From assembly GCA_002709075.1 (NCBI GenBank), contig PAPV01000005.1, positions 89,989 to 153,988 of the forward strand: a stretch of 64,000 nt of DNA, in the 5' to 3' direction. Under the pieces are notes generated by a model. The model was not told the origin of the DNA, did no database searches, and saw nothing but the letters and a program-made list of their open reading frames with translations. Both the position numbers and the translations under genes were made by a program. Shown here piece by piece: positions 1 through 64,000 of the stretch (positions within the stretch are counted from its first letter, which is position 1; each line of letters begins with the position of its first letter). The DNA comes from Rhodospirillaceae bacterium (lineage in GTDB: Bacteria > Pseudomonadota > Alphaproteobacteria > MPNO01 > UBA2964).

Positions 1-443
1 TTTTCTTCATTTGCCTCATCAATGCACAGCATCACGTTTACAAAATTGGTGGCATAATTCTCCCAACCTGCTTGCGAGTCCTGGTGAGGTTTAAAGCCAG
101 AACCACCTGGCATTTTGAAATTGATTTTTTCTTTAAATAAATAGGCAGCTTCACCTAATAACTGTTCAACCATAATTTTCAAAACATTGGTTAAAGTTGC
201 AAACCCGTTGTGGAAAGGAGAAATATATTCTATACGGTTTATAAGTTTTTTATTATCGATTTGGCCGCTCTCATGAAAAACCCAATGTTTTCCCGCCTCT
301 TCGGGTAGTTCTTCAACCTCCATTGCCCATTTATCAATTATCTCAATGTCAGATGAAGAAAAAGCATTATACAATGCACAACATCCGTTAGCATTAAATT
401 CACTAATATGTTGGTGTGTGAGAATAGGTGTGACAATCATCAT
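1..443 (-). CDS. PhyH-family Fe(II)/2-oxoglutarate dioxygenase. The 5' end (ATG at 443-441) is present; the 3' end is cut by the window edge
   Basis: Hand translation of the minus strand gives MMIVTPILTHQHISEFNANGCCALYNAF...FKMPGGSGFKPHQDSQAGWENY. The K-x-PGG...HQD block with the H-x-D iron ligands is the PhyH/phytanoyl-CoA dioxygenase signature. The ORF track does not list it because it runs off the edge. Confidence 0.6.
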   Translation of the reverse strand, partial: MMIVTPILTHQHISEFNANGCCALYNAFSSSDIEIIDKWAMEVEELPEEAGKHWVFHESGQIDNKKLINRIEYISPFHNGFATLTNVLKIMVEQLLGEAAYLFKEKINFKMPGGSGFKPHQDSQAGWENYATNFVNVMLCIDEANEE

Positions 444-535
444 AAATCAAGTTTATCGTTCTAAGTATAATCATTCAACGCTGGGAAAATTGACACATCA
501 ATAAATGTAATCGCTAAACTGTGAGAAAGCTACCT

Positions 536-1675
536 ATGATTGACGCAGATGATTTTTTGAACCCAGCGCTTCAGGCTGGTTTTAATTTTTACACTGGTGT
601 TCCTTGTTCATTTCTAACACCAATAATTAATAGGGTTATCTGCTCTGAAACTACGGAGTATATTGCTGCGGCAAGTGAAGGGGAAGCTGTAGGGATAGCT
701 GCGGGTGCTTGGTTGGCAGGGAAACTCCCTGTTATAATGTGTCAGAACTCCGGCCTCGGGAATGCTGTTAATCCTCTTACCTCTCTTAATTATCCTTTTA
801 AAATACCAGCACTTTTGATTGTTACGTGGCGGGGGGCGGTGGGTTTAGATGATGAACCGCAACATCAGCTTATGGGACAGATCACTAAGGATATATTAAA
901 TATTATGCGTGTTCCGTATGGTATGTTCCCCAATAACAAAGCCTCAATTAACCCTGCAATTGAGAAGGCTATTAGTGAAATTTCTAAAAATAACCTTCCT
1001 TATGCCATGTTGATGAAAAAAGGTTCAATTCAAAACGAGGAAATACAGCCATTAAAATCCGATAATTTTATTTCAGGTGAACTTTATGATTGGACAACTT
1101 CAAAAATTTTTCCTAGCAGGGTTTCGGCAATTAAAAATGCACTTGAAATTCTACCTTCAGATGTAGGAATTATTTCTACCACTGGATATACAGGACGAGA
1201 GCTTTATGAAGTGGCTGATCGAGAACAACACCTATATCAAGTCGGATCAATGGGATGCGCTGCTGGAATGGGGTTTGGAATTGCAATTAATTCAGAGAAA
1301 AATATTTGCGTTTTTGATGGAGACGGAGCAGCTTTAATGAAGCTTGGTACCATGGCTACAGTTGGCGCTTACAAACCTAAAAATTTCATCCACATATTAT
1401 TTGATAATGGGACTTATCAGTCTACCGGCGGACAGCCTACAGTTTCATCAAGTATCAATTTTGCTAAAATTGCAATTGCTTGTGGTTATCGGTTAGCTTT
1501 TTCTTGCAATGATTTAACCCATTTTAATGAAGCGTTAAACAAAAGTAAAATTGATGGTGGCCCCACACTGATTCATATGCGGGTAAGAAAAAAATCTTTA
1601 GTTGTCCCAGGGAGGCCTAAGATCGGTCCAGCAGAAGTTGCTGCACGTTTCAGAGATTTTTTAGCGCAAGAATAA
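536..1675 (+). CDS. ppd: Phosphonopyruvate decarboxylase (ThDP-dependent). Track ORF starts at GTG 521; ATG 536 (MIDADDF...) preferred
   Basis: ThDP-binding motif GDGAALMKLGTMATVGAYKPKNFIHILFDNGTYQ (GDG...NN). Overall length and N-terminus are typical of Ppd/AepY and sulfopyruvate decarboxylase relatives. The context with a PhnW-like transaminase favours Ppd. A GAGAAAG RBS-like element sits 6 nt upstream of ATG 536. Confidence 0.7.
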   Translation: MIDADDFLNPALQAGFNFYTGVPCSFLTPIINRVICSETTEYIAAASEGEAVGIAAGAWLAGKLPVIMCQNSGLGNAVNPLTSLNYPFKIPALLIVTWRGAVGLDDEPQHQLMGQITKDILNIMRVPYGMFPNNKASINPAIEKAISEISKNNLPYAMLMKKGSIQNEEIQPLKSDNFISGELYDWTTSKIFPSRVSAIKNALEILPSDVGIISTTGYTGRELYEVADREQHLYQVGSMGCAAGMGFGIAINSEKNICVFDGDGAALMKLGTMATVGAYKPKNFIHILFDNGTYQSTGGQPTVSSSINFAKIAIACGYRLAFSCNDLTHFNEALNKSKIDGGPTLIHMRVRKKSLVVPGRPKIGPAEVAARFRDFLAQE

Positions 1676-1680
1676 TTTTT

Positions 1681-2823
1681 TTATTTACGATTCAAGTTTT
1701 TCGAATTTAAACCAATTGATGCCAAATAAATAGATATTTCTGAGAGTGCGCGGTCAATATCTGTTTTGTTAATATCGCCAATGCAACCAATTCTGAATGT
1801 TTTTTCCTGTGTGACTGCGCCAGGATAAAGTATTACTCCTTTTTTACGCAACGCCTCGTACATCATTTCAAAATCAAAATTTGGATTTTTTGGAAATCGG
1901 ACAGTTACAATTATTGGTGACTGTTGCATTTTAGATAAGAACAAATTAAAGCCTAATAAGCGTAATCCATCCACAAGCTGGTTACAATTAGCTTGATAAC
2001 GTGTTTCCCTTGCCGAAACACCGCCCTCGTTCTCCAGTTCTACAAGGGCTTGATCGAGTGCGGCTAAGACATGTGTGGGAGGTGTAAACCGCCACTGACC
2101 AGTTTTATCTAAATATTTGGCTTGATCATGCAAATCAAGGCAAAGCGAGTTAGCATTTCCGGCAGTAGTATTTAGGATGTTTGTCTTAATTATTGCATAA
2201 GCAATCCCAGGAACACTTTGCAGACATTTGTTTGACGAAGATATCAGCGCGGTTGCAGGTATTTTCTTGAGATTTATTTTTAAAGCACCAAAACTACTCA
2301 TTGCATCAATGATCATTTCACGTTTAGCATTTCTAACGATTGATGCTATATTCTCTATTGGGTTTAGAATGCCAGATGTGGTTTCACAATGGACTACGGC
2401 GACGTGGGTAATATCTGTGTTGGTTTCAAGTCGGGAGGCAATTTCGCAGGGGTCGGGCTGAATGTCTTCAGGTGTTTTGTACACTTCATATGCTCTGCCG
2501 AGATAATCACAGATTTTAGCCATGCGTTCCCCGTAAACGCCATTAATCAGAATTAAACATTTTCCCATTCTACGTGGCAGCAATGTGCCGAGTGTAGCTT
2601 CAACAGCAAAAGTTCCACTGCCTTGGATTGGAATGCAGTTATAGCCTTCTTCTGCCCCTGCAAGTTTACAAAGTTTCGATCGGACTCTAGCGGTCATCTC
2701 TATGAACGTTTTGTCTCTCGATCCTATATCGCGATTTAATGCCTTCCTAACTGTGACTGACGTTGTCAATGGACCCGGTGTGAGGAGAATTTCTCCACGT
2801 TTTCTCTCTTCGTTAGTTTGCAT
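1681..2823 (-). CDS. phnW: 2-aminoethylphosphonate:pyruvate aminotransferase (class V, PhnW-like AEP transaminase)
   Basis: Strong PhnW-type blocks: LLTPGPLTTS near the N-terminus, IDAMSSFG, SSSNKCLQSVPG (PLP lysine region), WRFTPPTH and IYPGAVTQEKTFRIGCIG. Convergent with ppd, with only 5 bp between the stop codons. Confidence 0.8.
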   Translation of the reverse strand: MQTNEERKRGEILLTPGPLTTSVTVRKALNRDIGSRDKTFIEMTARVRSKLCKLAGAEEGYNCIPIQGSGTFAVEATLGTLLPRRMGKCLILINGVYGERMAKICDYLGRAYEVYKTPEDIQPDPCEIASRLETNTDITHVAVVHCETTSGILNPIENIASIVRNAKREMIIDAMSSFGALKINLKKIPATALISSSNKCLQSVPGIAYAIIKTNILNTTAGNANSLCLDLHDQAKYLDKTGQWRFTPPTHVLAALDQALVELENEGGVSARETRYQANCNQLVDGLRLLGFNLFLSKMQQSPIIVTVRFPKNPNFDFEMMYEALRKKGVILYPGAVTQEKTFRIGCIGDINKTDIDRALSEISIYLASIGLNSKNLNRK

Positions 2824-2993
2824 TCTTCCTTGCCTAACTCGTTCCTATCATGCATGAATTTCTAGTATGCACATGTTGACAACTTTATGCCAAGCATACT
2901 TGTCTTTTGAAAACATGGGAGGAACCAATAAGCCATAATACTTGGATACACCGAATTGTACGGAAGGGGGTAAGACCACTTTTAAAGACATCG

Positions 2994-3539
2994 ATGCATC
3001 CCAATTTTCTTACAACACTTAGATTTCTTACCGGAATGTTTTCCGCTTTCCTATTCTCAATCGACAATTTCTATTGGAGATGGGAAGCAATTTTGATACT
3101 TACAATTTCTTTGTTACTAGATCGTGCAGATGGAGAATTTGCCCGTCAAACCGGCCGCACAAGTAAATTTGGTCATAAATATGACTTGGTTGCTGATGGG
3201 GTTTCTAACGCGGCTTTGTTCGCCGGTATAGGGTACGGAATGCCCTCAAACTCTTTAGGCGGTTATGCGATGGAGGTCGGTATGGCTGCTGGAATTGCAA
3301 TTCTAGGCACAGAATTTCTGGTAATGCGAGCACATGATACTGGAATAAAAAATACTAAGGATATTGGAAATTTTTATGGTTTTGATCCTGATGATGGAAT
3401 GTTTCTCGTCCCTGTGGTGCTTGCATTTCATTGGGAAAATGCATTACTCATAATTACGGTAATCGGAGCTATAATTTCATTGCTAGTTACATTAGTTATG
3501 GTTGTTCGTGGATCCAAAAATTCTGCAGGAAAACTGTGA
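2994..3539 (+). CDS. CDP-alcohol phosphotransferase-family membrane protein (small, ~181 aa; ORF extends to a TTG at 2907)
   Basis: Family motif D-G-x2-A-R-x8-G-x3-D-x3-D is present as DRADGEFARQTGRTSKFGHKYDLVADG. The N-terminal PNFLTTLRF matches the usual TM1 entry of this family. Multiple TM helices. No SD seen for either start, so the start is uncertain. Confidence 0.7.
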   Translation: MHPNFLTTLRFLTGMFSAFLFSIDNFYWRWEAILILTISLLLDRADGEFARQTGRTSKFGHKYDLVADGVSNAALFAGIGYGMPSNSLGGYAMEVGMAAGIAILGTEFLVMRAHDTGIKNTKDIGNFYGFDPDDGMFLVPVVLAFHWENALLIITVIGAIISLLVTLVMVVRGSKNSAGKL

Positions 3540-6155
3540 ATGTGGGAATGTTACTTAGGTAGACTTGCCAATAAGGTTGTGCATCTTTCGGTAAAACATC
3601 ACATAATAATTATTACCTCATATGTTTTGATTGCCGGATACTTATTTTGGTACGGTGCGGTAAACCTAGCAATCAATACAGACAATGCTGATCTTTTGTC
3701 TAGAGATCTTCCTTTCCGCACTCACCACATTGAAATAAAGGAGTCATTTCCACAGCTTTCTAACAATATTATTGTGGTCGTAGATGCGTTGACAACTGAG
3801 CAGGCGGATTATGCAGCTCTAAAACTTTTTAACGCTATTAAAGCAAAAAAAAAGTTATTCCCTGCTGTATTTTATCCTGCAGGAGAGAGATATTTTACTA
3901 AAAATAGCCTTTTATTTCTTGATAAGGTTCAACTCAGACATTTAATGGAACACCTAATAGACCATCAGTTTTTTATTGGTCGATTGGCTGCTGACCCGAG
4001 CCTTCGTGGATTATTCAATATTTTAACTCTTGCCCTTAATCAGGTGAAAAATAGTTTTGAAAAAAATGAATTAATTAGGTTCATGGATATGCTAACCAGA
4101 TCCCTCCAATCAGGACTCGAAAGACCGAAGGCAAGTTTTTCTTGGCAAAATTTTATAGGTCAAGATGCAGTTCAAGATCCAAAAAATCGCAGATTTATTA
4201 TCCTTAAACCAAATCTTGATTATGGTTCCTTACAACCTGCACAAAACTCAATGTCAGAAATCCGGAGGCTAGCCTCAAGTTTGAAACTTACCCCTGCTTT
4301 CGGTATTCGAGTGCGGCTCACTGGGACCGTTCCAATGGAACAAGAGGAGTTAGCCAGTGTGGTTGAAGGCATGGGTGTAGCCGGAGTGACATCATTTGTT
4401 TTGGTGTTAACACTTTTATTTGTGGCGATGCGATCATTTAAAATGGTTATTTCGGCTATATTAACATTAATTGCGGCCCTTGGCTGTACCGTCGGATTTG
4501 CGGCATGGGCTGTAGGCAGTCTGAATTTAATATCCGTTGCATTTATAGTTCTTTTCATAGGGCTGAGCGTAGATTTTGCCATTCATTTTTGTTTGCGAAT
4601 TCGGGAAGAAATAATTGATGGGAAAAGAATGTCAGGTTCGGCACCTAGAGCGGCTAGAAAGATAGCAGGCGCGCTCTGTTTGTGCACCGCTACTGCAATG
4701 ATAGCTTTCTTCAGTTTTTGGCCAACAAATTATGTAGGTCTGGCAGAACTTGGGATTATCTCAGGTGCAGGCATGCTTATTGCTCTAATAGTTAATCTAA
4801 CTTTTTTTCCTGCGCTTCTCAAAATGCTTGGGTTTTTTAATAGGTCAACTTCAATATGCAAAAAACCCATTGTTATAAATGAGGCCTGGCAAGTGAGGCA
4901 CTCCTTCAAGATTTTGATATTTGCTTCAGGCCTAACGATTGGGGCATCACTTCTCGTGGTGGATGTTCGTTTTGATTTTGATCCATTAAATCTAAAAGAT
5001 CCAGAAACTCAGTCGGTTTCAACCATGTTGGATTTAATGAATAAATCTGATTTATCGCTTTACTCTGCGGACATTTTAACCAAAGGGCCAACCGAAGCGA
5101 TAAAATTAACTCAAGAACTGAAAAATTTACCCACCGTCGGTAAAGTAGTAAATGCATTTAGCTTCATTCCTGTAGAGCAATCAGAGAAGCTATCTATAAT
5201 TTCTGAGGCTAAACTTCTTATTTTACCAGCGCTGTATTTGCCGAAGATACCCAAACCGAGTGAAATAGAAACTCGTAAGTCAATTGCTCAATTTCTTGAT
5301 TCGGCTACAAAAATGGATCATCAAAAACAACCCAAAATTGCATTTGCAGCTAAAAGTCTGATTAAAAGCATGCAACATTACAACCTAGAAAATCTGAAGG
5401 AATATAAACAACTAGAAGAAAATTTATTGGGTAATTTACCGAACTCAATAGAAAAACTAAAGGAGATGCTTTCCGCCTCCAGCGTTGTATTTGATGACGT
5501 GCCAATTAGTATCCGTCAACGTTTTGTTGATAAAGATAATCGCTGGCGGGTGGAGGTACATGCGGCAAAAAAAACAAGAGATCCAGATAATTTAATAACA
5601 TTCGTAGATGAACTGAAATCAGTGGCGCCGACGGTAACTGGGTCGCCTGTAATTATAGTTGAAGCAAGTCGCGTCGTTGTTCAGGCATTTTTGGTGGCGG
5701 CTGTCATATCCATCGGGGCAATTTCAATCTTGTTGCTCATACTGTTGAGAAGAATTGACGATGTGCTTTTGACATTTGTTCCTTTGGTATTGGCTACTTT
5801 ATTGACTGGCGCAGCAAGCGTTTTGCTTGATATGCCATTCAATTTTGCTAACATAATCGTATTGCCACTAATATTTGGTTTAGGGGTTTCCAGTATGGTG
5901 CACTTGATCATGCGGTCTGATGATTTTAGCATTCCAACCGCAATTTTTTTAACTTCAACCCCACGAGCAGTAAAATTTAGCGCTCTTACTACAATCGGAT
6001 CCTTCTCCACTATCGCACTCTCGAGTCATCCAGGAACCTCTAGCATGGGGGTGCTACTTGCCGTTTCCATCGGCTTCACTTTGGCTTCTTCTTTGATTTT
6101 GCTTCCGGCACTACTAGTATTGAGAAAGAACTTCATAATTAGTCGTGAAAATTAA
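3540..6155 (+). CDS. MMPL/RND-superfamily lipid exporter (HpnN-like, 871 aa)
   Basis: The architecture is TM1, a large periplasmic domain, a 5-TM bundle (GVAGVTSFVLVLTLLFVAMRSFKM...LSVDFAIHF, SSD-like), a second periplasmic domain and a second TM bundle. Size and layout match MMPL and HpnN-type transporters. Confidence 0.75.
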   Translation: MWECYLGRLANKVVHLSVKHHIIIITSYVLIAGYLFWYGAVNLAINTDNADLLSRDLPFRTHHIEIKESFPQLSNNIIVVVDALTTEQADYAALKLFNAIKAKKKLFPAVFYPAGERYFTKNSLLFLDKVQLRHLMEHLIDHQFFIGRLAADPSLRGLFNILTLALNQVKNSFEKNELIRFMDMLTRSLQSGLERPKASFSWQNFIGQDAVQDPKNRRFIILKPNLDYGSLQPAQNSMSEIRRLASSLKLTPAFGIRVRLTGTVPMEQEELASVVEGMGVAGVTSFVLVLTLLFVAMRSFKMVISAILTLIAALGCTVGFAAWAVGSLNLISVAFIVLFIGLSVDFAIHFCLRIREEIIDGKRMSGSAPRAARKIAGALCLCTATAMIAFFSFWPTNYVGLAELGIISGAGMLIALIVNLTFFPALLKMLGFFNRSTSICKKPIVINEAWQVRHSFKILIFASGLTIGASLLVVDVRFDFDPLNLKDPETQSVSTMLDLMNKSDLSLYSADILTKGPTEAIKLTQELKNLPTVGKVVNAFSFIPVEQSEKLSIISEAKLLILPALYLPKIPKPSEIETRKSIAQFLDSATKMDHQKQPKIAFAAKSLIKSMQHYNLENLKEYKQLEENLLGNLPNSIEKLKEMLSASSVVFDDVPISIRQRFVDKDNRWRVEVHAAKKTRDPDNLITFVDELKSVAPTVTGSPVIIVEASRVVVQAFLVAAVISIGAISILLLILLRRIDDVLLTFVPLVLATLLTGAASVLLDMPFNFANIIVLPLIFGLGVSSMVHLIMRSDDFSIPTAIFLTSTPRAVKFSALTTIGSFSTIALSSHPGTSSMGVLLAVSIGFTLASSLILLPALLVLRKNFIISREN

Positions 6156-7144
6156 TGTTTGCGATACGTGTTTTATGTTTGCTGATTGGAGTCGTCCTCT
6201 TAGCCATCATAATTGTTTCAACTGATATATATGCAGCCATAAAATTGATCCAGGGAATGGGATGGGGAATTTTGTTGGTAACGGTAGCTTATAGCGTAAT
6301 CTCATTTGGTGATACGCTATCTTTTCACGTGTTAACCCATAAGATACCCATGACCATAAGAAATTTTTACGAGCTGTGGAAAATAAGGTTAGTCGGTGAG
6401 GCCTATAATCAAGTATTGCCTCTCGGGGGTCTGGGAGGTGAGCCAATAAAAGCGGTTCTCTTAAAGCAGTCAACGGAAATGGATTTGGAAGAAATCACAG
6501 CCTCACTTTTCGCTGCAAAAACGGTAAACATCGTAACCCTAATTATCTTTTTGGCAGTTGGATTTCTTCTGATGGGTTGGGAAAAGAGAATTTCTCCAGA
6601 ATTTTTTCGGGCAGCTGGATTAGGATTAGCGGTTTTGAGTCTGGGTATACTGGGTTTCTTTCTTATTCAACGAATGGGTTTGTTGTCCGTTCTTTTCAGT
6701 AGACTGTTACATCGACTGAAAGGACGCTTTTTAAATGTAATTGCAATAATTTCAAACATTGAACACCGATTATACGAATGTTACCGCTATCGAAAATATC
6801 GTTTCCTAGCTTCGCTTTTTGTCGCTCTTATTGTTTGGGTTGTAAGCATAGTTGAAGTGTATTTAGTACTTTATTTTTTAGGGTATCCAATTAGTTGGAC
6901 AGAGGCATGGATTATAGAATCCGGAGCTCAATTAGTGAAAGCAGGCACCTTTTTTATTCCAGGAAGTATAGGAGCCTTTGATGGAGCATTTTTATTGCTG
7001 TGTGGAATGATTACTGGTTCGCCGGTGGTGGGTGCAGCCGTTGCGGTTGTAAGGAGGCTTCGCGAAATTTCATGGACTGCCTTTGGATTTGCTATCGGGA
7101 TATTCAGGCTGAAAAAATATGAACAAGGAAAGAAAAAATATTAA
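6155..7144 (+). CDS. Flippase-like / UPF0104 (LPG_synthase_TM) integral membrane protein, HpnL-like
   Basis: About eight predicted TM helices, 329 aa, with a conserved RLVGEAYNQVLPLGGLGGEP segment typical of the flippase-like domain. Its ATG overlaps the stop of the MMPL gene (TAATG), which suggests translational coupling. Confidence 0.6.
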   Translation: MFAIRVLCLLIGVVLLAIIIVSTDIYAAIKLIQGMGWGILLVTVAYSVISFGDTLSFHVLTHKIPMTIRNFYELWKIRLVGEAYNQVLPLGGLGGEPIKAVLLKQSTEMDLEEITASLFAAKTVNIVTLIIFLAVGFLLMGWEKRISPEFFRAAGLGLAVLSLGILGFFLIQRMGLLSVLFSRLLHRLKGRFLNVIAIISNIEHRLYECYRYRKYRFLASLFVALIVWVVSIVEVYLVLYFLGYPISWTEAWIIESGAQLVKAGTFFIPGSIGAFDGAFLLLCGMITGSPVVGAAVAVVRRLREISWTAFGFAIGIFRLKKYEQGKKKY

Positions 7145-7146
7145 AG

Positions 7147-7770
7147 TTAATTGGCAGCAAGAAGCCGTCTAGTTTTGGAATTTAAAACGATGGTTAATGC
7201 TTTTGTCCCCCCGGTTGTTAGAATTTTTCTGTATTCAGACCGTCTAGTTGCTAGCTCACTAATGCCACCCGCTAAAATTATATCTATCACACGCCAGACA
7301 CCATTGGTCTCTAGAAGAACGTATGCAATTTGAATTGGCTTGCTGCGTTTGTTGACTATTTGAGTGGTTATAACACGCGATCCACTCGGTCCAAGAGTGT
7401 TAGATAAAGTAATAAATTTTTGACCAGAAAAACTATTAAAACGCAACGCGTAGTTGGCAGCACTATAATTACGAAAAGCCTCAACTAGGTTCTTTTGTTC
7501 AATTAACTTTGCTTTACGCCAATGGTTACCACTAATAAGTTTAACCATCCCCTTTAAGTCAAAAACTTCTTGAACTAGCTCTCTTAGATTTTTATAGCGT
7601 CCTTGCAGCCCCAGATTATTTGCTGTCTTCATTGTATGCAATAAGTTCAAGTGAAATTTTTTTATTTGTAATACGGGTCTGTTCTCGGCGCGTGCGCCCG
7701 CAGACAATACGACCAAAATTATTAATAAAAATTGGAACAAACGTTTTTGTTTTCTATAAATTTGCTTCAT
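7147..7770 (-). CDS. MlaC/Ttg2D-family periplasmic phospholipid-binding protein (HpnM-like). The track ORF extends to 7818
   Basis: Signal peptide (FQFLLIILVVLSAGARA) followed by a ~190-aa soluble domain with the Ttg2D/MlaC pattern (NLRELVQEVFDLKGMVKLISGNHW...). The start at MKQIYRK is preferred over the upstream MFYKL. Confidence 0.6.
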   Translation of the reverse strand: MKQIYRKQKRLFQFLLIILVVLSAGARAENRPVLQIKKFHLNLLHTMKTANNLGLQGRYKNLRELVQEVFDLKGMVKLISGNHWRKAKLIEQKNLVEAFRNYSAANYALRFNSFSGQKFITLSNTLGPSGSRVITTQIVNKRSKPIQIAYVLLETNGVWRVIDIILAGGISELATRRSEYRKILTTGGTKALTIVLNSKTRRLLAAN

Positions 7771-8007
7771 GGTTAATTTGAGTGGCCCTTTGTTGTAATA
7801 TGTTAACTTGTAAAACATTTTTTACCTTATAAACGCAACCTGTAGAAAACTTAATGACAGATGGTGAATCTACTCTATTATCCTAAGGGAATAAGTGATT
7901 TAATCGGTAACGGATGAAACAGTTAGATATTTGTATTTGAGTGCCAGGTTTATTGATGATGATTCTAAATGAATAGTTATACTAAAAAAGTGAGTTAATT
8001 CTTTCAG

Positions 8008-8844
8008 ATGTTGAGTATGGATTTTATTCTAAGAGCCTTCATTCGATCGTGGAAATTGGTAGCAGTATCTATATTCTGTTTGTCAGTTTCCACATCATTT
8101 GCAACAGCATCGAAAATTTACACCACAACAGAGGTTGTTGCTCCCTATAAAATTGACTCTATAGATACAAATGACCCACTTGAGAGTGTAAATAGGGTAG
8201 TTTTTCATTTTAATGATATTATCTACTCATTTGTATTACGCCCTTTAAGTAAGGTTTACGACAAAATACTACCTGACTTTGTTCAGGCAGGCGTCCATAA
8301 CGCTCTGAACAATTTGAATTCACCAGTAATTTTAGCGAACGATCTATTACAAGGTGAATTTGGACGAGCTAAGATCACAATACAACGTGCCGTTATAAAC
8401 ACAACGGTGGGCGTAGGCGGTTTGTATGATGCAGCTTCTAAAATTTGGAAAATACCCATGCACAAAGAAGATTTTGGGCAAACATTCGCAGTTTGGGGTG
8501 TTCAAGAAGGTTTTTATTTAGTGTTACCAATCTTTGGTGCTTCAAATCCGCGTGACGCAACGGGACTAATTGTCAACATGTATGCAGATCCATTTTCTCA
8601 CTATCTAAGAAACATTGGCGAAAATGATGCTGCCATTGCGCGCACCGCGGTTGCAGGTTTAGACAAATTTTCTGAGGTAACGGATGATTTGGAAAAATTA
8701 AAGAAAACTTCGGTTGACTATTATGCAGCAGTTCGCAGTATTTACAGACAAAAGCGCGCGGTTGAAATAAAAAACAGGTCGCACAGAAAAGGCGTATCTA
8801 TTCCAGATTTACATTATGACTTAAATGCTGAGTTACTAAATTGA
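8008..8844 (+). CDS. mlaA: MlaA/VacJ-family outer-membrane lipoprotein
   Basis: Signal sequence, then the characteristic NDPLESVNRVVFHFND...DKILPDFVQ...NLNSPVILANDLLQG blocks of VacJ/MlaA. Confidence 0.8.
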   Translation: MLSMDFILRAFIRSWKLVAVSIFCLSVSTSFATASKIYTTTEVVAPYKIDSIDTNDPLESVNRVVFHFNDIIYSFVLRPLSKVYDKILPDFVQAGVHNALNNLNSPVILANDLLQGEFGRAKITIQRAVINTTVGVGGLYDAASKIWKIPMHKEDFGQTFAVWGVQEGFYLVLPIFGASNPRDATGLIVNMYADPFSHYLRNIGENDAAIARTAVAGLDKFSEVTDDLEKLKKTSVDYYAAVRSIYRQKRAVEIKNRSHRKGVSIPDLHYDLNAELLN

Positions 8845-8946
8845 AAGTACAGACTCAACTGATATTATCGGATAGCAACTTGAATTCTATTGCTGAATAA
8901 CAAAATAATAAATAATAAATAATCTGGCCACATTGATAGGATTAAA

Positions 8947-9798
8947 ATGTTCATACAAACCGAAGGTTTATCGCTGGAAAACCAACTAAGATTTGACCCC
9001 GGTAGGGAAGTACTGCCTGGAAAACCAATAAAACTGGAAAATCCATCAGAGGCTAAAAAGTATCCGTTAGCTGAAAGGCTGCTTCTTTTATCTCATGTAC
9101 GAGCCGTTACTTTGGAAAACAGATCGTTGGTTGTGGAGAGGTCTGATGAAATAGAATGGGTTCAGCTAAAGCCAGCAATTCTCGGTGCTATTATGGACCA
9201 TTTTGTAGCCGGACTACCTGTTTATCATGATGAGGAGCTAAGTACTGATCATGAGCTTGGCGAAGATGACCAGGTGTTTTTGTTGGATCAAAGTGACCCT
9301 ATAGTTGGCGAGCTAACTGAATTAATTGCGACGCGGGTTAAACCAGCTGCTACGCAGAGTGGTGGTGATGTTATTCTTATGGGCTACAGTGACGGAGTTG
9401 TTTATCTCAAATTTGAGGGTCAAAGTTTTCAGCTAGCTAGCGGAATAGAAAATATGTTGCGACACTATATTCCGGAGGTTAAAAATGTAGCCGATTACCG
9501 TGATGCTTTTCCGAAGCCTGGGTTGGATACCCCGGAAGCGCGAGCTATAAAGAGCGTGCTCGAAACACGTATTAACCCCGCGGTCTCAGGCCACGGTGGT
9601 CACATCAGTTTGATAGATGTGGATGGAAATAGTGCCTACATTCGGATGGAGGGCGGTTGTCAAGGTTGCGGCATGGCTAATGCTACTCTCAAAGAAGGTG
9701 TCGAGGTGGAAATTAAAAAAGCTGTTCCTACAATTGAGAGAGTTTTGGACGTCACTGAACATGCAGACGGCACAAATCCTTATTACCAGCAAGGGTAA
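8947..9798 (+). CDS. NifU/Nfu-type iron-sulfur cluster scaffold protein (Nfu_N plus NifU C-terminal domain with CxxC)
   Basis: The C-terminal domain has the GGCQGCGMA motif and the VDGNSAYIRMEGGC pattern. The N-terminal Nfu-like domain has the LKFEGQ motif. Confidence 0.7.
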   Translation: MFIQTEGLSLENQLRFDPGREVLPGKPIKLENPSEAKKYPLAERLLLLSHVRAVTLENRSLVVERSDEIEWVQLKPAILGAIMDHFVAGLPVYHDEELSTDHELGEDDQVFLLDQSDPIVGELTELIATRVKPAATQSGGDVILMGYSDGVVYLKFEGQSFQLASGIENMLRHYIPEVKNVADYRDAFPKPGLDTPEARAIKSVLETRINPAVSGHGGHISLIDVDGNSAYIRMEGGCQGCGMANATLKEGVEVEIKKAVPTIERVLDVTEHADGTNPYYQQG

Positions 9799-9846
9799 TT
9801 TGCTGATTAAAAGTGCATTATCAGACAAAAAAGGGCTGTTTAAAAA

Positions 9847-11097
9847 TCAGGCAGCAGTATTTTCTTTTTGCTCCGATAGAATCCGTGAAACAGGTTTATC
9901 GTCGATTGGTAAATGCAGTAACGATGCCACTATCCCGGCACTGATAATCAACCACCAGGCATAGTCATAAGATCCAGTATGATATTTTATTATACCACCC
10001 AACCATACTGATGTGAAGCTTCCAACCTGATGGCTGAGAAATACTAATCCGTAAAGAGTTGCAAGATAGCGCGGTCCAAATACTTCTGCCACGATACCTG
10101 AGGTTAAAGGTACCGTTGCCAACCATAAAATACCAACCGAACAGGCGAATAAAATAACACTTAATTCAGTTTTTGGGAGAATAAAGAATACAAGAAAAAC
10201 TGTTGATCGAGCCGAATAAATAAATGCAAGCAAATACTTCTTTCTTAAAAATCCGCCAAGAAACCCGGAAGCTTGAGTACCAAGCATGTTAAAAAATCCT
10301 ATGAAGGCAATAGCGGTTGCTGCCATAGCGCCACCAACGGCTGTGGCATTTAAATAATTTTCTAAGTGGTTATTTATGAATTGAACTTGAAATCCACAAA
10401 CAAAGAAAGCGACAGTCAACAACCAAAAGCCACGATGACCTGCCGCTTCTTTTATAGCATCTCCGAGACTTTGACTGTCCTTTTTGGATAAAATGCCTTT
10501 GGCAGCACTTGCCATAGTCAGTGCAAATGGAACGACCAGTAAAGCCATAGTGCCAAGAACAATGGTTGCGTATACCCAACCTTTATAAGAAATTAGATAA
10601 TGTGTTAGGGGAACTATTAGCATCTGGCCTGCTGTACCTCCCGAAACAACAATACCAAGCCAAAAAGTCCGCCATTTTTCCGGAGCGACGCGGCCAACAA
10701 TTGATAATAACATTGGAAGTGCAATACCGGCTGACCCAAGTCCGATGAAGATTCCGACATTAAGCACCAATCCGAATTCAGATGTCGATTGTGACATCAT
10801 GAACAACCCAAAAGAGTAAAGCAAGCCGGATAGAATTAAAACACGAATTGGGCCCCAACGATCGGCGGCCGCACCCAGAAAGGGCGCGGCACAGCCATAA
10901 ATTAATAACTGGAGGCCGGTTGCGAAAGACATCACTCTTACATCGGTCCCCCAACCAAGGGCTTCGGAGACTGGGCGTAAAAACATTCCCATGCTTTGTC
11001 GACCACCATAGGCAAATAGAATGATACTTATCGCGCAAATCAACACGATGAATGGGTTATGCCAAATCGTTGACTTAATTATTTCTGCCCTCCACAC
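9847..11097 (-). CDS. MFS transporter (paralog 1 of 3 in tandem)
   Basis: Twelve predicted TM segments. The N-terminal block YGGRQSMGMFLRPVSEALGW and the LPMLLSIVGRVAPEKWR motif are shared with the next gene. Confidence 0.75.
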   Translation of the reverse strand: MWRAEIIKSTIWHNPFIVLICAISIILFAYGGRQSMGMFLRPVSEALGWGTDVRVMSFATGLQLLIYGCAAPFLGAAADRWGPIRVLILSGLLYSFGLFMMSQSTSEFGLVLNVGIFIGLGSAGIALPMLLSIVGRVAPEKWRTFWLGIVVSGGTAGQMLIVPLTHYLISYKGWVYATIVLGTMALLVVPFALTMASAAKGILSKKDSQSLGDAIKEAAGHRGFWLLTVAFFVCGFQVQFINNHLENYLNATAVGGAMAATAIAFIGFFNMLGTQASGFLGGFLRKKYLLAFIYSARSTVFLVFFILPKTELSVILFACSVGILWLATVPLTSGIVAEVFGPRYLATLYGLVFLSHQVGSFTSVWLGGIIKYHTGSYDYAWWLIISAGIVASLLHLPIDDKPVSRILSEQKENTAA

Positions 11098-11116
11098 ATT
11101 CTCACAAAATCAACAA

Positions 11117-12340
11117 TCACGCTGTTTGCGCAAGTCTTTCCACTGGAGTTTCCTTAATAGGCAGGTGAAAAAGGGCAGCAAGTGCGCCTCCCAGTATGAT
11201 AACCCACCACCAGATTTCATAGGAGCCAGTTGAGTCACGAACTACACCACCCATCCAAGTACTAAATGCTCCACCAATTTGATGACTAAGGAAAGCTATT
11301 GCGTATAGCGTTGCCATATAACGCGGTCCAAAAAGAGTGGATATGATACCTGCTGTGAGAGGGACTGTAGCTAGCCATAATACACCTATACATGAAGCAA
11401 AAATGTACACTGAAGTTTGGCTAATAGGCGCTAGAAAAAACGCAAGCATTACCAGTGAACGACCTACGTAGAGAAATACAAGAAGATTTTTTTTTCGAAA
11501 ATGTCCGCCCAGTTTACCCGCGAGCGCTGTACCAATCATGTTCGAAAATCCAATTAATGCTATGGCATGTGCGCCTATTGTTACACCGGTTCCTGTATCT
11601 TCAAGAAATTTGGGAAGGTGGGTAACAATAAATTGCACTTGGAAACCACAAGTAAAAAATCCTAGGCAGAGATACCAATAACTACGCGCTTCCCTTGCCT
11701 CTGAGAGGGCTTGCCCCAAAGTTTGCGTGTCTTTTTTTTGATCCAGGGCGTTTCCACTGGCTTTTCCAACAATTATTGCCATGGGAACAATTGCAAAAAT
11801 AAATGACGCTAAAATAATAACGGCATCAGTCCAGTCCATTCGTGTTAGTAAAAATCCATTAAGTGGAACAAGAAACATTTGTCCGCCTGTTCCGCCGGCG
11901 GATACAATCCCAAGCCATAGACTGCGTTTTTTTTCTGGTGCAACTCTTCCAACCACTGATAGAAGCATTGGTAGCCCGCAACCTGATGCTGCTAGTCCGC
12001 TAAGAACACCAATGCTAAGAGCGAGATGTAGTTCAGATACGGCATTGCTTAATTGGTACATCCCAAATGCATAGAGTGCACCCCCAATAATAAGCATCTT
12101 GATCGGCCCAAGCCATTTATCTGCAATCATGGAAACAAAGGGAACACTTATTCCGATAATCAGGGTTTGAAGACTGACGGCAAAAGAAAATGGTTCAACT
12201 CTTCCACCGCTGATAGAATCACTTATTGGAACGAGAAAAATGCCAAAACTTTGACGGGTCCCGTATGAAATTAATATGATAAGTGTGCATAGTAAAAGCA
12301 CAATGTATGGACTCTTCCACAAGGTGTTTGTTTCTGACAT
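11117..12340 (-). CDS. MFS transporter (paralog 2 of 3)
   Basis: Closely similar to paralog 1 (LPMLLSVVGRVAPEKKRSLWLGIV, HLPI...P tail). Confidence 0.75.
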   Translation of the reverse strand: MSETNTLWKSPYIVLLLCTLIILISYGTRQSFGIFLVPISDSISGGRVEPFSFAVSLQTLIIGISVPFVSMIADKWLGPIKMLIIGGALYAFGMYQLSNAVSELHLALSIGVLSGLAASGCGLPMLLSVVGRVAPEKKRSLWLGIVSAGGTGGQMFLVPLNGFLLTRMDWTDAVIILASFIFAIVPMAIIVGKASGNALDQKKDTQTLGQALSEAREARSYWYLCLGFFTCGFQVQFIVTHLPKFLEDTGTGVTIGAHAIALIGFSNMIGTALAGKLGGHFRKKNLLVFLYVGRSLVMLAFFLAPISQTSVYIFASCIGVLWLATVPLTAGIISTLFGPRYMATLYAIAFLSHQIGGAFSTWMGGVVRDSTGSYEIWWWVIILGGALAALFHLPIKETPVERLAQTA

Positions 12341-12359
12341 ATTTACTAGTTTCAGTTAA

Positions 12360-13595
12360 TCAACCAATCTTAGTTTGAAGCATCACTTTCCGAGTAACAG
12401 GCTTTTCATCAATTGGCCAGTGAATAAAAACTGCAACAAAACCCAGTCCAACCGCTGTCCACCAAACCGGATCGTAGGATCCTCCCCACCCACGTACAAT
12501 ACCACCAAAAGTGATGCCCACAAAACTTCCTAATTGATGGCTTAAGAATACAAATCCGTAAAGGGTTGCTAAATATTGTGTCCCGAAAATTTGAGCTACA
12601 AGCCCACTCGTTAGGGGAATTGTCCCAAGCCAGGTCAAACCCATCAAAGCAGAAAATATGATTGTGCTAACATCGGTTATAGGCATTAGCACATATACAA
12701 CGATACATAAGGACCTCATCATATACAATCCTGCAAGTAAGTATTTTTTACTATATCTGCCCCCTAAAGCACCCCAAACAAAGCTTCCTAGAATGTTAAA
12801 GAGACCAATTAAGGCAAGTGACCAAGCCGCTATCTCCGCAGATATACCAATATCCTTAAGATACAGAGGTAAGTGACTGGCAATAAAAAGTGTTTGGAAA
12901 CCACATACGAAGAAACCCAGAACTAGTAACAAATACCCACGATGATGAAGGGATTCAAAAATTGCTTCGGTCACACTTTGTCGTCGATCGAATTGGTCAT
13001 TTGAAATTATTGGCTTTCCCGCAATGGGTATTATGAGAGGTATTATAATCAGCATTATACACGATAATATTATCAGTGAACTAGCATATCCACTATCGAT
13101 CATAAAATAATGGGCAAATGGTACTACAATTACCTGCCCGCTAGAGCCACCAGCGCTGGCAATTCCCAAAAACAGACTGCGGCGCTTGAGGTGAATGCTG
13201 CGTCCAATTACTGATAGTATAATCGGGAACCCAGTAGCACTCATGGCAAGGCCAGTGAGAACACCCGTACTAACGTGTATTTCAATCTCAGTTGTTGAGG
13301 TGGCCATTAGGTATAGACCAAGAGCATATAACGCTGCACCAGCACTAATTACTCTGCCAGCACCGTATCTGTCTGCTACCACGCCCCATAGTGGTTGTGA
13401 TAGGCCCCAAACAAGAACCTGTAATCCCATTGAGAATGAAAACACAGAAATATTCCAACCATTCGATTCAGAAATTGGGCCTAAAAAAAGACCATATGTT
13501 TGGCGAATTCCAAAAGAGCTTAATAATATTAATGTGCCACAGATGAGAATTAGAGAGGGTGTTTTCCAACCAATTTTCTGTTCCCCAAAATCCAT
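12360..13595 (-). CDS. MFS transporter (paralog 3 of 3, more diverged)
   Basis: Same topology and conserved blocks (FGIRQTYGLFLGPISE, ILSVIGR...KRRSLFLGIASAGG) as paralogs 1 and 2. Confidence 0.75.
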   Translation of the reverse strand: MDFGEQKIGWKTPSLILICGTLILLSSFGIRQTYGLFLGPISESNGWNISVFSFSMGLQVLVWGLSQPLWGVVADRYGAGRVISAGAALYALGLYLMATSTTEIEIHVSTGVLTGLAMSATGFPIILSVIGRSIHLKRRSLFLGIASAGGSSGQVIVVPFAHYFMIDSGYASSLIILSCIMLIIIPLIIPIAGKPIISNDQFDRRQSVTEAIFESLHHRGYLLLVLGFFVCGFQTLFIASHLPLYLKDIGISAEIAAWSLALIGLFNILGSFVWGALGGRYSKKYLLAGLYMMRSLCIVVYVLMPITDVSTIIFSALMGLTWLGTIPLTSGLVAQIFGTQYLATLYGFVFLSHQLGSFVGITFGGIVRGWGGSYDPVWWTAVGLGFVAVFIHWPIDEKPVTRKVMLQTKIG

Positions 13596-13663
13596 CGTTA
13601 ATCCTACACCATTATTCGGAAGGTCTCAAAAACAAATAATTAAGAGAACATTAAAAAAACTGA

Positions 13664-13882
13664 TTATTTATGACGAAAGATTATCCGCGCTTTAGTAAGG
13701 TCGTAAGGGGTCATTTCGACATCAACTTTATCACCTTCCAGTACACGTATTCTAAATTTGCGCATTTTTCCTGCTGTATGAGCTAATACCTCATAGCCAT
13801 TTTCCAATTCCACCTTAAACATTGCGTTCGGTAAACGTTCTTTCACTATACCCGTAAATTCAAGTAGTTCTTCTTTTGCCAT
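13664..13882 (-). CDS. infA: Translation initiation factor IF-1
   Basis: 72 aa: [53 protein letters not shown]. This is near-canonical IF-1. Confidence 0.95.
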
Positions 13883-14159
13883 GATTTCTCAGCATTTGTT
13901 AAATTCAGCGTCATTAGTCATTGCAATCTAGATTTCGTCAAGAGAGAACTAAAAAAATCTACACTGCCAAACGTTGTTTTTCGCTTAACGTTCAAATACC
14001 AGAATTTAACTATGAAGTAAGAGAAAGTACGAAAAATATTTTCTATAATTATTTTAGGAGAGAACAATCAAGTTAATCCGATTTTTACTTGTATTGCGAA
14101 TTGTATTTGACCAATGGTAACTAATCGGAATGTCTATAGCGCCCATGCTTGATAATTTA

Positions 14160-15389
14160 TTATTCAACCTTTTCTGCATCTTGAAGCATTGCCCACAGCG
14201 AGGATTTCTTGAGATAGTCGCGCGCAGCTGTTTTATCCAAGGATGTGGCTTCCAAATCATCTAGTCGTTTTCGCCTAATATTTATATCATTTTCCTCAAG
14301 GAGTTTCTTGTTGGCGATTGATTGGGCCTGAACATATTTTGTTGCCATGGAACGACGTTGACGATCATACCGTGACAATAGAGTTTCAGGATCCCCATTT
14401 TTTCTATCTATGTCTACAAGTTTTTCAGCTAGATTCAATCCATCATGAATACCTCCATTCATGCCCATTCCTCCCAATGGATTGTTGACATGTGCGGCAT
14501 CCCCAGCCAAAAGCACTCTGCCTTTATGAAAGGTCTCTGCCACTCGCTGATGGACATTGTAAGGGTTGATATCGATAATGTTGTATTCATCTTCATACGG
14601 AAGACATTCAACAAATTTGTGTTGAACCCATTCTACACTTCCTTGTTTAAAACCAGAATCGTCCTTTTCGAGGGCGGGTAATAGAATTCTCCATAGACCG
14701 CTCATGTCGTCACCGGCTACCTTTATAAGTGCTGACCATTGTGTTGGATGCGCAACATAATTTCTGTAATGGTGGCCACCACCTCGCTTTGTCCCGAAAT
14801 CATACTCTGTGGTAGCAATTACAAAGCGTTCCCCCCAAGTAAATCCAGGAAAGTTAATATCCGCAATTTTTCGTGTTATACTGCGTCCCCCGTCGGCTCC
14901 GATGAGATATTTTCCGCGGAAAGTTTCAGTTTCTCCTTCAGGATTTTTAGCTGTGACGGTTACTCCATCTTCATCTTGAATATGATTGGTAACCTGCCAA
15001 GGTCTCAGCAGTGTGAAATATGCTGAATTTTCAGCTAACTTGTGTGTGGTGTTAACTACTTTGTGCTGTTCGACTTGGAGAGCAAACGGATGGTCAAACA
15101 GGTCATCTAAAGCTTGGTAGTCGAATTCAGCTACAATTCTATCGTCAAACCTGTCTCGGAATTGGAAAATCTCTGAAATTATGCCCTGAGGGATAATTTT
15201 TTCGGTTATTTTTAGTGCAGCAAGCATATCCAATGTAGTCGGATGCACAGTAGATGCACGATGATCTCGTGGGGTAGTTTCTTCAGAATCAAACAATATT
15301 ACGGGTATTCCTTGGGTAGATAAATAATAGCCGGTTATAGTTCCAATTGGCCCAGCTCCCGAAATGATAATTGGTTCTTTTGAATTCAT
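14160..15389 (-). CDS. FAD-dependent aromatic-ring monooxygenase (PheA/TfdB/MhpA-like)
   Basis: N-terminal GxGxxG (IISGAGPIGTITG) and a C-terminal DAAHVNNPLGGMGMNGGIHDGLNLAEKL motif typical of class A flavoprotein hydroxylases. Confidence 0.65.
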   Translation of the reverse strand: MNSKEPIIISGAGPIGTITGYYLSTQGIPVILFDSEETTPRDHRASTVHPTTLDMLAALKITEKIIPQGIISEIFQFRDRFDDRIVAEFDYQALDDLFDHPFALQVEQHKVVNTTHKLAENSAYFTLLRPWQVTNHIQDEDGVTVTAKNPEGETETFRGKYLIGADGGRSITRKIADINFPGFTWGERFVIATTEYDFGTKRGGGHHYRNYVAHPTQWSALIKVAGDDMSGLWRILLPALEKDDSGFKQGSVEWVQHKFVECLPYEDEYNIIDINPYNVHQRVAETFHKGRVLLAGDAAHVNNPLGGMGMNGGIHDGLNLAEKLVDIDRKNGDPETLLSRYDRQRRSMATKYVQAQSIANKKLLEENDINIRRKRLDDLEATSLDKTAARDYLKKSSLWAMLQDAEKVE

Positions 15390-15681
15390 TGTATTAACAT
15401 AGTATTTTTACAAATTATGAAGGTAACCATACGGTAAGTTCGGTCAAGGGCTTAAACACAAGTTACATAATCAAAAAGAATTATAAAAATTCAGACTAGC
15501 TTGACATCTGTTTTAACTGAAATCACTTTCTAATCGCTAATTTGGTTTGTATTGATTGATTGGCTAAAAATTTTATCATGTTTAATTTATTTAAAAATTT
15601 GTTTTAAATAATCATGGAGTGATATTTTTTGTTCTTAACAAAAGCAATTGCCTCGCCCACGTATCAACTGTGGAGTGGAAG

Positions 15682-16812
15682 ATGATAGCAATTATCGGCG
15701 GTGGAATCTGCGGGTTGGCCATCGGTTGGCGTCTCGCTCAAGAAGGATTCTCTGTTACCATAGTGGATAAGGGAAAAGCTGGAATGGAGGCTTCCTGGGC
15801 TGCCGCTGGTATGCTTGCCCCACTAATCGAAGCAGAGCATGCGGAGGAGATGCTTTTGCCTCTAGCAATAGAAAGTCGCAAGCGATGGCCGCAATTTGCG
15901 GCAGAGCTAGAGAACTTCACTGGTATTAATGTTGATTATCGTACAGAGGGAACTCTACAAATTGCGCTTCATCGTGATGATCAGGAGGCACTAGAACATC
16001 GTTATTCATTTTTCAAGAAGAATAACTTTGAAATCGAAAAGTTATCCGGTTCGCAGGTTAAAGCACTACAGCCTCATCTCTCCCACAATGTTACAGGTGG
16101 AATTCTAAGTCCAGAGGATCATCAGGTTGACAATCGCCTGGTAGTTTCTGCTTTACTAAAAGCCTTTAAGAAGGCTGGTGGAATTTTACATGAGAATACA
16201 GAGGTTGATGAAATATGCACGAATAATGGACGTGTTAATGGTATTTGTATGGGTGGCGAAAAAGTGGTAGTCGAACATCTGGTATTATCGGCAGGAGCTT
16301 GGTCACGGAATATCCCTGGCATTCCAAAAGATGCACGTCCTCCGGTTAGGCCACTTAAAGGCCAAATGTTGGCACTTGAAATGCCGAGTAAAATGCCATT
16401 GCTTGATCATGTTATTTGGGGTCCTGGTAATGCTATAGTATCAAATATTTATTTGGTACCAAAAAGTGATGGGAGGTTGATTATTGGAGCGACAGTGGAG
16501 GAAATGGGGTACGATACCAGAATTACTTGTGGTGGTTTATTTGAGTTGCTGAGAGCAGGGTGGGAAGTGTTGCCCAGTATATATGATTTGCCAGTTTTAA
16601 GTAGTTGGGCGGGTTTACGTCCTGCCAGCCGAGATGATGCTCCTATTCTGGGTCCTTCAGGGGTGGATGGGCTAACCATCGCCACCGGTCACCATCGAAA
16701 CGGTATTTTACTTGCACCTATTACAGCCTCAGAAATAACTGCTTATATCACCAACCAGAAGGTTTCGCCGTTAATTAAACCCTTTCAACTCAACCGATTT
16801 CAGAAACCTTAG
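15682..16812 (+). CDS. thiO: Glycine oxidase ThiO (FAD-dependent). The track ORF starts at 15619; MIAIIGGG preferred
   Basis: GGGICGLAIGWRLAQEGFSVTIVDKG dinucleotide fold, DAO-family body, and position immediately upstream of thiS-thiG-thiE. Confidence 0.8.
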   Translation: MIAIIGGGICGLAIGWRLAQEGFSVTIVDKGKAGMEASWAAAGMLAPLIEAEHAEEMLLPLAIESRKRWPQFAAELENFTGINVDYRTEGTLQIALHRDDQEALEHRYSFFKKNNFEIEKLSGSQVKALQPHLSHNVTGGILSPEDHQVDNRLVVSALLKAFKKAGGILHENTEVDEICTNNGRVNGICMGGEKVVVEHLVLSAGAWSRNIPGIPKDARPPVRPLKGQMLALEMPSKMPLLDHVIWGPGNAIVSNIYLVPKSDGRLIIGATVEEMGYDTRITCGGLFELLRAGWEVLPSIYDLPVLSSWAGLRPASRDDAPILGPSGVDGLTIATGHHRNGILLAPITASEITAYITNQKVSPLIKPFQLNRFQKP

Positions 16813-16843
16813 ACATCGTCATGAGTAAAGGTTTTTTTAAAAG

Positions 16844-17062
16844 ATGTCCTTTATGAGTAAAAAAATAAATCTTAATGGGAGGATGATATATTTTCCGGGA
16901 GTCTATTTGTCTGACTTGCTTACGTCTCAGGGACTGGATATGGATTTAGGTGGTGTTGCAGTTGTAGTTAATTCTACAATAGTTTCACGGTCCAAGTGGA
17001 AAAAAATTAAAATTAATGCAGGCGATAAAATAGAAATCGTCCATATTGTTCGCGGAGGTTAG
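16844..17062 (+). CDS. thiS: Sulfur carrier protein ThiS
   Basis: ~70 aa ending in GG (…[10 protein letters not shown]), placed between thiO and thiG. Confidence 0.8.
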
Positions 17063-17067
17063 AATTA

Positions 17068-17850
17068 GTGGAACAAACAACAGATCAAAAACTTAGTATT
17101 GCAGGAAAAACTCTAAATTCTCGATTGTTGATCGGAACGTCTTTATATCCAAACCAGCAAGTTATGATGGATGCACTTGCTGCGAGTGGAGCTGAAATTG
17201 TCACTGTTGCTGTTCGGAGGGTAAGCCTTGATGGTGGTGGCGAAAGTGTATTTGACTTATTAAAAGGAAAATATCATTTTTTACCTAACACAGCTGGCTG
17301 TTTTACTGCTAGCGATGCCGTTTTTACTGCGGAACTGGCCCGTGAGGCTCTTGAGACTAACTGGATTAAGTTAGAAGTAATAGGAGATGATGAAACACTC
17401 TTTCCCGATGTCGAACAGCTACTTCTGGCTTCGGAAGAATTGGTTAAAAAGGACTTTGTTGTATTAGCATACTGTAATGATGATCCCATATCCTGCAAAA
17501 AATTAGAGGATTTAGGTTGTGCAGCTGTGATGCCGCTAGGGGCGCCAATAGGGTCGGGTATGGGAATACGAAACCCATACAATCTGCAAATAATTCGGGA
17601 ACAATGTTCAGTGCCACTTATTGTAGATGCTGGGGTCGGAACAGCGTCTGACGCTGCCCAAGCAATGGAAATTGGGATGGATGGTATATTACTTAATTCA
17701 GCCGTTGCGGGTGCAAGAGATCCGGTTCGTATGGCAAAAGCTATGCGTTTAGGCATTGAAAGTGGACGGCTCGCTTTCGAGGCCGGGCGAATCCCACGGA
17801 AACTTTATGCGTCATCTTCAACGTCACTGAACGGAATGATCGATCTTTGA
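17068..17850 (+). CDS. thiG: Thiazole synthase ThiG (GTG start with GGAGG 9 nt upstream)
   Basis: 260 aa with the TIM-barrel ThiG pattern ([42 protein letters not shown]). Confidence 0.9.
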
Positions 17851-18476
17851 GAAATCAACACAATCATCTTCCTTACCCACCCTTTCTTCTGATAACCGAT
17901 AGAAAACAAGCCTGCTTGCCTCTAACGGATATTTGTGCGGCAGCTTCGCGCGCCGGCTGCAAATGGTTTATGGTTAGAGAGAAGGAAATAGGAGCTAATG
18001 ATCTCACTAGATTGACTCGTAGGATAATTGAAGTAGTTGATCCAGAAGCACGAGTAGTTGTTAATGGAAATGTTAGTTCGGCACTAAAAGCAGGCGCCAG
18101 TGGTATGCATTTTCAGTCGATAGAACTGGCTATAGAAGCTCGAAAGACCCTACCCTGTCACTTCTTAATCGGGTATTCTGCTCACAGTATTTCGGATGCG
18201 GCCGCCGCTGAACGTGCTGAATTGGATTATGTGACCTTAAGTCCAATTTTTAATACGAAAAGCAAACCTGGCTATGGACCCATTTTAGGGCTCAGTGGCC
18301 TCCGTTCTGCTGTAGTCGCACTTAATATTCCAATCATCGCTCTGGCTGGTATTTGTCATCAAAATGCTTCCGACGTTATATCTTCTGGCAGTGCAGGTTT
18401 TGCAGTGATGGGAGAGGTGATGCGGTCACCAAGACCGGAACCGACAACATCGAAATTTGTTGAAGAATACCTATGA
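17847..18476 (+). CDS. thiE: Thiamine-phosphate synthase ThiE
   Basis: 209 aa, overlaps the thiG stop; PFLLITD start and [15 protein letters not shown] motif. Confidence 0.8.
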
Positions 18477-18628
18477 AAAAACCTCAATGATATCAAAATA
18501 TTTGTTAAAATAATTTAGAAATTAAAATTAAATTATTAACAACAATTTTCCCTTAGGCAAAATGCAAAATAAATCATTAGAAATCAATATTCTCCAACGA
18601 TATTTCTCTCGAAGGCTTTAAAGTGATT

Positions 18629-19396
18629 TTAGAAGACAAATTGTTCATTTAGTATTCGATCTTCTAAATTATGTTCAGGGTCAAAAAGAAGGCTAAGAGT
18701 AATATCACGGTTCTGACTTACTATAACATTTTTAACGTTTCGAACCTCAGTGTAGTCTGCTACGGCGCTTACAGGGCGTTTCTCTGCTTCTTGAATTTCC
18801 AAATCTATTCTGACATGTGCTGGGAGTAGAGCACCACGCCATCTCCTTGGCCTAAATGCACTTATTGGAGTAAGCGCTAAAAGATCTGTTCCCAATGGAA
18901 TAATTGGTCCATGTGCAGACAGATTATATGCGGTGCTACCAGCGGGTGTTGCGATCAGGGAGCCATCACAAATTAACTCCTCCATTCGGACTTGTTGGTC
19001 AATTGAAATTCGTAACTTTGCGGCTTGTCGTGTTTGACGTAACAGCGCCACTTCATTTATGCAAAGTGCACGTGATTTATGTCCGTGAATGTCTTCTGTT
19101 AGCATTTCCAAAGGATGAAGCTTTACCACTTTAGCATTATTAAGTCGATTTTTTAGTCCGGCTTCTTTATACTGATTCATAAGAAAACCAATAGTTCCCC
19201 TGTTCATGCCATATATTGGTAGTCCATTTTCAAATCCACTATGCAGTGTCTCGAGCATAGTACCGTCGCCTCCTAACACAACCATGGCGTCAGCATCTTT
19301 GATTTCAACATTACCATACAGTTGCCTCATGCGAAGCGAAGCATTGTAAGCATCTTCTTCGTCAGAATTTACAAAGTGAAGTTTTTCAAAGCTCAT
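18629..19396 (-). CDS. nadK: NAD(+) kinase
   Basis: GGDGTML motif ([17 protein letters not shown]) and the NE/D short motif region; 255 aa. Confidence 0.9.
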
Positions 19397-19735
19397 TACA
19401 ATAATTTAGTAGATATTGGATTTTATTTCTATAAGTTTTACGGACAATTGAAATTCCTAATTATCGAGGTGACAATATTGTTTTAACCATCTCTGGCCCA
19501 AATATAGGACCAACATTCCAAATCTTGTCCTTAAATTACTCTCAAACTGTCAAAATGAGAAAAATGCGGTGCTTTATTAAAAATTCAATAAAGTATTGCG
19601 TTGCTCTTGACTGCTTCTAAGTTCTCAAAATTTTATTAATATGAATTTTTAATTGTTTTTTTAATAAAATCATTATCTCTACGATGTCGATTTTATACCA
19701 TCTATAGTTTATTCTCGTCTGCCATTCCAACTATC

Positions 19736-20308
19736 CTATTTTTCCTGATCGTGTGCTAAATCTTCTTCCTGTATCGGCGCTCCAGACTGCGATTGTGTGG
19801 CTTTGGAAACTTGTTCGTCGCGGGTACTATTGACTTCATTAGCTTGCAGTTCTGCTTCTTCCTCTGACCTGGCTACGTTTATGGTGACCGAAACTGAAAT
19901 TTCGGGATGCAGCAGAATGCGTATGGAATGAAGACCCAATGACTTTATTGGATTGCCCATCTGAACCTGCTTGCTATCAATAGTGAAACCGGCATCAGTT
20001 ACAGTTTGGGCAATATTCCGAACAGTTACCGAACCATACAGTTGATCATTGTCACTTGCTTGACGAACAATCACAAAGATTTGATTATTCAGTTTGAGAC
20101 CAACGGCCTCAGCTTCCGATTTTCTTTCTAGATTTACTGCTTCTAACTGGGCGCGGTGATTCTCAAAGCTTTGGCGGTTTGCGGTCGTAGCCCGCAAAGC
20201 TTTTTTCTGCGGCAAAAGATAATTTCTGGCAAAGCCTGGCTTGACGGTTACTACATCTCCCATTTGTCCAAGCTTCTCGATTCTCTCGAGAAGGATCACC
20301 TCCATCAT
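19736..20308 (-). CDS. rplI: 50S ribosomal protein L9 with an acidic C-terminal extension
   Basis: [37 protein letters not shown] is canonical L9. Confidence 0.95.
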
Positions 20309-21240
20309 TCGTCCTCCTTACTAATACTTTGATCCGGACCAAAGCGTCGCCTGAGCCCGGCCCATTGTTCAACTGCACCCAAAAAGGCCAAACATCCCGC
20401 CAAAACGAAAAGAAGACCAAATAAAACACCAAGCACAAATAGTGCTATGTAAACGCCAAAAAGAATTGATTTCTTCCTGTCACTTCTTCTTGAAAGCGTG
20501 TGTATAACTGCTAACCCGGCGAGAAGAAAGGGAAATGATAGAAATATTGCCGAATTCAAACCTAATTTTCCTAAAAAATTGGGGAAGAAACAAGCAATTA
20601 TGGATGTGAAAAATAAGACACAGAGCCAGTTAGGAAGCTTAGTGCTAGAATAATGCGGTCTTCGCAATGTGGATTTGTCGGAATGAAAAAGTATTCTTTC
20701 AACAAACACTCCGTTTAGAACTAAAATTATAAACGCTACAATTGCCAACCCAGCCGGAGCAATGGAAGAGGCATAATGCACCATAAGTTTGTATGCATTG
20801 GCGGCATGTTGTTTCTGTTCAGGGTTTGAACCTAATTGTAACTGAGAAAAAAATTGCCCAAAAGTTTTTTCTATTTGTGTCTCAATCCAAGTACCTATGC
20901 TTAAAATATCAATTGTTATAAAGGAAATGACCAATAAGCCGAAAACAGAAATTGTCGCTAAAATTTTTCCACAATCGGGACGACTCCCAGTTTCTGAGCT
21001 TTTAAAAGCAATCCAAATAGTAATTGCTGATGGTATCGCGGTAGTTCCGAGATATAAAAGCGTGTCTACACCGCCAGCTACATAAAGCATAGAGAGAGCG
21101 CCGAAAGCTGCACTAATTGATGCAATAGAGGCACCAAAAACCAGTCCCATGCCGATCAACGGGGCTGGCCCAAAAATGAGAAGACTCAGAAAGGCGCTAC
21201 AAAGACCAGACAGTAGCGCCAAGAGAAGCGCTTTATTCAC
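20305..21240 (-). CDS. Conserved polytopic membrane protein (DUF2232-like) between rpsR and rplI
   Basis: Eight or more hydrophobic helices. Its position between rpsR and rplI is conserved in alphaproteobacteria. Confidence 0.5.
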
Positions 21241-21260
21241 GAAAAGTCCCGAATGGTATA

Positions 21261-21491
21261 TTAATCGAGAACAAACGGCATAAGTGCGAGATTGCGTGCT
21301 CGCTTTATTGCTCTCGCCAATTCACGCTGTTTTTTTGATGAAACAGCAGTGATCCTGCGAGGCACAATTTTTCCTCGCTCAGAGACAAACCGCTGGAGTA
21401 GTTTAACATCTTTATAATCAATTTTGGGAGCATTTGGTCCAGAAAAAGGACAACTCTTCTGACGTCGAAAGAACGGACGGCGGTTTTTCAT
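21261..21491 (-). CDS. rpsR: 30S ribosomal protein S18
   Basis: [58 protein letters not shown]. Confidence 0.95.
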
Positions 21492-21937
21492 TCATCAACT
21501 CCCGTATTAGAAAAATTTTCTTCGGACGAGGTATCTCCGGTGTATTCTTTGCTGTAAGCGTTGTTATCTGGTTCAGCACTCTGATTGTCCTGCGGCACTC
21601 GATCCTCACGAGGTCCTTTGTTGCGAATCATGACAGATGGCTCTTCCTCCAATGAGTCAACTTTGATAGTCAAAAAACGCAAAATATCTTCATTTAAGCG
21701 CATGTTTCTTTCTAGTTCCTTTATCGCTGCTGGTGGAGCTTCTAATTTTATCATTGTGTAGTGCCCCTTGCGATTTTTCTTAATTTTGTAAGCAAGAGAT
21801 TTTAATCCCCAATATTCATCATTGGCAGGTGCCCCACCGTTTTCAACAATAATTTGTTTCAATGACTCTGTAAGAGACTCTACCTGAGCGGCAGTGATGT
21901 CTGGACGAGCAATAAAAACGCTTTCGTAATATGACAA
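21488..21937 (-). CDS. rpsF: 30S ribosomal protein S6. The preferred TTG start gives [13 protein letters not shown]; the track extends to ATG 21970
   Basis: The S6 N-terminus is conserved as M-x-x-YE-x-VFI(A)R. A GAGGAG Shine-Dalgarno lies 6 nt upstream of the TTG at 21937. Acidic C-terminal tail. Confidence 0.85.
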
Positions 21938-21943
21938 TTTTTT

Positions 21944-21949
21944 CTCCTC
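21944..21949 (-). promoter_or_regulatory. Shine-Dalgarno (GAGGAG) for the rpsF TTG start
   Basis: Perfect anti-SD complement 6 nt upstream of the TTG. It lies inside the extended ORF called by the track. Confidence 0.6.
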
Positions 21950-22207
21950 AATAACGCAGGAAAATAACATCTATCCAAAATGATCCGGTGTAATATAATC
22001 ACATATACTGAAACATTTTTACATCGAAAAAAGGATAACTGAGCAATGTTCCCCAGAGGGGCGCGAATATACACATTTGACGTGTAGTTGCAAGTCTATG
22101 AAAGTTAAATCCAAATGTGTTTGTATCTCTAGTTGACATGATCTTTCGTAAGCTTATCAATCAATTTAGTGGATCAAATTAATTTAAACTGAATTTGTGG
22201 AGGTTTT

Positions 22208-23149
22208 ATGACACTTGCATTTGTCTTTCCCGGTCAGGGCTCGCAAGCAATTGGCATGGGGCAGGATCTAGCTGATGCGTTTATTGAGGCGCGAGAAACA
22301 TTTGAAGAGATAGATGATGCACTTGAACAAAATCTATTCCGGCTTATGTGCGAAGGGCCGGAAAGTGATTTAACACTCACCGAGAATGCGCAGCCCGCGT
22401 TGATGGCTGTAAGTCTCGCTGTAATCCGTGTGCTAGAAAGACATTGCGGACTTGATTTGGTTCAAGAATTATCTTTTGTAGCTGGACACTCCCTTGGAGA
22501 GTACTCCGCTTTAGCTGCAGCGAAAACCTTTTCAATTTCGGATACCGCAAGACTTTTAAAAATTCGCGGTCAGGCTATGCAAGCAGCAGTGCCGGTAGGT
22601 CAGGGTGGAATGGCGGCAATCATAGGTGTGGATCTTGACAGCGCGATATCACTTGCAAAGGCTGTCTCTGCAGACGAAGTATGTACCACTGCAAACGATA
22701 ACGCGCCGGGGCAGATTGTTCTGTCGGGGGATATTAACGCCATCGAAAAGGCTGTTAGAAAAGCAGCAGATTACGGTGCTCGACGTGCAATTCCTTTGCA
22801 AGTGAGCGCACCTTTTCACTGTTCATTGATGAAACCTGCAGCCAAGAGAATGGCTGATGCTCTAAACTCTGTAGAAATATCAGCACCTCTAATCCCGCTA
22901 ATTGCTAATGTCACTGCAAAGCCAGTAGCTGATCCTAATTCGATACGTCAACTGCTTATTGAGCAAGTAACTGGAATGGTTCGTTGGCGAGAAAGCATAC
23001 TCGTCTTGAAAGAACTAGGTGTGCACAAGTTAGTAGAAGTTGGATCGGGAACAGTACTTTCCGGGTTAAGCAGAAGGATCGACAAAAGTTTGAGCACAAC
23101 TTCTATCTCAGATCCGGATGGAATAGATAGCTTTGTTGAAAGTTTGTAA
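22208..23149 (+). CDS. fabD: Malonyl-CoA:ACP transacylase
   Basis: FVFPGQGSQAIGMG and GHSLGEYSAL active-site motifs. Confidence 0.95.
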   Translation: MTLAFVFPGQGSQAIGMGQDLADAFIEARETFEEIDDALEQNLFRLMCEGPESDLTLTENAQPALMAVSLAVIRVLERHCGLDLVQELSFVAGHSLGEYSALAAAKTFSISDTARLLKIRGQAMQAAVPVGQGGMAAIIGVDLDSAISLAKAVSADEVCTTANDNAPGQIVLSGDINAIEKAVRKAADYGARRAIPLQVSAPFHCSLMKPAAKRMADALNSVEISAPLIPLIANVTAKPVADPNSIRQLLIEQVTGMVRWRESILVLKELGVHKLVEVGSGTVLSGLSRRIDKSLSTTSISDPDGIDSFVESL

Positions 23150-23179
23150 ACACCTTGAGGGTTTGGAAGGATCGTAAAA

Positions 23180-23917
23180 ATGTTTGATTTTTCAGGAAGA
23201 AACGTATTAATAACCGGAGCTAGTGGTGACATCGGGCATGCTATTGCACATTCCTTTCATTCACATGGTGCAAAGATAGCAATTAGTGGGCGCAATGAGA
23301 CCTCGCTTAACAATTTAGTTGCTGAATTAGGTAAAAATACTTATGCGATTCCAGCATCGCTCGATAATGCGGAAAATATTTCTAATTTATTTAAGTCCGC
23401 AATGAAAACAATTGGAACAATCGACATTTTAGTAAATAATGCTGGAATTACGCGTGATATGTTAGCAATGCGAATGTCAAATGAGGATTGGTCCTCAGTA
23501 ATACAAGTAAATATGACTGCGTCCTTTCAACTTTGCAGGGCGGTGTTAAGGGGAATGATAAAGGTGCGTCGGGGCAGAATTATTAATATTACATCTGTTG
23601 TTGGAGTTACCGGGAATCCAGGCCAAGCAAATTATGCTGCTTCAAAAGCAGGTTTACTAGGGATGAGCAAAGCACTAGCGTTGGAAGTAGCACAGCGAGG
23701 GATTACAGTTAATTGTGTTGCTCCTGGTTTTATTAGTACAGCAATGACAGAAAAGTTATCCGAACAACAGAAAAATTTGTTACTTGAAAAAACGCCTGCT
23801 GGTCGTCTTGGAAAACCAGAAGACGTTGCCGCTTGCGTAACTTTTTTGGCAAGTGATGAAGCCAGTTTTATCACAGGGCAAACCTTACACGTTAATGGTG
23901 GTCTAGCAATGATTTAA
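23180..23917 (+). CDS. fabG: 3-oxoacyl-ACP reductase
   Basis: SDR with TGASGDIGHAIA and the YAASKAG catalytic block. Lies between fabD and acpP. Confidence 0.9.
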   Translation: MFDFSGRNVLITGASGDIGHAIAHSFHSHGAKIAISGRNETSLNNLVAELGKNTYAIPASLDNAENISNLFKSAMKTIGTIDILVNNAGITRDMLAMRMSNEDWSSVIQVNMTASFQLCRAVLRGMIKVRRGRIINITSVVGVTGNPGQANYAASKAGLLGMSKALALEVAQRGITVNCVAPGFISTAMTEKLSEQQKNLLLEKTPAGRLGKPEDVAACVTFLASDEASFITGQTLHVNGGLAMI

Positions 23918-24065
23918 TTTAAATGTGGGCTTGCAGTTTGTGCTTGATTGGTCGTACAACCAATTTACTTGGTGTGGATTAAATGGAATATCTTTTGATT
24001 CTTCCTCACCAGGTATAGCGTTAGTTGAAAACTTATGTACTTAAAAAATTTAGGGATAAACCGGT

Positions 24066-24305
24066 ATGAGTGAAATTGCAGAAAGTGTAAAAAAAATTGT
24101 TGTTGAACATCTTGGTGTAGATGAATCAAAAGTAGTTGATACCGCTAGCTTTATAGATGACTTGGGAGCTGACAGTTTAGATACTGTAGAGCTTGTAATG
24201 GCGTTCGAGGAAGAGTTTGAGTGTGAGATACCCGATGATGCTGCGGAGAAGATTTTAACAGTTAAAGATGCTATTTCCTTCATTGAGGAAAATTCTGGCA
24301 GTTAA
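24066..24305 (+). CDS. acpP: Acyl carrier protein
   Basis: [20 protein letters not shown], the phosphopantetheine-attachment serine motif. Confidence 0.95.
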
Positions 24306-24362
24306 GATTTGGTTGGCCCAATGTCTTATATTTTGTGATGCTCTCCTACGGACCTTAAAAAA

Positions 24363-25622
24363 ATGAGGCGCGTTGTTGTTACAGGACTTGGTTTGGTCAC
24401 ACCCTTGGGCGAGGGTGTTGAGGCTAACTGGCAAAAACTAATTGCTGGCGAGTCTGGGGTCGGCAGCATAAAGAGTTTTGATACTTCTGGTCTTAGTGTA
24501 ACAATCGGTGCTGAGGTCCCTATCGGTGATGGACTGGGTGAGTTTAATGCTGATAATTGGCTTGAAGCTAAAGATCAGCGCAAGAACGACAAGTTCATAA
24601 TCTATGCTATTGCTGCAGCATCTCAGGCAGTATTAGACTCGGGGTGGCATCCCGAGGACACAGAGAGTAGTGAACGCACTGGCGTCATGATTGGTTCTGG
24701 TGTCGGCGGACTGCCAGGTATTTACGATGCTTCGGTGGTTTTGCACGAGCGGGGTCCAAGACGAATCTCGCCATTTTTTATATCCTCAACTTTAATCAAT
24801 CTTGCATCTGGCCAAGTTTCAATTCGATTTGGGTTTAAGGGACCAAACCATTCGGCGGCAACCGCATGCTCAACGGGAGCTCACGCGATAGGGGACGCGG
24901 GACGGTTTATACAAATGGGTGATGCAGATGTTATGATTGCTGGAGGTGCAGAGGCCGCAATTTCTAGGATTGGAATTGCTGGTTTTGCTGCTGCAAAAGC
25001 TTTAGCGCGAAAATATAACGATAATCCATCAGCAGCTTCACGCCCTTGGGATAAAGCTCGAGATGGATTTGTTATGGGTGAAGGGGCAGGTGTGCTTGTT
25101 TTAGAGGAATTAGAACATGCGAAGGCGCGAGGAGCAAAAATATATGCTGAGCTCGTTGGATATGGTTTGTCGGGCGATGCATATCATGTGACAGCCCCCT
25201 CTCAGGATGGTGATGGAGCAGTGCGGGCGATGAAAGCGGCTCTTAAGAGAGCTGGTTTGGCACACGAGGAGGTTGATTATGTGAATGCACACGGGACTTC
25301 AACACCGCGCGGCGATGAAATAGAACTAAATGCGGTAAAGCAAGTTTTTCAATCTCATGCTTATAACATTTCAATGTCTTCAACAAAATCAGCTATAGGA
25401 CATCTCCTTGGGGCAGCAGGTGCTGTTGAAGCTATTTTTTCGATCCTTTCTATGCGCGACTTTGTGGTGCCCCCTACACTTAATCTAGATAATCCGGCCG
25501 AAGGTTGTGACATCGATTTAGTACCTCATAAAGCTAAAGAGCGCCCCGTTAAAGCCGCGATGTCGAATTCTTTTGGATTCGGAGGAACTAACGCAACTCT
25601 CATATTTAAAAATTTTTCCTGA
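24363..25622 (+). CDS. fabF: 3-oxoacyl-ACP synthase II
   Basis: KAS II pattern (ACSTGAHAIGDA, HGTSTPRGDEIE, GHLLGAAGAVEAI). Confidence 0.95.
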   Translation: MRRVVVTGLGLVTPLGEGVEANWQKLIAGESGVGSIKSFDTSGLSVTIGAEVPIGDGLGEFNADNWLEAKDQRKNDKFIIYAIAAASQAVLDSGWHPEDTESSERTGVMIGSGVGGLPGIYDASVVLHERGPRRISPFFISSTLINLASGQVSIRFGFKGPNHSAATACSTGAHAIGDAGRFIQMGDADVMIAGGAEAAISRIGIAGFAAAKALARKYNDNPSAASRPWDKARDGFVMGEGAGVLVLEELEHAKARGAKIYAELVGYGLSGDAYHVTAPSQDGDGAVRAMKAALKRAGLAHEEVDYVNAHGTSTPRGDEIELNAVKQVFQSHAYNISMSSTKSAIGHLLGAAGAVEAIFSILSMRDFVVPPTLNLDNPAEGCDIDLVPHKAKERPVKAAMSNSFGFGGTNATLIFKNFS

Positions 25623-25629
25623 CCAAAAA

Positions 25630-26613
25630 ATGAAGTTGTTTCTTCGTCTAAGCTTAATTACAGCTGGTTTTACTTTAATTTTTATTATTGTGTTTATTTC
25701 TTGGTTTTGGATTTGTTACAACGCCGTTGTTACGATAAATCCAAAAAAGAGAGTTATTATTGATCGCGGCATGGGTATTGCTTCGATTTCCATCAAGCTT
25801 GCGGACGCGGGTGTAATAAATAACCCATTAGTGTTTAGAATAGGGGCCCAGTTTGATGGGCTTTCTAAAAAATTAAGAGCAGGTGAATTCCACTTTGCAG
25901 CAGGTTTAAGTGCCCGTGAGGTCGCACAACATATTGCAGCGGGGCAAATTGTTCAGCGGAGATTGACTATACCGGAAGGTTTATCCAGTGCCCAAATAAT
26001 AGATATGGTCAATAATGCTACGGGGTTGGTAGGAACAATTAGATTAAAATCCATAGCAGAGGGCAGCTTATTTCCAGACACCTATTTTTATGTATGGGGA
26101 GATAGCCGAAAAGCACTAATTCTGAGAATGGAAAAGTTGATGAAGAAAGCTGTAGCAGAACAATGGGAGAATTTAAGTCCTAAATCAATTTTGAAAACTA
26201 AGGAAGAATTACAGATACTAGCATCAATTATAGAAAAAGAGACCGGAGTAAATGCTGAGCGAGCAAGAATATCAGCTGTTTTTCAGAATCGACTTCGTAG
26301 GGGCATGAGATTGCAATCTGATCCTACTGTTGTTTATGCACTCACGCGTGGTAAGAGGCGCTTAAACCGGCGGCTGACATATGCAGATCTGAGAAAGAAC
26401 TCGCCTTATAATACATATCTCCACCACGGATTGCCGCCGGCTCCTATTGCCAGTCCAGGATACGATTCACTGAGGGCAGCAGCTCAACCACTGGTTAGCA
26501 AAGAACTTTATTTTGTGGCTGACGGAATGGGAGGACACGCATTTGCTCGCACCTTAAAAGATCATAACCGGAATGTTGCCAAGTGGCGTCGTAAAAGGGG
26601 CAAGGTAAATTAA
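25630..26613 (+). CDS. mltG: Endolytic murein transglycosylase MltG/YceG. The track ORF starts at 25573, inside fabF; MKLFLRL preferred
   Basis: N-terminal TM anchor, YceG-like body and position after fabF. Confidence 0.8.
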   Translation: MKLFLRLSLITAGFTLIFIIVFISWFWICYNAVVTINPKKRVIIDRGMGIASISIKLADAGVINNPLVFRIGAQFDGLSKKLRAGEFHFAAGLSAREVAQHIAAGQIVQRRLTIPEGLSSAQIIDMVNNATGLVGTIRLKSIAEGSLFPDTYFYVWGDSRKALILRMEKLMKKAVAEQWENLSPKSILKTKEELQILASIIEKETGVNAERARISAVFQNRLRRGMRLQSDPTVVYALTRGKRRLNRRLTYADLRKNSPYNTYLHHGLPPAPIASPGYDSLRAAAQPLVSKELYFVADGMGGHAFARTLKDHNRNVAKWRRKRGKVN

Positions 26614-26813
26614 TATAAATAAAAGTGATTGATATAAATCTACCAGTCATTGGTAATTGATTTTGTAAGTTTGTGTAATTCATGAAGAATTACGGGCAAA
26701 AATACATATATCAAATATTTGAAGAAAAAAGATCCGCACACTATTTCTGAAATATGTATTAAAAAATGAACGCGGTAAAAAATCTTTCGCGCGATGGGAT
26801 GGTTTAAAACAAT

Positions 26814-27557
26814 TTATTCTTTGTTTGGGAATTTGTTTGTTAAGTAATCGAAAAAGATGTTTGGCAACAACATCAATAATTTTATTGCCAGGTACATTTG
26901 CCAAGGAAAAATTATCAGCCTCTTATTACGTTGCATTCCTTGGCGAATTAGGTGTGCTGCGCGTGAGGCTGTCATTAAAAAGGGCATATAAAAATCATTG
27001 TTGGCGGTTATTCGGCTTTCTACGAACCCCGGACATATGACACATACTCTAATTCCTGAAGAAGCGAACCTGGAACGAAGTGCTTCCCCCCAAATTTTTA
27101 CGAATGCCTTGGAGGCTGAGTAGGCCGGAGCAGAAGCTAATCCTCTAAATCCAGCAATAGAACTTACAATGCCAATTTGTCCACCACCATTTTTTAGCAT
27201 AGTTTCCACTGAGGGAATCACTGTGTTCGTTATGCCGGCAACATTCACAGAGAAAATCTTTCTTGTTGTTTTAGAGAAACCAGCCCCCCTCTCTCCGGAA
27301 ATTCCAGCGTTCGCAAAGACAATGTTGAACGGCCCTTCAGCGTGAATAAGATTATTCATTGCTTCTTTGTCAGTAACATCAGCAATATGATCGTGCACAG
27401 TTGCTCCCTTTTTACGGCAAGAATTCGCAATGTGAGTTAAACGTGCAAGGTTCCTTCCGCAAAGTACTAAGTGTGTCCCGAAATCTGCATATTCTAGAGC
27501 CAATGCTTCACCTATCCCTGATGACGCCCCTGTAATCAGTATTGAATTATTTTCCAC
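26814..27557 (-). CDS. Short-chain dehydrogenase/reductase
   Basis: ILITGASSGIGEALA Rossmann motif and YSASKAF catalytic tetrad region. Confidence 0.8.
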   Translation of the reverse strand: MENNSILITGASSGIGEALALEYADFGTHLVLCGRNLARLTHIANSCRKKGATVHDHIADVTDKEAMNNLIHAEGPFNIVFANAGISGERGAGFSKTTRKIFSVNVAGITNTVIPSVETMLKNGGGQIGIVSSIAGFRGLASAPAYSASKAFVKIWGEALRSRFASSGIRVCVICPGFVESRITANNDFYMPFLMTASRAAHLIRQGMQRNKRLIIFPWQMYLAIKLLMLLPNIFFDYLTNKFPNKE

Positions 27558-27659
27558 TTTGCTTCCCGTTTCTCACACTTGTTGTTCCTATTAGCTCTGA
27601 TTATAATAAAAGGCTATAGAAAATGGCAAACGGTGGGGCGTCTTTTGGCTTTAGCGAGC

Positions 27660-28532
27660 ATGACTGGATTTAGTGTCGTTACTGGGAATAGTGGTAGTTA
27701 TGCCTGGAGTTGGGAGCTGAGAAGCGTTAATTCGAGGTCTCTGGATTTAAGAATTAGGCTGCCTTCTGGCTTTGAACAAATCGAATCAGACATTAGAAAT
27801 CAAATTGCTGAAAAATTTTCCCGGGGAAATATTTCTGTTCATCTATTATTGAGTGCTCCGGAGAAGCAAACACATTATCAAATAAATGAAAAAGCATTCA
27901 CGGAGCTCTATACTGCCTCGGCTGTTATGGCCAAAAAGTATGAAATGCCAACACCAATGATTGATACATTGCTCGGTTTACGCGGGGTAGTCGAAATTGT
28001 TGAGCAAGAACCAAGCGCCCAACAGAGACAAGTGTTGTATTCGGAATTGAAAAAGACTTTTTCTTTTGCTGCTGAAAAACTCTCAGAGAATAGACTGGAA
28101 GAAGGCCAACGGCTCCAAGCAGTAATCGAAGATGTCGTCAAAGAGATCGACCTCTTAGTTAATGCTCTCTCTAGAATTGCAGATGAGCAAAAAGTTGTAA
28201 TTCAACGAAGATTGTCTAAAAAGATTAATGAAATATTAGATGGAGATGAACGGTTGGCCCCAGAGAGATTGGCCCAAGAAGTCGCTTTTATAATGGCAAA
28301 GTCGGATATTAAAGAGGAAAGAGATAGATTGCAATCGCACATCTCAGCTACACGGGCGTTGCTAGATACCGATGAACCAGTAGGACGAAAACTTGATTTT
28401 TTGTGCCAAGAGTTTATTCGAGAGGTAAATACTATTTGCTCAAAAGCTGCAACAATAGATATAACAGATAACGGTCTTGCATTGAAAGCAGCCATAGATC
28501 GAATTCGTGAACAGGTTCAGAATATTGAATAA
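27660..28532 (+). CDS. yicC: YicC-family stress-induced protein. The track ORF starts at 27579; MTGFS preferred
   Basis: MTGFS...WELRSVNSRSLDLRIRLP is the YicC N-terminal signature. Confidence 0.8.
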   Translation: MTGFSVVTGNSGSYAWSWELRSVNSRSLDLRIRLPSGFEQIESDIRNQIAEKFSRGNISVHLLLSAPEKQTHYQINEKAFTELYTASAVMAKKYEMPTPMIDTLLGLRGVVEIVEQEPSAQQRQVLYSELKKTFSFAAEKLSENRLEEGQRLQAVIEDVVKEIDLLVNALSRIADEQKVVIQRRLSKKINEILDGDERLAPERLAQEVAFIMAKSDIKEERDRLQSHISATRALLDTDEPVGRKLDFLCQEFIREVNTICSKAATIDITDNGLALKAAIDRIREQVQNIE

Positions 28533-28581
28533 TCTTCAAGGAAATTCGTTTTATAAATCTAGCATAGGGCGGCGTGGACTA

Positions 28582-29187
28582 ATGCTCGTACTTTCTTCTC
28601 CTTCTGGGGCAGGAAAAACAACGATTTCCCGACATCTAATGGAACTTGATACCCAACTAACTATGTCTATCTCGGTAACAACCCGTCATAAACGGCCAGG
28701 AGAAAAGAACGGTAAAGACTATTATTTCGTTGATCCAACAGAATTTAATTTGATGATTAATCGGAGGGAGTTACTAGAACATGCCAAGGTATTTGGCAAT
28801 TATTATGGGACACCCGCAATTGCTGTGGAGAATGCATTAAAAAATGGTCGAGATGTGATATTTGATATTGATTGGCAAGGTGCACAACAAATTGCAGAAC
28901 GAGCAAGGGAGGATTTAGTAAGTGTTTTTATTTTACCACCCTCAACTGCAGAGTTAGATCGGAGACTGCACCGTCGTGCTCAAGATCCTGATGAGGTGGT
29001 CGCAGCTCGTATGGCTCGTGCACCCGACGAAATGAGTCACTATGCTGAATATGACTTCATCATAATTAATCATGATATAGATGAAAGTATTCGCAAGGTT
29101 CAGGCAATTTTAGCCTCTGAAAGAATTCGTCGTCGTCGATTGGTAGGACTTACTGAATTTGTGAAGCGCCTTCAAGAAGGTTATTAA
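28582..29187 (+). CDS. gmk: Guanylate kinase (start uncertain; the track ORF begins at 28507)
   Basis: P-loop SSPSGAGKTT and the GMP-binding region YYFVD. Confidence 0.85.
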   Translation: MLVLSSPSGAGKTTISRHLMELDTQLTMSISVTTRHKRPGEKNGKDYYFVDPTEFNLMINRRELLEHAKVFGNYYGTPAIAVENALKNGRDVIFDIDWQGAQQIAERAREDLVSVFILPPSTAELDRRLHRRAQDPDEVVAARMARAPDEMSHYAEYDFIIINHDIDESIRKVQAILASERIRRRRLVGLTEFVKRLQEGY

Positions 29188-30050
29188 TTTAAATCGGTCG
29201 AATGAATTTTTGCGTAATTTCTTGCTATCGCGCAATATTTTTCAATGGAGATTTGCTCGGCTCTCATTGTCGTATCAATCTCGGTGTCGTGTAGGATTAT
29301 TTCTGGACATTCTATCAATGTTTTAAGGGATGATTTCAGCATTTTGCGCCGCTGTCCAAATGTAGCTCGAGTTACTGCCTCAAGAGCTGAAAATTTTGCT
29401 GGAAATATTTTGGATGTACGTGGTTTTAGCGTTATTAAACTGGAAATCACTTTTGGTGCTGGCACAAATGCTGAAGCGGGCACATTGAATAGTTTTTGAG
29501 TATGGCATAGCCACTGCGAGAGGATACTTAGGCGGCCGTATGATTTATTTCCACTACGGGCAGTTATCCGTTCTGCTACTTCTTTTTGAAACATTAGGGT
29601 CATTGAATTTATTCTAGACAAATCACGCAACCAGTGAATTAATATTTTGGTGCCCGCGTTATATGGTAAATTGGAAACAATTTTGGCTGTTCTATTACTA
29701 CTGATAACTTCTTTCAAAAAAATCTGGGTGGCATCACCAATAATAACTTCTAAACGCCCATTTGATTTAATTGCGAGTTGTTGCAATGCATTGGAAAAAC
29801 GATGATCGCGCTCAATCACAATGACTTTCTCGGCAACTTCTAGCAGTCCGCGTGTAAGGCCACCTGGTCCAGGTCCAATTTCTATGACGGTCTCTCCAAC
29901 CAAATTTCCAGCATTTTTCACAATGCGACGTATTAGATTAATATCAAGCAAAAAATGTTGACCATAAGAATTGCGGGAAGACAGATTGTTTGAGCGTATT
30001 ACTTCGCGTAATGGAGGTAGAAAAGTGGAGTCAAAATAATTTCGGCTCAT
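29184..30050 (-). CDS. rsmA: 16S rRNA (adenine1518/1519-N6)-dimethyltransferase
   Basis: SAM motif VIEIGPGPGGLT and the NLPYN catalytic motif. Confidence 0.9.
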   Translation of the reverse strand: MSRNYFDSTFLPPLREVIRSNNLSSRNSYGQHFLLDINLIRRIVKNAGNLVGETVIEIGPGPGGLTRGLLEVAEKVIVIERDHRFSNALQQLAIKSNGRLEVIIGDATQIFLKEVISSNRTAKIVSNLPYNAGTKILIHWLRDLSRINSMTLMFQKEVAERITARSGNKSYGRLSILSQWLCHTQKLFNVPASAFVPAPKVISSLITLKPRTSKIFPAKFSALEAVTRATFGQRRKMLKSSLKTLIECPEIILHDTEIDTTMRAEQISIEKYCAIARNYAKIHSTDLN

Positions 30051-30054
30051 CCTT

Positions 30055-31068
30055 TTATTTTTTCTTCCTTAACTTTTTTTTTGCCATCTCCCCTGCAAGA
30101 TTTACAGCTGAAATAAAACTATTGGAATTAGCTCTTCCGGTACCAGCAAGATCAAGAGCGGTACCATGGTCTGGAGAGGTTCTGATAATGGACAAACCGA
30201 GCGTTATATTTACTCCTTCATCGAAGGCCAGTGTCTTTGCAGGTATCAGAGCCTGATCATGATACATACAAATTGCCGCGTCATATTTAATGCGAGCATC
30301 TTGGTGAAACATAGTATCGGCTGATAGAGGACCAGATACTGAGATTCCTTCACTGATGAGTCTTTCTACAGCAGGCCGTATAATATTTATTTCCTGTGTT
30401 CCCAGGTGTCCCCCTTCTCCAGCATGAGGATTTAGACCTGAAATAACTAAACGCGGATCTTTAATATCAAAATAGACGCGCAGAGCATCATGAATAGTGC
30501 GTGCGCAGTATAGAATCGACTCCACGTTGAGACATCCAAGTGCCTCTATTAAGGAAAGATGGGTTGTAACTGGTGTTACTCGGAGATATTTTGACACAAG
30601 CATCATGACCGAATTGCCATTACCTGCTTTTTCTGCCAAATATTCAGTATGGCCTGGGTATTCAAATCCCGTTGCATATAGTGTTTCTTTACTGATTGGG
30701 TTAGTGACCATTGCCGCAGCAGTGCCGGATTTGACAATTTTAATAGCTCTATCAATTGACTCAATAATTGCAGGACAATTAGTGGTATGAGGTTTCCCGG
30801 GTTCAGATTCAACAGTTTGTGTGAGTGGCAATACCGGTAAAGCGCGACGGAAGATATTTTTGCAGTCTGCAGCTGTTTCTATTTTTTCAATGGGGCACTC
30901 TATTCCCATAAATTTTGCTAGTTTGTAAAGCCTATCGGGGTTGTCTATTATGAAAAATGGTATTGAGTCACGGCTTCTTTTAGTCCACGCGTCTAAGGCT
31001 ATTTCTCCTCCTACCCCCGAAGGTTCCCCCATAGTGATTGCAATGATTAAATTGTTAAGCCCTTCCAT
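30055..31068 (-). CDS. pdxA: 4-hydroxythreonine-4-phosphate dehydrogenase
   Basis: PdxA family blocks (GEPSGVGGEI, GHTEYLA, HGTALD). Confidence 0.9.
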   Translation of the reverse strand: MEGLNNLIIAITMGEPSGVGGEIALDAWTKRSRDSIPFFIIDNPDRLYKLAKFMGIECPIEKIETAADCKNIFRRALPVLPLTQTVESEPGKPHTTNCPAIIESIDRAIKIVKSGTAAAMVTNPISKETLYATGFEYPGHTEYLAEKAGNGNSVMMLVSKYLRVTPVTTHLSLIEALGCLNVESILYCARTIHDALRVYFDIKDPRLVISGLNPHAGEGGHLGTQEINIIRPAVERLISEGISVSGPLSADTMFHQDARIKYDAAICMYHDQALIPAKTLAFDEGVNITLGLSIIRTSPDHGTALDLAGTGRANSNSFISAVNLAGEMAKKKLRKKK

Positions 31069-31070
31069 TG

Positions 31071-32423
31071 CTAGATCCGTATGTCTATAACAGCACTTGC
31101 CCGCAAATCCCGAATGTAACGTCGAGACAGCATGCCCAATCGTTCATTCAGAATTGTTCTTTTTATATCATCTCTATTAGGAGGTTTTACTTTTGGCACC
31201 CTCCGATCACAAATCATAAACAGGGCTACCTTATCACCAATTCGTATTGGTGGAGTTGATCTTCCAAGTTTTAGTTTCCTGACATGCTGACGCACAATGG
31301 GACTTAAATCCCGAATTTTTACAAGTCCCATCTTAGTATTTTCTCGGAAACCGGCTTCTCTTGCGGCTCGGTCAAAGTCAACGCAACCAGAAGTTGTTCT
31401 CTCGATTTGTTGCGCAAGTTGAAAAAAAACGGGCTTTTTGTTTTGTTTCCTGTTCGGAGACAAATTAAATAATATTCTCCTCAGATCTATTTTGGTATCT
31501 AATATTGAGCTGGTAAGAATACGTCGCACTTCATTTAATTTAAGAATGTAATAACCGTCAATTGTTCTTATGGGCTCCGCAATTTCGCCAGCTCGCATTT
31601 GTGGAACGATAGATTTAAAATGTTCCGGGAGAGTTTCTTTTTGAAACCATCCAATGTTACCACCTATTGAAGCACTTGAGGAATCCGAAAACTGTCTTGC
31701 CATAGCCGTAAATTTTGCACCCTTTTTTATATTTTTTCTTATCAAATATGCATTTCGTTTGCTGTTTCCTTCCACTTGGCTACCTCTTTCAGAAACCAGT
31801 ATTTCTGAGAGATTGAATTCTAGATTACCTTTTTGACGTTGGAGATTTGAGAGCTTTTCATCAACTTCATCGTCACTAATGGTTATTTTATGTCTAATAA
31901 CGCGGCGGAGCAGTTTTGACCAAATAATTTGTGCATTGATTTGCGTCACCATGGCATGCCAATTAATATTTTTTGCTAAAATAAAATTTTTAAAAGTACC
32001 GGGTCGCAAGCTATTATTTTTTTCAAGTTCAGAGATTGCACGTGAAAAATCTTTTTTGCTAATGGATATGTTTCTTTTTTTTGCTTCTTGTTTTTGAAGT
32101 TTTTCATCAATCAACACCTTTAATACACGTCGGCCAACTTGCTTTACCATCGATTTTGTTGGCTTAAATTTTGCTGAAGTGAATATAATTCGCATACGCT
32201 CATTCACATCATGAACTGTAATTATGTCGCTATTCACAACCGCAGCAATCCTCATGATTTCTTGAGCGTGGATATTATTTTTTGGTAAACCAAGTAATAT
32301 TACAGTCACTATTATAGAGCTGATAATTTTCGCAGCCAATGTGCCTTTATTCGGATTGATATTAAATCGAAGTAAAATATTTCTTCTGAGGTTTGACATT
32401 GTATTACAAATTGAAGGTGCCAA
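31071..32423 (-). CDS. surA: Periplasmic chaperone/PPIase SurA-like. Its start may be the internal Met at 32399, which would remove a 20-nt overlap with lptD
   Basis: Signal peptide, SurA N-terminal domain and one parvulin domain. Position in the lptD-surA-pdxA-rsmA block. Confidence 0.75.
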   Translation of the reverse strand: MAPSICNTMSNLRRNILLRFNINPNKGTLAAKIISSIIVTVILLGLPKNNIHAQEIMRIAAVVNSDIITVHDVNERMRIIFTSAKFKPTKSMVKQVGRRVLKVLIDEKLQKQEAKKRNISISKKDFSRAISELEKNNSLRPGTFKNFILAKNINWHAMVTQINAQIIWSKLLRRVIRHKITISDDEVDEKLSNLQRQKGNLEFNLSEILVSERGSQVEGNSKRNAYLIRKNIKKGAKFTAMARQFSDSSSASIGGNIGWFQKETLPEHFKSIVPQMRAGEIAEPIRTIDGYYILKLNEVRRILTSSILDTKIDLRRILFNLSPNRKQNKKPVFFQLAQQIERTTSGCVDFDRAAREAGFRENTKMGLVKIRDLSPIVRQHVRKLKLGRSTPPIRIGDKVALFMICDRRVPKVKPPNRDDIKRTILNERLGMLSRRYIRDLRASAVIDIRI

Positions 32424-34563
32424 GGTTTTTAAATGTAAGTTGGAATAAGACAGTGTCGGTGGGTTCTATCTCCCGATCCTGCACAAAAGAACGATTGTAA
32501 CTTACATCAAAATTGAAGCAATCACATATATATGTTAGACTAATTGACTGCGAAGAGGTGAATTTATTCGTCAAATCATGGGTCAGACTACTACGCAATT
32601 TCCATGACTCATTTATTCGAGAGGTTGTTCTAACTGAAATTTCCTCGCGATTAGGCAATGAAGCGCTACCTGAATTAACATCGATTAGATTATAATCCAA
32701 CTGAACATTGAGTGCTGGCGGCCCAGCGTTGATAAAGACCGAATTTCTCCGGAAAGCTAAAGTATCTTGATCTATTTGAAAACGATATATTATATCTAAT
32801 GGCAGTGATGGTCTAATCATAACCCGGCCTACATAATCGGATAGTTTACCATCAACACCAGACCCAGATGGAAACGTATCATCATTGTTTAGACGGTAAC
32901 TCTGTCCGAAAAATATAGAAGAGTATCCTGATGGTCTATACGTAGCACCGCTGAGACCAAAATAAAGACGTTGTCCACCTTCCACACGGTCTCTGCCAGA
33001 AAAAAGATTCCGACTTGTAAGATTGGTATCGTCGAATTCAAATGCTTGGCTATCCTCATCTGGTATTAGTGCGGGGTTACCGCCTCGTGGACTAACCATC
33101 ATGCCAGCTATGGGTTCGAGTTGTAGCGATGTGGTTCCCAAAATTTTTTCAAGAGGGTATCTCCATTCAAATCCCACGCGCGGATAAATGCGGCCTGCAA
33201 AGCCGCTTGAGGTGTCATCTGAGTTTTGGTTTTTTTTGGATACTTGGGACGCTTGATAAAGATCTGTCTGAAGCATTGCAAAAGCACCAATTAAATGCCC
33301 GGATGTAGAAATAGCTCTTTGGTTCCAAGCAGATCTGACTGAAATCCGCCGGCTATCAGTTCCGTTAGTTCGAGTAAGTGCTGTAAAATTCGCATCGATT
33401 TCTAAATTTCCACCTGAACGCGTCAGTGGACTTACGTAATTATACTGTAAGAATGGTGCCACTATCGGCATGTCCCCTTGTCTGTTATTAGGCCTCAAGT
33501 CTTGCCAAAGGTATGTATTTGCTGCGATGTAACTATCGTTATCAAACGCTTCTACAAAAAAATTATTTTCTAAGACAGTGTCATTGCTAAAACTATAGCG
33601 TTGAAGATAAGTATCATCAGAGCTCAATCGGATGTCCCCTCTTGCTCTTAAATTCTCCTTGGCATGATGTCTAAAGTGGCCGAAAAGATGCCCACGCGGT
33701 TTGTTTTTACCCTCAACTTGATTGCTTGCGCCAGCGGTTTTTGGCTTAATGTCTGTTACAGTTCCGCTAAAATCAAGATCAACAATACCAGACGCAAAAC
33801 GTTGCCGGTACTCGTTGTTGAGTATCTGTCCACCATTAGTTGTTGAAATTAGCTCAACTGTAATGTCTTTATCTGTACCAATCTCAACAAAATATGGTAT
33901 CCGAGCAAATGTGCCGAGTTTAGAATTGTTTCCACCTGAAATCGGTAATAGACCAGTCCTTCTTTTCACAGTTGGGTCTGGATGAGATAAATAGGGGGTG
34001 TATGCTACAGGAATGCCGAACATCTCCATAAACGCATCCTGATACTCAATAGTTTTATCTTCTCTATCATGAATAATTTTGTAGGCTTTAATTTGCCATA
34101 AGGGTACCCCTTTGATTCCCTCACATGATTGGCAAGGTGTATAAACGCCACGACGCAATTTTGTTATTTTTCCATTCGACATACGTCCACTAAAAGCTAC
34201 AGCTCTCGAATTATCAGCTAACAAAAGGCGGATATTATCTGCAATACCATTCTTGAAGTCACCAGTTATTTCAGCGTGGTCTGCAAAAACAACGTCTCCT
34301 TCGGGATTAAGAATAGCCACATCACCACTTGCACTCATTAAGTCATCTTTTTGATTATAAGTGACTGTTTGCGCAGTTAATATTCTTTTACCCTGTATCA
34401 ATTCGACATTACCTCGGGCAACGACTAAACTTAATTCCCTGTCATATTCAACTTCGTCAGCCTTCAGTAAAACTGGAATTTTATTTTCATTGACCTGTTT
34501 TGCCAACACTTTGAATGGAAATGTCCAAATTGTGAGAATTGTAACAAGCAAAACTATGCGCAT
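32404..34563 (-). CDS. lptD: LPS-assembly outer-membrane protein LptD
   Basis: 719 aa with a signal peptide, an OstA N-terminal domain and a large beta-barrel. Lies downstream of lptFG. Confidence 0.9.
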   Translation of the reverse strand: MRIVLLVTILTIWTFPFKVLAKQVNENKIPVLLKADEVEYDRELSLVVARGNVELIQGKRILTAQTVTYNQKDDLMSASGDVAILNPEGDVVFADHAEITGDFKNGIADNIRLLLADNSRAVAFSGRMSNGKITKLRRGVYTPCQSCEGIKGVPLWQIKAYKIIHDREDKTIEYQDAFMEMFGIPVAYTPYLSHPDPTVKRRTGLLPISGGNNSKLGTFARIPYFVEIGTDKDITVELISTTNGGQILNNEYRQRFASGIVDLDFSGTVTDIKPKTAGASNQVEGKNKPRGHLFGHFRHHAKENLRARGDIRLSSDDTYLQRYSFSNDTVLENNFFVEAFDNDSYIAANTYLWQDLRPNNRQGDMPIVAPFLQYNYVSPLTRSGGNLEIDANFTALTRTNGTDSRRISVRSAWNQRAISTSGHLIGAFAMLQTDLYQASQVSKKNQNSDDTSSGFAGRIYPRVGFEWRYPLEKILGTTSLQLEPIAGMMVSPRGGNPALIPDEDSQAFEFDDTNLTSRNLFSGRDRVEGGQRLYFGLSGATYRPSGYSSIFFGQSYRLNNDDTFPSGSGVDGKLSDYVGRVMIRPSLPLDIIYRFQIDQDTLAFRRNSVFINAGPPALNVQLDYNLIDVNSGSASLPNREEISVRTTSRINESWKLRSSLTHDLTNKFTSSQSISLTYICDCFNFDVSYNRSFVQDREIEPTDTVLFQLTFKNLGTFNL

Positions 34564-34569
34564 TCGGAT

Positions 34570-35664
34570 CTACCCGTCTTCCATATGAAAAAGCAGTCCC
34601 GTTCCTAAGAGTAAAGCTATTGTTGGCGGACTCCATGCAGCCAGTAAAGGCGGTAAATGAGATGATACTCCCAATGCGTATACTACATCAGAGCCAAAAT
34701 ATATTAAAAACCCGGTGCAGACACCCAGCGCTACCGCCACCAATGCACCACCACGACGTTGTTGACGTAAAGTAAATGCACCAGCAAACAGAGTCATTGA
34801 ACAAAGTAACAAAGGTGTGGCTAATAGGGAATAAAAATAAATACGATGCCGAAGTCCTGAAAATCCTGCTCTTTCCAAAACTTCTATGAAACCAGGTAAT
34901 TGCCAAATAGATATAGTTTCTGGCTTGGCAAAACTGTCTTGGATATTCTCTTGTGTTAGGTCTGTCGCTAGTTCGTATCTCGAAATATTACCAACTGGGG
35001 TTTGAGGCCCAGTAATTTTTACTTTTGAGAATATCCACCTGCCATCTTCAAGCCGAGCTGTTGAAGCATCCACTCGTTTGAAAAATCGGTTTGACCCGTC
35101 GAACTGAAAAACAATTGTATCTCTTAAAGTCATTGTATTTGATGAAATTCCGGCACCATGCAAAATATAATGACCGGTTTTCATTGATTGTTTAAACCAA
35201 ATCCCTCCTGGGGACAGAGCAGCCAAGCTTCGTTTCCCTTTTATATGCTGATTTTGAAGTTGTTCAAACCGAAGCATCATAGTAGAAGCAAAAGGTCCGT
35301 ACAGTGTAATTTGAATGACACCAATCATTAAAGCTATGATAACAGCCGGCAATAAAAATTCCCATGCTGAAACGCCTGCAGCACGAGCTACAACAAACTC
35401 TTGGTGTCTATTAAGTCTCCAAAATGCTGTCATGCCTCCAAATAGTATCGTGAAAGGTATAGCTTTCTCCATCAGCCCAGGAAGTTTAAAGAATACCATA
35501 GATAAAATCAGACCCAATGAGATATCAGCAGTGCTGGCTGTAATTCGGAGAAGTTCGATAGCATCAAATAATGAGACTAAAATAGCGATAAGCGCAAATG
35601 CGCTGAACCACCAGAATAAGAACTGCCTTCCGATATATTGAGCGAATGTTAAATGAAGATGCAT
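34570..35664 (-). CDS. lptG: LPS export permease LptG
   Basis: YjgP/YjgQ permease family, second of a pair upstream of lptD. Confidence 0.8.
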   Translation of the reverse strand: MHLHLTFAQYIGRQFLFWWFSAFALIAILVSLFDAIELLRITASTADISLGLILSMVFFKLPGLMEKAIPFTILFGGMTAFWRLNRHQEFVVARAAGVSAWEFLLPAVIIALMIGVIQITLYGPFASTMMLRFEQLQNQHIKGKRSLAALSPGGIWFKQSMKTGHYILHGAGISSNTMTLRDTIVFQFDGSNRFFKRVDASTARLEDGRWIFSKVKITGPQTPVGNISRYELATDLTQENIQDSFAKPETISIWQLPGFIEVLERAGFSGLRHRIYFYSLLATPLLLCSMTLFAGAFTLRQQRRGGALVAVALGVCTGFLIYFGSDVVYALGVSSHLPPLLAAWSPPTIALLLGTGLLFHMEDG

Positions 35665-35673
35665 AGAAAATTG

Positions 35674-36804
35674 TCAGCTTATTGTAGAATTTTGGGGAAG
35701 AGATTTGTCTTTGCTGCATAAGATTTGTGACATTGGACTTAGGGCAAAGATCGAAATTATAGTTGGAAGTAAGGGAACAATGTACATGCCAATGGATAGT
35801 GCTGGTGTTCTTTCACCAAGATTCTGTATACCAAGATGAGCTAATTGAATACATAATGTCAACGAAATTGCAGACAACACGCGCCAAAGTTGTCCCCTTC
35901 GATTAAAATCTCCACTTAGAAGCACGGCAAGAACTGAAAATGCTAAAGCAATTGGAATAAGTGGCATGGAAAGTCTAAAATGTCCTTCCATCCGAAGCTT
36001 ATGGTAATTCCAAAGATGTGATTGTTGTGATTCGGGAAAGAATAATTCGTGAAGATACCGTTCCTTTGGCTCACGCCACCTTACAGCACGTTGTTTGCCG
36101 ACAGAGTCCAGAGCAAAACGATATTTATCGAAGTATAAGAGAGATAATTGGCCCGTTTTTCGATTTACCTGCTGACGATTTCCTTTAATCATTATAGCTT
36201 TTGGACCTGTTTCCCCTGGCACAATAGCACCTTTTTCAGCCATTATAGTAACTGGTGTTTCAGGGGTCCTAGTGTCGTGGATTATAATTCCTCGTAGTTC
36301 CCCATTTTTTTGAAGTTTTCTAACATAGACAGTGATGCCTTTAGTCATTTGATTAAAAACACCTTCTTGAAGCATTATTGTAGGGAAAGTATTTCGAAGA
36401 TTGAACTGCAGATCTTTGAAGTCTCTAAATGACGCTGGTATCAGATAGATTGACATGCATATACATATGGACGACACTACACTTGCCAAAATTATTGATG
36501 GTTTGGCTAGTCCAAATTGACTAAACCCCCCTGCGCGCATTACCAGTAACTCGCTATCTGTAAGTAGTCGATTATAGACGAAAATAATGGCAGCAACCAA
36601 CGCTAAGGGGAGTATAAGACTTATGAAAGTGGGAAGTAGAAGGAATGTAAAATATACAAAAACCGGGATAGACAATCCTCGGTTTACAATCATTTCTATC
36701 AGTCTTACAGATTGCATCAACCAAACCACACCAGTAAGTGTGACGGTTATAAATAAAGTTGCCGTAATAAGTTGCCGAAAAAGATACCAATCGAGTTTCT
36801 TCAA
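35674..36804 (-). CDS. lptF: LPS export permease LptF
   Basis: YjgP/YjgQ permease family, first of the pair. Confidence 0.8.
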   Translation of the reverse strand: MKKLDWYLFRQLITATLFITVTLTGVVWLMQSVRLIEMIVNRGLSIPVFVYFTFLLLPTFISLILPLALVAAIIFVYNRLLTDSELLVMRAGGFSQFGLAKPSIILASVVSSICICMSIYLIPASFRDFKDLQFNLRNTFPTIMLQEGVFNQMTKGITVYVRKLQKNGELRGIIIHDTRTPETPVTIMAEKGAIVPGETGPKAIMIKGNRQQVNRKTGQLSLLYFDKYRFALDSVGKQRAVRWREPKERYLHELFFPESQQSHLWNYHKLRMEGHFRLSMPLIPIALAFSVLAVLLSGDFNRRGQLWRVLSAISLTLCIQLAHLGIQNLGERTPALSIGMYIVPLLPTIISIFALSPMSQILCSKDKSLPQNSTIS

Positions 36805-36877
36805 GATATTCTCGCCATTCCAAGGTTTTAGGAGTTTAAGTTAAATTCGCATAGCTGAGACAATATTCCTGTTCAAA

Positions 36878-37987
36878 TTACGACTTTGAACTGCGTCTCT
36901 CTGCCAACAAGTATGCGAGCCTTTTAATTTCAAGACGGCTACGTCCGAGACTATCTAGTAACACACCACAAATGAAGGAAGTGTATGCCAGAATGATTAT
37001 GCCGGTGGACAATATGGCAGTTGGAAATCTCCTAACCAGTCCTGTTTCAATAAATTCTACAAAAACAGGGTAACTGAGAAATATTGATATGAAAACAAGG
37101 AGTGTTGCAAGGGCAGAGAAAAATAAAAATGGTCGTGCATCTTTGAATAAAAGTAAAATTGTCCACAAGATACGGAGACCATCCTTCCATGTACTAAGTT
37201 TACTTGCTGATCCATCTGGACGAGCTGAGTACTTTGTTTTGACCTCCAAAATTGGTAGTTGGAGATAGAGTGAATGAAACGTCAATTCGGTCTCTATCTC
37301 GAAACCTTTGCTTAATGCAGGAAAACTTTTAACAAATTTTCTTGAAAAAACTCGATATCCAGATAGCATATCTTTTAATTGGCGGCCAAAAATTACTCCG
37401 GCGAACCATGTAAGGATCTTATTTCCGAATTGATGCCCAGTTCGGTATTGACCATCTTCTGATGAATGAGACCGTGCTCCAACAACCATATCAAGATCTC
37501 TATCGCACAATGTTTTTATCAAAATTGGAGCTATTGTGGCATCATAGGTGCCGTCTCCATCAGCCATAACGAAAATATCTGCCTCTACATCAGCAAACAT
37601 TCTCCGAACAACATTTCCTTTGCCCTGCATTGGTTCATAACGAACAGTTGCTCCCGCTTTTGCAGCAGCGCACCCGGTGCCGTCAGTCGAATTGTTATCG
37701 TACACGTATATTTTTGCATCTGGCAACGCAAATTTAAATTGGTTTATAACATCTACGATTGTTACAACCTCATTGTGACACGGAAGTATTACGGCTGTTT
37801 TTAGCTGCACTTTGTTAATCCTTTCCTCTTGAGGATATTTTTTTCTTAAATAAATAAGGAAACCTATTTGATAAATAAAAAAGCAATGCAATAGCTTTGG
37901 AGCATGAAATACTAATCGGTTCGAAAAACATTTTAGAGAAATAAATAAATTTTGAATGGAAAAATATTTTTGCTGTAGCGTTAACAT
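36878..37987 (-). CDS. GT2 polyprenyl-phosphate glycosyltransferase (GtrB/ArnC-like) with C-terminal TM helices. The N-terminus is probably over-extended
   Basis: VILPCHNE...YVYDNNSTDGT...DGDGTYD GT-A motifs (DxD-like) and two C-terminal hydrophobic helices. Confidence 0.7.
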   Translation of the reverse strand: MLTLQQKYFSIQNLFISLKCFSNRLVFHAPKLLHCFFIYQIGFLIYLRKKYPQEERINKVQLKTAVILPCHNEVVTIVDVINQFKFALPDAKIYVYDNNSTDGTGCAAAKAGATVRYEPMQGKGNVVRRMFADVEADIFVMADGDGTYDATIAPILIKTLCDRDLDMVVGARSHSSEDGQYRTGHQFGNKILTWFAGVIFGRQLKDMLSGYRVFSRKFVKSFPALSKGFEIETELTFHSLYLQLPILEVKTKYSARPDGSASKLSTWKDGLRILWTILLLFKDARPFLFFSALATLLVFISIFLSYPVFVEFIETGLVRRFPTAILSTGIIILAYTSFICGVLLDSLGRSRLEIKRLAYLLAERRSSKS

Positions 37988-38161
37988 TAGCCTACGAATT
38001 CCTCTTCGTATGTCAAAAATGCATCTTTAAATACACTCTTAGCATGGTTGAGCCTAATGACCCAATTCAATTAATTGTGAGGACTCTCTTTCAAATTTAT
38101 TGAAAAACGTTATTTTCCTAATAAATATTGCCACTTCTGATAACTGAAAGGATTCCTCATC

Positions 38162-39658
38162 ATGCGTATAAAATTTGTTTCCGCGCAATTAAAACAAAAA
38201 GGAACGATAGCGGTTTTTGTGTCAGCTAAGGGATCTCTTCTTTCAAGTGCCACGAAACTTAATGAGAAAACTCAGGGAGCTCTAAAACGTGCTACTTCGA
38301 ATGAGGGATTCTCCGGAGCCGCAGGCCAAGCTCTTGTAATAAATTCTCCCAATGGAGTTAATGCATCGAAAATTGTGCTTGTGGGCATTGGGGAGGGCAA
38401 GAAACTTACTATTTCCGCAGCACAAGCTGCTGGTGGAAAACTATGGTCGCTCATTGAGAAAAGTAATGACGCTGTTCTAATTGTAGACCCAGTTCAGGGC
38501 TCAGCTCTCTCCGTGGCGGAAATAGCTGCTAATATGGCCTACGGTGTACTTCTCAAAAGCTATCGGTTTGATAAATATCGTACAAAAGAAAAAAGAAAGG
38601 ATAAACCGACATTACGTACTTTGTCTGTTGGGGTGCGTGACCCAGCTAAGGCTAAGAAAGCTTTTGATCCCCTTCAAAAAATCTCAAACGGTGTGTTTTT
38701 TACACGTGATTTAGTTTCAGAGCCCGCAAACATTTTAAATCCGGAAAATTTTGTAACTAAATGCCGAGCTTTGAGTAAATTGGGTTTGAAAATGCAAGTG
38801 CTTACTGAAACCCAGATGAAAAAGTTGGGCATGGGGGCACTTCTTGGTGTTGCGCAAGGAAGCGCTAATTCCCCAAGAATCCTTGCTATGAAGTGGAATG
38901 GTGCTCCTCAGGCCAGGGAAAAACGCCCTATCGCTTTCATCGGGAAGGGAGTGACCTTTGATAGTGGGGGAATCTCTATAAAGCCTGCCGGTGGTATGGA
39001 GGATATGAAATGGGACATGGGTGGAGCCGGAGTGGTAGCAGGTTTGATGTATGCTTTGGCAGCACGAAAAGCAAAGGTAAATGCAGTTGGTATTGTTGGG
39101 TTAGTTGAAAATATGCCGTCTGGAACAGCGCAGCGTCCGGGTGATGTGGTCACAAGCATGTCTGGGCAAACCATAGAGGTAATAAACACGGATGCAGAGG
39201 GCAGACTCGTTTTGGCAGACGCTATGTGGTGGTGCCAGCAAAAATTTAACCCGCATACAATGATAGATCTAGCTACACTAACTGGCGCAATCATCATCGC
39301 CTTAGGCTATCATCACGCTGGGATGTTTTCCAATGACGATGATCTTTCTTTGAAATTGATCGACAGCGGCAAAAGCACTGGTGAGTTGCTTTGGAGAATG
39401 CCGCTTGCTGCTGAATACGATAAGCAGGTTAAATCACAAATTGCAGATATGAAAAATGTGGGCGGCCGTGATGCAGGAAGCATTACTGCAGCGCAAATCC
39501 TTCAGCGTTTTATTAGGGGTGATGTAAAGTGGGCGCATTTGGATATTGCAGGGGTAACCTGGACAAATGAGAACAAACCTATAGTTCCCAGGGGTGGTAC
39601 AGGGTTTGGGGTAAGGCTTTTGGATGATCTAGTTGCAAGATTTTATGAGAAAGGCTAG
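38162..39658 (+). CDS. pepA: Leucyl aminopeptidase (M17)
   Basis: NTDAEGRLVLADA and GKGVTFDSGG motifs. Confidence 0.95.
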   Translation: MRIKFVSAQLKQKGTIAVFVSAKGSLLSSATKLNEKTQGALKRATSNEGFSGAAGQALVINSPNGVNASKIVLVGIGEGKKLTISAAQAAGGKLWSLIEKSNDAVLIVDPVQGSALSVAEIAANMAYGVLLKSYRFDKYRTKEKRKDKPTLRTLSVGVRDPAKAKKAFDPLQKISNGVFFTRDLVSEPANILNPENFVTKCRALSKLGLKMQVLTETQMKKLGMGALLGVAQGSANSPRILAMKWNGAPQAREKRPIAFIGKGVTFDSGGISIKPAGGMEDMKWDMGGAGVVAGLMYALAARKAKVNAVGIVGLVENMPSGTAQRPGDVVTSMSGQTIEVINTDAEGRLVLADAMWWCQQKFNPHTMIDLATLTGAIIIALGYHHAGMFSNDDDLSLKLIDSGKSTGELLWRMPLAAEYDKQVKSQIADMKNVGGRDAGSITAAQILQRFIRGDVKWAHLDIAGVTWTNENKPIVPRGGTGFGVRLLDDLVARFYEKG

Positions 39659-39674
39659 GTGTGGTTGGGTCGAT

Positions 39675-40157
39675 ATGACTGAAATTGGATTTTATCACAT
39701 CACATGTTCAACAGTAGATTTGGTATTGCCGAAGTTACTTGAAAAGGTTCTGGCTTCAGGTAAAAGGGCATTACTTCGGGTGGGGTCTGAAATACGTGTG
39801 AAATCATTGAACACGATTTTATGGACTTATGAGCAGGACTCATTTTTGCCACATGGAACTTGTTTTGAGGGATATTCTGATAATCATCCAATATGGATTA
39901 CTCATTCTGTTGAAAATCCAAATAATTCTCAGGTTCTCATAGTATTGGATAATGCCTCTATTTCAGACTTTAATGACTTTGATAGATATATTGAGCTTTT
40001 TGACGGAAATGACGTGAGCGCTGTAAATTTTGCACGTGAGCGATGGAAGAATTATTTTGCCTCTGGTCATGCATTAACGTATTGGGAGCAATCACAAAAT
40101 GGTGGCTGGGTAAAAAGTAAAGAATACACGACGATAAAAACACAAACATCAAATTAA
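39675..40157 (+). CDS. holC: DNA polymerase III chi subunit. The track ORF starts at 39633; MTEIGFYH preferred
   Basis: ~160 aa. The FYH...L N-terminus is typical of HolC, and the gene follows pepA as in many proteobacteria. Confidence 0.75.
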   Translation: MTEIGFYHITCSTVDLVLPKLLEKVLASGKRALLRVGSEIRVKSLNTILWTYEQDSFLPHGTCFEGYSDNHPIWITHSVENPNNSQVLIVLDNASISDFNDFDRYIELFDGNDVSAVNFARERWKNYFASGHALTYWEQSQNGGWVKSKEYTTIKTQTSN

Positions 40158-40438
40158 CATTACGCTTGCACCAATACACACTGTTATTATTCAAAAACCT
40201 TCAATACTATACAGCAAAACACCAAATTGAAGTTTAATAAGAATTGTAAAATGTTTGCGCACAATTTTCTGCTCTTGAAGTAACTATTATATATTTCTCG
40301 GCAGGAAGTTGCTGTACCTTTATGGGGAAATTAAAAAATATGGCGGTATTAAAAAAGAAATTTCAATACTCACTTGTAGTTAACGTCACAACCGGCTATA
40401 AGCCGCGCCGTTAGAAAAATTTATAGGTAGTAATTATC

Positions 40439-40861
40439 ATGGCTATTGAGCGCACTCTTTCGATCATTAAACCTGATGCAACTAAGCGGAATTTAACTGG
40501 TCAGATTAATGAAAAATTTGAGGCAGCGGGTTTAAGAATTATTGCGCAGAGGCGGTTGCAATTGACCTCGGTTCAGGCAGAATTATTTTATGCGGTTCAT
40601 CAAGACCGAGCATTCTTCCGAGATTTATGTGACTTTATGATTTCCGGTCCCGTAGTAGTTCAGGTTCTTGAGGGTGAAAATGCTGTTACCCGCAACCGTG
40701 AAATCATGGGGGCGACAAATCCTGCAAACGCTGATGATGGAACTATAAGAGCAATGTATGCTGAGTCTATACAAGCAAATTCAGTCCACGGCTCAGACTC
40801 AATCGAAAATGCAGCAGTGGAGATTTCCTTTTTCTTTTCTCAAATCGATATAGTTGGCTAA
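40439..40861 (+). CDS. ndk: Nucleoside diphosphate kinase
   Basis: [12 protein letters not shown]-terminus and the NxxHGSD active-site histidine region. Confidence 0.95.
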
Positions 40862-40896
40862 TTGTAAGTTATTGTGCCAATACTGGTATTTTAGCG

Positions 40897-41025
40897 TTAC
40901 AGTAGAAAGATTGCCATAAGAAGGAGTACCACGATTATTCCTATTGTGCTGTAGATCGTAACTGTACAGAAGCCTTTAAAGCCATCTTCTGCTTTTTTAG
41001 CGATGTCTTCATTTGTGTAAGCCAT
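40897..41025 (-). CDS. Unlisted 42-aa single-TM protein, possibly a bacterial aa3-type cytochrome oxidase subunit IV-like (COX4_pro_2-like) peptide
   Basis: Hand translation gives MAYTNEDIAKKAEDGFKGFCTVTIYSTIGIIVVLLLMAIFLL. The F-x-GF...T...hydrophobic-helix pattern resembles the ~45-aa subunit IV of alphaproteobacterial aa3 oxidases. Lies 56 bp downstream of purN on the same strand. Confidence 0.35.
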   Translation of the reverse strand: MAYTNEDIAKKAEDGFKGFCTVTIYSTIGIIVVLLLMAIFLL

Positions 41026-41081
41026 AATATACCCTTATAAATCCAAACTAACTATTTTGTACAAATATCCTGGCGTATAGG

Positions 41082-41762
41082 TCAAGTCCCGGTTTCATCA
41101 CTTGTATTTGTGCTTGAATCAGGATTCGCAACTCCTCGCTGCGGTTGTAAAACACCATTAAATTGTACCTTTTCATCCTCAACATAAATATTTCCTAGAG
41201 CTATCTCGCGAAGCGCAAATGCATAACATTTGTGTTCTTCCTCCAAAACGCGTGAAGCTAATGTTTCTGGAGTGTCATTAACTAATATTGGTATTGCAGT
41301 TTGGATTATGATTGGTCCAGAGTCTACTCCAACGCGAACATAATGAACGGTACAACCAGCAAACTTAGTATCATCGGATATAGCTCTTTCATGAGTGTAC
41401 AATCCGGGATAAGCGGGAAGCAAAGAGGGATGAATATTAATCAATTTGTTGTACCATCGGTCAACAAACTTCTTGGTTAGAATCCTCATAAATCCGGCCA
41501 AGCATACAAATTCGACACCTGATAACATTAGTCGGTTGGTGAGAGCTTCCTCAAATTGTTCACGGTTTGGAAAATCTGTGTGATCAATAACATCATAATT
41601 TAATCCGAATTCTGCTGCTAGGCTAAGCCCTGGAGCGTCATTTGTATTGGATATTACGAGAGCTATTTCTGCCGCAGAATTAGATCTGTTGCATTCTTCA
41701 ATCAATGCTTGCATATTGCTTCCCCGGCCAGAAATTAAGACCGCGGTTCTTAGGCGCGCCAT
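41082..41762 (-). CDS. purN: Phosphoribosylglycinamide formyltransferase
   Basis: VLISGRGSNMQAL N-terminus and the formyltransferase core with HPSLLP. Confidence 0.9.
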   Translation of the reverse strand: MARLRTAVLISGRGSNMQALIEECNRSNSAAEIALVISNTNDAPGLSLAAEFGLNYDVIDHTDFPNREQFEEALTNRLMLSGVEFVCLAGFMRILTKKFVDRWYNKLINIHPSLLPAYPGLYTHERAISDDTKFAGCTVHYVRVGVDSGPIIIQTAIPILVNDTPETLASRVLEEEHKCYAFALREIALGNIYVEDEKVQFNGVLQPQRGVANPDSSTNTSDETGT

Positions 41763-42847
41763 AACTGATCCGGATTCAGAATCTTCAAGCCTTTATTTTG
41801 GTTAGAAACTGTTTTCACCTCTCCAATTTTTTTAGATTCTTGTCCGCTTTCTGAGAGCAAACATAATGCTTTATGATGGTGTTCTGGTGCAACGAAGGCG
41901 ACCATTCCAATGCCACAATTAAACGTTTTAATCATCTCATTTGCTGTAACATTTCCTAACTCATGCAACCATGAAAATATTGGTGGTACCACCCACTCCT
42001 TTGCATCTAGAATTACTTGTTTCTCTCTCGGAACCACGCGTGGAATGTTTTCAACTAAACCTCCTCCAGTGATGTGAGCGAAACCTTTGGCCAAGCCCGC
42101 TCTATGTAACAACATGCATGCATTAACATAGATTGTGGTAGGTTTTAGTAGTTCTTCGTAAAGAGTATTGCCATTATAAGGGACTTTGTCGGAAAGTGAT
42201 AATCCATTATTTTTAAGTATTTTTCTTACGAGAGAGAAGCCATTTGAATGCAGTCCGCTCGATAACATACCTAAAACAATGTCACCAGAAGATATTGACG
42301 ATCCATTGATTAATGATTCTCTTTCAACTGCTCCAACTGCAAAACCGGCGAGATCATAATCATTTTTCGCGTATAAACCGGGCATCTCTGCCGTTTCCCC
42401 ACCAATTAAAGCGCAACCACTGCGCCGGCAGCCGTCGGCTATTCCAGCAATAACCTTTTTTGCGGTATTTGTGTTTAATTTACCAGTAGCAAAATAATCA
42501 AGAAAAAAAAGAGGCTCCGCACCTTGAACAATCAAGTCATTAACGCACATCGCAACAAGATCAATGCCTATTGTGTCGTGTTGATCAGTCTCACTTGCTA
42601 TTTTTAGCTTTGTTCCCACGCCATCTGTAGCAGCAACGAGCACAGGATCTTTGTATCCAGCAGCAGCCATGTCAAATAATCCCCCAAAACCACCTATCTC
42701 AGTGTCAGAGCCAGATCGTTTCGTTGACTTAACGAGAGGTCTTATTTCATTTATAAGATTTACTCCTGCCTCTATATCAACGCCAGCCCCCTTATAAGTA
42801 GCGTGTTTTGTCTCTTTCTTGCTGGTTGAAATCTGGATAATCTCCAT
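41750..42847 (-). CDS. purM: Phosphoribosylformylglycinamidine cyclo-ligase
   Basis: AIR synthase family pattern (YKGAGVDIEAG, DGVGTK, ITGGG). Confidence 0.95.
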   Translation of the reverse strand: MEIIQISTSKKETKHATYKGAGVDIEAGVNLINEIRPLVKSTKRSGSDTEIGGFGGLFDMAAAGYKDPVLVAATDGVGTKLKIASETDQHDTIGIDLVAMCVNDLIVQGAEPLFFLDYFATGKLNTNTAKKVIAGIADGCRRSGCALIGGETAEMPGLYAKNDYDLAGFAVGAVERESLINGSSISSGDIVLGMLSSGLHSNGFSLVRKILKNNGLSLSDKVPYNGNTLYEELLKPTTIYVNACMLLHRAGLAKGFAHITGGGLVENIPRVVPREKQVILDAKEWVVPPIFSWLHELGNVTANEMIKTFNCGIGMVAFVAPEHHHKALCLLSESGQESKKIGEVKTVSNQNKGLKILNPDQLWRA

Positions 42848-42898
42848 AAACTATGTGTTAATAAGATTAGAAAGATACCTTTTCTCTATGGGTTTGCA

Positions 42899-44026
42899 AT
42901 GTTCAGTTTGTCTTTTACCTCTCGTTTTCTATTTGTTGTTATCTTAATGACATCAATGATGGTTTATTTTATCAGCACTCCGTGTGCTCAGTTGCTTGAT
43001 ACTTATACCATTAATGGTGTGGAGGTAGACAAAACAGCAAAATCGGCAGCAGCGGCCCGCAGACTTGCACTGGCCGAAGGACGACAGCTCGCATTTTTGA
43101 GGTTAATCGAACGGCTTGTACCCAAAAAAGAACATCAAAATGTTCAAAAACCTAAAATTGAGCCCCTTGAGAGAATGATTTCGGGTGTGCAGATTGAAAG
43201 TGAAAAAAATTCACAGGTTCGGTACATAGCATCCCTAAACATTGAATTTGTAGCTTCGGAAGTACGCCGCTATCTAAGAGGGGCGGGCGTAGGCTTTGCT
43301 GAGACATTTAGTAAGCCCATCTTGGTATTGCCCATTTTACGAAGGGAAAGTGGAGATGTATTATGGAGTGAGATGAATGAATGGCATGAGGCATGGAAAA
43401 AATTACCAAAGTCATATTCATTAACACCTTTCAAAATACCTGATGCAGATCCGTTACTGAGTGGTTTAATTAATGCAGATCAGGCGTTAAATGGTGAACA
43501 AAGTCGAATTAATGCAATAGCTTCTTATTTTGGAACAAAAGGAGTTCTGTTAGCGGTTGCGACTGTGAAGCAAGATCGTTTATCGAGCGAGAACATTGTC
43601 GAGTTAGTTGTTAGTCGTTTTGGGACCGGCATTTCTGACAATACCGAAGTACGAAGTTTGCGTACGCCCATCTCTACTCCCATGAGTTCGTTTTTTGCGT
43701 CTGCTGCCAAACGGATAAGGGATGACTTTTCCGAAACCTGGAAAATAAATAACCAAATAAGATTCGCCGATCGCGATACTATTTATGTCACAGTAGAGTT
43801 TGACAGTCTTTTGGAGTGGATCGATATTCGGACTAAGTTGGAGGCTGTTGCAGCTTTAGAACAGATTGATGTAACCCGGATTTCATTGGATAAAGTGCTT
43901 TTAAGGCTCAGCTATTTTGGGAGTCCTGATCAGCTTTCTATGGGTTTGTCGCAAAAGAATTTGGAACTTAAACAAAATAACGGTAACTGGGCAATTACTT
44001 CTGTTAGTGGTGTTGTGCCCAACTAG
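42899..44026 (+). CDS. Conserved secreted hypothetical protein (DUF2066-like)
   Basis: N-terminal signal/TM segment and no catalytic motifs. Position upstream of pgsA. Confidence 0.4.
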   Translation: MFSLSFTSRFLFVVILMTSMMVYFISTPCAQLLDTYTINGVEVDKTAKSAAAARRLALAEGRQLAFLRLIERLVPKKEHQNVQKPKIEPLERMISGVQIESEKNSQVRYIASLNIEFVASEVRRYLRGAGVGFAETFSKPILVLPILRRESGDVLWSEMNEWHEAWKKLPKSYSLTPFKIPDADPLLSGLINADQALNGEQSRINAIASYFGTKGVLLAVATVKQDRLSSENIVELVVSRFGTGISDNTEVRSLRTPISTPMSSFFASAAKRIRDDFSETWKINNQIRFADRDTIYVTVEFDSLLEWIDIRTKLEAVAALEQIDVTRISLDKVLLRLSYFGSPDQLSMGLSQKNLELKQNNGNWAITSVSGVVPN

Positions 44027-44034
44027 GTCTTGAA

Positions 44035-44595
44035 ATGTTTTCCATCAATCTTCCGAATGTAATTTCTTTGGCAAGACTTTTCAGTGTTCCAATATTAGTT
44101 TGGCTTATTTTGAACGGACAGTTTCTTTGGGCTTTATGGCTATTTGTTGGTGCAGGTATCTCAGATGCCCTCGACGGATATATCGCCAAAAAATGGTCGC
44201 AAACTTCAACCCTTGGAACTTTCCTTGATCCTGTAGCTGACAAAGCATTGCTCGTTGGAGTATATTCAACGCTTGGTTTTATTGGAGAAATACCTCTTTG
44301 GATTGTGATCTTAGTGGTATTTCGTGATGCATTAATTATTGGTGGTGTGATTATGCTGCATATATCAATGGCGAGTGTGAAGATGCGCCCTATACTAATA
44401 AGTAAGGCTAACACTGCTTTTCAGATTTCTTTAGCAGTCTGGATACTTGGAGAGTTAGGATATGGCCTCGTGTTTTCAGGAATTAAATTTGGATTAATTT
44501 ATTTGGTTGCACTCTCAACCGTGCTGTCTGGAGGGGCGTATATAATGAGTCTGTTCGGTAGTGAAATGAATAAATCCGATGGTGGAGTTAAATAA
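44035..44595 (+). CDS. pgsA: CDP-diacylglycerol--glycerol-3-phosphate 3-phosphatidyltransferase
   Basis: DALDGYIAKKWSQTSTLGTFLDPVADK is the CDP-alcohol phosphatidyltransferase motif. 186 aa with an NLPN start. Confidence 0.85.
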   Translation: MFSINLPNVISLARLFSVPILVWLILNGQFLWALWLFVGAGISDALDGYIAKKWSQTSTLGTFLDPVADKALLVGVYSTLGFIGEIPLWIVILVVFRDALIIGGVIMLHISMASVKMRPILISKANTAFQISLAVWILGELGYGLVFSGIKFGLIYLVALSTVLSGGAYIMSLFGSEMNKSDGGVK

Positions 44596-45650
44596 TGCAA
44601 AAAGTTTTGTGGGTCATATTAGCGGCACTGTTACTCGTTGCTTTTATTTGGAGCATTTCGCAAATTTTATTTCCCTTTTTAATGGGTCTAATACTTGCTT
44701 ATTTGCTTGATCCATTGGTAGATTGGTTGGAACATATGAGGTTGCCTCGTTGGTTAGCGGCAATAGCAGTTACTTTGATGACAATTTTCATTGTGGTTGG
44801 TGTTTTATTGTTGCTTACACCTCTTCTCTATAATCAATCCTTGAGCTTAGCTGAAAAGGTTCCAATTTTTCTTCAAGAGTTACGTTTGATTGCACTAGAT
44901 TTTATGGACCAAATCAAGGAAAGACTCACTGGAGAACAGACCGCTGCACTCAAAGAAAAAGTAAATGACTTAGCTGGAAAAGGCTCATTTACATGGATGG
45001 CGGAAATCATTTCAAGTGTATGGGGTGGGGGGCTTGCGCTGATTAATGTTGTTTCACTTTTGATAATAACCCCTATTATTTTATTTTACATGTTAAGAGA
45101 TTGGGATCGCATTGTTGCTTCCACAAATAGACTGTTACCACCCAATCAGGCAGACACTATTCGTGACCTAGTAAAAAAAATAGACCGTGTACTGTCTGGT
45201 TTTATTCGTGGTCAGTTGATGGTATGTATCATGCTTGGATTATTATATTCGCTTGGTCTTGTTTTAATCGGATTAGATTTTGGTCTGGTGATTGGTCTGA
45301 CGACAGGATTTCTTTCTTTCATCCCATATGTCGGAATGTTGATTGGTTTTTCCCTGAGTGTGCTTGTAGCAATTGCTCAATTTGAGGCATGGCAGCCAAT
45401 CATTTACATTTTAGTCATCTTTGGATTAGGACAAATTCTTGAGGGAAGTATAATCACTCCAAAGTTTGTAGGCGATAAGGTCGGTTTGCACCCTACTTGG
45501 ATGATTTTTGCATTAATGGTAGGTGGAAGTTTATTTGGTCTTCTTGGAATATTGATGGCCGTCCCGGCTGCCGCAACTTTTGCTGTAATAGTTCGTTTCG
45601 TTTTGGCAAGCTGGCAAAAGAATGAGAGTTCGGCTGGCAATGTCCCCTAA
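44595..45650 (+). CDS. AI-2E family transporter (PerM/YdiK-like)
   Basis: Eight TM helices with an AI-2E-type N-terminus (FPFLMGLILAYLLDP). Confidence 0.75.
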   Translation: MQKVLWVILAALLLVAFIWSISQILFPFLMGLILAYLLDPLVDWLEHMRLPRWLAAIAVTLMTIFIVVGVLLLLTPLLYNQSLSLAEKVPIFLQELRLIALDFMDQIKERLTGEQTAALKEKVNDLAGKGSFTWMAEIISSVWGGGLALINVVSLLIITPIILFYMLRDWDRIVASTNRLLPPNQADTIRDLVKKIDRVLSGFIRGQLMVCIMLGLLYSLGLVLIGLDFGLVIGLTTGFLSFIPYVGMLIGFSLSVLVAIAQFEAWQPIIYILVIFGLGQILEGSIITPKFVGDKVGLHPTWMIFALMVGGSLFGLLGILMAVPAAATFAVIVRFVLASWQKNESSAGNVP

Positions 45651-46326
45651 GATTTTGCAAAAAAACAGACAATTTACACTTAAACTGCCGCGAAGGGCAG
45701 CCTTTGGTAAAGAAGAGTTTTTTGTTTCATCTTGTAATAGTAGGGCGGTGGATTGGATTGATCGTTGGCCCAAATGGCCATTACATGGTTTGGTTATTTG
45801 CGGTCCGCCAGGCTCAGGAAAGACCCATTTAAGTGCAGTCTGGCAGGCTCGTAGTAATGCAGCCGGTTTTAAAGGAAATGAAATACTTCAGGGTTTAGAA
45901 GTTCTTTTGAATAACGAATCACTTAAATCTTGCTTTGTGGATGATGCAGACTGTGCGGACCAAGAGATCCTTTTCCATATTTTCAATTGCGTTGTATCGC
46001 GAGGTGGGCAATTGGTCGTTACTGCTGTTGAACCACCAGCCAGATGGGCTCAAGGCCTGCCGGATTTGGTTTCACGATTGAAAACTCTCCCTGTAACGCA
46101 AATTGAGCGGCCTAATGACGAGATGTTACAGGTTGTATTGATGAAAATGTTTTCCGACAGGCAGTTAACGGTTTCTTTGGATGTTTTGACATATATAATT
46201 GTGAGAATGGATCGTAGTTTTGACTCCGCTCGGTATGTTGTGGAGACTCTCGATGTTGCATCTCTTTCTTATCAAAGGGCAATTACAATACCCTTTGTAA
46301 GGGAGGTATTTAAGGAGTGGACTTAG
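45640..46326 (+). CDS. hda: DnaA regulatory inactivator Hda (DnaA-homologous AAA+)
   Basis: Walker A ICGPPGSGKTHL and DnaA domain III-like body; ~230 aa. Confidence 0.8.
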   Translation: MSPKILQKNRQFTLKLPRRAAFGKEEFFVSSCNSRAVDWIDRWPKWPLHGLVICGPPGSGKTHLSAVWQARSNAAGFKGNEILQGLEVLLNNESLKSCFVDDADCADQEILFHIFNCVVSRGGQLVVTAVEPPARWAQGLPDLVSRLKTLPVTQIERPNDEMLQVVLMKMFSDRQLTVSLDVLTYIIVRMDRSFDSARYVVETLDVASLSYQRAITIPFVREVFKEWT

Positions 46327-47486
46327 ATTTCTTCTCCAGGTTTGACGAGTTTTATGTCTGAACCACTCGCGGTTAGGGCTAATTCCCCTTGTAATACTGA
46401 AACGGCGAACTGACCAAATAATTCTCCTCTCCATCCTGTCAAGGGACGGGGTTTAGAATCTGGGTTTGATATTACCATTTCTATTTCCTCTGAGGTTGAG
46501 ATCAACTTCTGTGCCACACCATTTTTTTCAGAACAGTACTTTAGTAACACTCTAATCAGTTCCCGAGCTCCTTCCATGTTCGAAACTTTATTGGGTCTAT
46601 GGGGTACTATGGGACAATAGTTTTCGGGTAATTCTTGACCTTGTCTTATTGCCTTCAATAATGCTTTTAGCGGTTTCCCTCTTAACTTTTCATTTCTCAT
46701 ACCCCTTAATGCTCTCAAGGCTATTTCATCTTTTGGCGCTTGAGCAGCTATCTCGAGCAAACCTTCGTCACGGACAACTCTATTCCTTGGAACATTGCGT
46801 CGTTGCGCTTCAATTTCTCGCCAAGCGGCGACTTCACGAAGGATAAGTAAAAAGCGGGGCTTTGTAGATCTAATTTTCAGCCTCCGCCACGCCTCCATCG
46901 GGTCAGGGTAATATGTAGCATTATTTGTAAGGGTTTCCATTTCTTCCGCTACCCAATCTGCCCGACCGTTTTCAGCAAGGGTTTTTCTCAATTTTTCATA
47001 TACCACCCTTAAATGTGTAACATCAGAAAGTGCATACTCGAGCTGTTTTTTAGAAAGAGGACGCCGTCGCCAATCAGTGTAGCGCATGGATTTATCAATT
47101 CTTTCTTTAGTTAGGCTTTTTACGAGTGCGTCATACCCAATAGAGTCCCCGTAGCCACAAACCATTGCAGAAATTTGCGTGTCAAATACAGGGGTCGGTA
47201 ATTTACCCATTAATTGCGAAAATATCTCAAAGTCTTGCCGTGCCGCGTGAAATACCTTTGTAACAGAGTTATTCAGCATAAGGTTAAACACTGGGGCAAG
47301 GTCAATCCCTGGGGCCATTGTATCAATTGCGGCTGCACACTCTTTGCCGCCAATTTGAATAAGACAAAGTTCCGACCAATATGTTCGTTCACGAATAAAT
47401 TCTGTATCAACAGTAATATAATCAGAAGAAGTTGATACTTTCTCGCAGAATTCTCTCAGGGATTTGTTATCAGAAATAAATGTCAT
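46323..47486 (-). CDS. rnd: Ribonuclease D. The track extends 53 codons further; MTFISDNKSL preferred
   Basis: DEDDy exonuclease motifs (ITVDTEF, YALSDV), HRDC region, divergent from aspS. Confidence 0.85.
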   Translation of the reverse strand: MTFISDNKSLREFCEKVSTSSDYITVDTEFIRERTYWSELCLIQIGGKECAAAIDTMAPGIDLAPVFNLMLNNSVTKVFHAARQDFEIFSQLMGKLPTPVFDTQISAMVCGYGDSIGYDALVKSLTKERIDKSMRYTDWRRRPLSKKQLEYALSDVTHLRVVYEKLRKTLAENGRADWVAEEMETLTNNATYYPDPMEAWRRLKIRSTKPRFLLILREVAAWREIEAQRRNVPRNRVVRDEGLLEIAAQAPKDEIALRALRGMRNEKLRGKPLKALLKAIRQGQELPENYCPIVPHRPNKVSNMEGARELIRVLLKYCSEKNGVAQKLISTSEEIEMVISNPDSKPRPLTGWRGELFGQFAVSVLQGELALTASGSDIKLVKPGEEI

Positions 47487-47626
47487 ACCTTTTCTATACA
47501 CAAATGTATGAAACTGCGATAGGTAAAGCTGTAACCACTTGACAGGTTGGGTGAATCCGTGGCCTTTGCCGAGGTGGCTTGGCCGAACTTTTGGATTTTG
47601 TCGAGTTTTAAATTTTGGGGCTAGAA

Positions 47627-49414
47627 ATGCACGAATATCGAACACATCGTTGCGGCGATTTACGTAAAGAGAACGCAGGAGAAAAGGTTAGATTATCTGG
47701 CTGGATACATAGGAAGCGTGATCATGGGAATTTGCTTTTTATTGACTTGCGAGATCATTACGGTATTACGCAATGTGTCATAGATGTATCCAGCCCAATA
47801 TTTCAGAGTGTGGAAAACGCAAGGTTAGAGACCGTCATCAGAGTTACGGGTGAAATTGTCAAGCGAAGTGATGACACTATTAACGCATCATTATCTACCG
47901 GTGACATAGAATTAAATATTAGCGAATTTGATGTTTTAGGTGAGGCAGGAAACTTGCCTCTCCAGGTAAATAGCGATGATGATTATGGAGAGGAAACTCG
48001 TCTCCGATATCGATTTCTCGATCTAAGACGTGATAGAATCCACAAGAACATTGTTCTTCGGTCTAGAGTGATTTCTGATATACGTCGTCGAATGACTGAT
48101 CAAGGTTTTATAGAGTTTCAGACACCAATTCTTACTTCAACCTCACCTGAGGGTGCCCGCGATTTTCTCGTTCCGAGCCGACTTCATCCAGGCGAATTTT
48201 ATGCGCTTCCTCAAGCCCCACAACAATTTAAACAACTAATAATGATTGCTGGATTTGATCGTTATTTTCAAATCGCCCCTTGTTTTCGTGATGAAGATGC
48301 TCGAGCCGATAGGTCACCTGGTGAATTTTACCAACTTGATATGGAAATGTCTTTTGTCTCTCAGGATGACGTATTTGACGCACTAGAACCCGTTTTACAC
48401 GGTATTTTTTCAGAATTTGGAAATAAAAAAGTGGTAACAAGTCCACCTTTCCCTCGTATCCCTTACGATGAAGCCCTTTTAAAATATGGCACTGATAAGC
48501 CGGATTTGCGTAATCCTATTGAAATCGAAGATGTTACTGAAATATGGCGTGGCACTGAATTTAAGATTTTTGCAAGTGCCATTGATAAAGGTTCGGTTGT
48601 TCGGGCAATTCCTGCGCCGGGAGCGGGCTCAAAACCACGAAGTTTTTTTGACAAGTTAAATGATTGGGCTCGAGCGGAGGGTGCAGGTGGTTTGGGTTAC
48701 ATTGTTTTTGAGAAAGGCGAAGGGAAGGGTCCAATTGCACGTTTTTTGGATGACGAGAGAATTAATAAGCTGAAGGTGCAAGCTGATTTAAAAGATGGTG
48801 ATGCGGTTTTTTTTACATGTGCCGCAGAATTAACGGCTTCACAATTTGCTGGAAAGGCAAGAACCAGAATTGGAGTTGATTTGGAATTAATTACCGATGA
48901 TCGTTTTGATTTCTGCTGGGTTGTAGACTACCCAATGTACGAAGCGGATCATCACACCGGTGAATTACAGTTTAGCCATAATCCATTCTCGATGCCGCAA
49001 GGTGGGTTGGAGGCGTTAGAGAAATTAGATCCGCTTGAAATTAAGGCTTACCAATATGACATAGTTTGTAATGGAATAGAACTCTCTAGCGGTGCTATAC
49101 GAAATCATCGTCCAGAAATAATGTACAAAGCATTTCAAATTGCCGGTTACACAACTGAGGAGGTGGAAACACGTTTTGGCGGTATGCTTAATGCACTAAA
49201 ATATGGTGCGCCACCGCACGGAGGATCAGCTCCAGGTATCGATCGGATAGTAATGTTATTGGCTAATGAAGAAAACATCAGAGAGATAACTATGTTTCCT
49301 ATGACACAGCAAGCACAGGATTTGATGATGGGAGCACCTGCTCCTGCTGATCGTTCACATTTAGATGAATTACATCTTGATGTTATTAAAAAACCCGAAA
49401 CAGGAGACAACTAA
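47627..49414 (+). CDS. aspS: Aspartate--tRNA ligase
   Basis: Class II aaRS motifs ([30 protein letters not shown]). Confidence 0.95.
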
Positions 49415-49528
49415 AAAGCGATTTAACTAAGCTGTAATGAAAAATTAAAATCTTACGTATTATGAATAGTTTTTTCTTCTTTCCGAGTAGCTCACAATCT
49501 TTTAATTTTTTTACTTCTTTTAATGGGG

Positions 49529-49696
49529 TTACTTGATTTTTTCTTCCTTAAACATGACATGTTTGCGTGCTACTGGATCATATTTACGTTGTTCCATTTT
49601 TTCGGTTATGGTCCGGGGGTTTTTACGAGTGATGTAATAATAACCTGTATCCGCGGTACTAACTAATTTTATTTGGATTGAATTTGTTTTTGCCAT
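49529..49696 (-). CDS. rpmG: 50S ribosomal protein L33 (55 aa, not in the ORF track)
   Basis: Hand translation gives [55 protein letters not shown], a canonical L33 pattern. Confidence 0.9.
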
Positions 49697-49928
49697 GGTT
49701 CACTTTGTATTAGATTCATTTGGTTCAAGTTACACTTAACGACAAGCGTATCAAGGATTCTAGTTATTTTTCACTTATATATAACAGAGGTTTTTTTATG
49801 ATGTTAAATATCATGCTTTTTCTGTCTATCATACAATTCACAATTTTCAAATAGGGTTTAAGAAAAATAAAACTTTAAATTTAAGTTTTTGATGAATTGT
49901 TTTAAGTAATTCGGTGCATTTATTTATT

Positions 49929-52097
49929 TTAATTTGAAAACGGTTTTTTTTTTCTAGCAGAGCCATTGAGTGGTAGCGACACAGTAATTTTTCCAGTTAT
50001 TGTATCTATTGATTTGATTTCAACTATGAGCTTGTCACCGAGTGCAAATTTTTTTCTTTTTTTCTTTGCAATGAGCGCTCGAGACCCTTGGTCAAATTGA
50101 TATTTTTCATTTCCGAGTAGAGAAATTGGTAAAAATGCATCAGCCCCGTTTTCTTTTAGCTCAACAAACAAACCAAATTTTTCAACCCCGGTTATGTGCG
50201 CCTCGCTTTTCCCTCCCTCTCGGCCTTTCAGTAAGATTGCTGCATATCGATCAAAGGCTTCATGTTCCGCTGCAGCAGCGCGACGTTCGGTGAATGAAAG
50301 ATGTTTTCCTAAGCTTTTGAAATCCTCATCTGGGATATTCATAAGTTTTTGTTCGTCTGTATTTAAAGAGTCAATTAAAGCCCTATGGACGACTAAATCA
50401 GAATAGCGTCGAATTGGAGAGGTGAAATGAGCGTAATTATTCAAGGCAAGACCAAAATGCCCAAGATTGATTGGGCTATATGCGGCTTTTGATTGTGTTC
50501 TTAAAATAGCATTCTGTATACCTAATGTATTCGTTTGACTTTTAGTGTTCTTTAAAAGTTGACAAAAATGGTGTGGTTTGACGTTTTGGCCACCTGGAAG
50601 ATTGAGATTTAAGGATTTTAAGAACACCCTTAATGACAACAGCCTTTCTGCTGTTGGATTTTCGTGGTTGCGAAAGATACATGGTAAATGTTTTTTTTGT
50701 AGAGTTTCTGCCGCACAAATATTGGCAATAATCATAAATTCCTCTATCAATCGATGGCTGTTAAGCCTTTTACGTTTCTTGATTTTTTTTGGTTGGCCAC
50801 AATCTCCCAAAATGATCTTTTTATCTGGAAAGTCCAAATCCAAAGCACCCCGTTTTTTACGTGCTTTTGCAATCGCTTCAAATGCCCCATAGAGAGAGTT
50901 TAAACGTGATTTTTTAAGTGGAAGATCTTTTTCTTTTTCTTCGCGAAGGGATTGCACTTGCTCATAAGTCAACCTAGCTGAGGAGCGCATTATTCCGCGC
51001 ATAAATTTATGCTTGATTTTGTTGCCTTCAGAGTCAATGTCTATTTCGACAGCAAGGCAGGGTCGGTCCTTATGTGGTATGAGAGAACATAAGTTATTGG
51101 AGAGTTCTTCGGGAAGCATAGGAACAACACGATCTGGTAGGTAAACCGAATTGCCACGGTTACGGGCTTCTATATCTACCGGATCTTGTGGTCGGACGTA
51201 GAAAGCAACATCTGCGATCGCAACTAGTATTCTCCATTTCACTTTACCAGTAGCGATGTGTTCTGCCCAGACTGCATCATCAAAGTCACGTGCGTCGGCG
51301 TCATCGATTGTTACAAGGTCCAAGTTTCGAAGGTCCACGCGACCTCTAGTTGGCGCTGTTTTTTTATTTTTTGCAGATATTATTATATCTTCGTTAACTT
51401 TGACAGGTATATCATTTCTTGCCAGCACTAGGTCACCAATGGCGCCGGGATCATTAAGCTTTCCCAATACTTGAGTTACTTTTACTTCCCTTAAGCCGAA
51501 ATGTTTTTCGTTGCGAATTGTGCAAACAACAATATCACCATCCTCGGCATTTTTTTTAAATTTTTTTCCTACAATATATTCTTCGTGTTGCTTATGTGAC
51601 ACAGGTTTTATGCGGGCACCGTGTTTATATTCTTTAAGGATACCGTAGGTGGGAGAATTTTTGTGCTCTAACTTTCGAATAATGCTTGCTTGATATTCAT
51701 TTGAATGTTTTGAAATTTTAACTAAAAGTCGATCACCAACCGCAATGTTGAAGCTCTGTTTATTGTTTTGGATTAAATAAATTTCTGGGGCAATAGTTGC
51801 ATATTCTGATTTGATTGGGCTAAGCAACAAACCACCGTCCGAATCAATTTTAATTGCATCCACTATTAAAACTGGCGGCAATCTTTTTGCTATTTTGTAT
51901 TTCCTATTGCGTTGGCGTTTTATAACTCCCTCATGTTCTAGTTCTTTTAGAATAGACTTAATATCTTTACGGGAATTTCCCTTGAGCTTAAACCCATTTT
52001 GAATGTCACGCGCACTAATCGCATTTTTGTGACGCTCAATAAATTCCACAAGTTGTTCTCGGGTGGGGGAAGACAAAGTTTTTGAGGTGGACCCCAT
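49929..52097 (-). CDS. rnr: Ribonuclease R
   Basis: N-terminal HTH/cold-shock region, RNB catalytic domain (DDADARDFDDA) and C-terminal S1-like region. Confidence 0.9.
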   Translation of the reverse strand: MGSTSKTLSSPTREQLVEFIERHKNAISARDIQNGFKLKGNSRKDIKSILKELEHEGVIKRQRNRKYKIAKRLPPVLIVDAIKIDSDGGLLLSPIKSEYATIAPEIYLIQNNKQSFNIAVGDRLLVKISKHSNEYQASIIRKLEHKNSPTYGILKEYKHGARIKPVSHKQHEEYIVGKKFKKNAEDGDIVVCTIRNEKHFGLREVKVTQVLGKLNDPGAIGDLVLARNDIPVKVNEDIIISAKNKKTAPTRGRVDLRNLDLVTIDDADARDFDDAVWAEHIATGKVKWRILVAIADVAFYVRPQDPVDIEARNRGNSVYLPDRVVPMLPEELSNNLCSLIPHKDRPCLAVEIDIDSEGNKIKHKFMRGIMRSSARLTYEQVQSLREEKEKDLPLKKSRLNSLYGAFEAIAKARKKRGALDLDFPDKKIILGDCGQPKKIKKRKRLNSHRLIEEFMIIANICAAETLQKKHLPCIFRNHENPTAERLLSLRVFLKSLNLNLPGGQNVKPHHFCQLLKNTKSQTNTLGIQNAILRTQSKAAYSPINLGHFGLALNNYAHFTSPIRRYSDLVVHRALIDSLNTDEQKLMNIPDEDFKSLGKHLSFTERRAAAAEHEAFDRYAAILLKGREGGKSEAHITGVEKFGLFVELKENGADAFLPISLLGNEKYQFDQGSRALIAKKKRKKFALGDKLIVEIKSIDTITGKITVSLPLNGSARKKKPFSN

Positions 52098-52155
52098 TGT
52101 TATTTCAAACTCAAGAGGAAGCCTCGACGTCGCCGGACTTTGACCTTAATTTCAA

Positions 52156-54714
52156 TCATTCTGACTTAATTTTACTCGATTTTTTTCCAGATTTTTTTCC
52201 AGATTTTTTCGCCTTTTCTCTAGCAATGATTAGTTCCAGTCCCCTTTCTAGTGTGATGTTTTCGATAGATTCATTTTTAGGGATAGAAGCATTCACTTTT
52301 CCATATTTTACATAAGGACCATACCTTCCATCAAAGATATTGACTGGCTTCCCATCATTTGGGTGATTTCCAAGTTCTCGAATGGGTGTGGCCGTTTTTT
52401 TGCGGGGTTTTTCCTTAATTACTGCCATCGCTCTATTTATGCCGATAGATAGGACATCATCCTCAGCCCCCAACGATATATAGGCGCCTCCAACCCGAAG
52501 ATATGGACCGTATCTGCCAATGCCGGCACTAATTATTTCACCTGTTTCAGGGTGCTTTCCGACTTCGCGGGGTAAGGCTAATAAGGCAAGGGCTTGTTCT
52601 AAATTTATTTCCGTGGGAGATGCAAATTTGAGTAGTGTGGCGCGTTTTGGTTTTTCTTTACCCTCAATTTCACCTAATTGCACATAGAAACCGAATGGCC
52701 CTTTTCGCAAGGTCACCTCTCTTCCAGTGTCCGGATCTTGTCCAAGAAGTTTCGGTAAAGTTAACGAAGCAGTCTCGCTATCTTCACTAATACTTCTTGA
52801 AAGTGACGTAGTGTAGGAACAGTCAGGGTAATTACTGCAACCTATAAATGGTCCGCCACGACCTAGTCGCAACCCCAAGCGACCGGTTTTGCAGGATGGA
52901 CATTCTCTGTTTTCCGTACCATTATCATTTTTTTTGAAAAAGTGGGGTCCAAGATCGGCGTCTAAAACGTCTATAACATCGGAGATTTTTAGTGTTTCAG
53001 TTTCCTTGATGGCTGAGAAAAAAGCGGACCAGAATTCATGCAAAACATGTTTCCAATCCATCTGACCTTTTGCTACCCGATCTAAGCGATCCTCTAGGTC
53101 TGCAGTGAAATCATATTCAATATATTTTTGAAAAAAACCTGAGAGGAATGCAGTTACCACGCGGCCTCTGTCTTCAGGCGTGAAACGGTGCTTATCGAGC
53201 CGAACATAATCTCGTTCTTGTAACACAGAAATAATTGACGCGTATGTGGACGGCCTGCCAATTCCCAGTTCCTCCATTTTTTTGACAAGGCTTGCTTCGG
53301 TATATCGAGGTGGTGGCTTCGTAAAATGTTGTTCCGAATTTACACTGTGTGTCTGAAGTATTTCTTTTTCTGTAATCGGGGGTAGAAGTTTACTTTTTTG
53401 ATCATCTGCCTCGGACGGATCATCTCTATCTTCGCGGTAAAGCTTTAAGAAACCGTCAAATTTTATTATTTGTCCAGTAGCTCTCAAAACCGTGGAGTCC
53501 CTCATCTCAGAGATTCTAAAAGCAACTTGTTCCAACTCAGCTCGCTTCATCGCGCTTGCTAATGTTCTTTTCCATATAAGATCGTATAGTTTACGACCAT
53601 CCTCATCTAAAAAGGAACCAACATTCTTTGGAAGCCGGGTTACATCTGTTGGACGGATGGCCTCATGTGCCTCTTGTGCATTTTTTGAACGGTTACGAAA
53701 ACTATTTGGAGTTTCAGGCACATAATTATCACCGTATAAACGGCTAATGAGACTCTGAGCCGATGCAACCGCTTCTTTCGCCATATTTATGCTGTCAGTT
53801 CTCATGTAAGTTATTAAGCCTACGGTTTCGTCACCCAAGGCTATACCCTCGTATAGTTTTTGTGCACAACGCATGGTCCTTTGTGCTCCAAAACCAAGTT
53901 TTCTTGAAGCCTCCTGTTGTAAGGTAGAAGTTGTAAATGGAGGCTGGGGGCGGCGCATCAAAGACTTACGTTCAATTTTTTTTACGGAAAAAAGTTCTTT
54001 TTCTACAATTTCAGCAGCACGCACAGCTTCATCTTTATTTTTTAATCCATATTGATCAATTTTTTGTCCGTTGATATGTGTTAAAACTGCATTAAATACA
54101 TCCCCGTTAATTGTTTTAAATTCCGCTTCCACCGACCAATATTCTATTGGATTAAATATCTCAATTGCATTTTCTCGTTCACAGATTAACCGCAATGCAA
54201 CTGACTGAACACGCCCAGCCGATCGACTTCCGGGCAATTTTCGCCACAAGACTGGAGAAAGAGTAAATCCAACGAGGTAGTCTAGAGCCCGTCGTGTCAG
54301 GTAGGCTTGTATGAGACCCTCATTCAACCCTCGGGGTGCTTTAATAGCATTGAGTACAGCGTCCTCTGTTATTTCATGAAATACTATTCGTTTTACATCC
54401 ACGCCTTCTAAAACATTTTTGTTGTTGAGCACCTCCAACACATGCCATGAAATTGCTTCCCCCTCACGGTCAGGGTCGGTGGCAAGGTATAAATGCGAAG
54501 CTCCTTTTGTGGCTTCGGCAATTTGTTCTAAATGGTCGTTAGATTTACCATCAATCTCCCAAATCATTTTAAAGTTATGCTCGGGATCAACCGAACCATT
54601 TTTTGAAGGCAGGTCCCTTACATGACCGTAACTGGCAAATACCTTGAAGCCAGAGCCAAGATATTTGTTAATAGTTTTGGCTTTTGCGGGAGATTCTACG
54701 ACTACGACATCCAT
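52156..54714 (-). CDS. topA: DNA topoisomerase I with a Lys-rich C-terminal tail
   Basis: TOPRIM start MDVVVVESPAKAKTI, active-site Tyr region, a C-terminal zinc ribbon (CPSCK...CSNYPDC) and a KSGKKSGKKSSK tail. Confidence 0.95.
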   Translation of the reverse strand: MDVVVVESPAKAKTINKYLGSGFKVFASYGHVRDLPSKNGSVDPEHNFKMIWEIDGKSNDHLEQIAEATKGASHLYLATDPDREGEAISWHVLEVLNNKNVLEGVDVKRIVFHEITEDAVLNAIKAPRGLNEGLIQAYLTRRALDYLVGFTLSPVLWRKLPGSRSAGRVQSVALRLICERENAIEIFNPIEYWSVEAEFKTINGDVFNAVLTHINGQKIDQYGLKNKDEAVRAAEIVEKELFSVKKIERKSLMRRPQPPFTTSTLQQEASRKLGFGAQRTMRCAQKLYEGIALGDETVGLITYMRTDSINMAKEAVASAQSLISRLYGDNYVPETPNSFRNRSKNAQEAHEAIRPTDVTRLPKNVGSFLDEDGRKLYDLIWKRTLASAMKRAELEQVAFRISEMRDSTVLRATGQIIKFDGFLKLYREDRDDPSEADDQKSKLLPPITEKEILQTHSVNSEQHFTKPPPRYTEASLVKKMEELGIGRPSTYASIISVLQERDYVRLDKHRFTPEDRGRVVTAFLSGFFQKYIEYDFTADLEDRLDRVAKGQMDWKHVLHEFWSAFFSAIKETETLKISDVIDVLDADLGPHFFKKNDNGTENRECPSCKTGRLGLRLGRGGPFIGCSNYPDCSYTTSLSRSISEDSETASLTLPKLLGQDPDTGREVTLRKGPFGFYVQLGEIEGKEKPKRATLLKFASPTEINLEQALALLALPREVGKHPETGEIISAGIGRYGPYLRVGGAYISLGAEDDVLSIGINRAMAVIKEKPRKKTATPIRELGNHPNDGKPVNIFDGRYGPYVKYGKVNASIPKNESIENITLERGLELIIAREKAKKSGKKSGKKSSKIKSE

Positions 54715-55201
54715 AAATTAGCCAATTGTTGAGAACACAATTTAATTTGCATTACCATGCCTAACAGCAACACTTAATTTTCTTTGACCGCTTGCGAATA
54801 GTTAAAAGCTCTCTATTAAACGAAAATTGAGACTTAAAACTTTTTGACTCGATCAAATGACTTACAAAATTAGAAAAGATTTGGCATTCAAGTGACGGTT
54901 CGTCAACAGCTACCGATAAATGTTATTTTTAAAATACCTTTTTAAAATTTTCAGTATGCATCCAATTATAAAATTTTTACCTAAGAAGAGGTATAAAATA
55001 AGTTTTTTCTTTTTTACAAAACAAAGCGCAAATATTGTTAAAAATTGGAGGTTTTTTTCAAATAACCTTATAAATTACAAAAATTTAATATTAAATATTT
55101 GGCACTTGTAAAAAGTTATAAGTTAAAAATTTTCATTAAGTTTTGCATTAAACTCGGTTGCAACTGAGGGGTTGTTATCTAAAAAGCTATTTAAATTTTT
55201 G

Positions 55202-55804
55202 CTAAATCTTTGTCTCCGTTCCGCTCAAAAGCCTTTTTATATTAGAAAAATGACGTACCCAAATTAAACAAACCATTATTGTATAAAATTCTGCGATTTG
55301 CGCTGTTGAAAAATACCATGCAAGGATTGGTGCTAATGCACTAGCTATAAGTGCAGCCAACGATGAGTAACGCGTAAGAAAAATTACTGCGACCCAAGTT
55401 GCCAGAGAACAAAGTGCAATTGGCCACGTTAATGCTAGCATCAGGCCAAGTGATGTTGCTACTCCTTTTCCGCCCTTAAAACGGAGCCAAATCGGGAAAA
55501 AATGCCCACATAGCGCACCAAATGCTGCAATAATTTGTATATCTGGACCAAATTGTGAACCAATTAATACAGTCAGTACACCTTTACCAGTATCCATAAT
55601 TAGCGTTGCTGCTGCCAAGTGTTTTTTTCCGGTTCGTAGTACGTTGGTTGCACCAATGTTTCCGGAACCAACTGAACGAATATCACCGAGCCCGGCGTAG
55701 CGCGTTATTAAATATCCAAAAGGAATAGAGCCAAGCAGATACCCGCACCCGAGTGCTGTTAGAATGTATGGATATGAAAATTCCCAGCTTATTGGACTTA
55801 TCAT
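55202..55804 (-). CDS. plsY: Glycerol-3-phosphate acyltransferase PlsY
   Basis: GSIPFGYLI...GSGNIGATNVLRTGKK motif. Confidence 0.9.
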   Translation of the reverse strand: MISPISWEFSYPYILTALGCGYLLGSIPFGYLITRYAGLGDIRSVGSGNIGATNVLRTGKKHLAAATLIMDTGKGVLTVLIGSQFGPDIQIIAAFGALCGHFFPIWLRFKGGKGVATSLGLMLALTWPIALCSLATWVAVIFLTRYSSLAALIASALAPILAWYFSTAQIAEFYTIMVCLIWVRHFSNIKRLLSGTETKI

Positions 55805-56027
55805 TTTAATGACCTTTGTAATTATTGTTCAATAACGGAAAAATATTTTCCGATACAGACCTATTCCGAAGGTATTATCCACAGAAATCAAGTGCAAGGA
55901 GTCGAATCTTCTCGCAAAAACGAACTGCATGTTCTATGATACACATTTTATTAGGAACTATACCGGGTGGGGTGTTTCTTAAATCCATTTATAGGCGATA
56001 AGCCAAGGCAAATTGGGGAATAGATCG

Positions 56028-56342
56028 ATGAATTTTGATCCAAGTGTAAAAGAAATGACTAATCTTTCAGGAATTGCCGGAGAAGTTACTTTATTTCGTG
56101 CAGTGATTGCGAGAGCTTTTCATGATGCACTCAACCGTCGTGCTATGGACGGCAGAGCCGTTGACAGTGACGCTCGTGAAGCGCGTATGCTTCGCGAAGA
56201 AGCACGCGAGTGGTTGCTAACAGATAGCTCAGATTTTCGTCGGGTTTGCGAATGGGCATTGTTGGAACCCGAAGCTGTTCGAGATTCAGCTGAGAGAGCA
56301 ATAGCTAATTGTGATTCAGGGTCGGGACAAGCCGCCGCTTGA
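56028..56342 (+). CDS. Hypothetical Arg/Ala/Glu-rich small protein (GC-rich orphan)
   Basis: ORF with a GGGGAA RBS-like element upstream and a clean coding-type composition. I recognise no family. Confidence 0.35.
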   Translation: MNFDPSVKEMTNLSGIAGEVTLFRAVIARAFHDALNRRAMDGRAVDSDAREARMLREEAREWLLTDSSDFRRVCEWALLEPEAVRDSAERAIANCDSGSGQAAA

Positions 56343-56445
56343 AGTAATCAGTTTTCTAAAAATAATTGAATAATGTGGACGAGTTTTTAGAAAATTAATT
56401 ACACAAAATGGTATTGTGGTTTTTATATAAGTTAAAGTAAAAACG

Positions 56446-56766
56446 TTAGCCGGTTCTTTGAATAATATGATAACCAAAGTCAGTTTTTATAATCTCTGAT
56501 AAATCGCCAATTTCCATATTAAAAACAGCATTTTCAAACTCTGGCACCATTTGTCCGCGCCCAAAACTGCCTAGATCTCCGCCCTGGGTGCCGGATGGAC
56601 AATCTGAAAATTCTCGTGCAAGCTCGCCAAAATTAGTGCCTTCTTCGACCTGAGATCTTAACATTTTAATTTTATCTTTAGCTTCATCTTCGCTTCTGTC
56701 ATTGCTAGAATTAGTTGAGCCCTTATACATCAGGAGAATATGTGATGCGCTGACTTGGTCTACCAT
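56446..56766 (-). CDS. Parvulin-type peptidyl-prolyl isomerase (PpiC-like)
   Basis: SASHILL...GGDLGSF...GYHIIQ parvulin signature; 106 aa. Confidence 0.8.
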   Translation of the reverse strand: MVDQVSASHILLMYKGSTNSSNDRSEDEAKDKIKMLRSQVEEGTNFGELAREFSDCPSGTQGGDLGSFGRGQMVPEFENAVFNMEIGDLSEIIKTDFGYHIIQRTG

Positions 56767-56784
56767 TTTGTATCCTTTTCGTGT

Positions 56785-57435
56785 TTATTTAGCTGCTATT
56801 TTAGGTGTTAGTTTTTCTTCAACAGTTTTCTTTTTCATAGAAAATACTTCCTCGACAGTGCAATAATCCATGTATCCCAACCGAGCAATGGGTTTGATCT
56901 TGCATATATCAACGAGACCATCTCCACCAACATAATCATCATTGATGTGTACCATAACGACACGACCAATTATCATATGATGCACCGACTCCGGGTCATG
57001 TCCTGGCAACTCGATAGTTTTGTGATAGACGCACTCCATGTGTGCTGGTGCTTCCTTCACCAAAGGAACCTTAACTCGTTGCCCTCTCGCCGGAGTAAGT
57101 CCACACTCTTTCATTTCATCTATCTTAGAATCGTCTATCCAACTCGTGTCTGACATTTTTTTCCTCGTATCCCAATTGGCCATGTTAAACACGAACTCAC
57201 CAGTCTCCTCAATATTTAAAACCGTATCTTTTTTTGATCCATCCGCTTTACAACCTGCAGATATCATTAAATACGCTGGGTTGTAACTCAACATATTAAA
57301 GAAACTGAAAGGGGCAAGATTACCAACTCCCTCAGCACTTACAGAACTGATCCAGCCAATAGGCCGTGGCACCACTAGTCCTTTTATTGGGTTATAAGGC
57401 AGGCCGTGATCATTTATATCGGGATCATAAAACAT
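56785..57435 (-). CDS. Flavin reductase-like FMN-binding protein
   Basis: RPIGWISSVSAEGVGNLAPFSFFN is the split-barrel flavin reductase family motif. Confidence 0.65.
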   Translation of the reverse strand: MFYDPDINDHGLPYNPIKGLVVPRPIGWISSVSAEGVGNLAPFSFFNMLSYNPAYLMISAGCKADGSKKDTVLNIEETGEFVFNMANWDTRKKMSDTSWIDDSKIDEMKECGLTPARGQRVKVPLVKEAPAHMECVYHKTIELPGHDPESVHHMIIGRVVMVHINDDYVGGDGLVDICKIKPIARLGYMDYCTVEEVFSMKKKTVEEKLTPKIAAK

Positions 57436-57506
57436 AACTTATTTCCTGTGCCTATAATATTTAATCAACAAAAATTTTCTGGTATCATACAATATCACAA
57501 TTCACC

Positions 57507-58451
57507 CTAAAAAATCCATTTTATAACGACAGTTATCTCTGTTGCCCAATTTAATACAATCGGAATAGCGATGGCGGATAACAGAGTTTGGATTGTCAGA
57601 ATTGCCGCCATTAATGGGGCGTCACCCCCGAGTTGTCGAGCCAAAACATATGATGCAGGGGAAGCGGGGCAGGTTGCAAATAACATCACAATAACAAACG
57701 TAAGCCCTGTAAGACCGGTGAATGACATTATAAGGGCCGCAGATACAGGCATAAATATTAATTTTAAGATGCAAGTTATGAACAAAGTTTTGTACATCGA
57801 GTAGCTGAAACCCGCCACTAGTCCTGCCCCCACGCAGAGTAACGCTAACGGCAGTGCTGCTCGATCTAAAATATTTAAAAACTCTATTGCCACATTTGGC
57901 AGAGGTAGAGACACAATATTTATTACCCATCCTATTATGCAGGCCAAAATTATTGGATTGCGCGCAATTTCTTTTGGGACATTTGCCCACTTTGGACCGT
58001 CGGAATGTGCATAAAAGGCTAAAGCGCTGATGCAAATAATATTACAAACGGGCATCGCAATTGCAACGAATAAAGCACATAGTATTATTCCATCTGGTCC
58101 ATATATTAAATCCGCGACCGCAAAAGCTATGTAGGCGTTGATTCTTGTTGAGCCTTGCAGAACGGATGTGAATGCTGGACCGCTCATTTTGAAAAGTGGT
58201 CGGAGTATAGTTATAAAACAGGTTGAAATTAAAATTAAAACCACAATCGTGATTGCGATATTACTTACTGGCAAAACGGTTAGGTCAGCTTTGGAGAGCT
58301 TTCCTATTATTAGTGCTGGTAACAAAATGTAGTATGCTAGGTTTTCGGCTGGTTGCCAGAAGGAAGGCTTTAAAAAACCAAAACGACAGAAACCATACCC
58401 AGCTAATATTAACAAGAAGATTGGTGCGACGGTCAGGGCTATATCAGACAT
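57507..58451 (-). CDS. AEC (auxin efflux carrier)-family transporter
   Basis: Ten TM helices with AEC-type N- and C-terminal repeats (PIFLLILAGY..., LLPALI). Confidence 0.65.
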   Translation of the reverse strand: MSDIALTVAPIFLLILAGYGFCRFGFLKPSFWQPAENLAYYILLPALIIGKLSKADLTVLPVSNIAITIVVLILISTCFITILRPLFKMSGPAFTSVLQGSTRINAYIAFAVADLIYGPDGIILCALFVAIAMPVCNIICISALAFYAHSDGPKWANVPKEIARNPIILACIIGWVINIVSLPLPNVAIEFLNILDRAALPLALLCVGAGLVAGFSYSMYKTLFITCILKLIFMPVSAALIMSFTGLTGLTFVIVMLFATCPASPASYVLARQLGGDAPLMAAILTIQTLLSAIAIPIVLNWATEITVVIKWIF

Positions 58452-58481
58452 CTGTTTATTAATCGGTATGGTAGAGAAATG

Positions 58482-58949
58482 TCATTTCTCTCTGTTTAAA
58501 AAATCGATTGCACCTTGCAGAATAAATGCAGCAGCTATTTTATCAACTAGAGCTTTTTGCCGTCTACGGGACAGATTAGCTTCTATCATTGTGCGTTTTG
58601 CCGCAATAGTTGAAAGCCGCTCGTCCCAAAAAGTAATATTAATAGGAGTTCTTTTTGAGAGGTTTACCGCAAATTGCCTTGTTGATTGTGAGCGGGGACC
58701 CTCACTCCCATTCATATTTATAGGCAAGCCAAGTACTATTGCGACAACTTCCTCCGACTCTGCAAACTCAAGTAATTTAAACGCGTCCTGTTTAAATTTT
58801 TGCCTTAATATTGTTGTTCTGGGTGAAGCTATGGTGCGCAAGACATCAGAAAAAGCGATACCTATGGTTTTCTCTCCAACATCTAGTGCCATCAGACGCC
58901 CCTGCCTAGGCAGTACATCAACTAGTTTATCTATGTTGCGGATAGGCAT
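58482..58949 (-). CDS. ruvX: Holliday-junction resolvase-like RNase RuvX/YqgF
   Basis: LMALDVGEKTIGIAFSD N-terminal RNase H-like motif; 155 aa. Confidence 0.85.
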   Translation of the reverse strand: MPIRNIDKLVDVLPRQGRLMALDVGEKTIGIAFSDVLRTIASPRTTILRQKFKQDAFKLLEFAESEEVVAIVLGLPINMNGSEGPRSQSTRQFAVNLSKRTPINITFWDERLSTIAAKRTMIEANLSRRRQKALVDKIAAAFILQGAIDFLNREK

Positions 58950-59025
58950 GACCAGTGATATTTCTTCAATCTATGAATTTAGTCTATGTATATACAACTT
59001 TATACCGATTGGAGTCGATTACGTT

Positions 59026-59316
59026 ATGTTAGTTGACAAATCTACAGTGCTTCATATTGCGAATTTAGCTAAGATAGAAGTTCCGGATGGAGATCTCGAA
59101 AATCTAGCGTCAGAATTGTCCCACATTCTTGGTTGGGTTGAACAACTTAATGAAGTTAATACCGATGATGTTATTCCCATGTGCTCGGGCGTGGCGAGCA
59201 TGCAACTTCGACTTCGTCAGGATAAAATTTCTGAAGAAAACCAACAAAGCGACGTGCTCTCAAACGCACCAGATTCGCGTGATGGTTTCTTTGCAGTTCC
59301 TAAGGTTTTAGAGTAG
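59026..59316 (+). CDS. gatC: Glu/Asp-tRNA amidotransferase subunit C. It is hidden in the last 97 codons of the spurious 282-aa track ORF 58468..59316
   Basis: [41 protein letters not shown] is canonical GatC, immediately upstream of gatA. Confidence 0.85.
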
Positions 59317-60791
59317 TGGTTTTACTAACCGATTTGACAATCGCTGAGGCACGAGATGGCTTAGCGAGGAAAGATTTTTCTTCGAAAGAACTTACAGAAG
59401 CTCATATTCGCGCGATTGAGTCTGCTCGCGCATTTAATGCTTATGTTCTTGAAACTCCTGATCGTGCGATAGAGGATGCAGTTGCTTCTGATAAGCGTCG
59501 TGCAAAAGGGGAGATTGGGGCATTAGATGGAATTCCCATAGCAGTAAAGGATATCTTTTGTACTAAAGGTATTCGCACTACAGCATGCTCCAAAATATTA
59601 GCTGAATTTGTACCACCTTATGAATCGTTTGTTACACAAAAATTACGACAAAGCGGCACAGTTCTCCTAGGTAAAACAAATTTAGATGAATTTGCGATGG
59701 GGTCATCAAATGAGACCAGTGCTTTTGGACCAGTTTTAAATCCATGGAAAAGTTCAATAGATACTGCAAAGTTGGTTCCGGGAGGATCTTCAGGCGGATC
59801 TGCTTGTGCGGTTGCGGCAGGTTTATGTTTAGGGGCTACGGGAACGGATACTGGTGGGTCAATTCGCCAGCCAGCGGCTTTTTGCGGAATTGTTGGAATG
59901 AAACCTACATATGGCCGTTGTTCGCGGTGGGGTATTGTGGCGTTTGCATCCTCATTAGATCAGGCAGGGCCAATGACGCGCACCGTGCAAGATTCCGCGA
60001 TTATGCTAAGTGCGATGGCTGGATTTGATCATAATGACTCTACATCGTCGAGACAAATAGTGCCAAATTTTGAAAGTTCGTTTGAGAAAAGTATTAAGGG
60101 AGTAAGAATTGGGATCCCTGATGAATATCGGGTAGAAGGAATAGATCCTGAGATAAATGAATTATGGGAAACCGGCATTCAGTGGTTGAAGCAGCAGGGG
60201 GCTGAAATTTGCAGTATTAGCCTTTCTCAAACACAAAACGCTCTGCCCGCATATTACATCATTGCACCGGCTGAGGCTTCTTCTAATCTCTCTCGGTATG
60301 ACGGAATGCGCTACGGGTCACGCGTTAGTGATGTATCTTTAACGAAGACATATTCCAAGACCCGTGGCGGTGGTTTCGGTCCGGAAGTTGTACGGCGTAT
60401 CCTGGTTGGTACCTATGTTCTTAGTGCAGGTTACTATGACGCCTACTACTTAAAGGCACAGAAAATCCGCAGGCTGATTTCAGAAGAATTTAACAATGCT
60501 TTTAGCGATGTTGATGCAATCTTGGTCCCTACTTCTCCAACTCCAGCTTTTGCAAAGGGAGAAAAAGAAAATGATTTGATTGCAATGTACCTCAATGATG
60601 TTTTAACCGTCCCCGCCAGTTTAGCCGGACTGCCAGCTATATCGGTTCCTGCGGGTTTATCGAAAAGTGGCTTGCCACTCGGTTTGCAATTAATTACTCG
60701 TTCATTTGATGAAGAAACTTTGTTTCGCGTAGCCCAGTCAATAGAAAATTCAGCCGGCTGGCACCATAGACCCTCTAAGTTTATGTTTTGA
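59316..60791 (+). CDS. gatA: Glu/Asp-tRNA amidotransferase subunit A
   Basis: Amidase signature ([18 protein letters not shown]). Confidence 0.95.
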
Positions 60792-60795
60792 TAGC

Positions 60796-61119
60796 GTGCG
60801 ATTTCATTTCTGGTACGTTTTAATTCATGTGGGTCTTGGGCTTGTAGGTTTTGAATTTTTTTTATTTTCAAATACAGGAGGTGTACTTGCATTTGGATCG
60901 GCGCTAATAGTTCAAAGTTATGCAGTTTTTGAAATTCATCGAGCGGCATGGCAGCGGTTCAAAATTGTTCAAGATACAGAGAATAGCTTGCAAAGACGTA
61001 ATAAAATGTTCGCGAACTATAAAAATCGATTGCTGCGAGTTTGGTTTATGCGAAGTTGTCTTTACGCGTTATTAACGCTGATTTCCGCAATGGCAGTTCG
61101 AGGAGATGGATTGGGGTGA
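60796..61119 (+). CDS. Small 2-TM hypothetical protein between gatA and gatB (GTG start, no SD)
   Basis: Open frame whose stop overlaps the gatB GTG start (GTGA). Two hydrophobic segments. No recognised family. Confidence 0.3.
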   Translation: MRFHFWYVLIHVGLGLVGFEFFLFSNTGGVLAFGSALIVQSYAVFEIHRAAWQRFKIVQDTENSLQRRNKMFANYKNRLLRVWFMRSCLYALLTLISAMAVRGDGLG

Positions 61120-62564
61120 GTAAACTTGAAGGAAAGACCTGGACTTGGGAAACAGTAATTGGACTCGAAATTCATGCGCAGATCACAACAAAGTCAAAGT
61201 TGTTCTCTGGGGCATCAACTAAATTCGGTGCTTTGCCCAACACACAGGTTACATTAGTAGATGTTGCCATGCCAGGAATGCTGCCGGTGCTTAATGAGAT
61301 GGCGGTTGAACAGATTGTACGAACTGGGCTTGCGATTAATGCAGAAATAAATCTCTACTCAGTATTTGATAGAAAAAATTATTTTTATCCAGATTTGCCC
61401 CAGGGTTATCAGATCTCACAATTTAGTGATCCTATAGTTGGTAAGGGTGAGATAGAGATAAAGATGGATGATGGTGAAAAACGAGGAGTCGGAATTACGC
61501 GGATACATTTAGAACAGGATGCTGGAAAAAGTATTCATGATATGGACCCTAGTTTTACGTATGTGGATCTGAATAGGTCGGGAGTTCCACTTATGGAGAT
61601 TGTTTCAGAGCCAGATTTGCGTTCGAGTGCAGAGGCAGCAGCCTATGTCAGAAAAATACGGGCAATTCTTCAGTATATAGGCAGTTGCGATGGAAATATG
61701 GAGCGAGGTAACCTCCGCTGCGATGTAAATGTATCGGTTCGCAGAAAAGGAGATCCGCTTGGTACTCGATGTGAGATAAAAAATGTAAATTCTATACGCT
61801 TTCTAAAGCAAGCAATTGATTACGAGGCAAATCGGCAATTAAATATCATCGAGAATGGTGACAAAGTAACTCAAGAGACCCGTTTATTTGACTCGGTTAC
61901 CGGTAAAACGCGTTCAATGCGGTCTAAAGAGGAGGCACACGATTATAGATATTTTCCAGATCCGGATTTGCTGCCGCTACAGTTAAAAAAAAGTTATGTG
62001 GATCGCCTCAGTGCTGAACTGCCTGAATTACCCGATCAAAAACTGTTGCGCTTCGTAAATGAATTGGGCTTGTCACTTGATGTTGCAGAGGAGTTTGTTT
62101 TCGAGAAAGAGAAAGCTGATTATTTCGAACCCATAGCTACAGGACGTGATGCAAAGTTAGTGGCCAATATGGTTCGGAAGGATGTTTTTGGTTATGCCAA
62201 TTTTCATTCTATAAACATTTCTGATGTTCCTGTAACTCCCCAAAAATATGGAGAACTCATCGATTTGATTGTTGAGGGAGATATAAACAACCGTATCGCG
62301 AGCGAGATTTTTATTTTGATGGCTAAGACTGGAAAAGATGCTGAAGTGATTGTCCAAGAAAAAGGTCTCAGGCAACTTTCTGATACAAACGAACTAGAGG
62401 TCGTTATTGAAAAAGTTATTGAAGTTTCAGAAAAACAGGTCGCTCAATATAAAAATGGCAATCAAAAAATAATTGGGTGGTTTGTTGGTCAAATTATGCA
62501 AAAGACCAAAGGACAGGCCAACCCGAAAGTCGTGAACGCGTTACTTCGAAAAAAGCTTAATTAG
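61116..62564 (+). CDS. gatB: Glu/Asp-tRNA amidotransferase subunit B. GTG start with AGGAGA 9 nt upstream; the track ORF starts at 61041
   Basis: VSKLEGKTWTWETVIGLEIHAQI is the canonical GatB N-terminus, and the GatB body follows. Confidence 0.9.
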   Translation: MSKLEGKTWTWETVIGLEIHAQITTKSKLFSGASTKFGALPNTQVTLVDVAMPGMLPVLNEMAVEQIVRTGLAINAEINLYSVFDRKNYFYPDLPQGYQISQFSDPIVGKGEIEIKMDDGEKRGVGITRIHLEQDAGKSIHDMDPSFTYVDLNRSGVPLMEIVSEPDLRSSAEAAAYVRKIRAILQYIGSCDGNMERGNLRCDVNVSVRRKGDPLGTRCEIKNVNSIRFLKQAIDYEANRQLNIIENGDKVTQETRLFDSVTGKTRSMRSKEEAHDYRYFPDPDLLPLQLKKSYVDRLSAELPELPDQKLLRFVNELGLSLDVAEEFVFEKEKADYFEPIATGRDAKLVANMVRKDVFGYANFHSINISDVPVTPQKYGELIDLIVEGDINNRIASEIFILMAKTGKDAEVIVQEKGLRQLSDTNELEVVIEKVIEVSEKQVAQYKNGNQKIIGWFVGQIMQKTKGQANPKVVNALLRKKLN

Positions 62565-62645
62565 CGAATTTTCTGGGTCCCGTTTTTTCGGCATTTTAGT
62601 ATATGTCGTCAGAATTGAGAAAGCATATTTTATTTTAATGGGTTT

Positions 62646-63938
62646 TTATTCATTAATTTTTTCGGATCGAGAAACCCAAATAGAAAGGCAAATAAGCGCC
62701 ACCACCCCAAAAATACCAACTATATAGAAACTGTTTGCAAGACCAAATAATTGTGCAAGACCTCCCATTATGGGTGGTACACACATACCCCCAAATCTGT
62801 TAAAGGATACTCTCATAGCCGTCACCCTTCCCTGAAAAGAAGACCCGACGTTGCGACTTAAAATTAACATCATGAGTGGTAGATTTAGTCCTTGGCCGAT
62901 GCCACGGCAACAGATAGCAATCAGAAGTAATGGAAACAAATCCCCCAAAATAGGTGTAACAGCGATAAAAATGATCGAGATAGCTATCGTAATGATTAAT
63001 AGCCAATGATCTTTTATAACTTTTGTCAGCCCTCCCACGCTTAATGCTGCAAGAGCAGAAGTTGCGTTTGCACATCCAATTAGAAGACCAATCAAAGATC
63101 CCGAGAGTTGAATTTCTTCCCGTAGCCAGATTACGTAAAAGCTTGTTTGTACTCCGGAGCCAGTTTGTCGCATCATTGTAACCATAATTACCATTGCAAC
63201 GGCCGGGATTAGTAGAAGTTGAAAAGTTGACTTATAGTTTCCTCTGTTAAACTCATTATTTTCATTAATTAAATTATCTGGTGCATTTGTATCATTTGGT
63301 CTTTGTTTTGCAGCAGGAATAAATGCGGCAGCTATAATCCCGCAAAGGATCCAACCAGCAAGGAATCCAAATCCGCCCCAAGATCCAAATTCATCCCAGG
63401 CAGCGCCAACGGAAATTGGACCTACAAACCCCCCAATTCGAGCGGAAAATGTCATTCGTCCCGCATAAATGGGTTGTCCCTTCATCAATTTTCCCACTAG
63501 AGTTTGGCTGCCGATCCATCCGGTTGCTTCCGCGAACCCAGATAACATTTGTAAGACAATCAACATTGCAATGAATACCCAGGGCGGAGACTCCATAGCG
63601 ACATCTAAATTAACATTAAAAATATCTATTGAAAGTGGGAATGATAATGCTGATGCTACACCCAGAAATCCAAAAAGAATAATTACCTTTTTGGTTCCAT
63701 ATAGATCCATAAGAGCACCCCCATGGATTGACATTGTTACTGTAAGAAACTGGCGCGACGCAATTATTAAGCCAATTAATAAAGTAAGTTCTGGATTGAT
63801 TACGGCAACAAGTAGGAGAGCGACAATAGTTGTTGCCATTGTTTGAACTGTACCGTTAAAAAAACCCGTTGCATAAATTGGTAGTTGCAATGTCCAGGGA
63901 AATACCGCTTGTTTTTTAGTCATTTTTGTTGCAGGCAA
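62646..63938 (-). CDS. MFS transporter
   Basis: Twelve TM helices with MFS motifs. Unrelated to the three tandem paralogs. Confidence 0.7.
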   Translation of the reverse strand: MPATKMTKKQAVFPWTLQLPIYATGFFNGTVQTMATTIVALLLVAVINPELTLLIGLIIASRQFLTVTMSIHGGALMDLYGTKKVIILFGFLGVASALSFPLSIDIFNVNLDVAMESPPWVFIAMLIVLQMLSGFAEATGWIGSQTLVGKLMKGQPIYAGRMTFSARIGGFVGPISVGAAWDEFGSWGGFGFLAGWILCGIIAAAFIPAAKQRPNDTNAPDNLINENNEFNRGNYKSTFQLLLIPAVAMVIMVTMMRQTGSGVQTSFYVIWLREEIQLSGSLIGLLIGCANATSALAALSVGGLTKVIKDHWLLIITIAISIIFIAVTPILGDLFPLLLIAICCRGIGQGLNLPLMMLILSRNVGSSFQGRVTAMRVSFNRFGGMCVPPIMGGLAQLFGLANSFYIVGIFGVVALICLSIWVSRSEKINE

Positions 63939-64000
63939 AATAGGATTGATTTATCTGATGCTTTAGAAATATATGGTTGTCGAAGAAACACATAATAATT

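Follow-up and report, generated by a model that had tools for sequence, protein, structure and literature searches.

The first 8,844 nucleotides of the window (the whole 64,000-nucleotide stretch of Rhodospirillaceae DNA analysed here) raise the question of why genes for 2-aminoethylphosphonate (AEP) chemistry lie next to genes for the transport of hopanoids, the sterol-like lipids of bacteria. A sequence-only reading had called eight genes in this region, and HMM searches upheld all of these calls and their coordinates. It had also stated that hopanoid enzymes are absent, and proposed that an HpnLMN-like module had been split from hopanoids and adapted to a phosphonolipid. The absence holds inside the 64-kb window only: hpnD, shc, hpnG, hpnH and hpnA, together with an NTP_transf_3 cytidylyltransferase gene, lie directly left of base 1 on the same contig, and these hopanoid genes were seen there in three independent assemblies. 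Their products score clearly as shc (764 bits, cutoff 431), hpnH (549 bits, cutoff 225), hpnA (471 bits, cutoff 368) and hpnD (305 bits, cutoff 279). Neither hpnC nor hpnE is present next to hpnD at this locus; in the loci of relatives, IspH, HpnE and a polyprenyl synthase are recurring neighbours. The apparent lack of hopanoid enzymes is a window-edge artefact, and the idea of a repurposed module fails because hopanoid genes directly flank the locus.

The order along the contig is hpnD-shc-hpnG-hpnH-hpnA-[PntC-like cytidylyltransferase]-[PhnY*-like dioxygenase]-ppd-phnW-[CDP-alcohol phosphotransferase]-hpnN-[hpnL-like]-hpnM-[mlaA-like/hpnS]. Positions 1-8844 are best explained as the right-hand half of a cluster of hopanoid genes in which phosphonate head-group genes are nested; the explanation as a whole, including a lipid made on a hopanoid acceptor, is given a probability of about 40%. 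The hopanoid-cluster context and the ordinary role of HpnN, HpnM and the MlaA-like protein can be taken with high confidence, and the functional coupling of an AEP-type lipid head-group module to HpnN and HpnL is probable. That the lipid acceptor is a hopanoid, and not diacylglycerol, is a tentative assignment.

HpnN, HpnM and the MlaA-like protein make up the set commonly proposed for hopanoid export. HpnN, a hopanoid transporter of the RND/MMPL type in the inner membrane (3540..6155, plus strand), scores 871 bits with TIGR03480 (cutoff 752) and aligns over its full length with the crystallised HpnN (433 bits to PDB 6wu0, 425 bits to 5khn), but stays under the stricter equivalog NF052374 (693 bits, cutoff 1100). 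The start of the next gene overlaps the hpnN stop (TAATG). It encodes a flippase-like membrane protein of the LPG_synthase_TM type (6155..7144, plus strand; PF03706, 96 bits) with about 7-8 hydrophobic segments, which passes the TIGR00374 flippase-like domain (54 bits, cutoff 43) and reaches 159 bits with TIGR03476, under the cutoff of 195.65; it is a member of a sister subfamily to canonical HpnL. HpnM (7147..7818, minus strand), an MlaC/Ttg2D-like periplasmic lipid-binding protein with one N-terminal hydrophobic signal segment (residues 27-45), matches TIGR03481 at 167.6 bits (cutoff 160.1) and PF05494 at 112 bits. The MlaA/VacJ-family protein (8008..8844, plus strand; PF04333, 223 bits) differs from canonical MlaA (NF011672, 96 bits, cutoff 375); it corresponds to "HpnS", proposed as the outer-membrane end of hopanoid transport (PMC12324291), and forms the right boundary of the cluster. 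Beyond it lie an NfuA-like gene (8947-9798) and three OFA-type MFS transporters.

The two AEP-pathway enzymes recognised from the sequence were borne out, both scoring above their TIGRFAM cutoffs. The phosphonopyruvate decarboxylase Ppd (521..1675, plus strand) reaches 424 bits with TIGR03297 (cutoff 312.5) and has the ThDP motif GDG...N at residue 267; translation probably begins at the ATG at 536, for a protein of 379 aa, as in the database gene call. Sulfopyruvate decarboxylase models give 136 and 108 bits, under their cutoffs. The 2-aminoethylphosphonate:pyruvate transaminase PhnW/AEPT (1681..2823, minus strand) scores 486 bits with NF010006 (cutoff 296), 462 bits with TIGR02326 (cutoff 401) and 458 bits with TIGR03301 (cutoff 361), and carries the SxNK motif with the PLP lysine at residues 196-199. 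Most relatives have a fusion of PEP mutase and PntC with the dioxygenase on one side and Ppd on the other. Here, no PEP mutase gene (pepM) was found in this conserved position, nor elsewhere in the sequence that runs from 17 kb left of the window to its right end (-17 kb to +64 kb), which leaves AEP synthesis putative and unproven for this genome.

The left edge cuts a PhyH-family Fe(II)/2OG dioxygenase gene (1..443, minus strand; PF05721, E 1.7e-7), of which the window holds the 5' part, the N-terminal 147 of 251 residues, with the HxD of the facial triad at residue 120. Among the NCBIfam models it matches NF052437 best, a methylphosphonate hydroxylase of the PhnY* type, with 71 bits for the fragment and 142 bits for the full protein (L001), below the equivalog cutoff of 500. 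Its family similarity suggests that it is probably a phosphonate alpha-hydroxylase, converting AEP to 1-hydroxy-AEP. The PntC-like cytidylyltransferase that had been expected just past the left edge was found there (NTP_transf_3; positions 5949-6674 of L001). This stand-alone protein shares ~23% identity with the PntC domain that relatives carry in their PepM fusions, and does not significantly match any solved PntC; like the dioxygenase, it scores far under every equivalog cutoff.

The gene just before hpnN encodes a small CDP-alcohol phosphotransferase (CDPOH1; 2907..3539, plus strand; about 210 aa; PF01066, 57.6 bits), the candidate head-group transferase. It has an intact D-x2-DG-x2-AR-x8-G-x3-D-x3-D motif (DRADGEFARQTGRTSKFGHKYDLVAD, at residue 72), and the solved proteins most closely related to it are AF2299, PIP synthase and IPCT/DIPPS. 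The start given in the database is preceded by a conserved N-terminal stretch, SHNTWIHRIVR, and the deposited calls of 181 aa and 167 aa are therefore truncated. In a neighbour-joining tree, the window transferase groups with the copies of Pandoraea and Skermanella. Its TGA stop directly abuts the hpnN ATG, an arrangement of translational coupling. In one MAG (L042), a single 1104-aa ORF carries the PF01066 and MMPL domains, which is a phosphotransferase fused to HpnN; L014 has a third CDPOH paralog, which overlaps the stop of hpnN, and Pandoraea has a fusion of the CDP-OH transferase with a 2OG oxygenase. Because the transferase is coupled and once even fused to hpnN, the proposed link between head-group chemistry and the HpnN/HpnL/HpnM/MlaA-like proteins is real; what did not survive is the adaptation of the module away from hopanoids.

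This arrangement recurs among GTDB species representatives in the order hpnH-hpnA-NTP3-PhyH-[PepM/PntC-Ppd-PhnW]-CDPOH1-(CDPOH2)-hpnN-hpnL-hpnM-mlaA, and dozens of species genomes have the phosphonolipid core nested in this way, with hpnA on one side and hpnN on the other. The interleaved order is kept across Rhodospirillales, one Hyphomicrobiales MAG, gammaproteobacterial MAGs and Burkholderiales. Neighbouring genes were counted in the 37 loci that have 8 kb or more of flanking sequence on either side. AEP genes occur in 17 of these; hpnN lies within 10 kb in 14/17 and hopanoid biosynthesis genes are present in 10/17, while three (L034, L049, L078) were scored as having neither hopanoid genes nor hpnN within 10 kb. 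L078 does have an hpnN fragment at its contig end. The Group 1 core of Pandoraea ends PhnW-dxs-hpnN, where hpnN scores 626 bits to the crystallised HpnN (PDB 6wu0), and the membrane protein of the Pandoraea and Skermanella cores is a bona fide TIGR03476 HpnL (356 and 303 bits, respectively). Among 54 alphaproteobacteria analysed elsewhere, hpnL is absent where hpnH is lacking (PMC12583986). Against our reading, to our knowledge no phosphorus-containing bacteriohopanepolyol has been reported; the same work profiled by UHPLC-HRMS the hopanoids of Skermanella aerolata 5416T-32, which has a complete core (L023).

The product of the locus is likely an envelope lipid headed by (1-hydroxy-)2-aminoethylphosphonate. 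With support at the family level, phosphonopyruvate supplied by a PEP mutase encoded elsewhere (none was found) would be decarboxylated by Ppd, and its product transaminated to 2-AEP by PhnW. The dioxygenase, given its likeness to PhnY*, may add a C1 hydroxyl to yield 1-hydroxy-AEP, and by analogy with PntC the cytidylyltransferase would make the CMP-phosphonate. The CDP-alcohol phosphotransferase is then predicted to act at the inner membrane, on its cytoplasmic side, where a lipid alcohol would receive the phosphonyl group. Homology with MprF-type flippases suggests that the HpnL-like protein flips the product, which HpnN, HpnM and the MlaA-like protein might carry to the outer membrane with ordinary hopanoids, by the route that the literature proposes for the latter. 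As acceptor we prefer an extended hopanoid (bacteriohopanetetrol, via HpnH/HpnG), whose C33-C35 end resembles glycerol; transfer to this end would give a phosphono-hopanoid.

CDP-alcohol phosphotransferases that use diacylglycerol (DAG) are established in eukaryotes and Treponema, and we know of none with a triterpenoid acceptor. It is possible, at less than even odds, that CMP-(1-hydroxy-)AEP goes to DAG, that the HpnL-type protein flips this phosphono-glycerolipid, and that the hopanoid genes lie alongside; their co-location would then reflect co-regulated outer-membrane remodelling or a shared HpnN-HpnM-MlaA-like route, with no covalent hopanoid conjugate. Published work predicts such a lipid for the Group 1 core, whose Nostoc/Burkholderia pathway is drawn with DAG and HAEP (PMC5987646 Fig. 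7, after Yu 2013) and which is named a phosphonolipid cluster in PMC8942020. In three loci (L027, L033, L034) the core is a self-contained block with no hopanoid genes within 10 kb. Furthermore, a DAG-1-hydroxy-AEP lipid has the elemental formula of phosphatidylethanolamine and could therefore escape routine lipidomics. However, such a lipid was never isolated from any carrier (PMC8942020), and a glycerolipid product does not account for the many species in which the module lies among hopanoid genes, for a transferase fused or translationally coupled to hpnN, or for the reported restriction of hpnL to genomes with hpnH (PMC12583986).

Other accounts question the phosphonate itself or its tie to hopanoids. 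With pepM lost, and Ppd and PhnW being lost or in another role, the cytidylyltransferase/dioxygenase/CDPOH block might draw on seawater for salvaged AEP, or use a phospho-alcohol that is not a phosphonate. The window genome and three of its relatives (L004, L010, L021) indeed lack both the PepM-PntC fusion and the second CDPOH paralog, the fusion being present in 29 other relatives; one clade member (L062) has also lost Ppd and PhnW and kept the remainder, and 7 full-flank hopanoid loci keep NTP3-PhyH-CDPOH1 without a nearby AEP gene, which means that a phosphonate is not necessarily the donor in every case. Yet we find the absence of a de novo branch here unlikely: both Ppd and PhnW are intact and retain their catalytic motifs, and against the L004 orthologs (pN 0.24, pS 0.88 and pN 0.235, pS 0.85, respectively) they are constrained as strongly as hpnA and CDPOH (pN about 0.24, pS about 0.87) over a saturated synonymous divergence. 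Ppd is kept alone in L020, L031 and L073, which makes sense only if the missing steps are encoded elsewhere, and the adjacent MFS transporters, of the oxalate/formate-monocarboxylate type, have no match to a known AEP importer family. Chance neighbourhood of unrelated systems, the phosphonate decorating for instance a glycan, would agree with the view that most bacterial AEP decorates glycans as well as lipids (PMC6697681); it is very improbable given the interleaved order kept from Rhodospirillales to Burkholderiales, a block devoid of any glycosyltransferase or LicD-type gene, and the CDPOH-HpnN fusion. The least credible account is the phosphonolipid exporter that has lost its hopanoid link, which draws on a window devoid of hopanoid enzymes and on the sub-cutoff HpnL-like protein, and which faces the five hopanoid genes adjoining base 1, HpnN and HpnM above their cutoffs, and the same layout with hopanoid genes in many species.

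Several known systems resemble parts of the hopanoid cluster with nested head-group genes that we favour. PntC makes CMP-AEP (PMC6697681), and Pnt/Lic-type activation with a CDP-alcohol phosphotransferase as the next step, which eukaryotes use for CMP-AEP:diacylglycerol transfer, has the same logic of a nucleotidyltransferase and then a transferase acting on an alcohol nucleophile; our cytidylyltransferase, of low identity to the relatives' PntC domain, is a putative counterpart. The HpnL-like protein shares the flippase-like domain fold of MprF-type and GlcN-PG flippases (PF03706, TIGR00374, NF053789), but lacks a synthase domain and scores weakly to named flippases. MlaC- and MlaA-fold proteins are also found in the Mla system (MlaA, MlaC, MlaFEDB), whereas here they are far under the canonical equivalogs (36.5 bits versus 195 for HpnM; 96 versus 375 for the MlaA-like protein) and pair with an RND transporter instead of MlaFEDB.

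The closest likeness on the hopanoid side is the hpn cluster with a proposed HpnN-HpnM-HpnS(MlaA-like) route (PMC12324291 / bioRxiv 10.1101/2025.07.29.667474), which has shc, hpnD, hpnG, hpnH, hpnA, hpnN, hpnM and an MlaA-like gene in one block; this preprint reports the HpnM/HpnS pairing for Rhodospirillales. The locus differs by the cytidylyltransferase, PhnY*-like dioxygenase, Ppd, PhnW and CDP-alcohol phosphotransferase inserted between hpnA and hpnN, of which the searchable hopanoid literature makes no mention. The claim that nothing of the kind had been described in alphaproteobacteria was nevertheless too strong. A linkage of shc and pepM was noted in Roseomonas, an alphaproteobacterium (PMC8776678), and "phosphonate-terpene" hybrid clusters were flagged in Nitrosococcus (PMC7285500; GCF 731 in PMC8942020). 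These likewise link squalene/hopene genes physically to AEP genes, with a speculated phosphonoterpene product, but are one-line antiSMASH or neighbourhood remarks from which the transferase, HpnL, HpnN and the chemistry are absent; the hopanoid-phosphonate linkage was noted before only as antiSMASH-style speculation. The AEP/CDP-OH/hpnL core was also already known as the "Group 1 phosphonolipid" cluster (PMC8942020, PMC5987646), or "Burkholderiales_CDP-OH", a seven-gene core (Yu et al. 2013 as described in PMC8942020) known from Burkholderiales, with clusters in Nostoc and Burkholderia (PMC5987646). Our locus shares with it Ppd, the AEP transaminase, the 2OG oxygenase, a stand-alone PntC-like nucleotidyltransferase, the CDP-alcohol phosphotransferase and an HpnL-type protein, and its phosphonate genes, cytidylyltransferase, phosphotransferase and HpnL-type protein are a Group 1 phosphonolipid head-group module nested within a hopanoid cluster. 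In contrast with the described core, the defining Ppm-PntC fusion is missing from the cluster, the HpnL-type gene belongs to the sister subfamily and is placed after hpnN, and the module is interleaved with hopanoid genes.

The eight consecutive genes of window 1-8844 are those assigned by the sequence-only reading, and HMM searches upheld each identity. The first is a fragment of a PhyH-family 2OG dioxygenase (1-443, minus strand), whose sole relative in NCBIfam is the PhnY*-type phosphonate hydroxylase. It is followed by a phosphonopyruvate decarboxylase (Ppd, 521-1675; TIGR03297, 424 bits for a cutoff of 312.5) and by a 2-aminoethylphosphonate (AEP) transaminase (PhnW, 1681-2823) that is above the cutoff of three equivalog models. 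Both calls thus exceed equivalog cutoffs, and the sulfopyruvate decarboxylase models score under their own on Ppd. Then come a small CDP-alcohol phosphotransferase (2907-3539; PF01066, 57.6 bits, with a complete signature motif), HpnN (3540-6155), an HpnL-like protein of the LPG_synthase_TM family (6155-7144; PF03706), HpnM (7147-7818; 167.6 bits for a cutoff of 160.1), and an MlaA-family protein (8008-8844). HpnN reaches 871 bits with TIGR03480 (cutoff 752) and matches PDB 6wu0 and 5khn over its full length, although it scores under the stricter NF052374 equivalog cutoff. The catalytic motifs of the dioxygenase (HxD), Ppd (GDG...N), and PhnW (SxNK) are whole. GenBank labels both the transferase and HpnN of this uncultured marine Rhodospirillaceae MAG as 'hypothetical protein' (MBB42853.1 and MBB42854.1).

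The cluster ends on the right at 8844. Beyond it lie an NfuA-like gene (8947-9798) and, on the minus strand, a tandem of three MFS transporter paralogs, all of the oxalate/formate-monocarboxylate type (9847-13595). The NfuA-like gene and at least one such MFS gene are kept beside the cluster in the clade of the window genome (L004, L005, L010, L021, and L062), and we found no link between these genes and the cluster. We considered the three transporters as AEP importers and rejected the idea, given their type and the lack of a match to a known AEP importer family. Scans for sigma-70 promoters and terminators gave chance-level results (28 sites for 26.9 expected from shuffles, and 10 for 8.9, respectively).

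The part of the sequence-only reading that did not survive concerns hopanoids. It had proposed an HpnLMN-like module repurposed for phosphonolipid export in the absence of hopanoid genes, which is wrong. In independent assemblies of the same species (loci L001 and L084), the contig to the left of window base 1 carries, in order, hpnD, shc, hpnG, hpnH, hpnA, a cytidylyltransferase, and the rest of the dioxygenase. The squalene-hopene cyclase gene shc (L001 1030-2982, ca. 4 kb left of base 1) scores 764 bits with TIGR01507 (cutoff 431), hpnH 549 bits with TIGR03470 (cutoff 225), and hpnD and hpnA 305 and 471 bits with their NCBIfam models (cutoffs 279 and 368). For hpnG, the model is the top match of the gene, at 164 bits, which is below the cutoff of 187. 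The cytidylyltransferase, a 241-aa protein of the NTP_transf_3 family (PF12804), lies between hpnA and the dioxygenase. Flanking hopanoid genes were named beforehand in that reading as what would make genes 5 to 7 an ordinary HpnLMN set, and they are what we found. What the locus contains is a known phosphonate-lipid module of unsolved chemistry, in a version that lacks pepM and is placed within a normal hopanoid cluster, and the gene content identifies the marine MAG as a predicted hopanoid producer with this variant in its hopanoid cluster.

The genes hpnC and hpnE are missing from this cluster, and relatives carry hpnE beside shc. In the next 10 kb leftward past hpnD, we found genes for hydantoinase, AMP-ligase, and ADH only. 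A stretch of 1.24 kb that separates the hydantoinase gene from hpnD (L084 8758-10000, ca. 8.2-7.0 kb left of base 1) lacks any ORF of at least 110 aa, and tblastn found no remnant of hpnC, hpnE, or other cluster genes in it. Rfam gave no match in this gap nor in window 1-10000.

To place the locus among its homologs, we built an alignment of 42 transferase homologs, retrieved with it 80 loci from species-representative genomes of GTDB, and labelled their ORFs by BLASTP against the 14 cluster proteins. A recurrent order emerges: hpnG, hpnH, sometimes ispH, hpnA, the PntC-like cytidylyltransferase, the dioxygenase, a bracket of AEP genes (PepM/PntC fusion, Ppd, PhnW), and the transferase. To the right of the latter come sometimes a second, antisense transferase paralog, hpnN, sometimes a third paralog, an hpnL-like gene, one or two hpnM, and an mlaA-like gene. 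Other neighbours in relatives encode IspH, HpnE, and a polyprenyl synthase. Of the 37 loci whose flanks reach at least 8 kb in both directions, 17 have AEP genes, accompanied by hpnN in 14 of them and by hopanoid biosynthesis genes in 10. Another 7 of the 37 combine hopanoid genes, hpnN, cytidylyltransferase, dioxygenase, and transferase with no AEP gene, and in 12 a more distant family member stands in an unrelated context. In Pandoraea (locus L078) the core ends with PhnW, dxs, and hpnN, the latter being the ortholog of the crystallised HpnN (626 bits). The phosphonate core is therefore linked to hpnN in both Alpha- and Betaproteobacteria, and a gammaproteobacterial MAG (L057) shows this link too. 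Many relatives (L008, L020, L026, L031, L039, L048, L054, L072, L073, and L076) have two hpnM paralogs in tandem and as many as three paralogs of the CDP-alcohol phosphotransferase, and the window genome has one of each.

The AEP slot itself is a mosaic among species, holding PepM, Ppd, and PhnW; PepM and Ppd; Ppd alone; Ppd and PhnW; or none of them. For a lone Ppd to make sense, the missing steps must be encoded elsewhere. Genes of the amidohydrolase family occur in this variable slot in two members of the window's clade, L062 (7075-8628, minus strand), where Ppd and PhnW are missing, and L021 (7706-8704, plus strand). A Pfam check and tblastn revealed a PEP mutase-PntC fusion of 545-590 aa between the dioxygenase and Ppd in 29 relatives. 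It is not present in the window genome and its closest relatives (L004, L010, and L021), where the two genes are ca. 90 bp apart with no remnant. We searched the window and all loci by tblastn with four PepM-PntC fusions, and the six frames of the window with a regular expression for the PepM motif. Neither a mutase nor a remnant of one turned up in the clade of the window genome. No pepM was found in the window, L001, or L084, i.e. in ca. 81 kb of contig including 17 kb left of the window, so that two of the three enzymes of the PepM-Ppd-AEPT pathway were found in this stretch. When compared with L004, Ppd and PhnW show pN of 0.24 and pS of 0.85-0.88, the same as hpnA and the transferase, with the caveat that synonymous sites are saturated at the distance of L004 and L010, the genomes used for these calculations. 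Both genes have thus been held under constraint, from which we conclude that another part of the genome probably encodes pepM. The four assemblies of the same species differ by 7-9 SNPs per 20.9 kb, too few to test selection.

The transferase of the window, a small polytopic membrane protein, groups with the copies of Pandoraea and Skermanella. Its signature, D-x2-DG-x2-AR-x8-G-x3-D-x3-D at residue 72, is invariant in the 42 aligned homologs. The family also has an invariant acidic motif, GFDPDDG, near its C-terminal third (residues ca. 158-164 of the window protein), a candidate binding site for a metal or for the head-group amine. The deposited models of the transferase (181 aa and 167 aa) begin too late (window 2907-2993): the segment SHNTWIHRIVR, kept in the 42 homologs, lies upstream of the deposited starts and is included only when translation begins at the TTG at 2907 or near it.

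Several arrangements couple this transferase to HpnN. In the window, the ATG of hpnN directly follows the stop codon of the transferase, and the ATG of the hpnL-like gene overlaps the stop of hpnN. L014 and similar loci have an overlap between the hpnN stop and a third transferase paralog. In an alphaproteobacterial MAG (L042 9887-13198), the transferase (residues 38-174) and a full HpnN (232-1091) form a single ORF of 1104 aa with both Pfam domains, which could be a true fusion or a frameshift or assembly error of the MAG. An apparent fusion of HpnN with the third transferase paralog in L025 was traced to overlapping frames in crude ORF calls, and the L042 case stands alone. In Pandoraea cepalis (L078 9689-11368), a stop-to-stop ORF of 560 aa joins a transferase domain to a HalD/2OG-Fe(II) oxygenase domain, tying hydroxylation to the transfer step. 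The transferase, HpnN, and sometimes the HpnL-like protein occur as a trio in L002 (8961-15359), L052, L061, and L064, where the surrounding 10 kb hold neither AEP nor hopanoid biosynthesis genes; in L002, the neighbours of the trio are a GHMP kinase and a polysaccharide deacetylase. Such loci hint at the trio as the basic unit, combined with a variable head-group donor.

The HpnL-like protein of the window, at 159.4 bits with TIGR03476 for a cutoff of 195.65 that it does not reach, is matched by relatives in the same position at 137-165 bits, whereas the membrane proteins of the Pandoraea and Skermanella (L023) cores are bona fide HpnL at 356 and 303 bits. The window protein therefore belongs to a sister subfamily and is not HpnL sensu stricto. 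A recent preprint (2025-26, PMC12324291) independently proposed that, in Rhodospirillales among other groups, hopanoids reach the outer membrane via HpnN, HpnM, and the MlaA-like HpnS.

These genes suggest a pathway. Family-level evidence supports the conversion of phosphonopyruvate to phosphonoacetaldehyde by Ppd and of the latter to AEP by PhnW. The PhnY*-like dioxygenase may then yield 1-hydroxy-AEP, the NTP_transf_3 protein may form a CMP-conjugate, by analogy to PntC (PMC6697681), and the CDP-alcohol phosphotransferase would place its head group onto a lipid alcohol. The MprF-type flippase-like domain of the HpnL-like protein suggests that it flips the product. Family assignments make HpnN a hopanoid-type RND transporter, HpnM a periplasmic MlaC-fold protein, and the last gene product an MlaA-fold protein.

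As the lipid acceptor, we favour an extended hopanoid polyol, with a probability of about 0.4, because the module is nested in a hopanoid cluster, because the transferase shows coupling to HpnN and, in one case, fusion with it, and because genomes without hpnH are reported to be devoid of hpnL (PMC12583986). Bacteriohopanetetrol also ends in a glycerol-like triol, which in our view points the same way. Against this stands Skermanella aerolata 5416T-32 (L023), the one cultured strain in the locus set with a complete core, whose hopanoids were profiled by UHPLC-HRMS with no phosphorus-containing species reported (PMC12583986). The same study detected intact BHPs yet no Rohmer degradation products in this strain, and cyclitol-ether-type BHPs without detectable hpnIJK, both left unexplained by its authors. 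Diacylglycerol, the acceptor we rank second in probability, is backed by enzymological precedent and is the one predicted in print for the Group 1 core. By calculation, its 1-hydroxy-AEP lipid would be isomeric with phosphatidylethanolamine, which could explain why it went unnoticed.

Under the hopanoid-acceptor reading, we tentatively propose that the cluster makes an unreported lipid, a bacteriohopanepolyol with an AEP or 1-hydroxy-AEP head (calculated [M+H]+ of 654.486 and 670.481, respectively), flipped by HpnL and its sister subfamily. If true, the transferase would be the first CDP-alcohol phosphotransferase with a triterpenoid acceptor, hpnL, without an assigned function since 1998, would gain one, and a product would be identified for the most abundant class of ppm neighbourhoods in RefSeq. 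The phosphonate and hopanoid literatures each cover parts of one gene block, without connection between them. The former describes the uncharacterised Group 1 core as that most abundant class (36% of ppm neighbourhoods), and its product has been isolated from no carrier (PMC8942020). The Nostoc paper (PMC5987646) labelled the seventh gene 'hpnL' and drew a pathway from AEP to 1-hydroxy-AEP, a CMP-conjugate, and a diacylglycerol lipid. A linkage of shc and pepM was noted in Roseomonas (PMC8776678) and Nitrosococcus (PMC7285500, PMC8942020), as one-line 'phosphonate-terpene' speculation only. The hopanoid literature lists hpnL, hpnA, hpnM, and the MlaA-like gene as "function unknown" or "proposed transport". 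In our locus and its relatives, the core lies within hopanoid clusters and has canonical HpnL among its members, and the head-group transferase is coupled to HpnN, with one fusion. The role of HpnL and the identity of the Group 1 phosphonate thus become a single question. The broader pattern, membership of HpnL in the phosphonate core and coupling of transferase and HpnN, is worth testing; for this marine MAG, the practical message is more modest.

Compared with known systems, the export genes differ from Mla: the MlaA-like protein scores 96 bits for a cutoff of 375, the MlaC model gives 36.5 bits on HpnM for a cutoff of 195, and the canonical MlaFEDB genes were not found in the window block. 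The gene set matches the seven-gene 'Burkholderiales_CDP-OH' or Group 1 phosphonolipid core, composed of a Ppm-PntC fusion, Ppd, AEPT, a 2OG oxygenase, a stand-alone PntC-like transferase, a CDP-alcohol phosphotransferase, and one more membrane protein (PMC8942020). The window-type cluster differs from it by its lack of the PEP mutase, usually fused to PntC, and shares with it a block with Ppd, AEPT, PF05721, PF12804, PF01066, and PF03706.

Follow-up and report, generated by a model that had tools for sequence, protein, structure and literature searches.

A phosphonate module embedded in the hopanoid gene cluster of a marine alphaproteobacterium contains an intact gene for a PhyH-family Fe(II)/2OG dioxygenase, an enzyme that, as we hold with moderate confidence, hydroxylates C1 of 2-aminoethylphosphonate (2-AEP) for a lipid head group, giving 1-hydroxy-2-AEP. 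The gene retains its catalytic residues, finds its best curated match in the phosphonate hydroxylase PhnY* and occupies a conserved neighbourhood, and overall the evidence favours an enzyme with a phosphonate substrate, working in a biosynthetic pathway directed at the cell envelope. The gene is cut by the edge of the 64-kb stretch of DNA that was analyzed (hereafter the window), whose nearest genomes are labelled Rhodospirillaceae or Rhodospirillales MAGs. The features at this end of the window are the following:

1–443, minus strand: PhyH-family Fe(II)/2OG dioxygenase, predicted PhnY*-sister subfamily; N-terminal 147 codons (58%) of 252 aa (PF05721, NF052437)
444–535, no strand: divergent intergenic region between the dioxygenase gene and ppd, 92 nt by coordinates, presumed to carry both promoters
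536–1675, plus strand: phosphonopyruvate decarboxylase (Ppd/AepY); TIGR03297 equivalog, 424.3 bits against a cut-off of 312.5
1681–2823, minus strand: 2-aminoethylphosphonate:pyruvate aminotransferase (AEPT/PhnW type); NF010006, 486 bits against 296; TIGR03301 PhnW-AepZ, 458 against 361
2907–3539, plus strand: CDP-alcohol phosphatidyltransferase-family membrane protein, candidate head-group transferase; PF01066, E 2.5e-15
3540–6155, plus strand: HpnN, hopanoid-associated RND transporter; TIGR03480, 871 bits against 752
6155–7144, plus strand: HpnL-like flippase-like membrane protein (LPG_synthase_TM); PF03706, E 4e-27; TIGR03476, 159 bits, under the cut-off of 196
7147–7818, minus strand: HpnM (MlaC-like lipid-binding protein); TIGR03481, 167.6 bits against 160.1
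8008–8844, plus strand: MlaA-family lipoprotein; PF04333, E 2.7e-66; by synteny, the last conserved cluster gene on this side

Recovery and integrity of the dioxygenase gene

Within the window, the minus-strand frame running from 443 to 1 is free of stop codons and encodes 147 residues (MMIVTP...DEANEE). As the earlier note on this DNA had proposed, this edge-truncated product belongs to the PhyH family: Pfam PF05721 matched the fragment with an E-value of 1.7e-7 and 32.2 bits, above the gathering score of 22, and residues 112–124 (PGGSGFKPHQDSQ, window 72–110) include the HxD motif, read from the sequence as H120 (window 84–86) and D122 (window 78–80). The match spans profile positions 1–139 of 213, a partial coverage to be expected of a protein cut by the window edge, and PF05721 is present in all full-length homologues. 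Residues 148–252, including H198 and R209/R210, fall outside the window edge.

The full gene was retrieved through an exact-sequence look-up of the Ppd protein, which led to six public marine metagenome contigs (L001–L006) originating from TARA Oceans, JGI 3300020406, Logan and NCBI. These contigs are 99.9% identical to the window (6–13 mismatches over up to 11.7 kb); the 443 window bases were found exactly in all six, and in each the open reading frame continues to a stop codon, yielding a complete and intact dioxygenase of 252 aa. Recovery of the upstream contig had been called for in the earlier note, for which the loss of the second histidine ligand or a pseudogenised remainder would have spoken against the proposed function. 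The recovered part carries this histidine, H198, within YTPHRSGPN, together with the 2OG-binding arginine pair R209/R210 within RRLYFATYN, and the open reading frame is intact in six independent assemblies. Moreover, H120, D122, H198 and R209/R210 are invariant among 41 homologues (52–67% identity), and in alignments the triad and the arginines match the residues that bind metal and 2OG in the solved PhyH-family enzymes EvdO2 and PHYHD1.

A search of the PDB by sequence returned distant PhyH-family matches only and no PhnY* structure. A structure model was made for P0001, which is 99% identical to the window protein, and AlphaFold confidently predicted a double-stranded beta-helix (pLDDT 91, pTM 0.89). 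When this model was compared to the PDB using Foldseek, nearly all of the top 50 matches were PhyH-family Fe/2OG enzymes, the nearest solved structures being those of proline hydroxylase H11, GriE, PHYHD1 and EctD (E ~1e-14 to 1e-15, TM ~0.7). These enzymes have the same fold as that predicted for the dioxygenase, with conserved facial triad and arginine, although the identity is ~20% and the EctD model gives 20 bits only; the closest among the solved PhyH-family structures are hydroxylases of free amino acids. For this predicted model, the Foldseek matches support the fold of the dioxygenase but cannot tell its substrate apart. Taken together, the intact 252-aa reading frame, the ligand residues and the confident model indicate that the gene is neither naturally truncated nor a pseudogene.

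A phosphonate module flanked by hopanoid genes

The dioxygenase gene and ppd had also been described as divergently transcribed, and the neighbour at 536–1675 is indeed a plus-strand ppd whose product scores as an equivalog; with a spacer of 92 nt, the divergent arrangement is therefore real. A promoter scan of this spacer yielded one weak sigma-70-like match, with no excess over shuffled sequence. Further downstream, the start codon of the CDP-alcohol phosphatidyltransferase gene is uncertain, since the gene calls on L001 and L002 place it at window position 2994 or 3036.

On the recovered contigs, the gene order upstream is hpnD, squalene-hopene cyclase (shc), hpnG, hpnH (minus strand), hpnA, an NTP_transf_3 gene and the dioxygenase gene (minus strand). 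Thus, with hpnD-shc-hpnG-hpnH-hpnA on one side and hpnN-hpnL-hpnM-mlaA on the other, the phosphonate module is flanked on both sides by hopanoid genes. The NTP_transf_3 nucleotidyltransferase gene lies directly upstream of the window (L002:8407-9132), and the PntC phosphonate cytidylyltransferases belong to this Pfam family, NTP_transf_3 (PMC6697681). The locus therewith encodes together Ppd, AEPT, a PntC-like cytidylyltransferase, a CDP-alcohol transferase and the Fe/2OG oxygenase.

A gene for PEP mutase (ppm) was found neither by a scan for EDKx5NS nor by tblastn with a Ppm-PntC fusion in the 64-kb window and the 10 kb upstream of it (74 kb); in this organism ppm is presumably encoded elsewhere in the genome. 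The remaining 55 kb of the window are of housekeeping character, comprising three tandem MFS genes, thi genes, ribosomal protein genes, fab, lpt, surA-pdxA-ksgA, pur, topA and gatAB, and no phosphonate catabolic genes were found across the 64 kb. The hopanoid embedding of the phosphonate module did not figure in the earlier note; it alters the choice of lipids that could bear the head group.

Relationship to PhnY*

Searched against NCBIfam, the full-length dioxygenase matched two models only. NF052437, which describes the Gimesia maris methylphosphonate hydroxylase PhnY*, gave an E-value of 2.2e-41 and 142.1 bits (E 8e-20 for the fragment), below its equivalog cut-off of 500 bits, whereas the EctD model TIGR02408 gave 20.1 bits and an E-value of 3e-4, under a cut-off of 336.5. 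PhnY* is hence the best and sole strong curated family for this protein, and the grouping with ectoine hydroxylases that would have argued against the earlier proposal was not found.

As a calibration set for these scores, we made use of PhnY*/PhnZ pairs encoded on Rhodococcus and Dietzia plasmids, in which a PhyH gene is directly followed by an HD-domain gene whose product reaches 214 bits with the model for phosphonate-degradation HD oxygenases. The PhnZ-adjacent PhyH proteins scored 258–261 bits with NF052437, likewise under 500, and are 32–33% identical to the window dioxygenase, with which they have the LFKEKINFK, HQD, NGCLE, PHRS and RR..TYN blocks in common. In a neighbour-joining tree (computed without bootstrap values), the window protein falls inside a tight family, outside which branch, as successive outgroups, the proteins linked to PhnZ and two plasmid proteins, one from Nostoc and one from Rhizobium rhizogenes. 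Rhizobium plasmid matches at 26–29% identity belong to unrelated clusters (N-hydroxylase and tRNA-ligase-like genes) and were used as outgroups only. With 142 bits against a cut-off of 500 and 258–261 bits for the PhnZ-paired proteins, the dioxygenase therefore represents a different subfamily, which, judged by sequence, is a sister of PhnY* rather than its equivalog.

PhnY* itself (EC 1.14.11.46, of the PhnY*/PhnZ pathway) resembles the dioxygenase as a PhyH-fold Fe(II)/2OG enzyme of ~250–260 aa with the HxD...H triad, the RR motif and the LFKEKINFK block, and the predicted chemistry, hydroxylation of the P-bound carbon, is the same. The two differ in that the dioxygenase is ~33% identical to the PhnZ-linked proteins and scores well below them, and in that it was never found beside PhnZ (0 of 80 orthologue loci), its context being biosynthetic and not catabolic. 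Homologues of PhnY* mostly hydroxylate the alpha-carbon of phosphonates (PMC8942020; PMC8154272).

Orthologous loci in other genomes

Each GTDB species was represented by one genome in a scan that returned 467 relatives, the best 80 of which (51–68% identity) were analyzed for neighbours within 10 kb, using the window proteins as probes together with clustering. Carriers of these best 80 are mostly MAGs labelled Rhodospirillales, Rhodospirillaceae or Alphaproteobacteria, along with some gammaproteobacterial MAGs and three cultured Stappiaceae. Among the best 80 loci, hopanoid genes lie within 10 kb at 40, ppd at 41, Ppm genes at 27, AEPT genes at 23, a stand-alone cytidylyltransferase gene at 46 and a CDP-OH transferase gene at 40, and PhnZ at none.

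The recurrent gene order is hpnL, CDP-OH transferase, hpnN, two CDP-OH transferase-like genes, (AEPT), ppd and a Ppm-cytidylyltransferase fusion, followed by the dioxygenase, a cytidylyltransferase, hpnA, ispH, hpnH, hpnG, shc, hpnE and hpnD. Where present, Ppm is usually such a Ppm-cytidylyltransferase fusion, divergently adjacent to the dioxygenase gene, and in the clusters the dioxygenase gene always lies at the junction of the Ppm/Ppd side and the cytidylyltransferase. The clade of the window (L007–L016) is devoid of a local Ppm fusion, which in other clades stands between ppd and the dioxygenase gene.

This arrangement is varied in several ways. Phosphonate genes occur with no hopanoid genes at 14 of the 80 loci, and 12 loci combine the dioxygenase with hopanoid genes, often also with cytidylyltransferase and CDP-OH transferase genes, with ppd, AEPT and ppm all missing from the vicinity. 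AEPT is likewise missing within 10 kb from about a dozen Ppm/Ppd loci. AEP can therefore not be taken for granted as the substrate of every family member. At 24 of the 80 loci, the surrounding 10 kb contain neither hopanoid nor phosphonate genes; 13 of these loci have a hemN-PhyH-ccm arrangement in gammaproteobacterial MAGs, and in the cultured Stappiaceae an OpgC-PhyH pair adjoins glycosyltransferase genes. The active-site motifs are unchanged in the hemN and OpgC clades.

Fusions and remote relatives

When 1.84 billion representative proteins were searched with a profile, 346 relatives were obtained at E ≤ 1e-30, and multidomain proteins were checked among the best 150. Among these 150, protein P0214 is a Ppd::PhyH fusion, with a Ppd part of 368 bits, above the cut-off, and a PhyH part that, like the window protein, gives a comparable score with the PhnY* model (149 bits) and is 36% identical to the window protein. 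The fusion is known from one 3.3-kb contig, on which its gene is followed by an NTP_transf_3 gene. Other fusions among the best 150 include several PhnZ-type HD::PhyH proteins and a DUF5690::PhyH protein.

In R. rhizogenes, plasmids carry the gene of a 41%-identical protein, flanked by a gene for a LicC-like (LicC/PntC-like) cytidylyltransferase and one for a LicD transferase. An Azospirillum thermophilum plasmid has ppm, ppd and an aminotransferase gene immediately followed by a gene whose annotation joins a PhyH domain to an AEP aminotransferase; we counted this as adjacency only, because both domains are partial and a frameshift artefact may be involved.

Proposed pathway and alternative explanations

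From the genes at the locus we infer the substrate, the order of the steps and the acceptor lipid of the module. The natural substrate would be 2-AEP, either free or after CMP activation or transfer, because Ppd and AEPT are encoded adjacently here. Fe(II) would be bound by H120, D122 and H198 and 2OG by R209/R210, and activation of O2 would lead to an Fe(IV)-oxo species that hydroxylates C1 of 2-AEP, which may at this point be free, CMP-activated or already lipid-bound, to 1-hydroxy-2-AEP. The cytidylyltransferase would generate the CMP-phosphonate, and the CDP-alcohol transferase would move the phosphonyl head group onto a lipid alcohol, namely diacylglycerol or possibly a hopanepolyol; HpnN, HpnM and MlaA could then carry the lipid to the outer membrane. 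A more specific version, in which the module makes a bacteriohopanepolyol with a 1-hydroxy-2-AEP head group by way of the CDP-alcohol transferase for export by HpnN/HpnM/MlaA, is offered tentatively and we consider it somewhat unlikely.

The earlier note had proposed an AEP hydroxylase and a hydroxy-AEP head group. Relatedness to PhnY*, the phosphonate neighbours and the Ppd::PhyH fusion speak for this proposal, whereas the protein is not a PhnY* equivalog and 2-AEP is a substrate deduced from the gene context.

A different phosphonate, such as phosphonoacetaldehyde, 2-hydroxyethylphosphonate or a related compound, might be oxidised or hydroxylated instead, in which case the head group would not be hydroxy-AEP. 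This would suit the dozen or so loci that combine Ppm-PntC, Ppd, PhyH and CDP-OH transferases with no class-V AEP aminotransferase within 10 kb, as well as the Ppd::PhyH fusion, which links the enzyme to the PnAA-producing step. Such activities are known from a PhnY* homologue, FzmG of the fosfazinomycin pathway in Streptomyces, which turns PnAA into phosphonoacetate and also acts as a hydroxylase on methyl phosphonoacetate (PMC8942020). By its description, FzmG is similar to the dioxygenase as a PhnY*-type enzyme of phosphonate biosynthesis and not degradation (PMC8942020), but it belongs to a secondary-metabolite pathway and acts on phosphonoacetaldehyde and methyl phosphonoacetate. At the present locus, however, a high-scoring AEPT is encoded right behind ppd, so that AEP is the expected product, and the cluster showed no PhpC-type reductase; in the other genomes, AEPT may be encoded elsewhere. 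We regard a different phosphonate substrate as unlikely.

A smaller probability still attaches to the hydroxylation of a non-phosphonate small molecule or envelope component, by which the loci would have an envelope theme in common and not a substrate. About one third of the orthologues stand in contexts without phosphonate genes; the 24 loci devoid of both hopanoid and phosphonate genes within 10 kb, among them the 13 hemN-PhyH loci and the OpgC-PhyH loci of Stappiaceae, retain the same active-site motifs in their hemN and OpgC clades, and amino acids or ectoine are the substrates of the enzymes with the closest solved structures. Against this stands that the sole strong curated match is a phosphonate hydroxylase, that close relatives are fused to Ppd and to PhnZ-type HD oxygenases, and that the same slot between Ppm-PntC and the cytidylyltransferase is occupied in many genomes; moreover, genomes without local phosphonate genes may carry them elsewhere. 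This explanation appears distinctly improbable.

PhyH enzymes are able to act on lipids, and a hopanoid side-chain hydroxylase, for instance for penta- or hexa-functionalised bacteriohopanepolyols, would fit the hopanoid genes at 40 of the 80 loci and the position of the gene between hpnA and hpnN here; we know of no enzyme that adds the extra hydroxyls to these molecules. We nevertheless find this role very hard to credit, as hopanoid genes are absent from the 14 phosphonate-only loci and from the hemN, OpgC and Rhizobium LicC-LicD contexts, as the gene abuts phosphonate and cytidylyltransferase genes within the cluster and never shc or hpnH, and as homology and structural neighbours indicate small polar substrates. 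Canonical hpn clusters are also not known to contain such a dioxygenase gene.

Least probable of all is a catabolic PhnY* catalysing the first step in the oxidative degradation of imported 2-AEP for phosphate, for although the homology to PhnY*, the IMG name '2-aminoethylphosphonate dioxygenase' given to some orthologues and the wide occurrence of AEP catabolism in the ocean (PMC9381506) could be read in this way, we rejected it as tblastn with two PhnZ proteins gave no match at E ≤ 0.01 in the window, the contigs L001–L006 with the 10 kb upstream, or the 80 orthologue loci, no other phosphonate catabolic gene lies in the 64-kb window, the neighbours Ppd, cytidylyltransferase and CDP-OH transferase are biosynthetic, and the PhnZ-paired proteins form a separate, higher-scoring group.

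Relation to known phosphonate clusters

By gene content, the module proposed to make a hydroxy-AEP head group is similar to the Burkholderiales_CDP-OH core, which comprises Ppm(-PntC), Ppd, AEPT, an oxygenase, a PntC cytidylyltransferase and CDP-alcohol-type phospholipid genes, and for which Yu et al. 2013 is reportedly a further source. An alpha-KG/Fe(II) oxygenase is part of this seven-gene (Group 1 phosphonolipid) core (Li & Horsman 2022, PMC8942020), for which a 1-hydroxy-AEP lipid has been predicted as the product, the oxygenase being uncharacterised (PMC8942020). The present module differs in lying inside a hopanoid cluster and in the local absence of ppm. No Burkholderia or Cupriavidus record was among the matches of our plasmid search.

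Clusters termed 'phosphonate-terpene' have been noted in Nitrosococcus (PMC7285500, PMC8942020) and in Acetobacteraceae (PMC8776678), in one-line remarks at the level of antiSMASH. They are alike in the co-location of ppm/ppd/AEPT with squalene and hopene genes, and a phosphonoterpene was speculated upon; the dioxygenase, however, is not mentioned there, and the synteny described here holds gene by gene and is conserved across many Rhodospirillales. Our literature search returned no paper linking bacteriohopanepolyols with aminoethylphosphonate, and a 2025 preprint on hopanoid genomics does not mention phosphonates. Comparable oxygenases had been predicted earlier for Burkholderia phosphonolipid clusters, and the newer part is the conserved hopanoid embedding. 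With passing mentions only and no paper found on bacteriohopanepolyols and AEP, the novelty therefore lies in an unstudied, predicted biosynthetic hydroxylase subfamily within a hopanoid cluster.

Implications

In Bacteriovorax stolpii, 1-hydroxy-AEP is the head group of a sphingophosphonolipid, and in Acanthamoeba it forms part of a glycan (PMC8154272, PMC8942020). Apart from these two chemically established occurrences, it is known in bacteria from genome predictions only. If our proposal is true, the subfamily would be the missing tailoring enzyme that converts 2-AEP to the 1-hydroxy-AEP head group, and the phosphonate module in the hopanoid cluster suggests a hydroxy-AEP membrane lipid not described before. 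It would also constitute a bacterial source of (R)-1-hydroxy-AEP and could explain the frequent occurrence of dedicated HAEP-degrading enzymes, PbfA among them, in marine bacteria. The proposal is directly testable, the protein being small and soluble and the candidate substrates obtainable, and orthologues are carried by cultured Stappia and Hongsoonwoonella strains.

Hopanoids serve as geochemical biomarkers, and phosphonates account for much of the dissolved organic phosphorus in the sea. The fixed place of the dioxygenase gene in the hopanoid clusters of widespread marine alphaproteobacteria suggests a link between the hopanoid and phosphonate fields, which are usually separate. Should the lipid be a hopanoid, marine Rhodospirillales would be a source of C-P-bonded hopanoids with the dioxygenase as a tailoring step, and a hopanoid bearing a hydroxy-AEP head group would be of high interest for hopanoid geochemistry and marine phosphorus cycling.

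Phosphonate head-group genes within the hopanoid cluster

The hopanoid cluster, spanning window positions 536-8844 and, upstream of the window, positions 2494-9908 of L002, a near-identical public contig, is split in two by phosphonate head-group genes:

hopanoid half, one flank: hpnD-shc-hpnG-hpnH-hpnA
inserted head-group genes: cytidylyltransferase, dioxygenase, ppd, AEPT (2-aminoethylphosphonate aminotransferase) and CDP-OH transferase
hopanoid half, other flank: hpnN-hpnL-hpnM-mlaA

The same gene order is kept in at least 28 species-representative genomes, at protein identities of 40-80%.

No PEP mutase gene (ppm) was found in the window (1-64000), in the 10 kb upstream of it (L001-L006) or at any locus of the window's clade (L007-L016); ppd and AEPT are present here although ppm is missing locally. 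Among the best 80 of 467 relatives, a PEP mutase is encoded within 10 kb of the dioxygenase orthologue at 27 other loci, where its usual form is a fusion to the cytidylyltransferase, placed exactly between ppd and the dioxygenase. Loci L034, L035, L040, L044 and L062 (and L047, L068, L080) retain the hopanoid genes, dioxygenase, cytidylyltransferase and CDP-OH transferases, but none of ppd, AEPT and ppm lies within 10 kb. The part of the cluster that moves appears to be the set of genes for head-group synthesis.

As regards gene boundaries in the window, it is ambiguous where, within 2824-3539, the CDP-alcohol transferase gene begins (TTG at 2907, or 2994 or 3036 in public gene calls), and some gene callers put a 47-codon minus-strand ORF into the gap after AEPT. 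The cluster is followed by:

9847-13595, minus strand: three tandem paralogous MFS transporter genes, directly after the cluster
14160-15389: FAD monooxygenase gene, next after the MFS genes

The MFS genes gave oxalate/formate and lactate-type matches of 94-104 bits, all under the cut-offs.

Fusions and gene neighbourhoods among relatives

Fusion proteins among the relatives (P0214; P0176, P0187 and P0212; P0263) include a Ppd::PhyH protein (P0214, L094:1-2435), followed by an NTP_transf_3 gene on a single 3.3-kb contig, as well as PhnZ-type HD::PhyH fusions and a DUF5690::PhyH fusion. Since the PhyH portion of the latter scores 327 bits against the PhnY* model, DUF5690 may be tied to phosphonates.

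On the Rhizobium rhizogenes plasmid pC5.7d (L089:5040-7301), a co-directional string of genes encodes, in order, a cytidylyltransferase of LicC type, a PhyH protein that shares 41% identity with the window protein, and LicD, and it adjoins VOC-family genes and an aminotransferase gene; this string could serve a glycan decoration of hydroxylated phosphonate or phosphocholine type. An Azospirillum thermophilum plasmid (L093:5429-10826) carries an unannotated ppm (CLEDKVFPKMNSF), then aepY, an aminotransferase gene and a CDS annotated as one protein, in which a PhnY*-like domain and an AEP aminotransferase are both incomplete; this CDS is either a genuine fusion or a frameshift.

Orthologues in other gene contexts

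In 13 gammaproteobacterial MAGs (L022, L026, L028, L029, L032, L048, L049, L051, L054-L056, L059, L063), hemN, encoding oxygen-independent coproporphyrinogen oxidase, lies directly upstream of the orthologue (52-59% identical to the window protein), often with ccmABCEFH near, and neither phosphonate nor hopanoid genes were found nearby at these 13 loci. An O2-dependent hydroxylase following an O2-independent haem enzyme is an odd pairing.

In cultured Stappiaceae (Stappia albiluteola, S. sediminis and Hongsoonwoonella zoysiae; L017, L019-L021), an OpgC gene directly precedes the orthologue (57-58% identical to the window protein), and genes for GT2 and GT4 glycosyltransferases adjoin. These Stappia and Hongsoonwoonella strains offer a possible way into experiments on the dioxygenase subfamily.

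Follow-up and report, generated by a model that had tools for sequence, protein, structure and literature searches.

In the canonical operon for 2-aminoethylphosphonate (AEP), exemplified by aepXYZ of Bacteroides fragilis, the genes run in the order pepM-ppd-aepT. In head-group transfer of the Kennedy type, CMP-AEP is used by the ethanolamine/choline phosphotransferase of Tetrahymena. Pathways of phosphonyl tailoring (Pnt) employ the cytidylyltransferase PntC, in many cases as a fusion with PepM (Rice et al. 2019, PMC6697681). Genome mining has also brought to light 'phosphonate-terpene' hybrid clusters, in Nitrosococcus oceani and N. wardiae (GCF 731; PMC7285500, PMC8942020) and in Roseomonas spp. 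(PMC8776678), and for both genera the linkage of AEP and hopanoid genes was noted from antiSMASH results.

The locus described here lies at the left end of a 64-kb stretch of DNA, hereafter the window, in which a ppd gene and a phnW gene face each other (Table 1); L001 covers this contig with a further 10 kb on the left of the window, and the other L numbers denote loci compared with it. Its Ppd and AEP transaminase belong, at equivalog level, to the enzyme families of the canonical operon. The arrangement is different, however, in that no pepM adjoins ppd and phnW is convergent rather than co-directional, whereas co-directional pepM-ppd-aepT triads are present at L073-L089, L097 and L099. The window genes are, moreover, monocistronic, flanked by two divergent promoter regions and embedded in a hopanoid (hpn) cluster.

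Table 1. Features of the ppd/phnW locus in window coordinates; profile matches are given as score/cutoff.
Feature	Position	Strand	Remarks
PhyH-family Fe(II)/2-oxoglutarate dioxygenase	1-443	-	N-terminal 147 aa; runs off left window edge; divergent from ppd
Divergent intergenic region PhyH/ppd	444-535		92 bp; slot of 1.7-kb pepM-pntC fusion in sister clusters
ppd, phosphonopyruvate decarboxylase	536-1675	+	379 aa from ATG 536; alternative GTG start at 521 (384 aa)
Spacer ttttt	1676-1680		5 bp between convergent stop codons; no terminator hairpin
phnW/aepZ, 2-aminoethylphosphonate:pyruvate transaminase	1681-2823	-	380 aa
CDP-alcohol phosphotransferase	2907-3539	+	Pfam PF01066 E = 2.5e-15; gene-caller starts ~2994 or 3036
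hpnN, RND/MMPL hopanoid transporter	3540-6155	+	TIGR03480 871.2/751.85; Pfam MMPL
hpnL-like membrane protein (LPG_synthase_TM / flippase-like)	6155-7144	+	PF03706 E = 3.8e-27
hpnM, MlaC-family periplasmic lipid-binding protein	7147-7818	-	TIGR03481 167.6/160.1; Pfam MlaC
mlaA-like outer-membrane lipoprotein	8008-8844	+	Pfam MlaA E = 2.7e-66; syntenic cluster end

The gene order is hpnD, shc, hpnG, hpnH, hpnA, NTP-transferase, PhyH, ppd, phnW, CDP-alcohol phosphotransferase, hpnN, hpnL-like, hpnM and mlaA, with SHC and HpnH encoded 2.7-6.5 kb upstream of ppd. The locus resembles the hpn clusters of Rhodopseudomonas palustris, Zymomonas and Burkholderia in that HpnD, SHC, HpnH, HpnA, HpnN and HpnM all lie above curated cutoffs (scores/cutoffs in L001: HpnD 304.8/278.6, SHC 763.7/431.1, HpnH 549.2/225, HpnA 471.1/367.7). 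HpnN scores 692.7 under the stricter model NF052374, for which the cutoff is 1100, and HpnG and the HpnL-like protein fall just under their curated cutoffs (for the latter, 159.4 against 195.65 with TIGR03476 HpnL; the cutoff of TIGR00374 is passed, at 54/43.2). Unlike those clusters, this one carries a phosphonate module between hpnA and hpnN, and hpnC, hpnE, hpnI/J/K, hpnO and hpnP are not within reach. Neither a second SQS_PSY gene nor a FAD desaturase, the expected hpnC and hpnE, occurs at positions 1-10000 of L001; with HpnD only, the squalene route is incomplete in the cluster.

Both identities proposed in the preliminary description are upheld, the two products being bona fide Ppd and AEP transaminase with scores above curated equivalog cutoffs. 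The ppd reading frame, whose disruption would have undermined that assignment, is intact from either start codon. Ppd scores 424.2 bits against a cutoff of 312.5 with TIGR03297, over all 360 model positions (1-360), and contains the Pfam domains TPP_enzyme_N (PF02776) and TPP_enzyme_C (PF02775) together with the TPP motif GDG...N ('DGDGAALMK...LFDNG'); its relatives in the PDB are chains A and B of 9iz3, a 'putative phosphonopyruvate decarboxylase'. Of the residues invariant among pepM-linked Ppds, 67 of 69 are kept in the window protein and 887 of 897 across its clade. Models for sulfopyruvate decarboxylase, by comparison, give 136.3 bits (TIGR03846, beta; cutoff 221.5) and 107.6 bits (TIGR03845, alpha; cutoff 147.95), and these scores, with the retained invariants, count against the earlier fallback of a sulfopyruvate/sulfoacetaldehyde substrate. 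PhnW is equally well supported by NF010006 (486/296), TIGR02326 (462.3/400.8) and TIGR03301 (457.7/360.8), with 393 bits to 7e7g and 297 bits to 1m32, and the PLP lysine, in 'SSSNKCLQ', aligns with that of 7e7g.

In inter-species comparisons the dN/dS of Ppd is 0.026-0.074 among pepM-less relatives and similar among pepM+ relatives; the values for PhnW (0.07-0.10), PhyH (0.06) and the nucleotidyltransferase (0.06-0.11) are, like that of Ppd, similar to those of SHC, HpnH and the pepM+ pairs. A population-level pN/pS comparison of the window with TARA contigs offered very few differences. Judged by its rates and its retained invariants, Ppd is not decaying.

That no PEP mutase lies between or beside the pair, and that the AEP pathway is incomplete locally, had already been pointed out, and motif, Pfam and blastp tests agree. 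The PepM motif EDKxxxxxNS is absent from all six frames of the 64 kb, PF13714 has no match in 50 scanned window ORFs, a PepM query matched no window ORF of >=70 aa in blastp, and no PepM is encoded in the 10 kb to the left (L001). Comparison with sister clusters points to where the gene used to be. At L023-25, L027, L033, L038, L049, L061, L095, L096 and L102-111, a pepM-pntC fusion gene lies between PhyH and ppd, with pepM directly upstream of ppd and the stop of the fusion gene overlapping the ppd start. The PhyH-ppd spacer measures ~1,800 bp in these pepM+ clusters compared with 76-218 bp in pepM-less ones, and L028 has 130 bp in place of the 1,758 bp of L033, a clean indel that ends at the ppd start codon. 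No pepM pseudogene remnant was found by tblastn in the spacers of the window, L012, L032, L035 and L040, the 1.1-kb spacer of L012 holding an unrelated ORF. In the Ppd tree the window's clade is uniformly pepM-less. By these alignments and spacers, the absence of pepM is a clean, lineage-specific loss from a known slot, and loss of the fusion gene also took away the PntC domain. Neither the loss and its slot, nor the hopanoid context, nor the dioxygenase as a conserved member of the module had featured in the preliminary description.

The gene on the other side of ppd, correctly called a dioxygenase at the outset, belongs to the PhyH family by Pfam (E = 1.7e-7), carries the HxD motif 'HQDS' and is 251-252 aa at full length in L001. 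Nearly every related cluster has it next to ppd/pepM. With NF052437 (PhnY-type methylphosphonate hydroxylase) the full-length protein reaches 142 bits, far below the cutoff of 500, and it is thus a relative of the PhnY-type hydroxylases rather than an equivalog. This relationship recalls oxidative AEP catabolism by PhnY* and PhnZ; the low score and the absence of a PhnZ partner set the locus apart, and a biosynthetic role, making a 1-hydroxy-AEP head group, is more likely. A 1-hydroxy-AEP head group in a sphingophosphonolipid of Bdellovibrio is cited in a passage of PMC8942020.

Two further genes bear on the fate of AEP. The sister clusters are like the Pnt pathways in encoding a PepM-NTP_transf_3 (PntC) fusion, consistent with head-group activation as a CMP-phosphonate. 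In the window's clade this fusion is deleted, and the likeness lies instead in a standalone, LicC/PntC-like nucleotidyltransferase of NTP_transf_3 fold, two genes from ppd. This enzyme shares just 27% identity with the PntC domain fused to PepM, and no PDB relative, Tde-PntC (6pd1) included, was detected for it, so that AEP is no more than its conjectured substrate. The CDP-alcohol phosphotransferase gene is divergent from phnW and heads a run with hpnN and hpnL; the signature D-x2-DG-x2-AR-x8-G-x3-D-x3-D is complete in its product ('DRADGEFARQTGRTSKFGHKYDLVAD'), and this product comes closest, in NCBIfam and the PDB, to archaetidylinositol-phosphate/PIP synthases, IPCT/DIPPS and AF2299. For the nucleotidyltransferase and CDP-alcohol transferase together, the best curated matches are the two halves of bifunctional IPCT/DIPPS, an enzyme in which activation of a small head group is followed by its transfer. 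The window cluster thus shares with Kennedy-type transfer and with archaeal IPCT/DIPPS (PDB 4mnd) the pairing of these two enzymes and the full signature motif, although the similarity of the pair is weak (23-55 bits).

Does the convergence of ppd and phnW have a meaning of its own? It can be read directly in the sequence, as first described: the ppd stop TAA (1673-1675) is followed by ttttt and then by TTA (1681-1683), the minus-strand stop of phnW. The idea that it marks a departure caused by the missing pepM is unsupported, since alphaproteobacterial relatives show the same phnW-ppd convergence at -9 to +10 bp, pepM+ loci (L024, L049, L057, L061, L065) among them. Across the window, 4 of 10 convergent gene pairs have stops <=5 bp apart or a 4-bp overlap. 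The tight spacing is ordinary for the genome, yet evolutionarily conserved, and the junction is best read, from the relatives, as an ancestral compact arrangement that has been inherited. The shared bidirectional terminator that had been suggested finds no backing either. Neither 1640-1720 nor 1610-1750, folded on each strand, is more stable than its shuffled versions (z = +1.19, -0.27, -0.47, -0.13), and just a 6-bp A/U stem forms; the consensus terminator scan gave nothing at 1600-1750; and a stable GC-rich hairpin with flanking A and T tracts, the form of a bidirectional intrinsic terminator, was not found at the junction. We detected no regulatory device there. The two divergent intergenic regions share just short repeats at chance level, and tRNA and Rfam scans of the 64-kb window returned nothing.

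The cluster order is conserved in many marine Rhodospirillales metagenome-assembled genomes (MAGs) at 53-62% Ppd identity, in complete chromosomes (e.g. OX638326.1, OZ244953.1) and in JGI metagenome contigs, and the position of mlaA is kept in relatives. More broadly, AEP and hpn genes are linked in at least four gene orders across three proteobacterial classes, Alpha-, Beta- and Gammaproteobacteria, as at L057 and L065 (Alphaproteobacteria), L053, L068 and L069 (Acetobacteraceae), L081 (Pararobbsia), L087 (Nevskiaceae) and L138. The hpnL-like gene accompanies the CDP-alcohol transferase and nucleotidyltransferase genes in the AEP modules of other classes (L081, L084, L087, L138, L176). Such synteny indicates that ppd and phnW are part of a conserved AEP head-group module inside a hopanoid cluster of marine Rhodospirillales. 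The 'phosphonate-terpene' clusters likewise link squalene/hopene genes to AEP biosynthetic genes; they were, however, recognised through pepM, and the window variant, being pepM-less, would be invisible to mining of that kind.

We propose that the module comprises six genes, for the LicC/PntC-like NTP-transferase, PhyH, Ppd, PhnW, the CDP-alcohol phosphotransferase and the HpnL-like protein, sited between hpnA and hpnN. Ppd would convert phosphonopyruvate to phosphonoacetaldehyde and PhnW would convert this to AEP, which may be hydroxylated at C1 by the PhnY*-like PhyH. The nucleotidyltransferase would then form CMP-AEP, from which the CDP-alcohol phosphotransferase would move the phosphonyl group onto a membrane lipid alcohol, and HpnL, HpnN, HpnM and MlaA would carry the product outward. 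Phosphonopyruvate would still be supplied, most likely by a pepM elsewhere. Taken as a whole, this reading (an AEP head-group module in the hpn cluster, clean loss of pepM, a still functional Ppd and PhnW, a supply of phosphonopyruvate and a lipid product) is probably correct.

The product is likely an AEP-capped lipid, possibly a hopanoid. Bacteriohopanepolyol is favoured as the acceptor because the hpn linkage recurs, diacylglycerol being the alternative. Such a product has been speculated upon in the literature but never characterised; in the papers searched we found no phosphonate-bearing or phosphorus-containing hopanoid, and nothing coupling hopanoids with Ppd. We put forward only tentatively that marine Rhodospirillales, and maybe Nitrosococcus, Roseomonas, Pararobbsia and Nevskiaceae too, make bacteriohopanepolyol esterified with AEP or 1-hydroxy-AEP. 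A non-hopanoid acceptor is quite possible, since at L084, L156, L168, L176 and L178 the AEP module, together with the CDP-alcohol transferase and hpnL, has no shc within 10 kb. The AEP and hopanoid genes might then be mere neighbours serving separate pathways, with AEP passed to diacylglycerol or another acceptor to give an ordinary phosphonolipid or a phosphonylated surface polymer, and with co-localisation reflecting shared envelope-lipid trafficking (HpnN, HpnM, MlaA) or co-regulation. The same five loci, where the CDPOH-hpnL-NTP-pepM-ppd-phnW unit also lacks hpnG and hpnH within 10 kb, agree with this, as does the use of diacylglycerol, inositol phosphate or glycerol-type acceptors by characterised CDP-alcohol phosphotransferases (the closest models and PDB entries), and so does the lack of any phosphorus-containing hopanoid in the papers searched. 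We nevertheless consider it rather unlikely. The phosphonate genes stand inside the cluster, between hpnA and hpnN, instead of being appended to it; independent work on Nitrosococcus and Roseomonas (PMC7285500, PMC8776678) has drawn attention to the linkage; and its recurrence in rearranged orders across the three classes amounts to a repeated reassembly of the neighbourhood, which argues for functional coupling.

If the lipid pathway operates, where does its phosphonopyruvate come from? A source must exist, given the strong purifying selection on Ppd and PhnW, and a pepM elsewhere in the genome is the most likely one. The loci at which pepM is missing are the majority of hopanoid-linked ppd loci (21 of 32), which is somewhat unexpected if the gene has simply relocated. 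A search with the L033 PepM gave, among the best 120 matches listed, none from genomes with pepM-less clusters; the source-MAG accession was not among 10 NCBI PepM matches, and six PepMs sampled among the matches listed all had an adjacent ppd or lay in pepM+ hopanoid clusters. These results are weak, since the listing ends at 120 matches and L033's own protein and some assemblies are unindexed. A scan of JGI metagenomes yielded orphan PepM-PntC genes of matching GC (L125-127). These were set aside as candidates for the missing pepM, their neighbours (citrate-synthase-like, enolase, kinase, TauD) belonging to a different phosphonate branch, and among the matches listed no homologue of them lies on contigs of pepM-less genomes.

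Alternatively, PEP mutase may be missing altogether from the genomes with pepM-less clusters, with Ppd and PhnW acting on sulfopyruvate to give sulfoacetaldehyde and taurine, on scavenged phosphonate, or on phosphonopyruvate made independently of PepM. The frequency of pepM-less loci and the want of a complementary orphan pepM among the matches listed fit such a view, and ppd occurs as an orphan outside hopanoid clusters too (L031, L048, L055, L063, L066). We regard it as improbable, however, when Ppd is so much closer to its own equivalog than to either sulfopyruvate decarboxylase subunit (424 bits, compared with 136/221.5 for beta and 108/148 for alpha) and keeps 97-99% of the pepM-linked invariants. 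Selection as strong as in pepM+ relatives leaves no signature of a substrate switch, and a nucleotidyltransferase with a CDP-alcohol transferase is chemically sensible for a phosphonate, not for a sulfonate. Dispersed pathway genes are also normal in this genome, the hopanoid route itself being split (hpnD lies within 10 kb, whereas hpnC and hpnE do not). More doubtful still is the specific claim that in the pepM-less lineages, which are the majority, phosphonopyruvate arises without the help of a PEP mutase.

A catabolic role, in which PhnW deaminates imported AEP and the PhnY*-like dioxygenase starts oxidative C-P cleavage, might be suggested by the passing score of PhnW with the catabolic model TIGR02326, by the PhnY-type phosphonate hydroxylase as best curated relative of PhyH, and by the marine habitat of the organism, AEP being available in the sea. 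It is very unlikely, for neither in the window nor in the 10 kb on its left is there a PhnZ (HD phosphohydrolase), PhnX, PhnA, PhnY aldehyde dehydrogenase, C-P lyase or phosphonate ABC transporter, Ppd has no catabolic role, and pepM is translationally coupled to ppd in sister clusters. Least credible of all is a pair in decay, left over from an AEP pathway that ceased to work when pepM was lost: that gene is gone and its deletion was precise, but both ORFs are full-length across a clade diverged to 57-62% identity, the catalytic motifs are intact, and dN/dS values of 0.03-0.10 effectively refute it.

A large share of the dissolved organic phosphorus in the sea is phosphonate, but little is known about the organisms that make it or the molecules in which it occurs. 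Hopanoids are among the major biomarkers of the geological record, and the mapping of their varied side chains is still under way. A module that is both conserved and under selection, and that joins AEP synthesis to the making and export of hopanoids, suggests an uncharacterised class of lipid in abundant marine Alphaproteobacteria. Surveys of phosphonate producers use pepM as their marker and would miss the 21 pepM-less loci among the 32 linked to hopanoid genes unless pepM lies elsewhere in the genomes concerned. The pepM-less variant also poses the question of whether Ppd can be kept up over tens of percent of divergence without a cis-encoded PepM, and of where its substrate originates; were there truly no PEP mutase, C-P bonds would have to arise by a second route, or phosphonate would have to be salvaged into lipids. 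An AEP-hopanoid, if that is the product, would be the first hopanoid to contain phosphorus, and would represent a new class of composite bacteriohopanepolyol and an unrecognised reservoir of C-P compounds in the sea.

The preliminary description placed ppd and a phnW-like gene in convergent orientation with stop codons 5 bp apart, with a dioxygenase on the other side of ppd; five T residues do lie between the two ORFs, and the left neighbour belongs to the PhyH family. The closest solved relatives of PhnW are 2-aminoethylphosphonate (AEP) transaminases (7e7g, 393 bits; 1m32, 297 bits), with the PLP lysine aligned, and the PhyH dioxygenase is PhnY-like (142 bits), at the level of a relative only. 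The absence of a PEP mutase from the window also stands, since three tests were negative: the EDKxxxxxNS motif is missing from all six frames, PF13714 has no match among 50 ORFs scanned, and a PepM query finds nothing by blastp among the window ORFs. Elsewhere the window carries core-chromosome genes (fab, lpt, pur, gat, ribosomal genes, topA and others), with none for phosphonate catabolism or transport; no tRNA or Rfam match occurs anywhere in the window. A thiamine run (thiO-like, thiG, thiE) is present, and no TPP riboswitch reaches Rfam gathering thresholds in the whole window.

Features of the window (positions in nt; paired numbers are bit score/curated cutoff)
Feature	Position	Strand	Remarks
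PhyH-family dioxygenase	1-443, truncated by window edge	-	adjoins ppd on left
PhyH-ppd divergent promoter region	444-535		
ppd	ATG 536 (or GTG 521) to TAA 1673-1675	+	TIGR03297 424/312.5
phnW, AEP:pyruvate transaminase	1681-2823	-	TIGR02326 462/401; TIGR03301 458/361
phnW-CDP-alcohol transferase divergent promoter region	2824-2906		
CDP-alcohol transferase of the cluster	2907-3539		
hpnL	6155-7144	+	tight pair with hpnM
hpnM	7147-7818	-	
three tandem MFS_1 transporter genes	9847-13595	-	416, 407, 411 aa
thiO-like, thiG, thiE	15619-18476	+	
gmk	28507-29187		tight pair with ksgA
ksgA	29184-30050		
second CDP-alcohol phosphatidyltransferase	44035-44595	+	186 aa; PF01066 E = 6.6e-30
hda	45622-46326		tight pair with rnd
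rnd	46323-47645		

The exact Ppd protein recurs on the same contig in several TARA Oceans assemblies (L001-L006; L-numbers denote loci of the window and its relatives), which add 10 kb to the left. Across L001 and the window the genes run hpnD, shc, hpnG, hpnH(-), hpnA, NTP_transf_3, PhyH(-), ppd, phnW(-), CDP-alcohol phosphotransferase, hpnN, hpnL-like, hpnM(-), mlaA. HpnD, squalene-hopene cyclase (SHC), HpnH, HpnA, HpnN and HpnM score above their curated cutoffs, and HpnG and the HpnL-like protein slightly under theirs. The ppd/phnW pair is thus no stray fragment of an AEP operon but lies well inside a cluster for making and exporting hopanoids. Both hpnC and hpnE are required for squalene; neither was found within 10 kb in L001, where the cluster holds hpnD alone of these genes, whereas in relatives such as L095 a glycosyltransferase and two SQS_PSY genes are present. 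In L001 1274-2493, left of the window, about 1.2 kb between hpnD and an oxoprolinase/hydantoinase gene contains no ORF of 60 aa or more. The three MFS_1 genes directly follow an nfuA-like gene and are syntenic with the right flank of the cluster in relatives, two being visible in L007 and L009. Across the six TARA contigs ppd is otherwise identical to the window and phnW differs at only 1-2 non-synonymous sites, so the population is nearly clonal; one difference (T at window 1697, G at L001 11162) lies just inside the phnW 3' end and alters one residue in the PhnW C-terminus.

Gene content was classified by blastp in two sets of loci, 82 non-redundant ones from GTDB centred on Ppd homologues and 80 from JGI metagenomes centred on PepM homologues, and three types stand out. 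Type (a), that of the window, is a pepM-less hopanoid cluster containing PhyH(-), ppd(+) and phnW(-). In type (b) a pepM-pntC fusion (~550 aa) lies precisely between PhyH and ppd, its stop overlapping the ppd start (L023-25, L027, L033, L038, L049, L061, L095, L096, L102-111 and L119 are examples). Type (c) is a co-directional pepM-ppd-phnW triad, found in cyanobacteria, Burkholderiales, Streptomyces and others. A neighbour-joining tree of Ppd places the window in one group with L009-L019 and L022, which are all of type (a) and 57-62% identical; the nearest GTDB species representative is at most 62% identical in Ppd.

In most type (a) loci 76-218 bp separate PhyH from ppd, against ~1,800 bp in type (b), and no PepM remnant occurs in the type (a) spacer. 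Close relatives differ here by a clean indel: L028 and L033 are collinear at ~80% nucleotide identity apart from 130 bp in L028 where L033 has 1,758 bp bearing pepM-pntC, the indel having its right edge at the ppd start codon. Among loci with the hopanoid core, pepM is absent in 21 and present in 11. The pepM-less form is represented by the complete chromosomes OX638326.1 and OZ244953.1, and the pepM-bearing form by OZ253533.1 and OZ245847.1; cultured carriers of the latter form include Roseomonas aerilata DSM 19363, R. oryzae, Pararobbsia alpina and Nitrosococcus oceani. The absence of pepM is a genuine gene loss, clean and repeated, from a definite position in the cluster. The form without it is the commoner one among hopanoid-linked loci and is invisible to pepM-based surveys. 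A PepM-PntC fusion with no ppd within ~10 kb was also seen (L125 4530-13163; also L126 and L127), flanked in L125 by a citrate-synthase-family gene, an enolase, an APH-type kinase and a TauD dioxygenase; these loci resemble a separate early branch of phosphonate biosynthesis in which Ppd plays no part.

In another group of Rhodospirillales hopanoid clusters phnW is missing after ppd, with pepM present or absent (L023, L025-L028, L030, L032, L033, L035, L036, L040 and L041). The AEP genes have been repeatedly reshuffled into and out of the hopanoid cluster, and phnW must sit elsewhere in those genomes. A second 'CDPOH<' match in these loci comes from an antisense ORF and is probably spurious. 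In some of the pepM-less clusters a gene for a 508-aa amidohydrolase lies between those of the standalone NTP_transf_3 nucleotidyltransferase (NTase) and PhyH (L007 7536-9062 (-); same position in L009, L011 and L013); the window's contig has no such gene. Among curated models this protein comes closest to deaminases of 5'-deoxyadenosine, MTA and SAH (175 bits, under cutoff), and because it adjoins hpnH and hpnG it could deaminate adenosylhopane to give inosylhopane-type bacteriohopanepolyols, a recently described group.

The convergent junction itself is ordinary. Stop-to-stop distances for phnW and ppd range from -9 to +10 bp in relatives, with interlocking as CTAG, CTAA or TTAA (-4) the most common arrangement, regardless of pepM, and within the window 4 of the 10 convergent pairs are 5 bp or less apart or overlap, the other tight ones being 2 bp apart or interlocked by 4 bp at their stops. 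Such tight convergence is general in this compact genome, and the 5-bp gap is no peculiarity of this locus. A shared bidirectional terminator had been suggested, but folds of both strands do not exceed shuffled controls in stability, and no site resembling a terminator was found. Transcription could thus plausibly run on into the facing gene, with no sign of a dedicated regulatory element. Each gene is a single-gene unit with its own divergent promoter region.

What might such a cluster make? Ppd would convert phosphonopyruvate to phosphonoacetaldehyde and PhnW would convert this to AEP, which PhyH may hydroxylate to 1-hydroxy-AEP. The CDP-alcohol phosphotransferase has a complete signature motif, and the best curated matches of the NTase and this transferase are the two halves of the bifunctional IPCT/DIPPS enzyme, in which a small head group is activated and then transferred. 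The NTase would form CMP-AEP and the transferase would pass the phosphonyl group to a lipid hydroxyl, while the HpnL-like protein, HpnN, HpnM and MlaA would see to flipping and export. We favour a bacteriohopanepolyol as the acceptor because phosphonate and hpn genes are intermingled in the cluster, and because the linkage of the two is found in four or more gene orders and extends across Alpha-, Beta- and Gammaproteobacteria. Diacylglycerol is a serious alternative, as the unit of AEP genes, CDP-alcohol transferase and hpnL is also found with no shc nearby. The second CDP-alcohol phosphatidyltransferase of the window, among housekeeping neighbours (purM/purN, DUF2066, AI-2E transporter, hda), is probably pgsA and offers an internal contrast to the divergent cluster-encoded enzyme.

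Of 69 near-invariant columns defined from 49 pepM-linked Ppds, the window protein keeps 67 and its clade 887 of 897 residues. For moderately diverged pepM-less pairs dN/dS is 0.026-0.074 for Ppd, 0.07-0.10 for PhnW, ~0.06 for PhyH and 0.06-0.11 for the NTase, indistinguishable from Ppd in pepM-bearing pairs (0.04-0.05) or from SHC and HpnH. By these two tests the Ppd/PhnW pair is still in use, selected and functional. With Ppd under selection and a change of substrate unlikely, a source of phosphonopyruvate is required. The simplest is a pepM elsewhere in the genome, which we consider fairly likely and which fits a genome that likewise keeps hpnC and hpnE away from hpnD; every indirect search for such a gene in pepM-less genomes was negative, each being of low power. 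Of the alternatives, a genome lacking pepM altogether is the most interesting. The preliminary description offered a different substrate, for example sulfoacetaldehyde, as a fallback; scores on the sulfopyruvate decarboxylase models are well under their cutoffs, and residue retention and dN/dS also argue against a changed substrate. A decaying remnant of an AEP pathway is ruled out by the retained invariant residues and low dN/dS.

Both the fusion of PepM to PntC and the nucleotidyl activation of AEP are already established (PMC6697681). Passing mention has been made of 'phosphonate-terpene' hybrid clusters for Nitrosococcus (PMC7285500), as GCF 731 in the inventory of Li and Horsman (PMC8942020) and for Roseomonas (PMC8776678); all three mentions arose from mining centred on pepM, and no product is attached to any of them. 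We found no literature in which hopanoids are tied to phosphonopyruvate decarboxylase, or a phosphonate head group to bacteriohopanepolyols. What is new here, therefore, is the pepM-less form of a predicted, uncharacterised linkage between phosphonates and hopanoids, which points to a possible phosphonate-capped hopanoid. Its interest would rise if a closed pepM-less genome truly lacks pepM, or if an AEP-bearing hopanoid exists.
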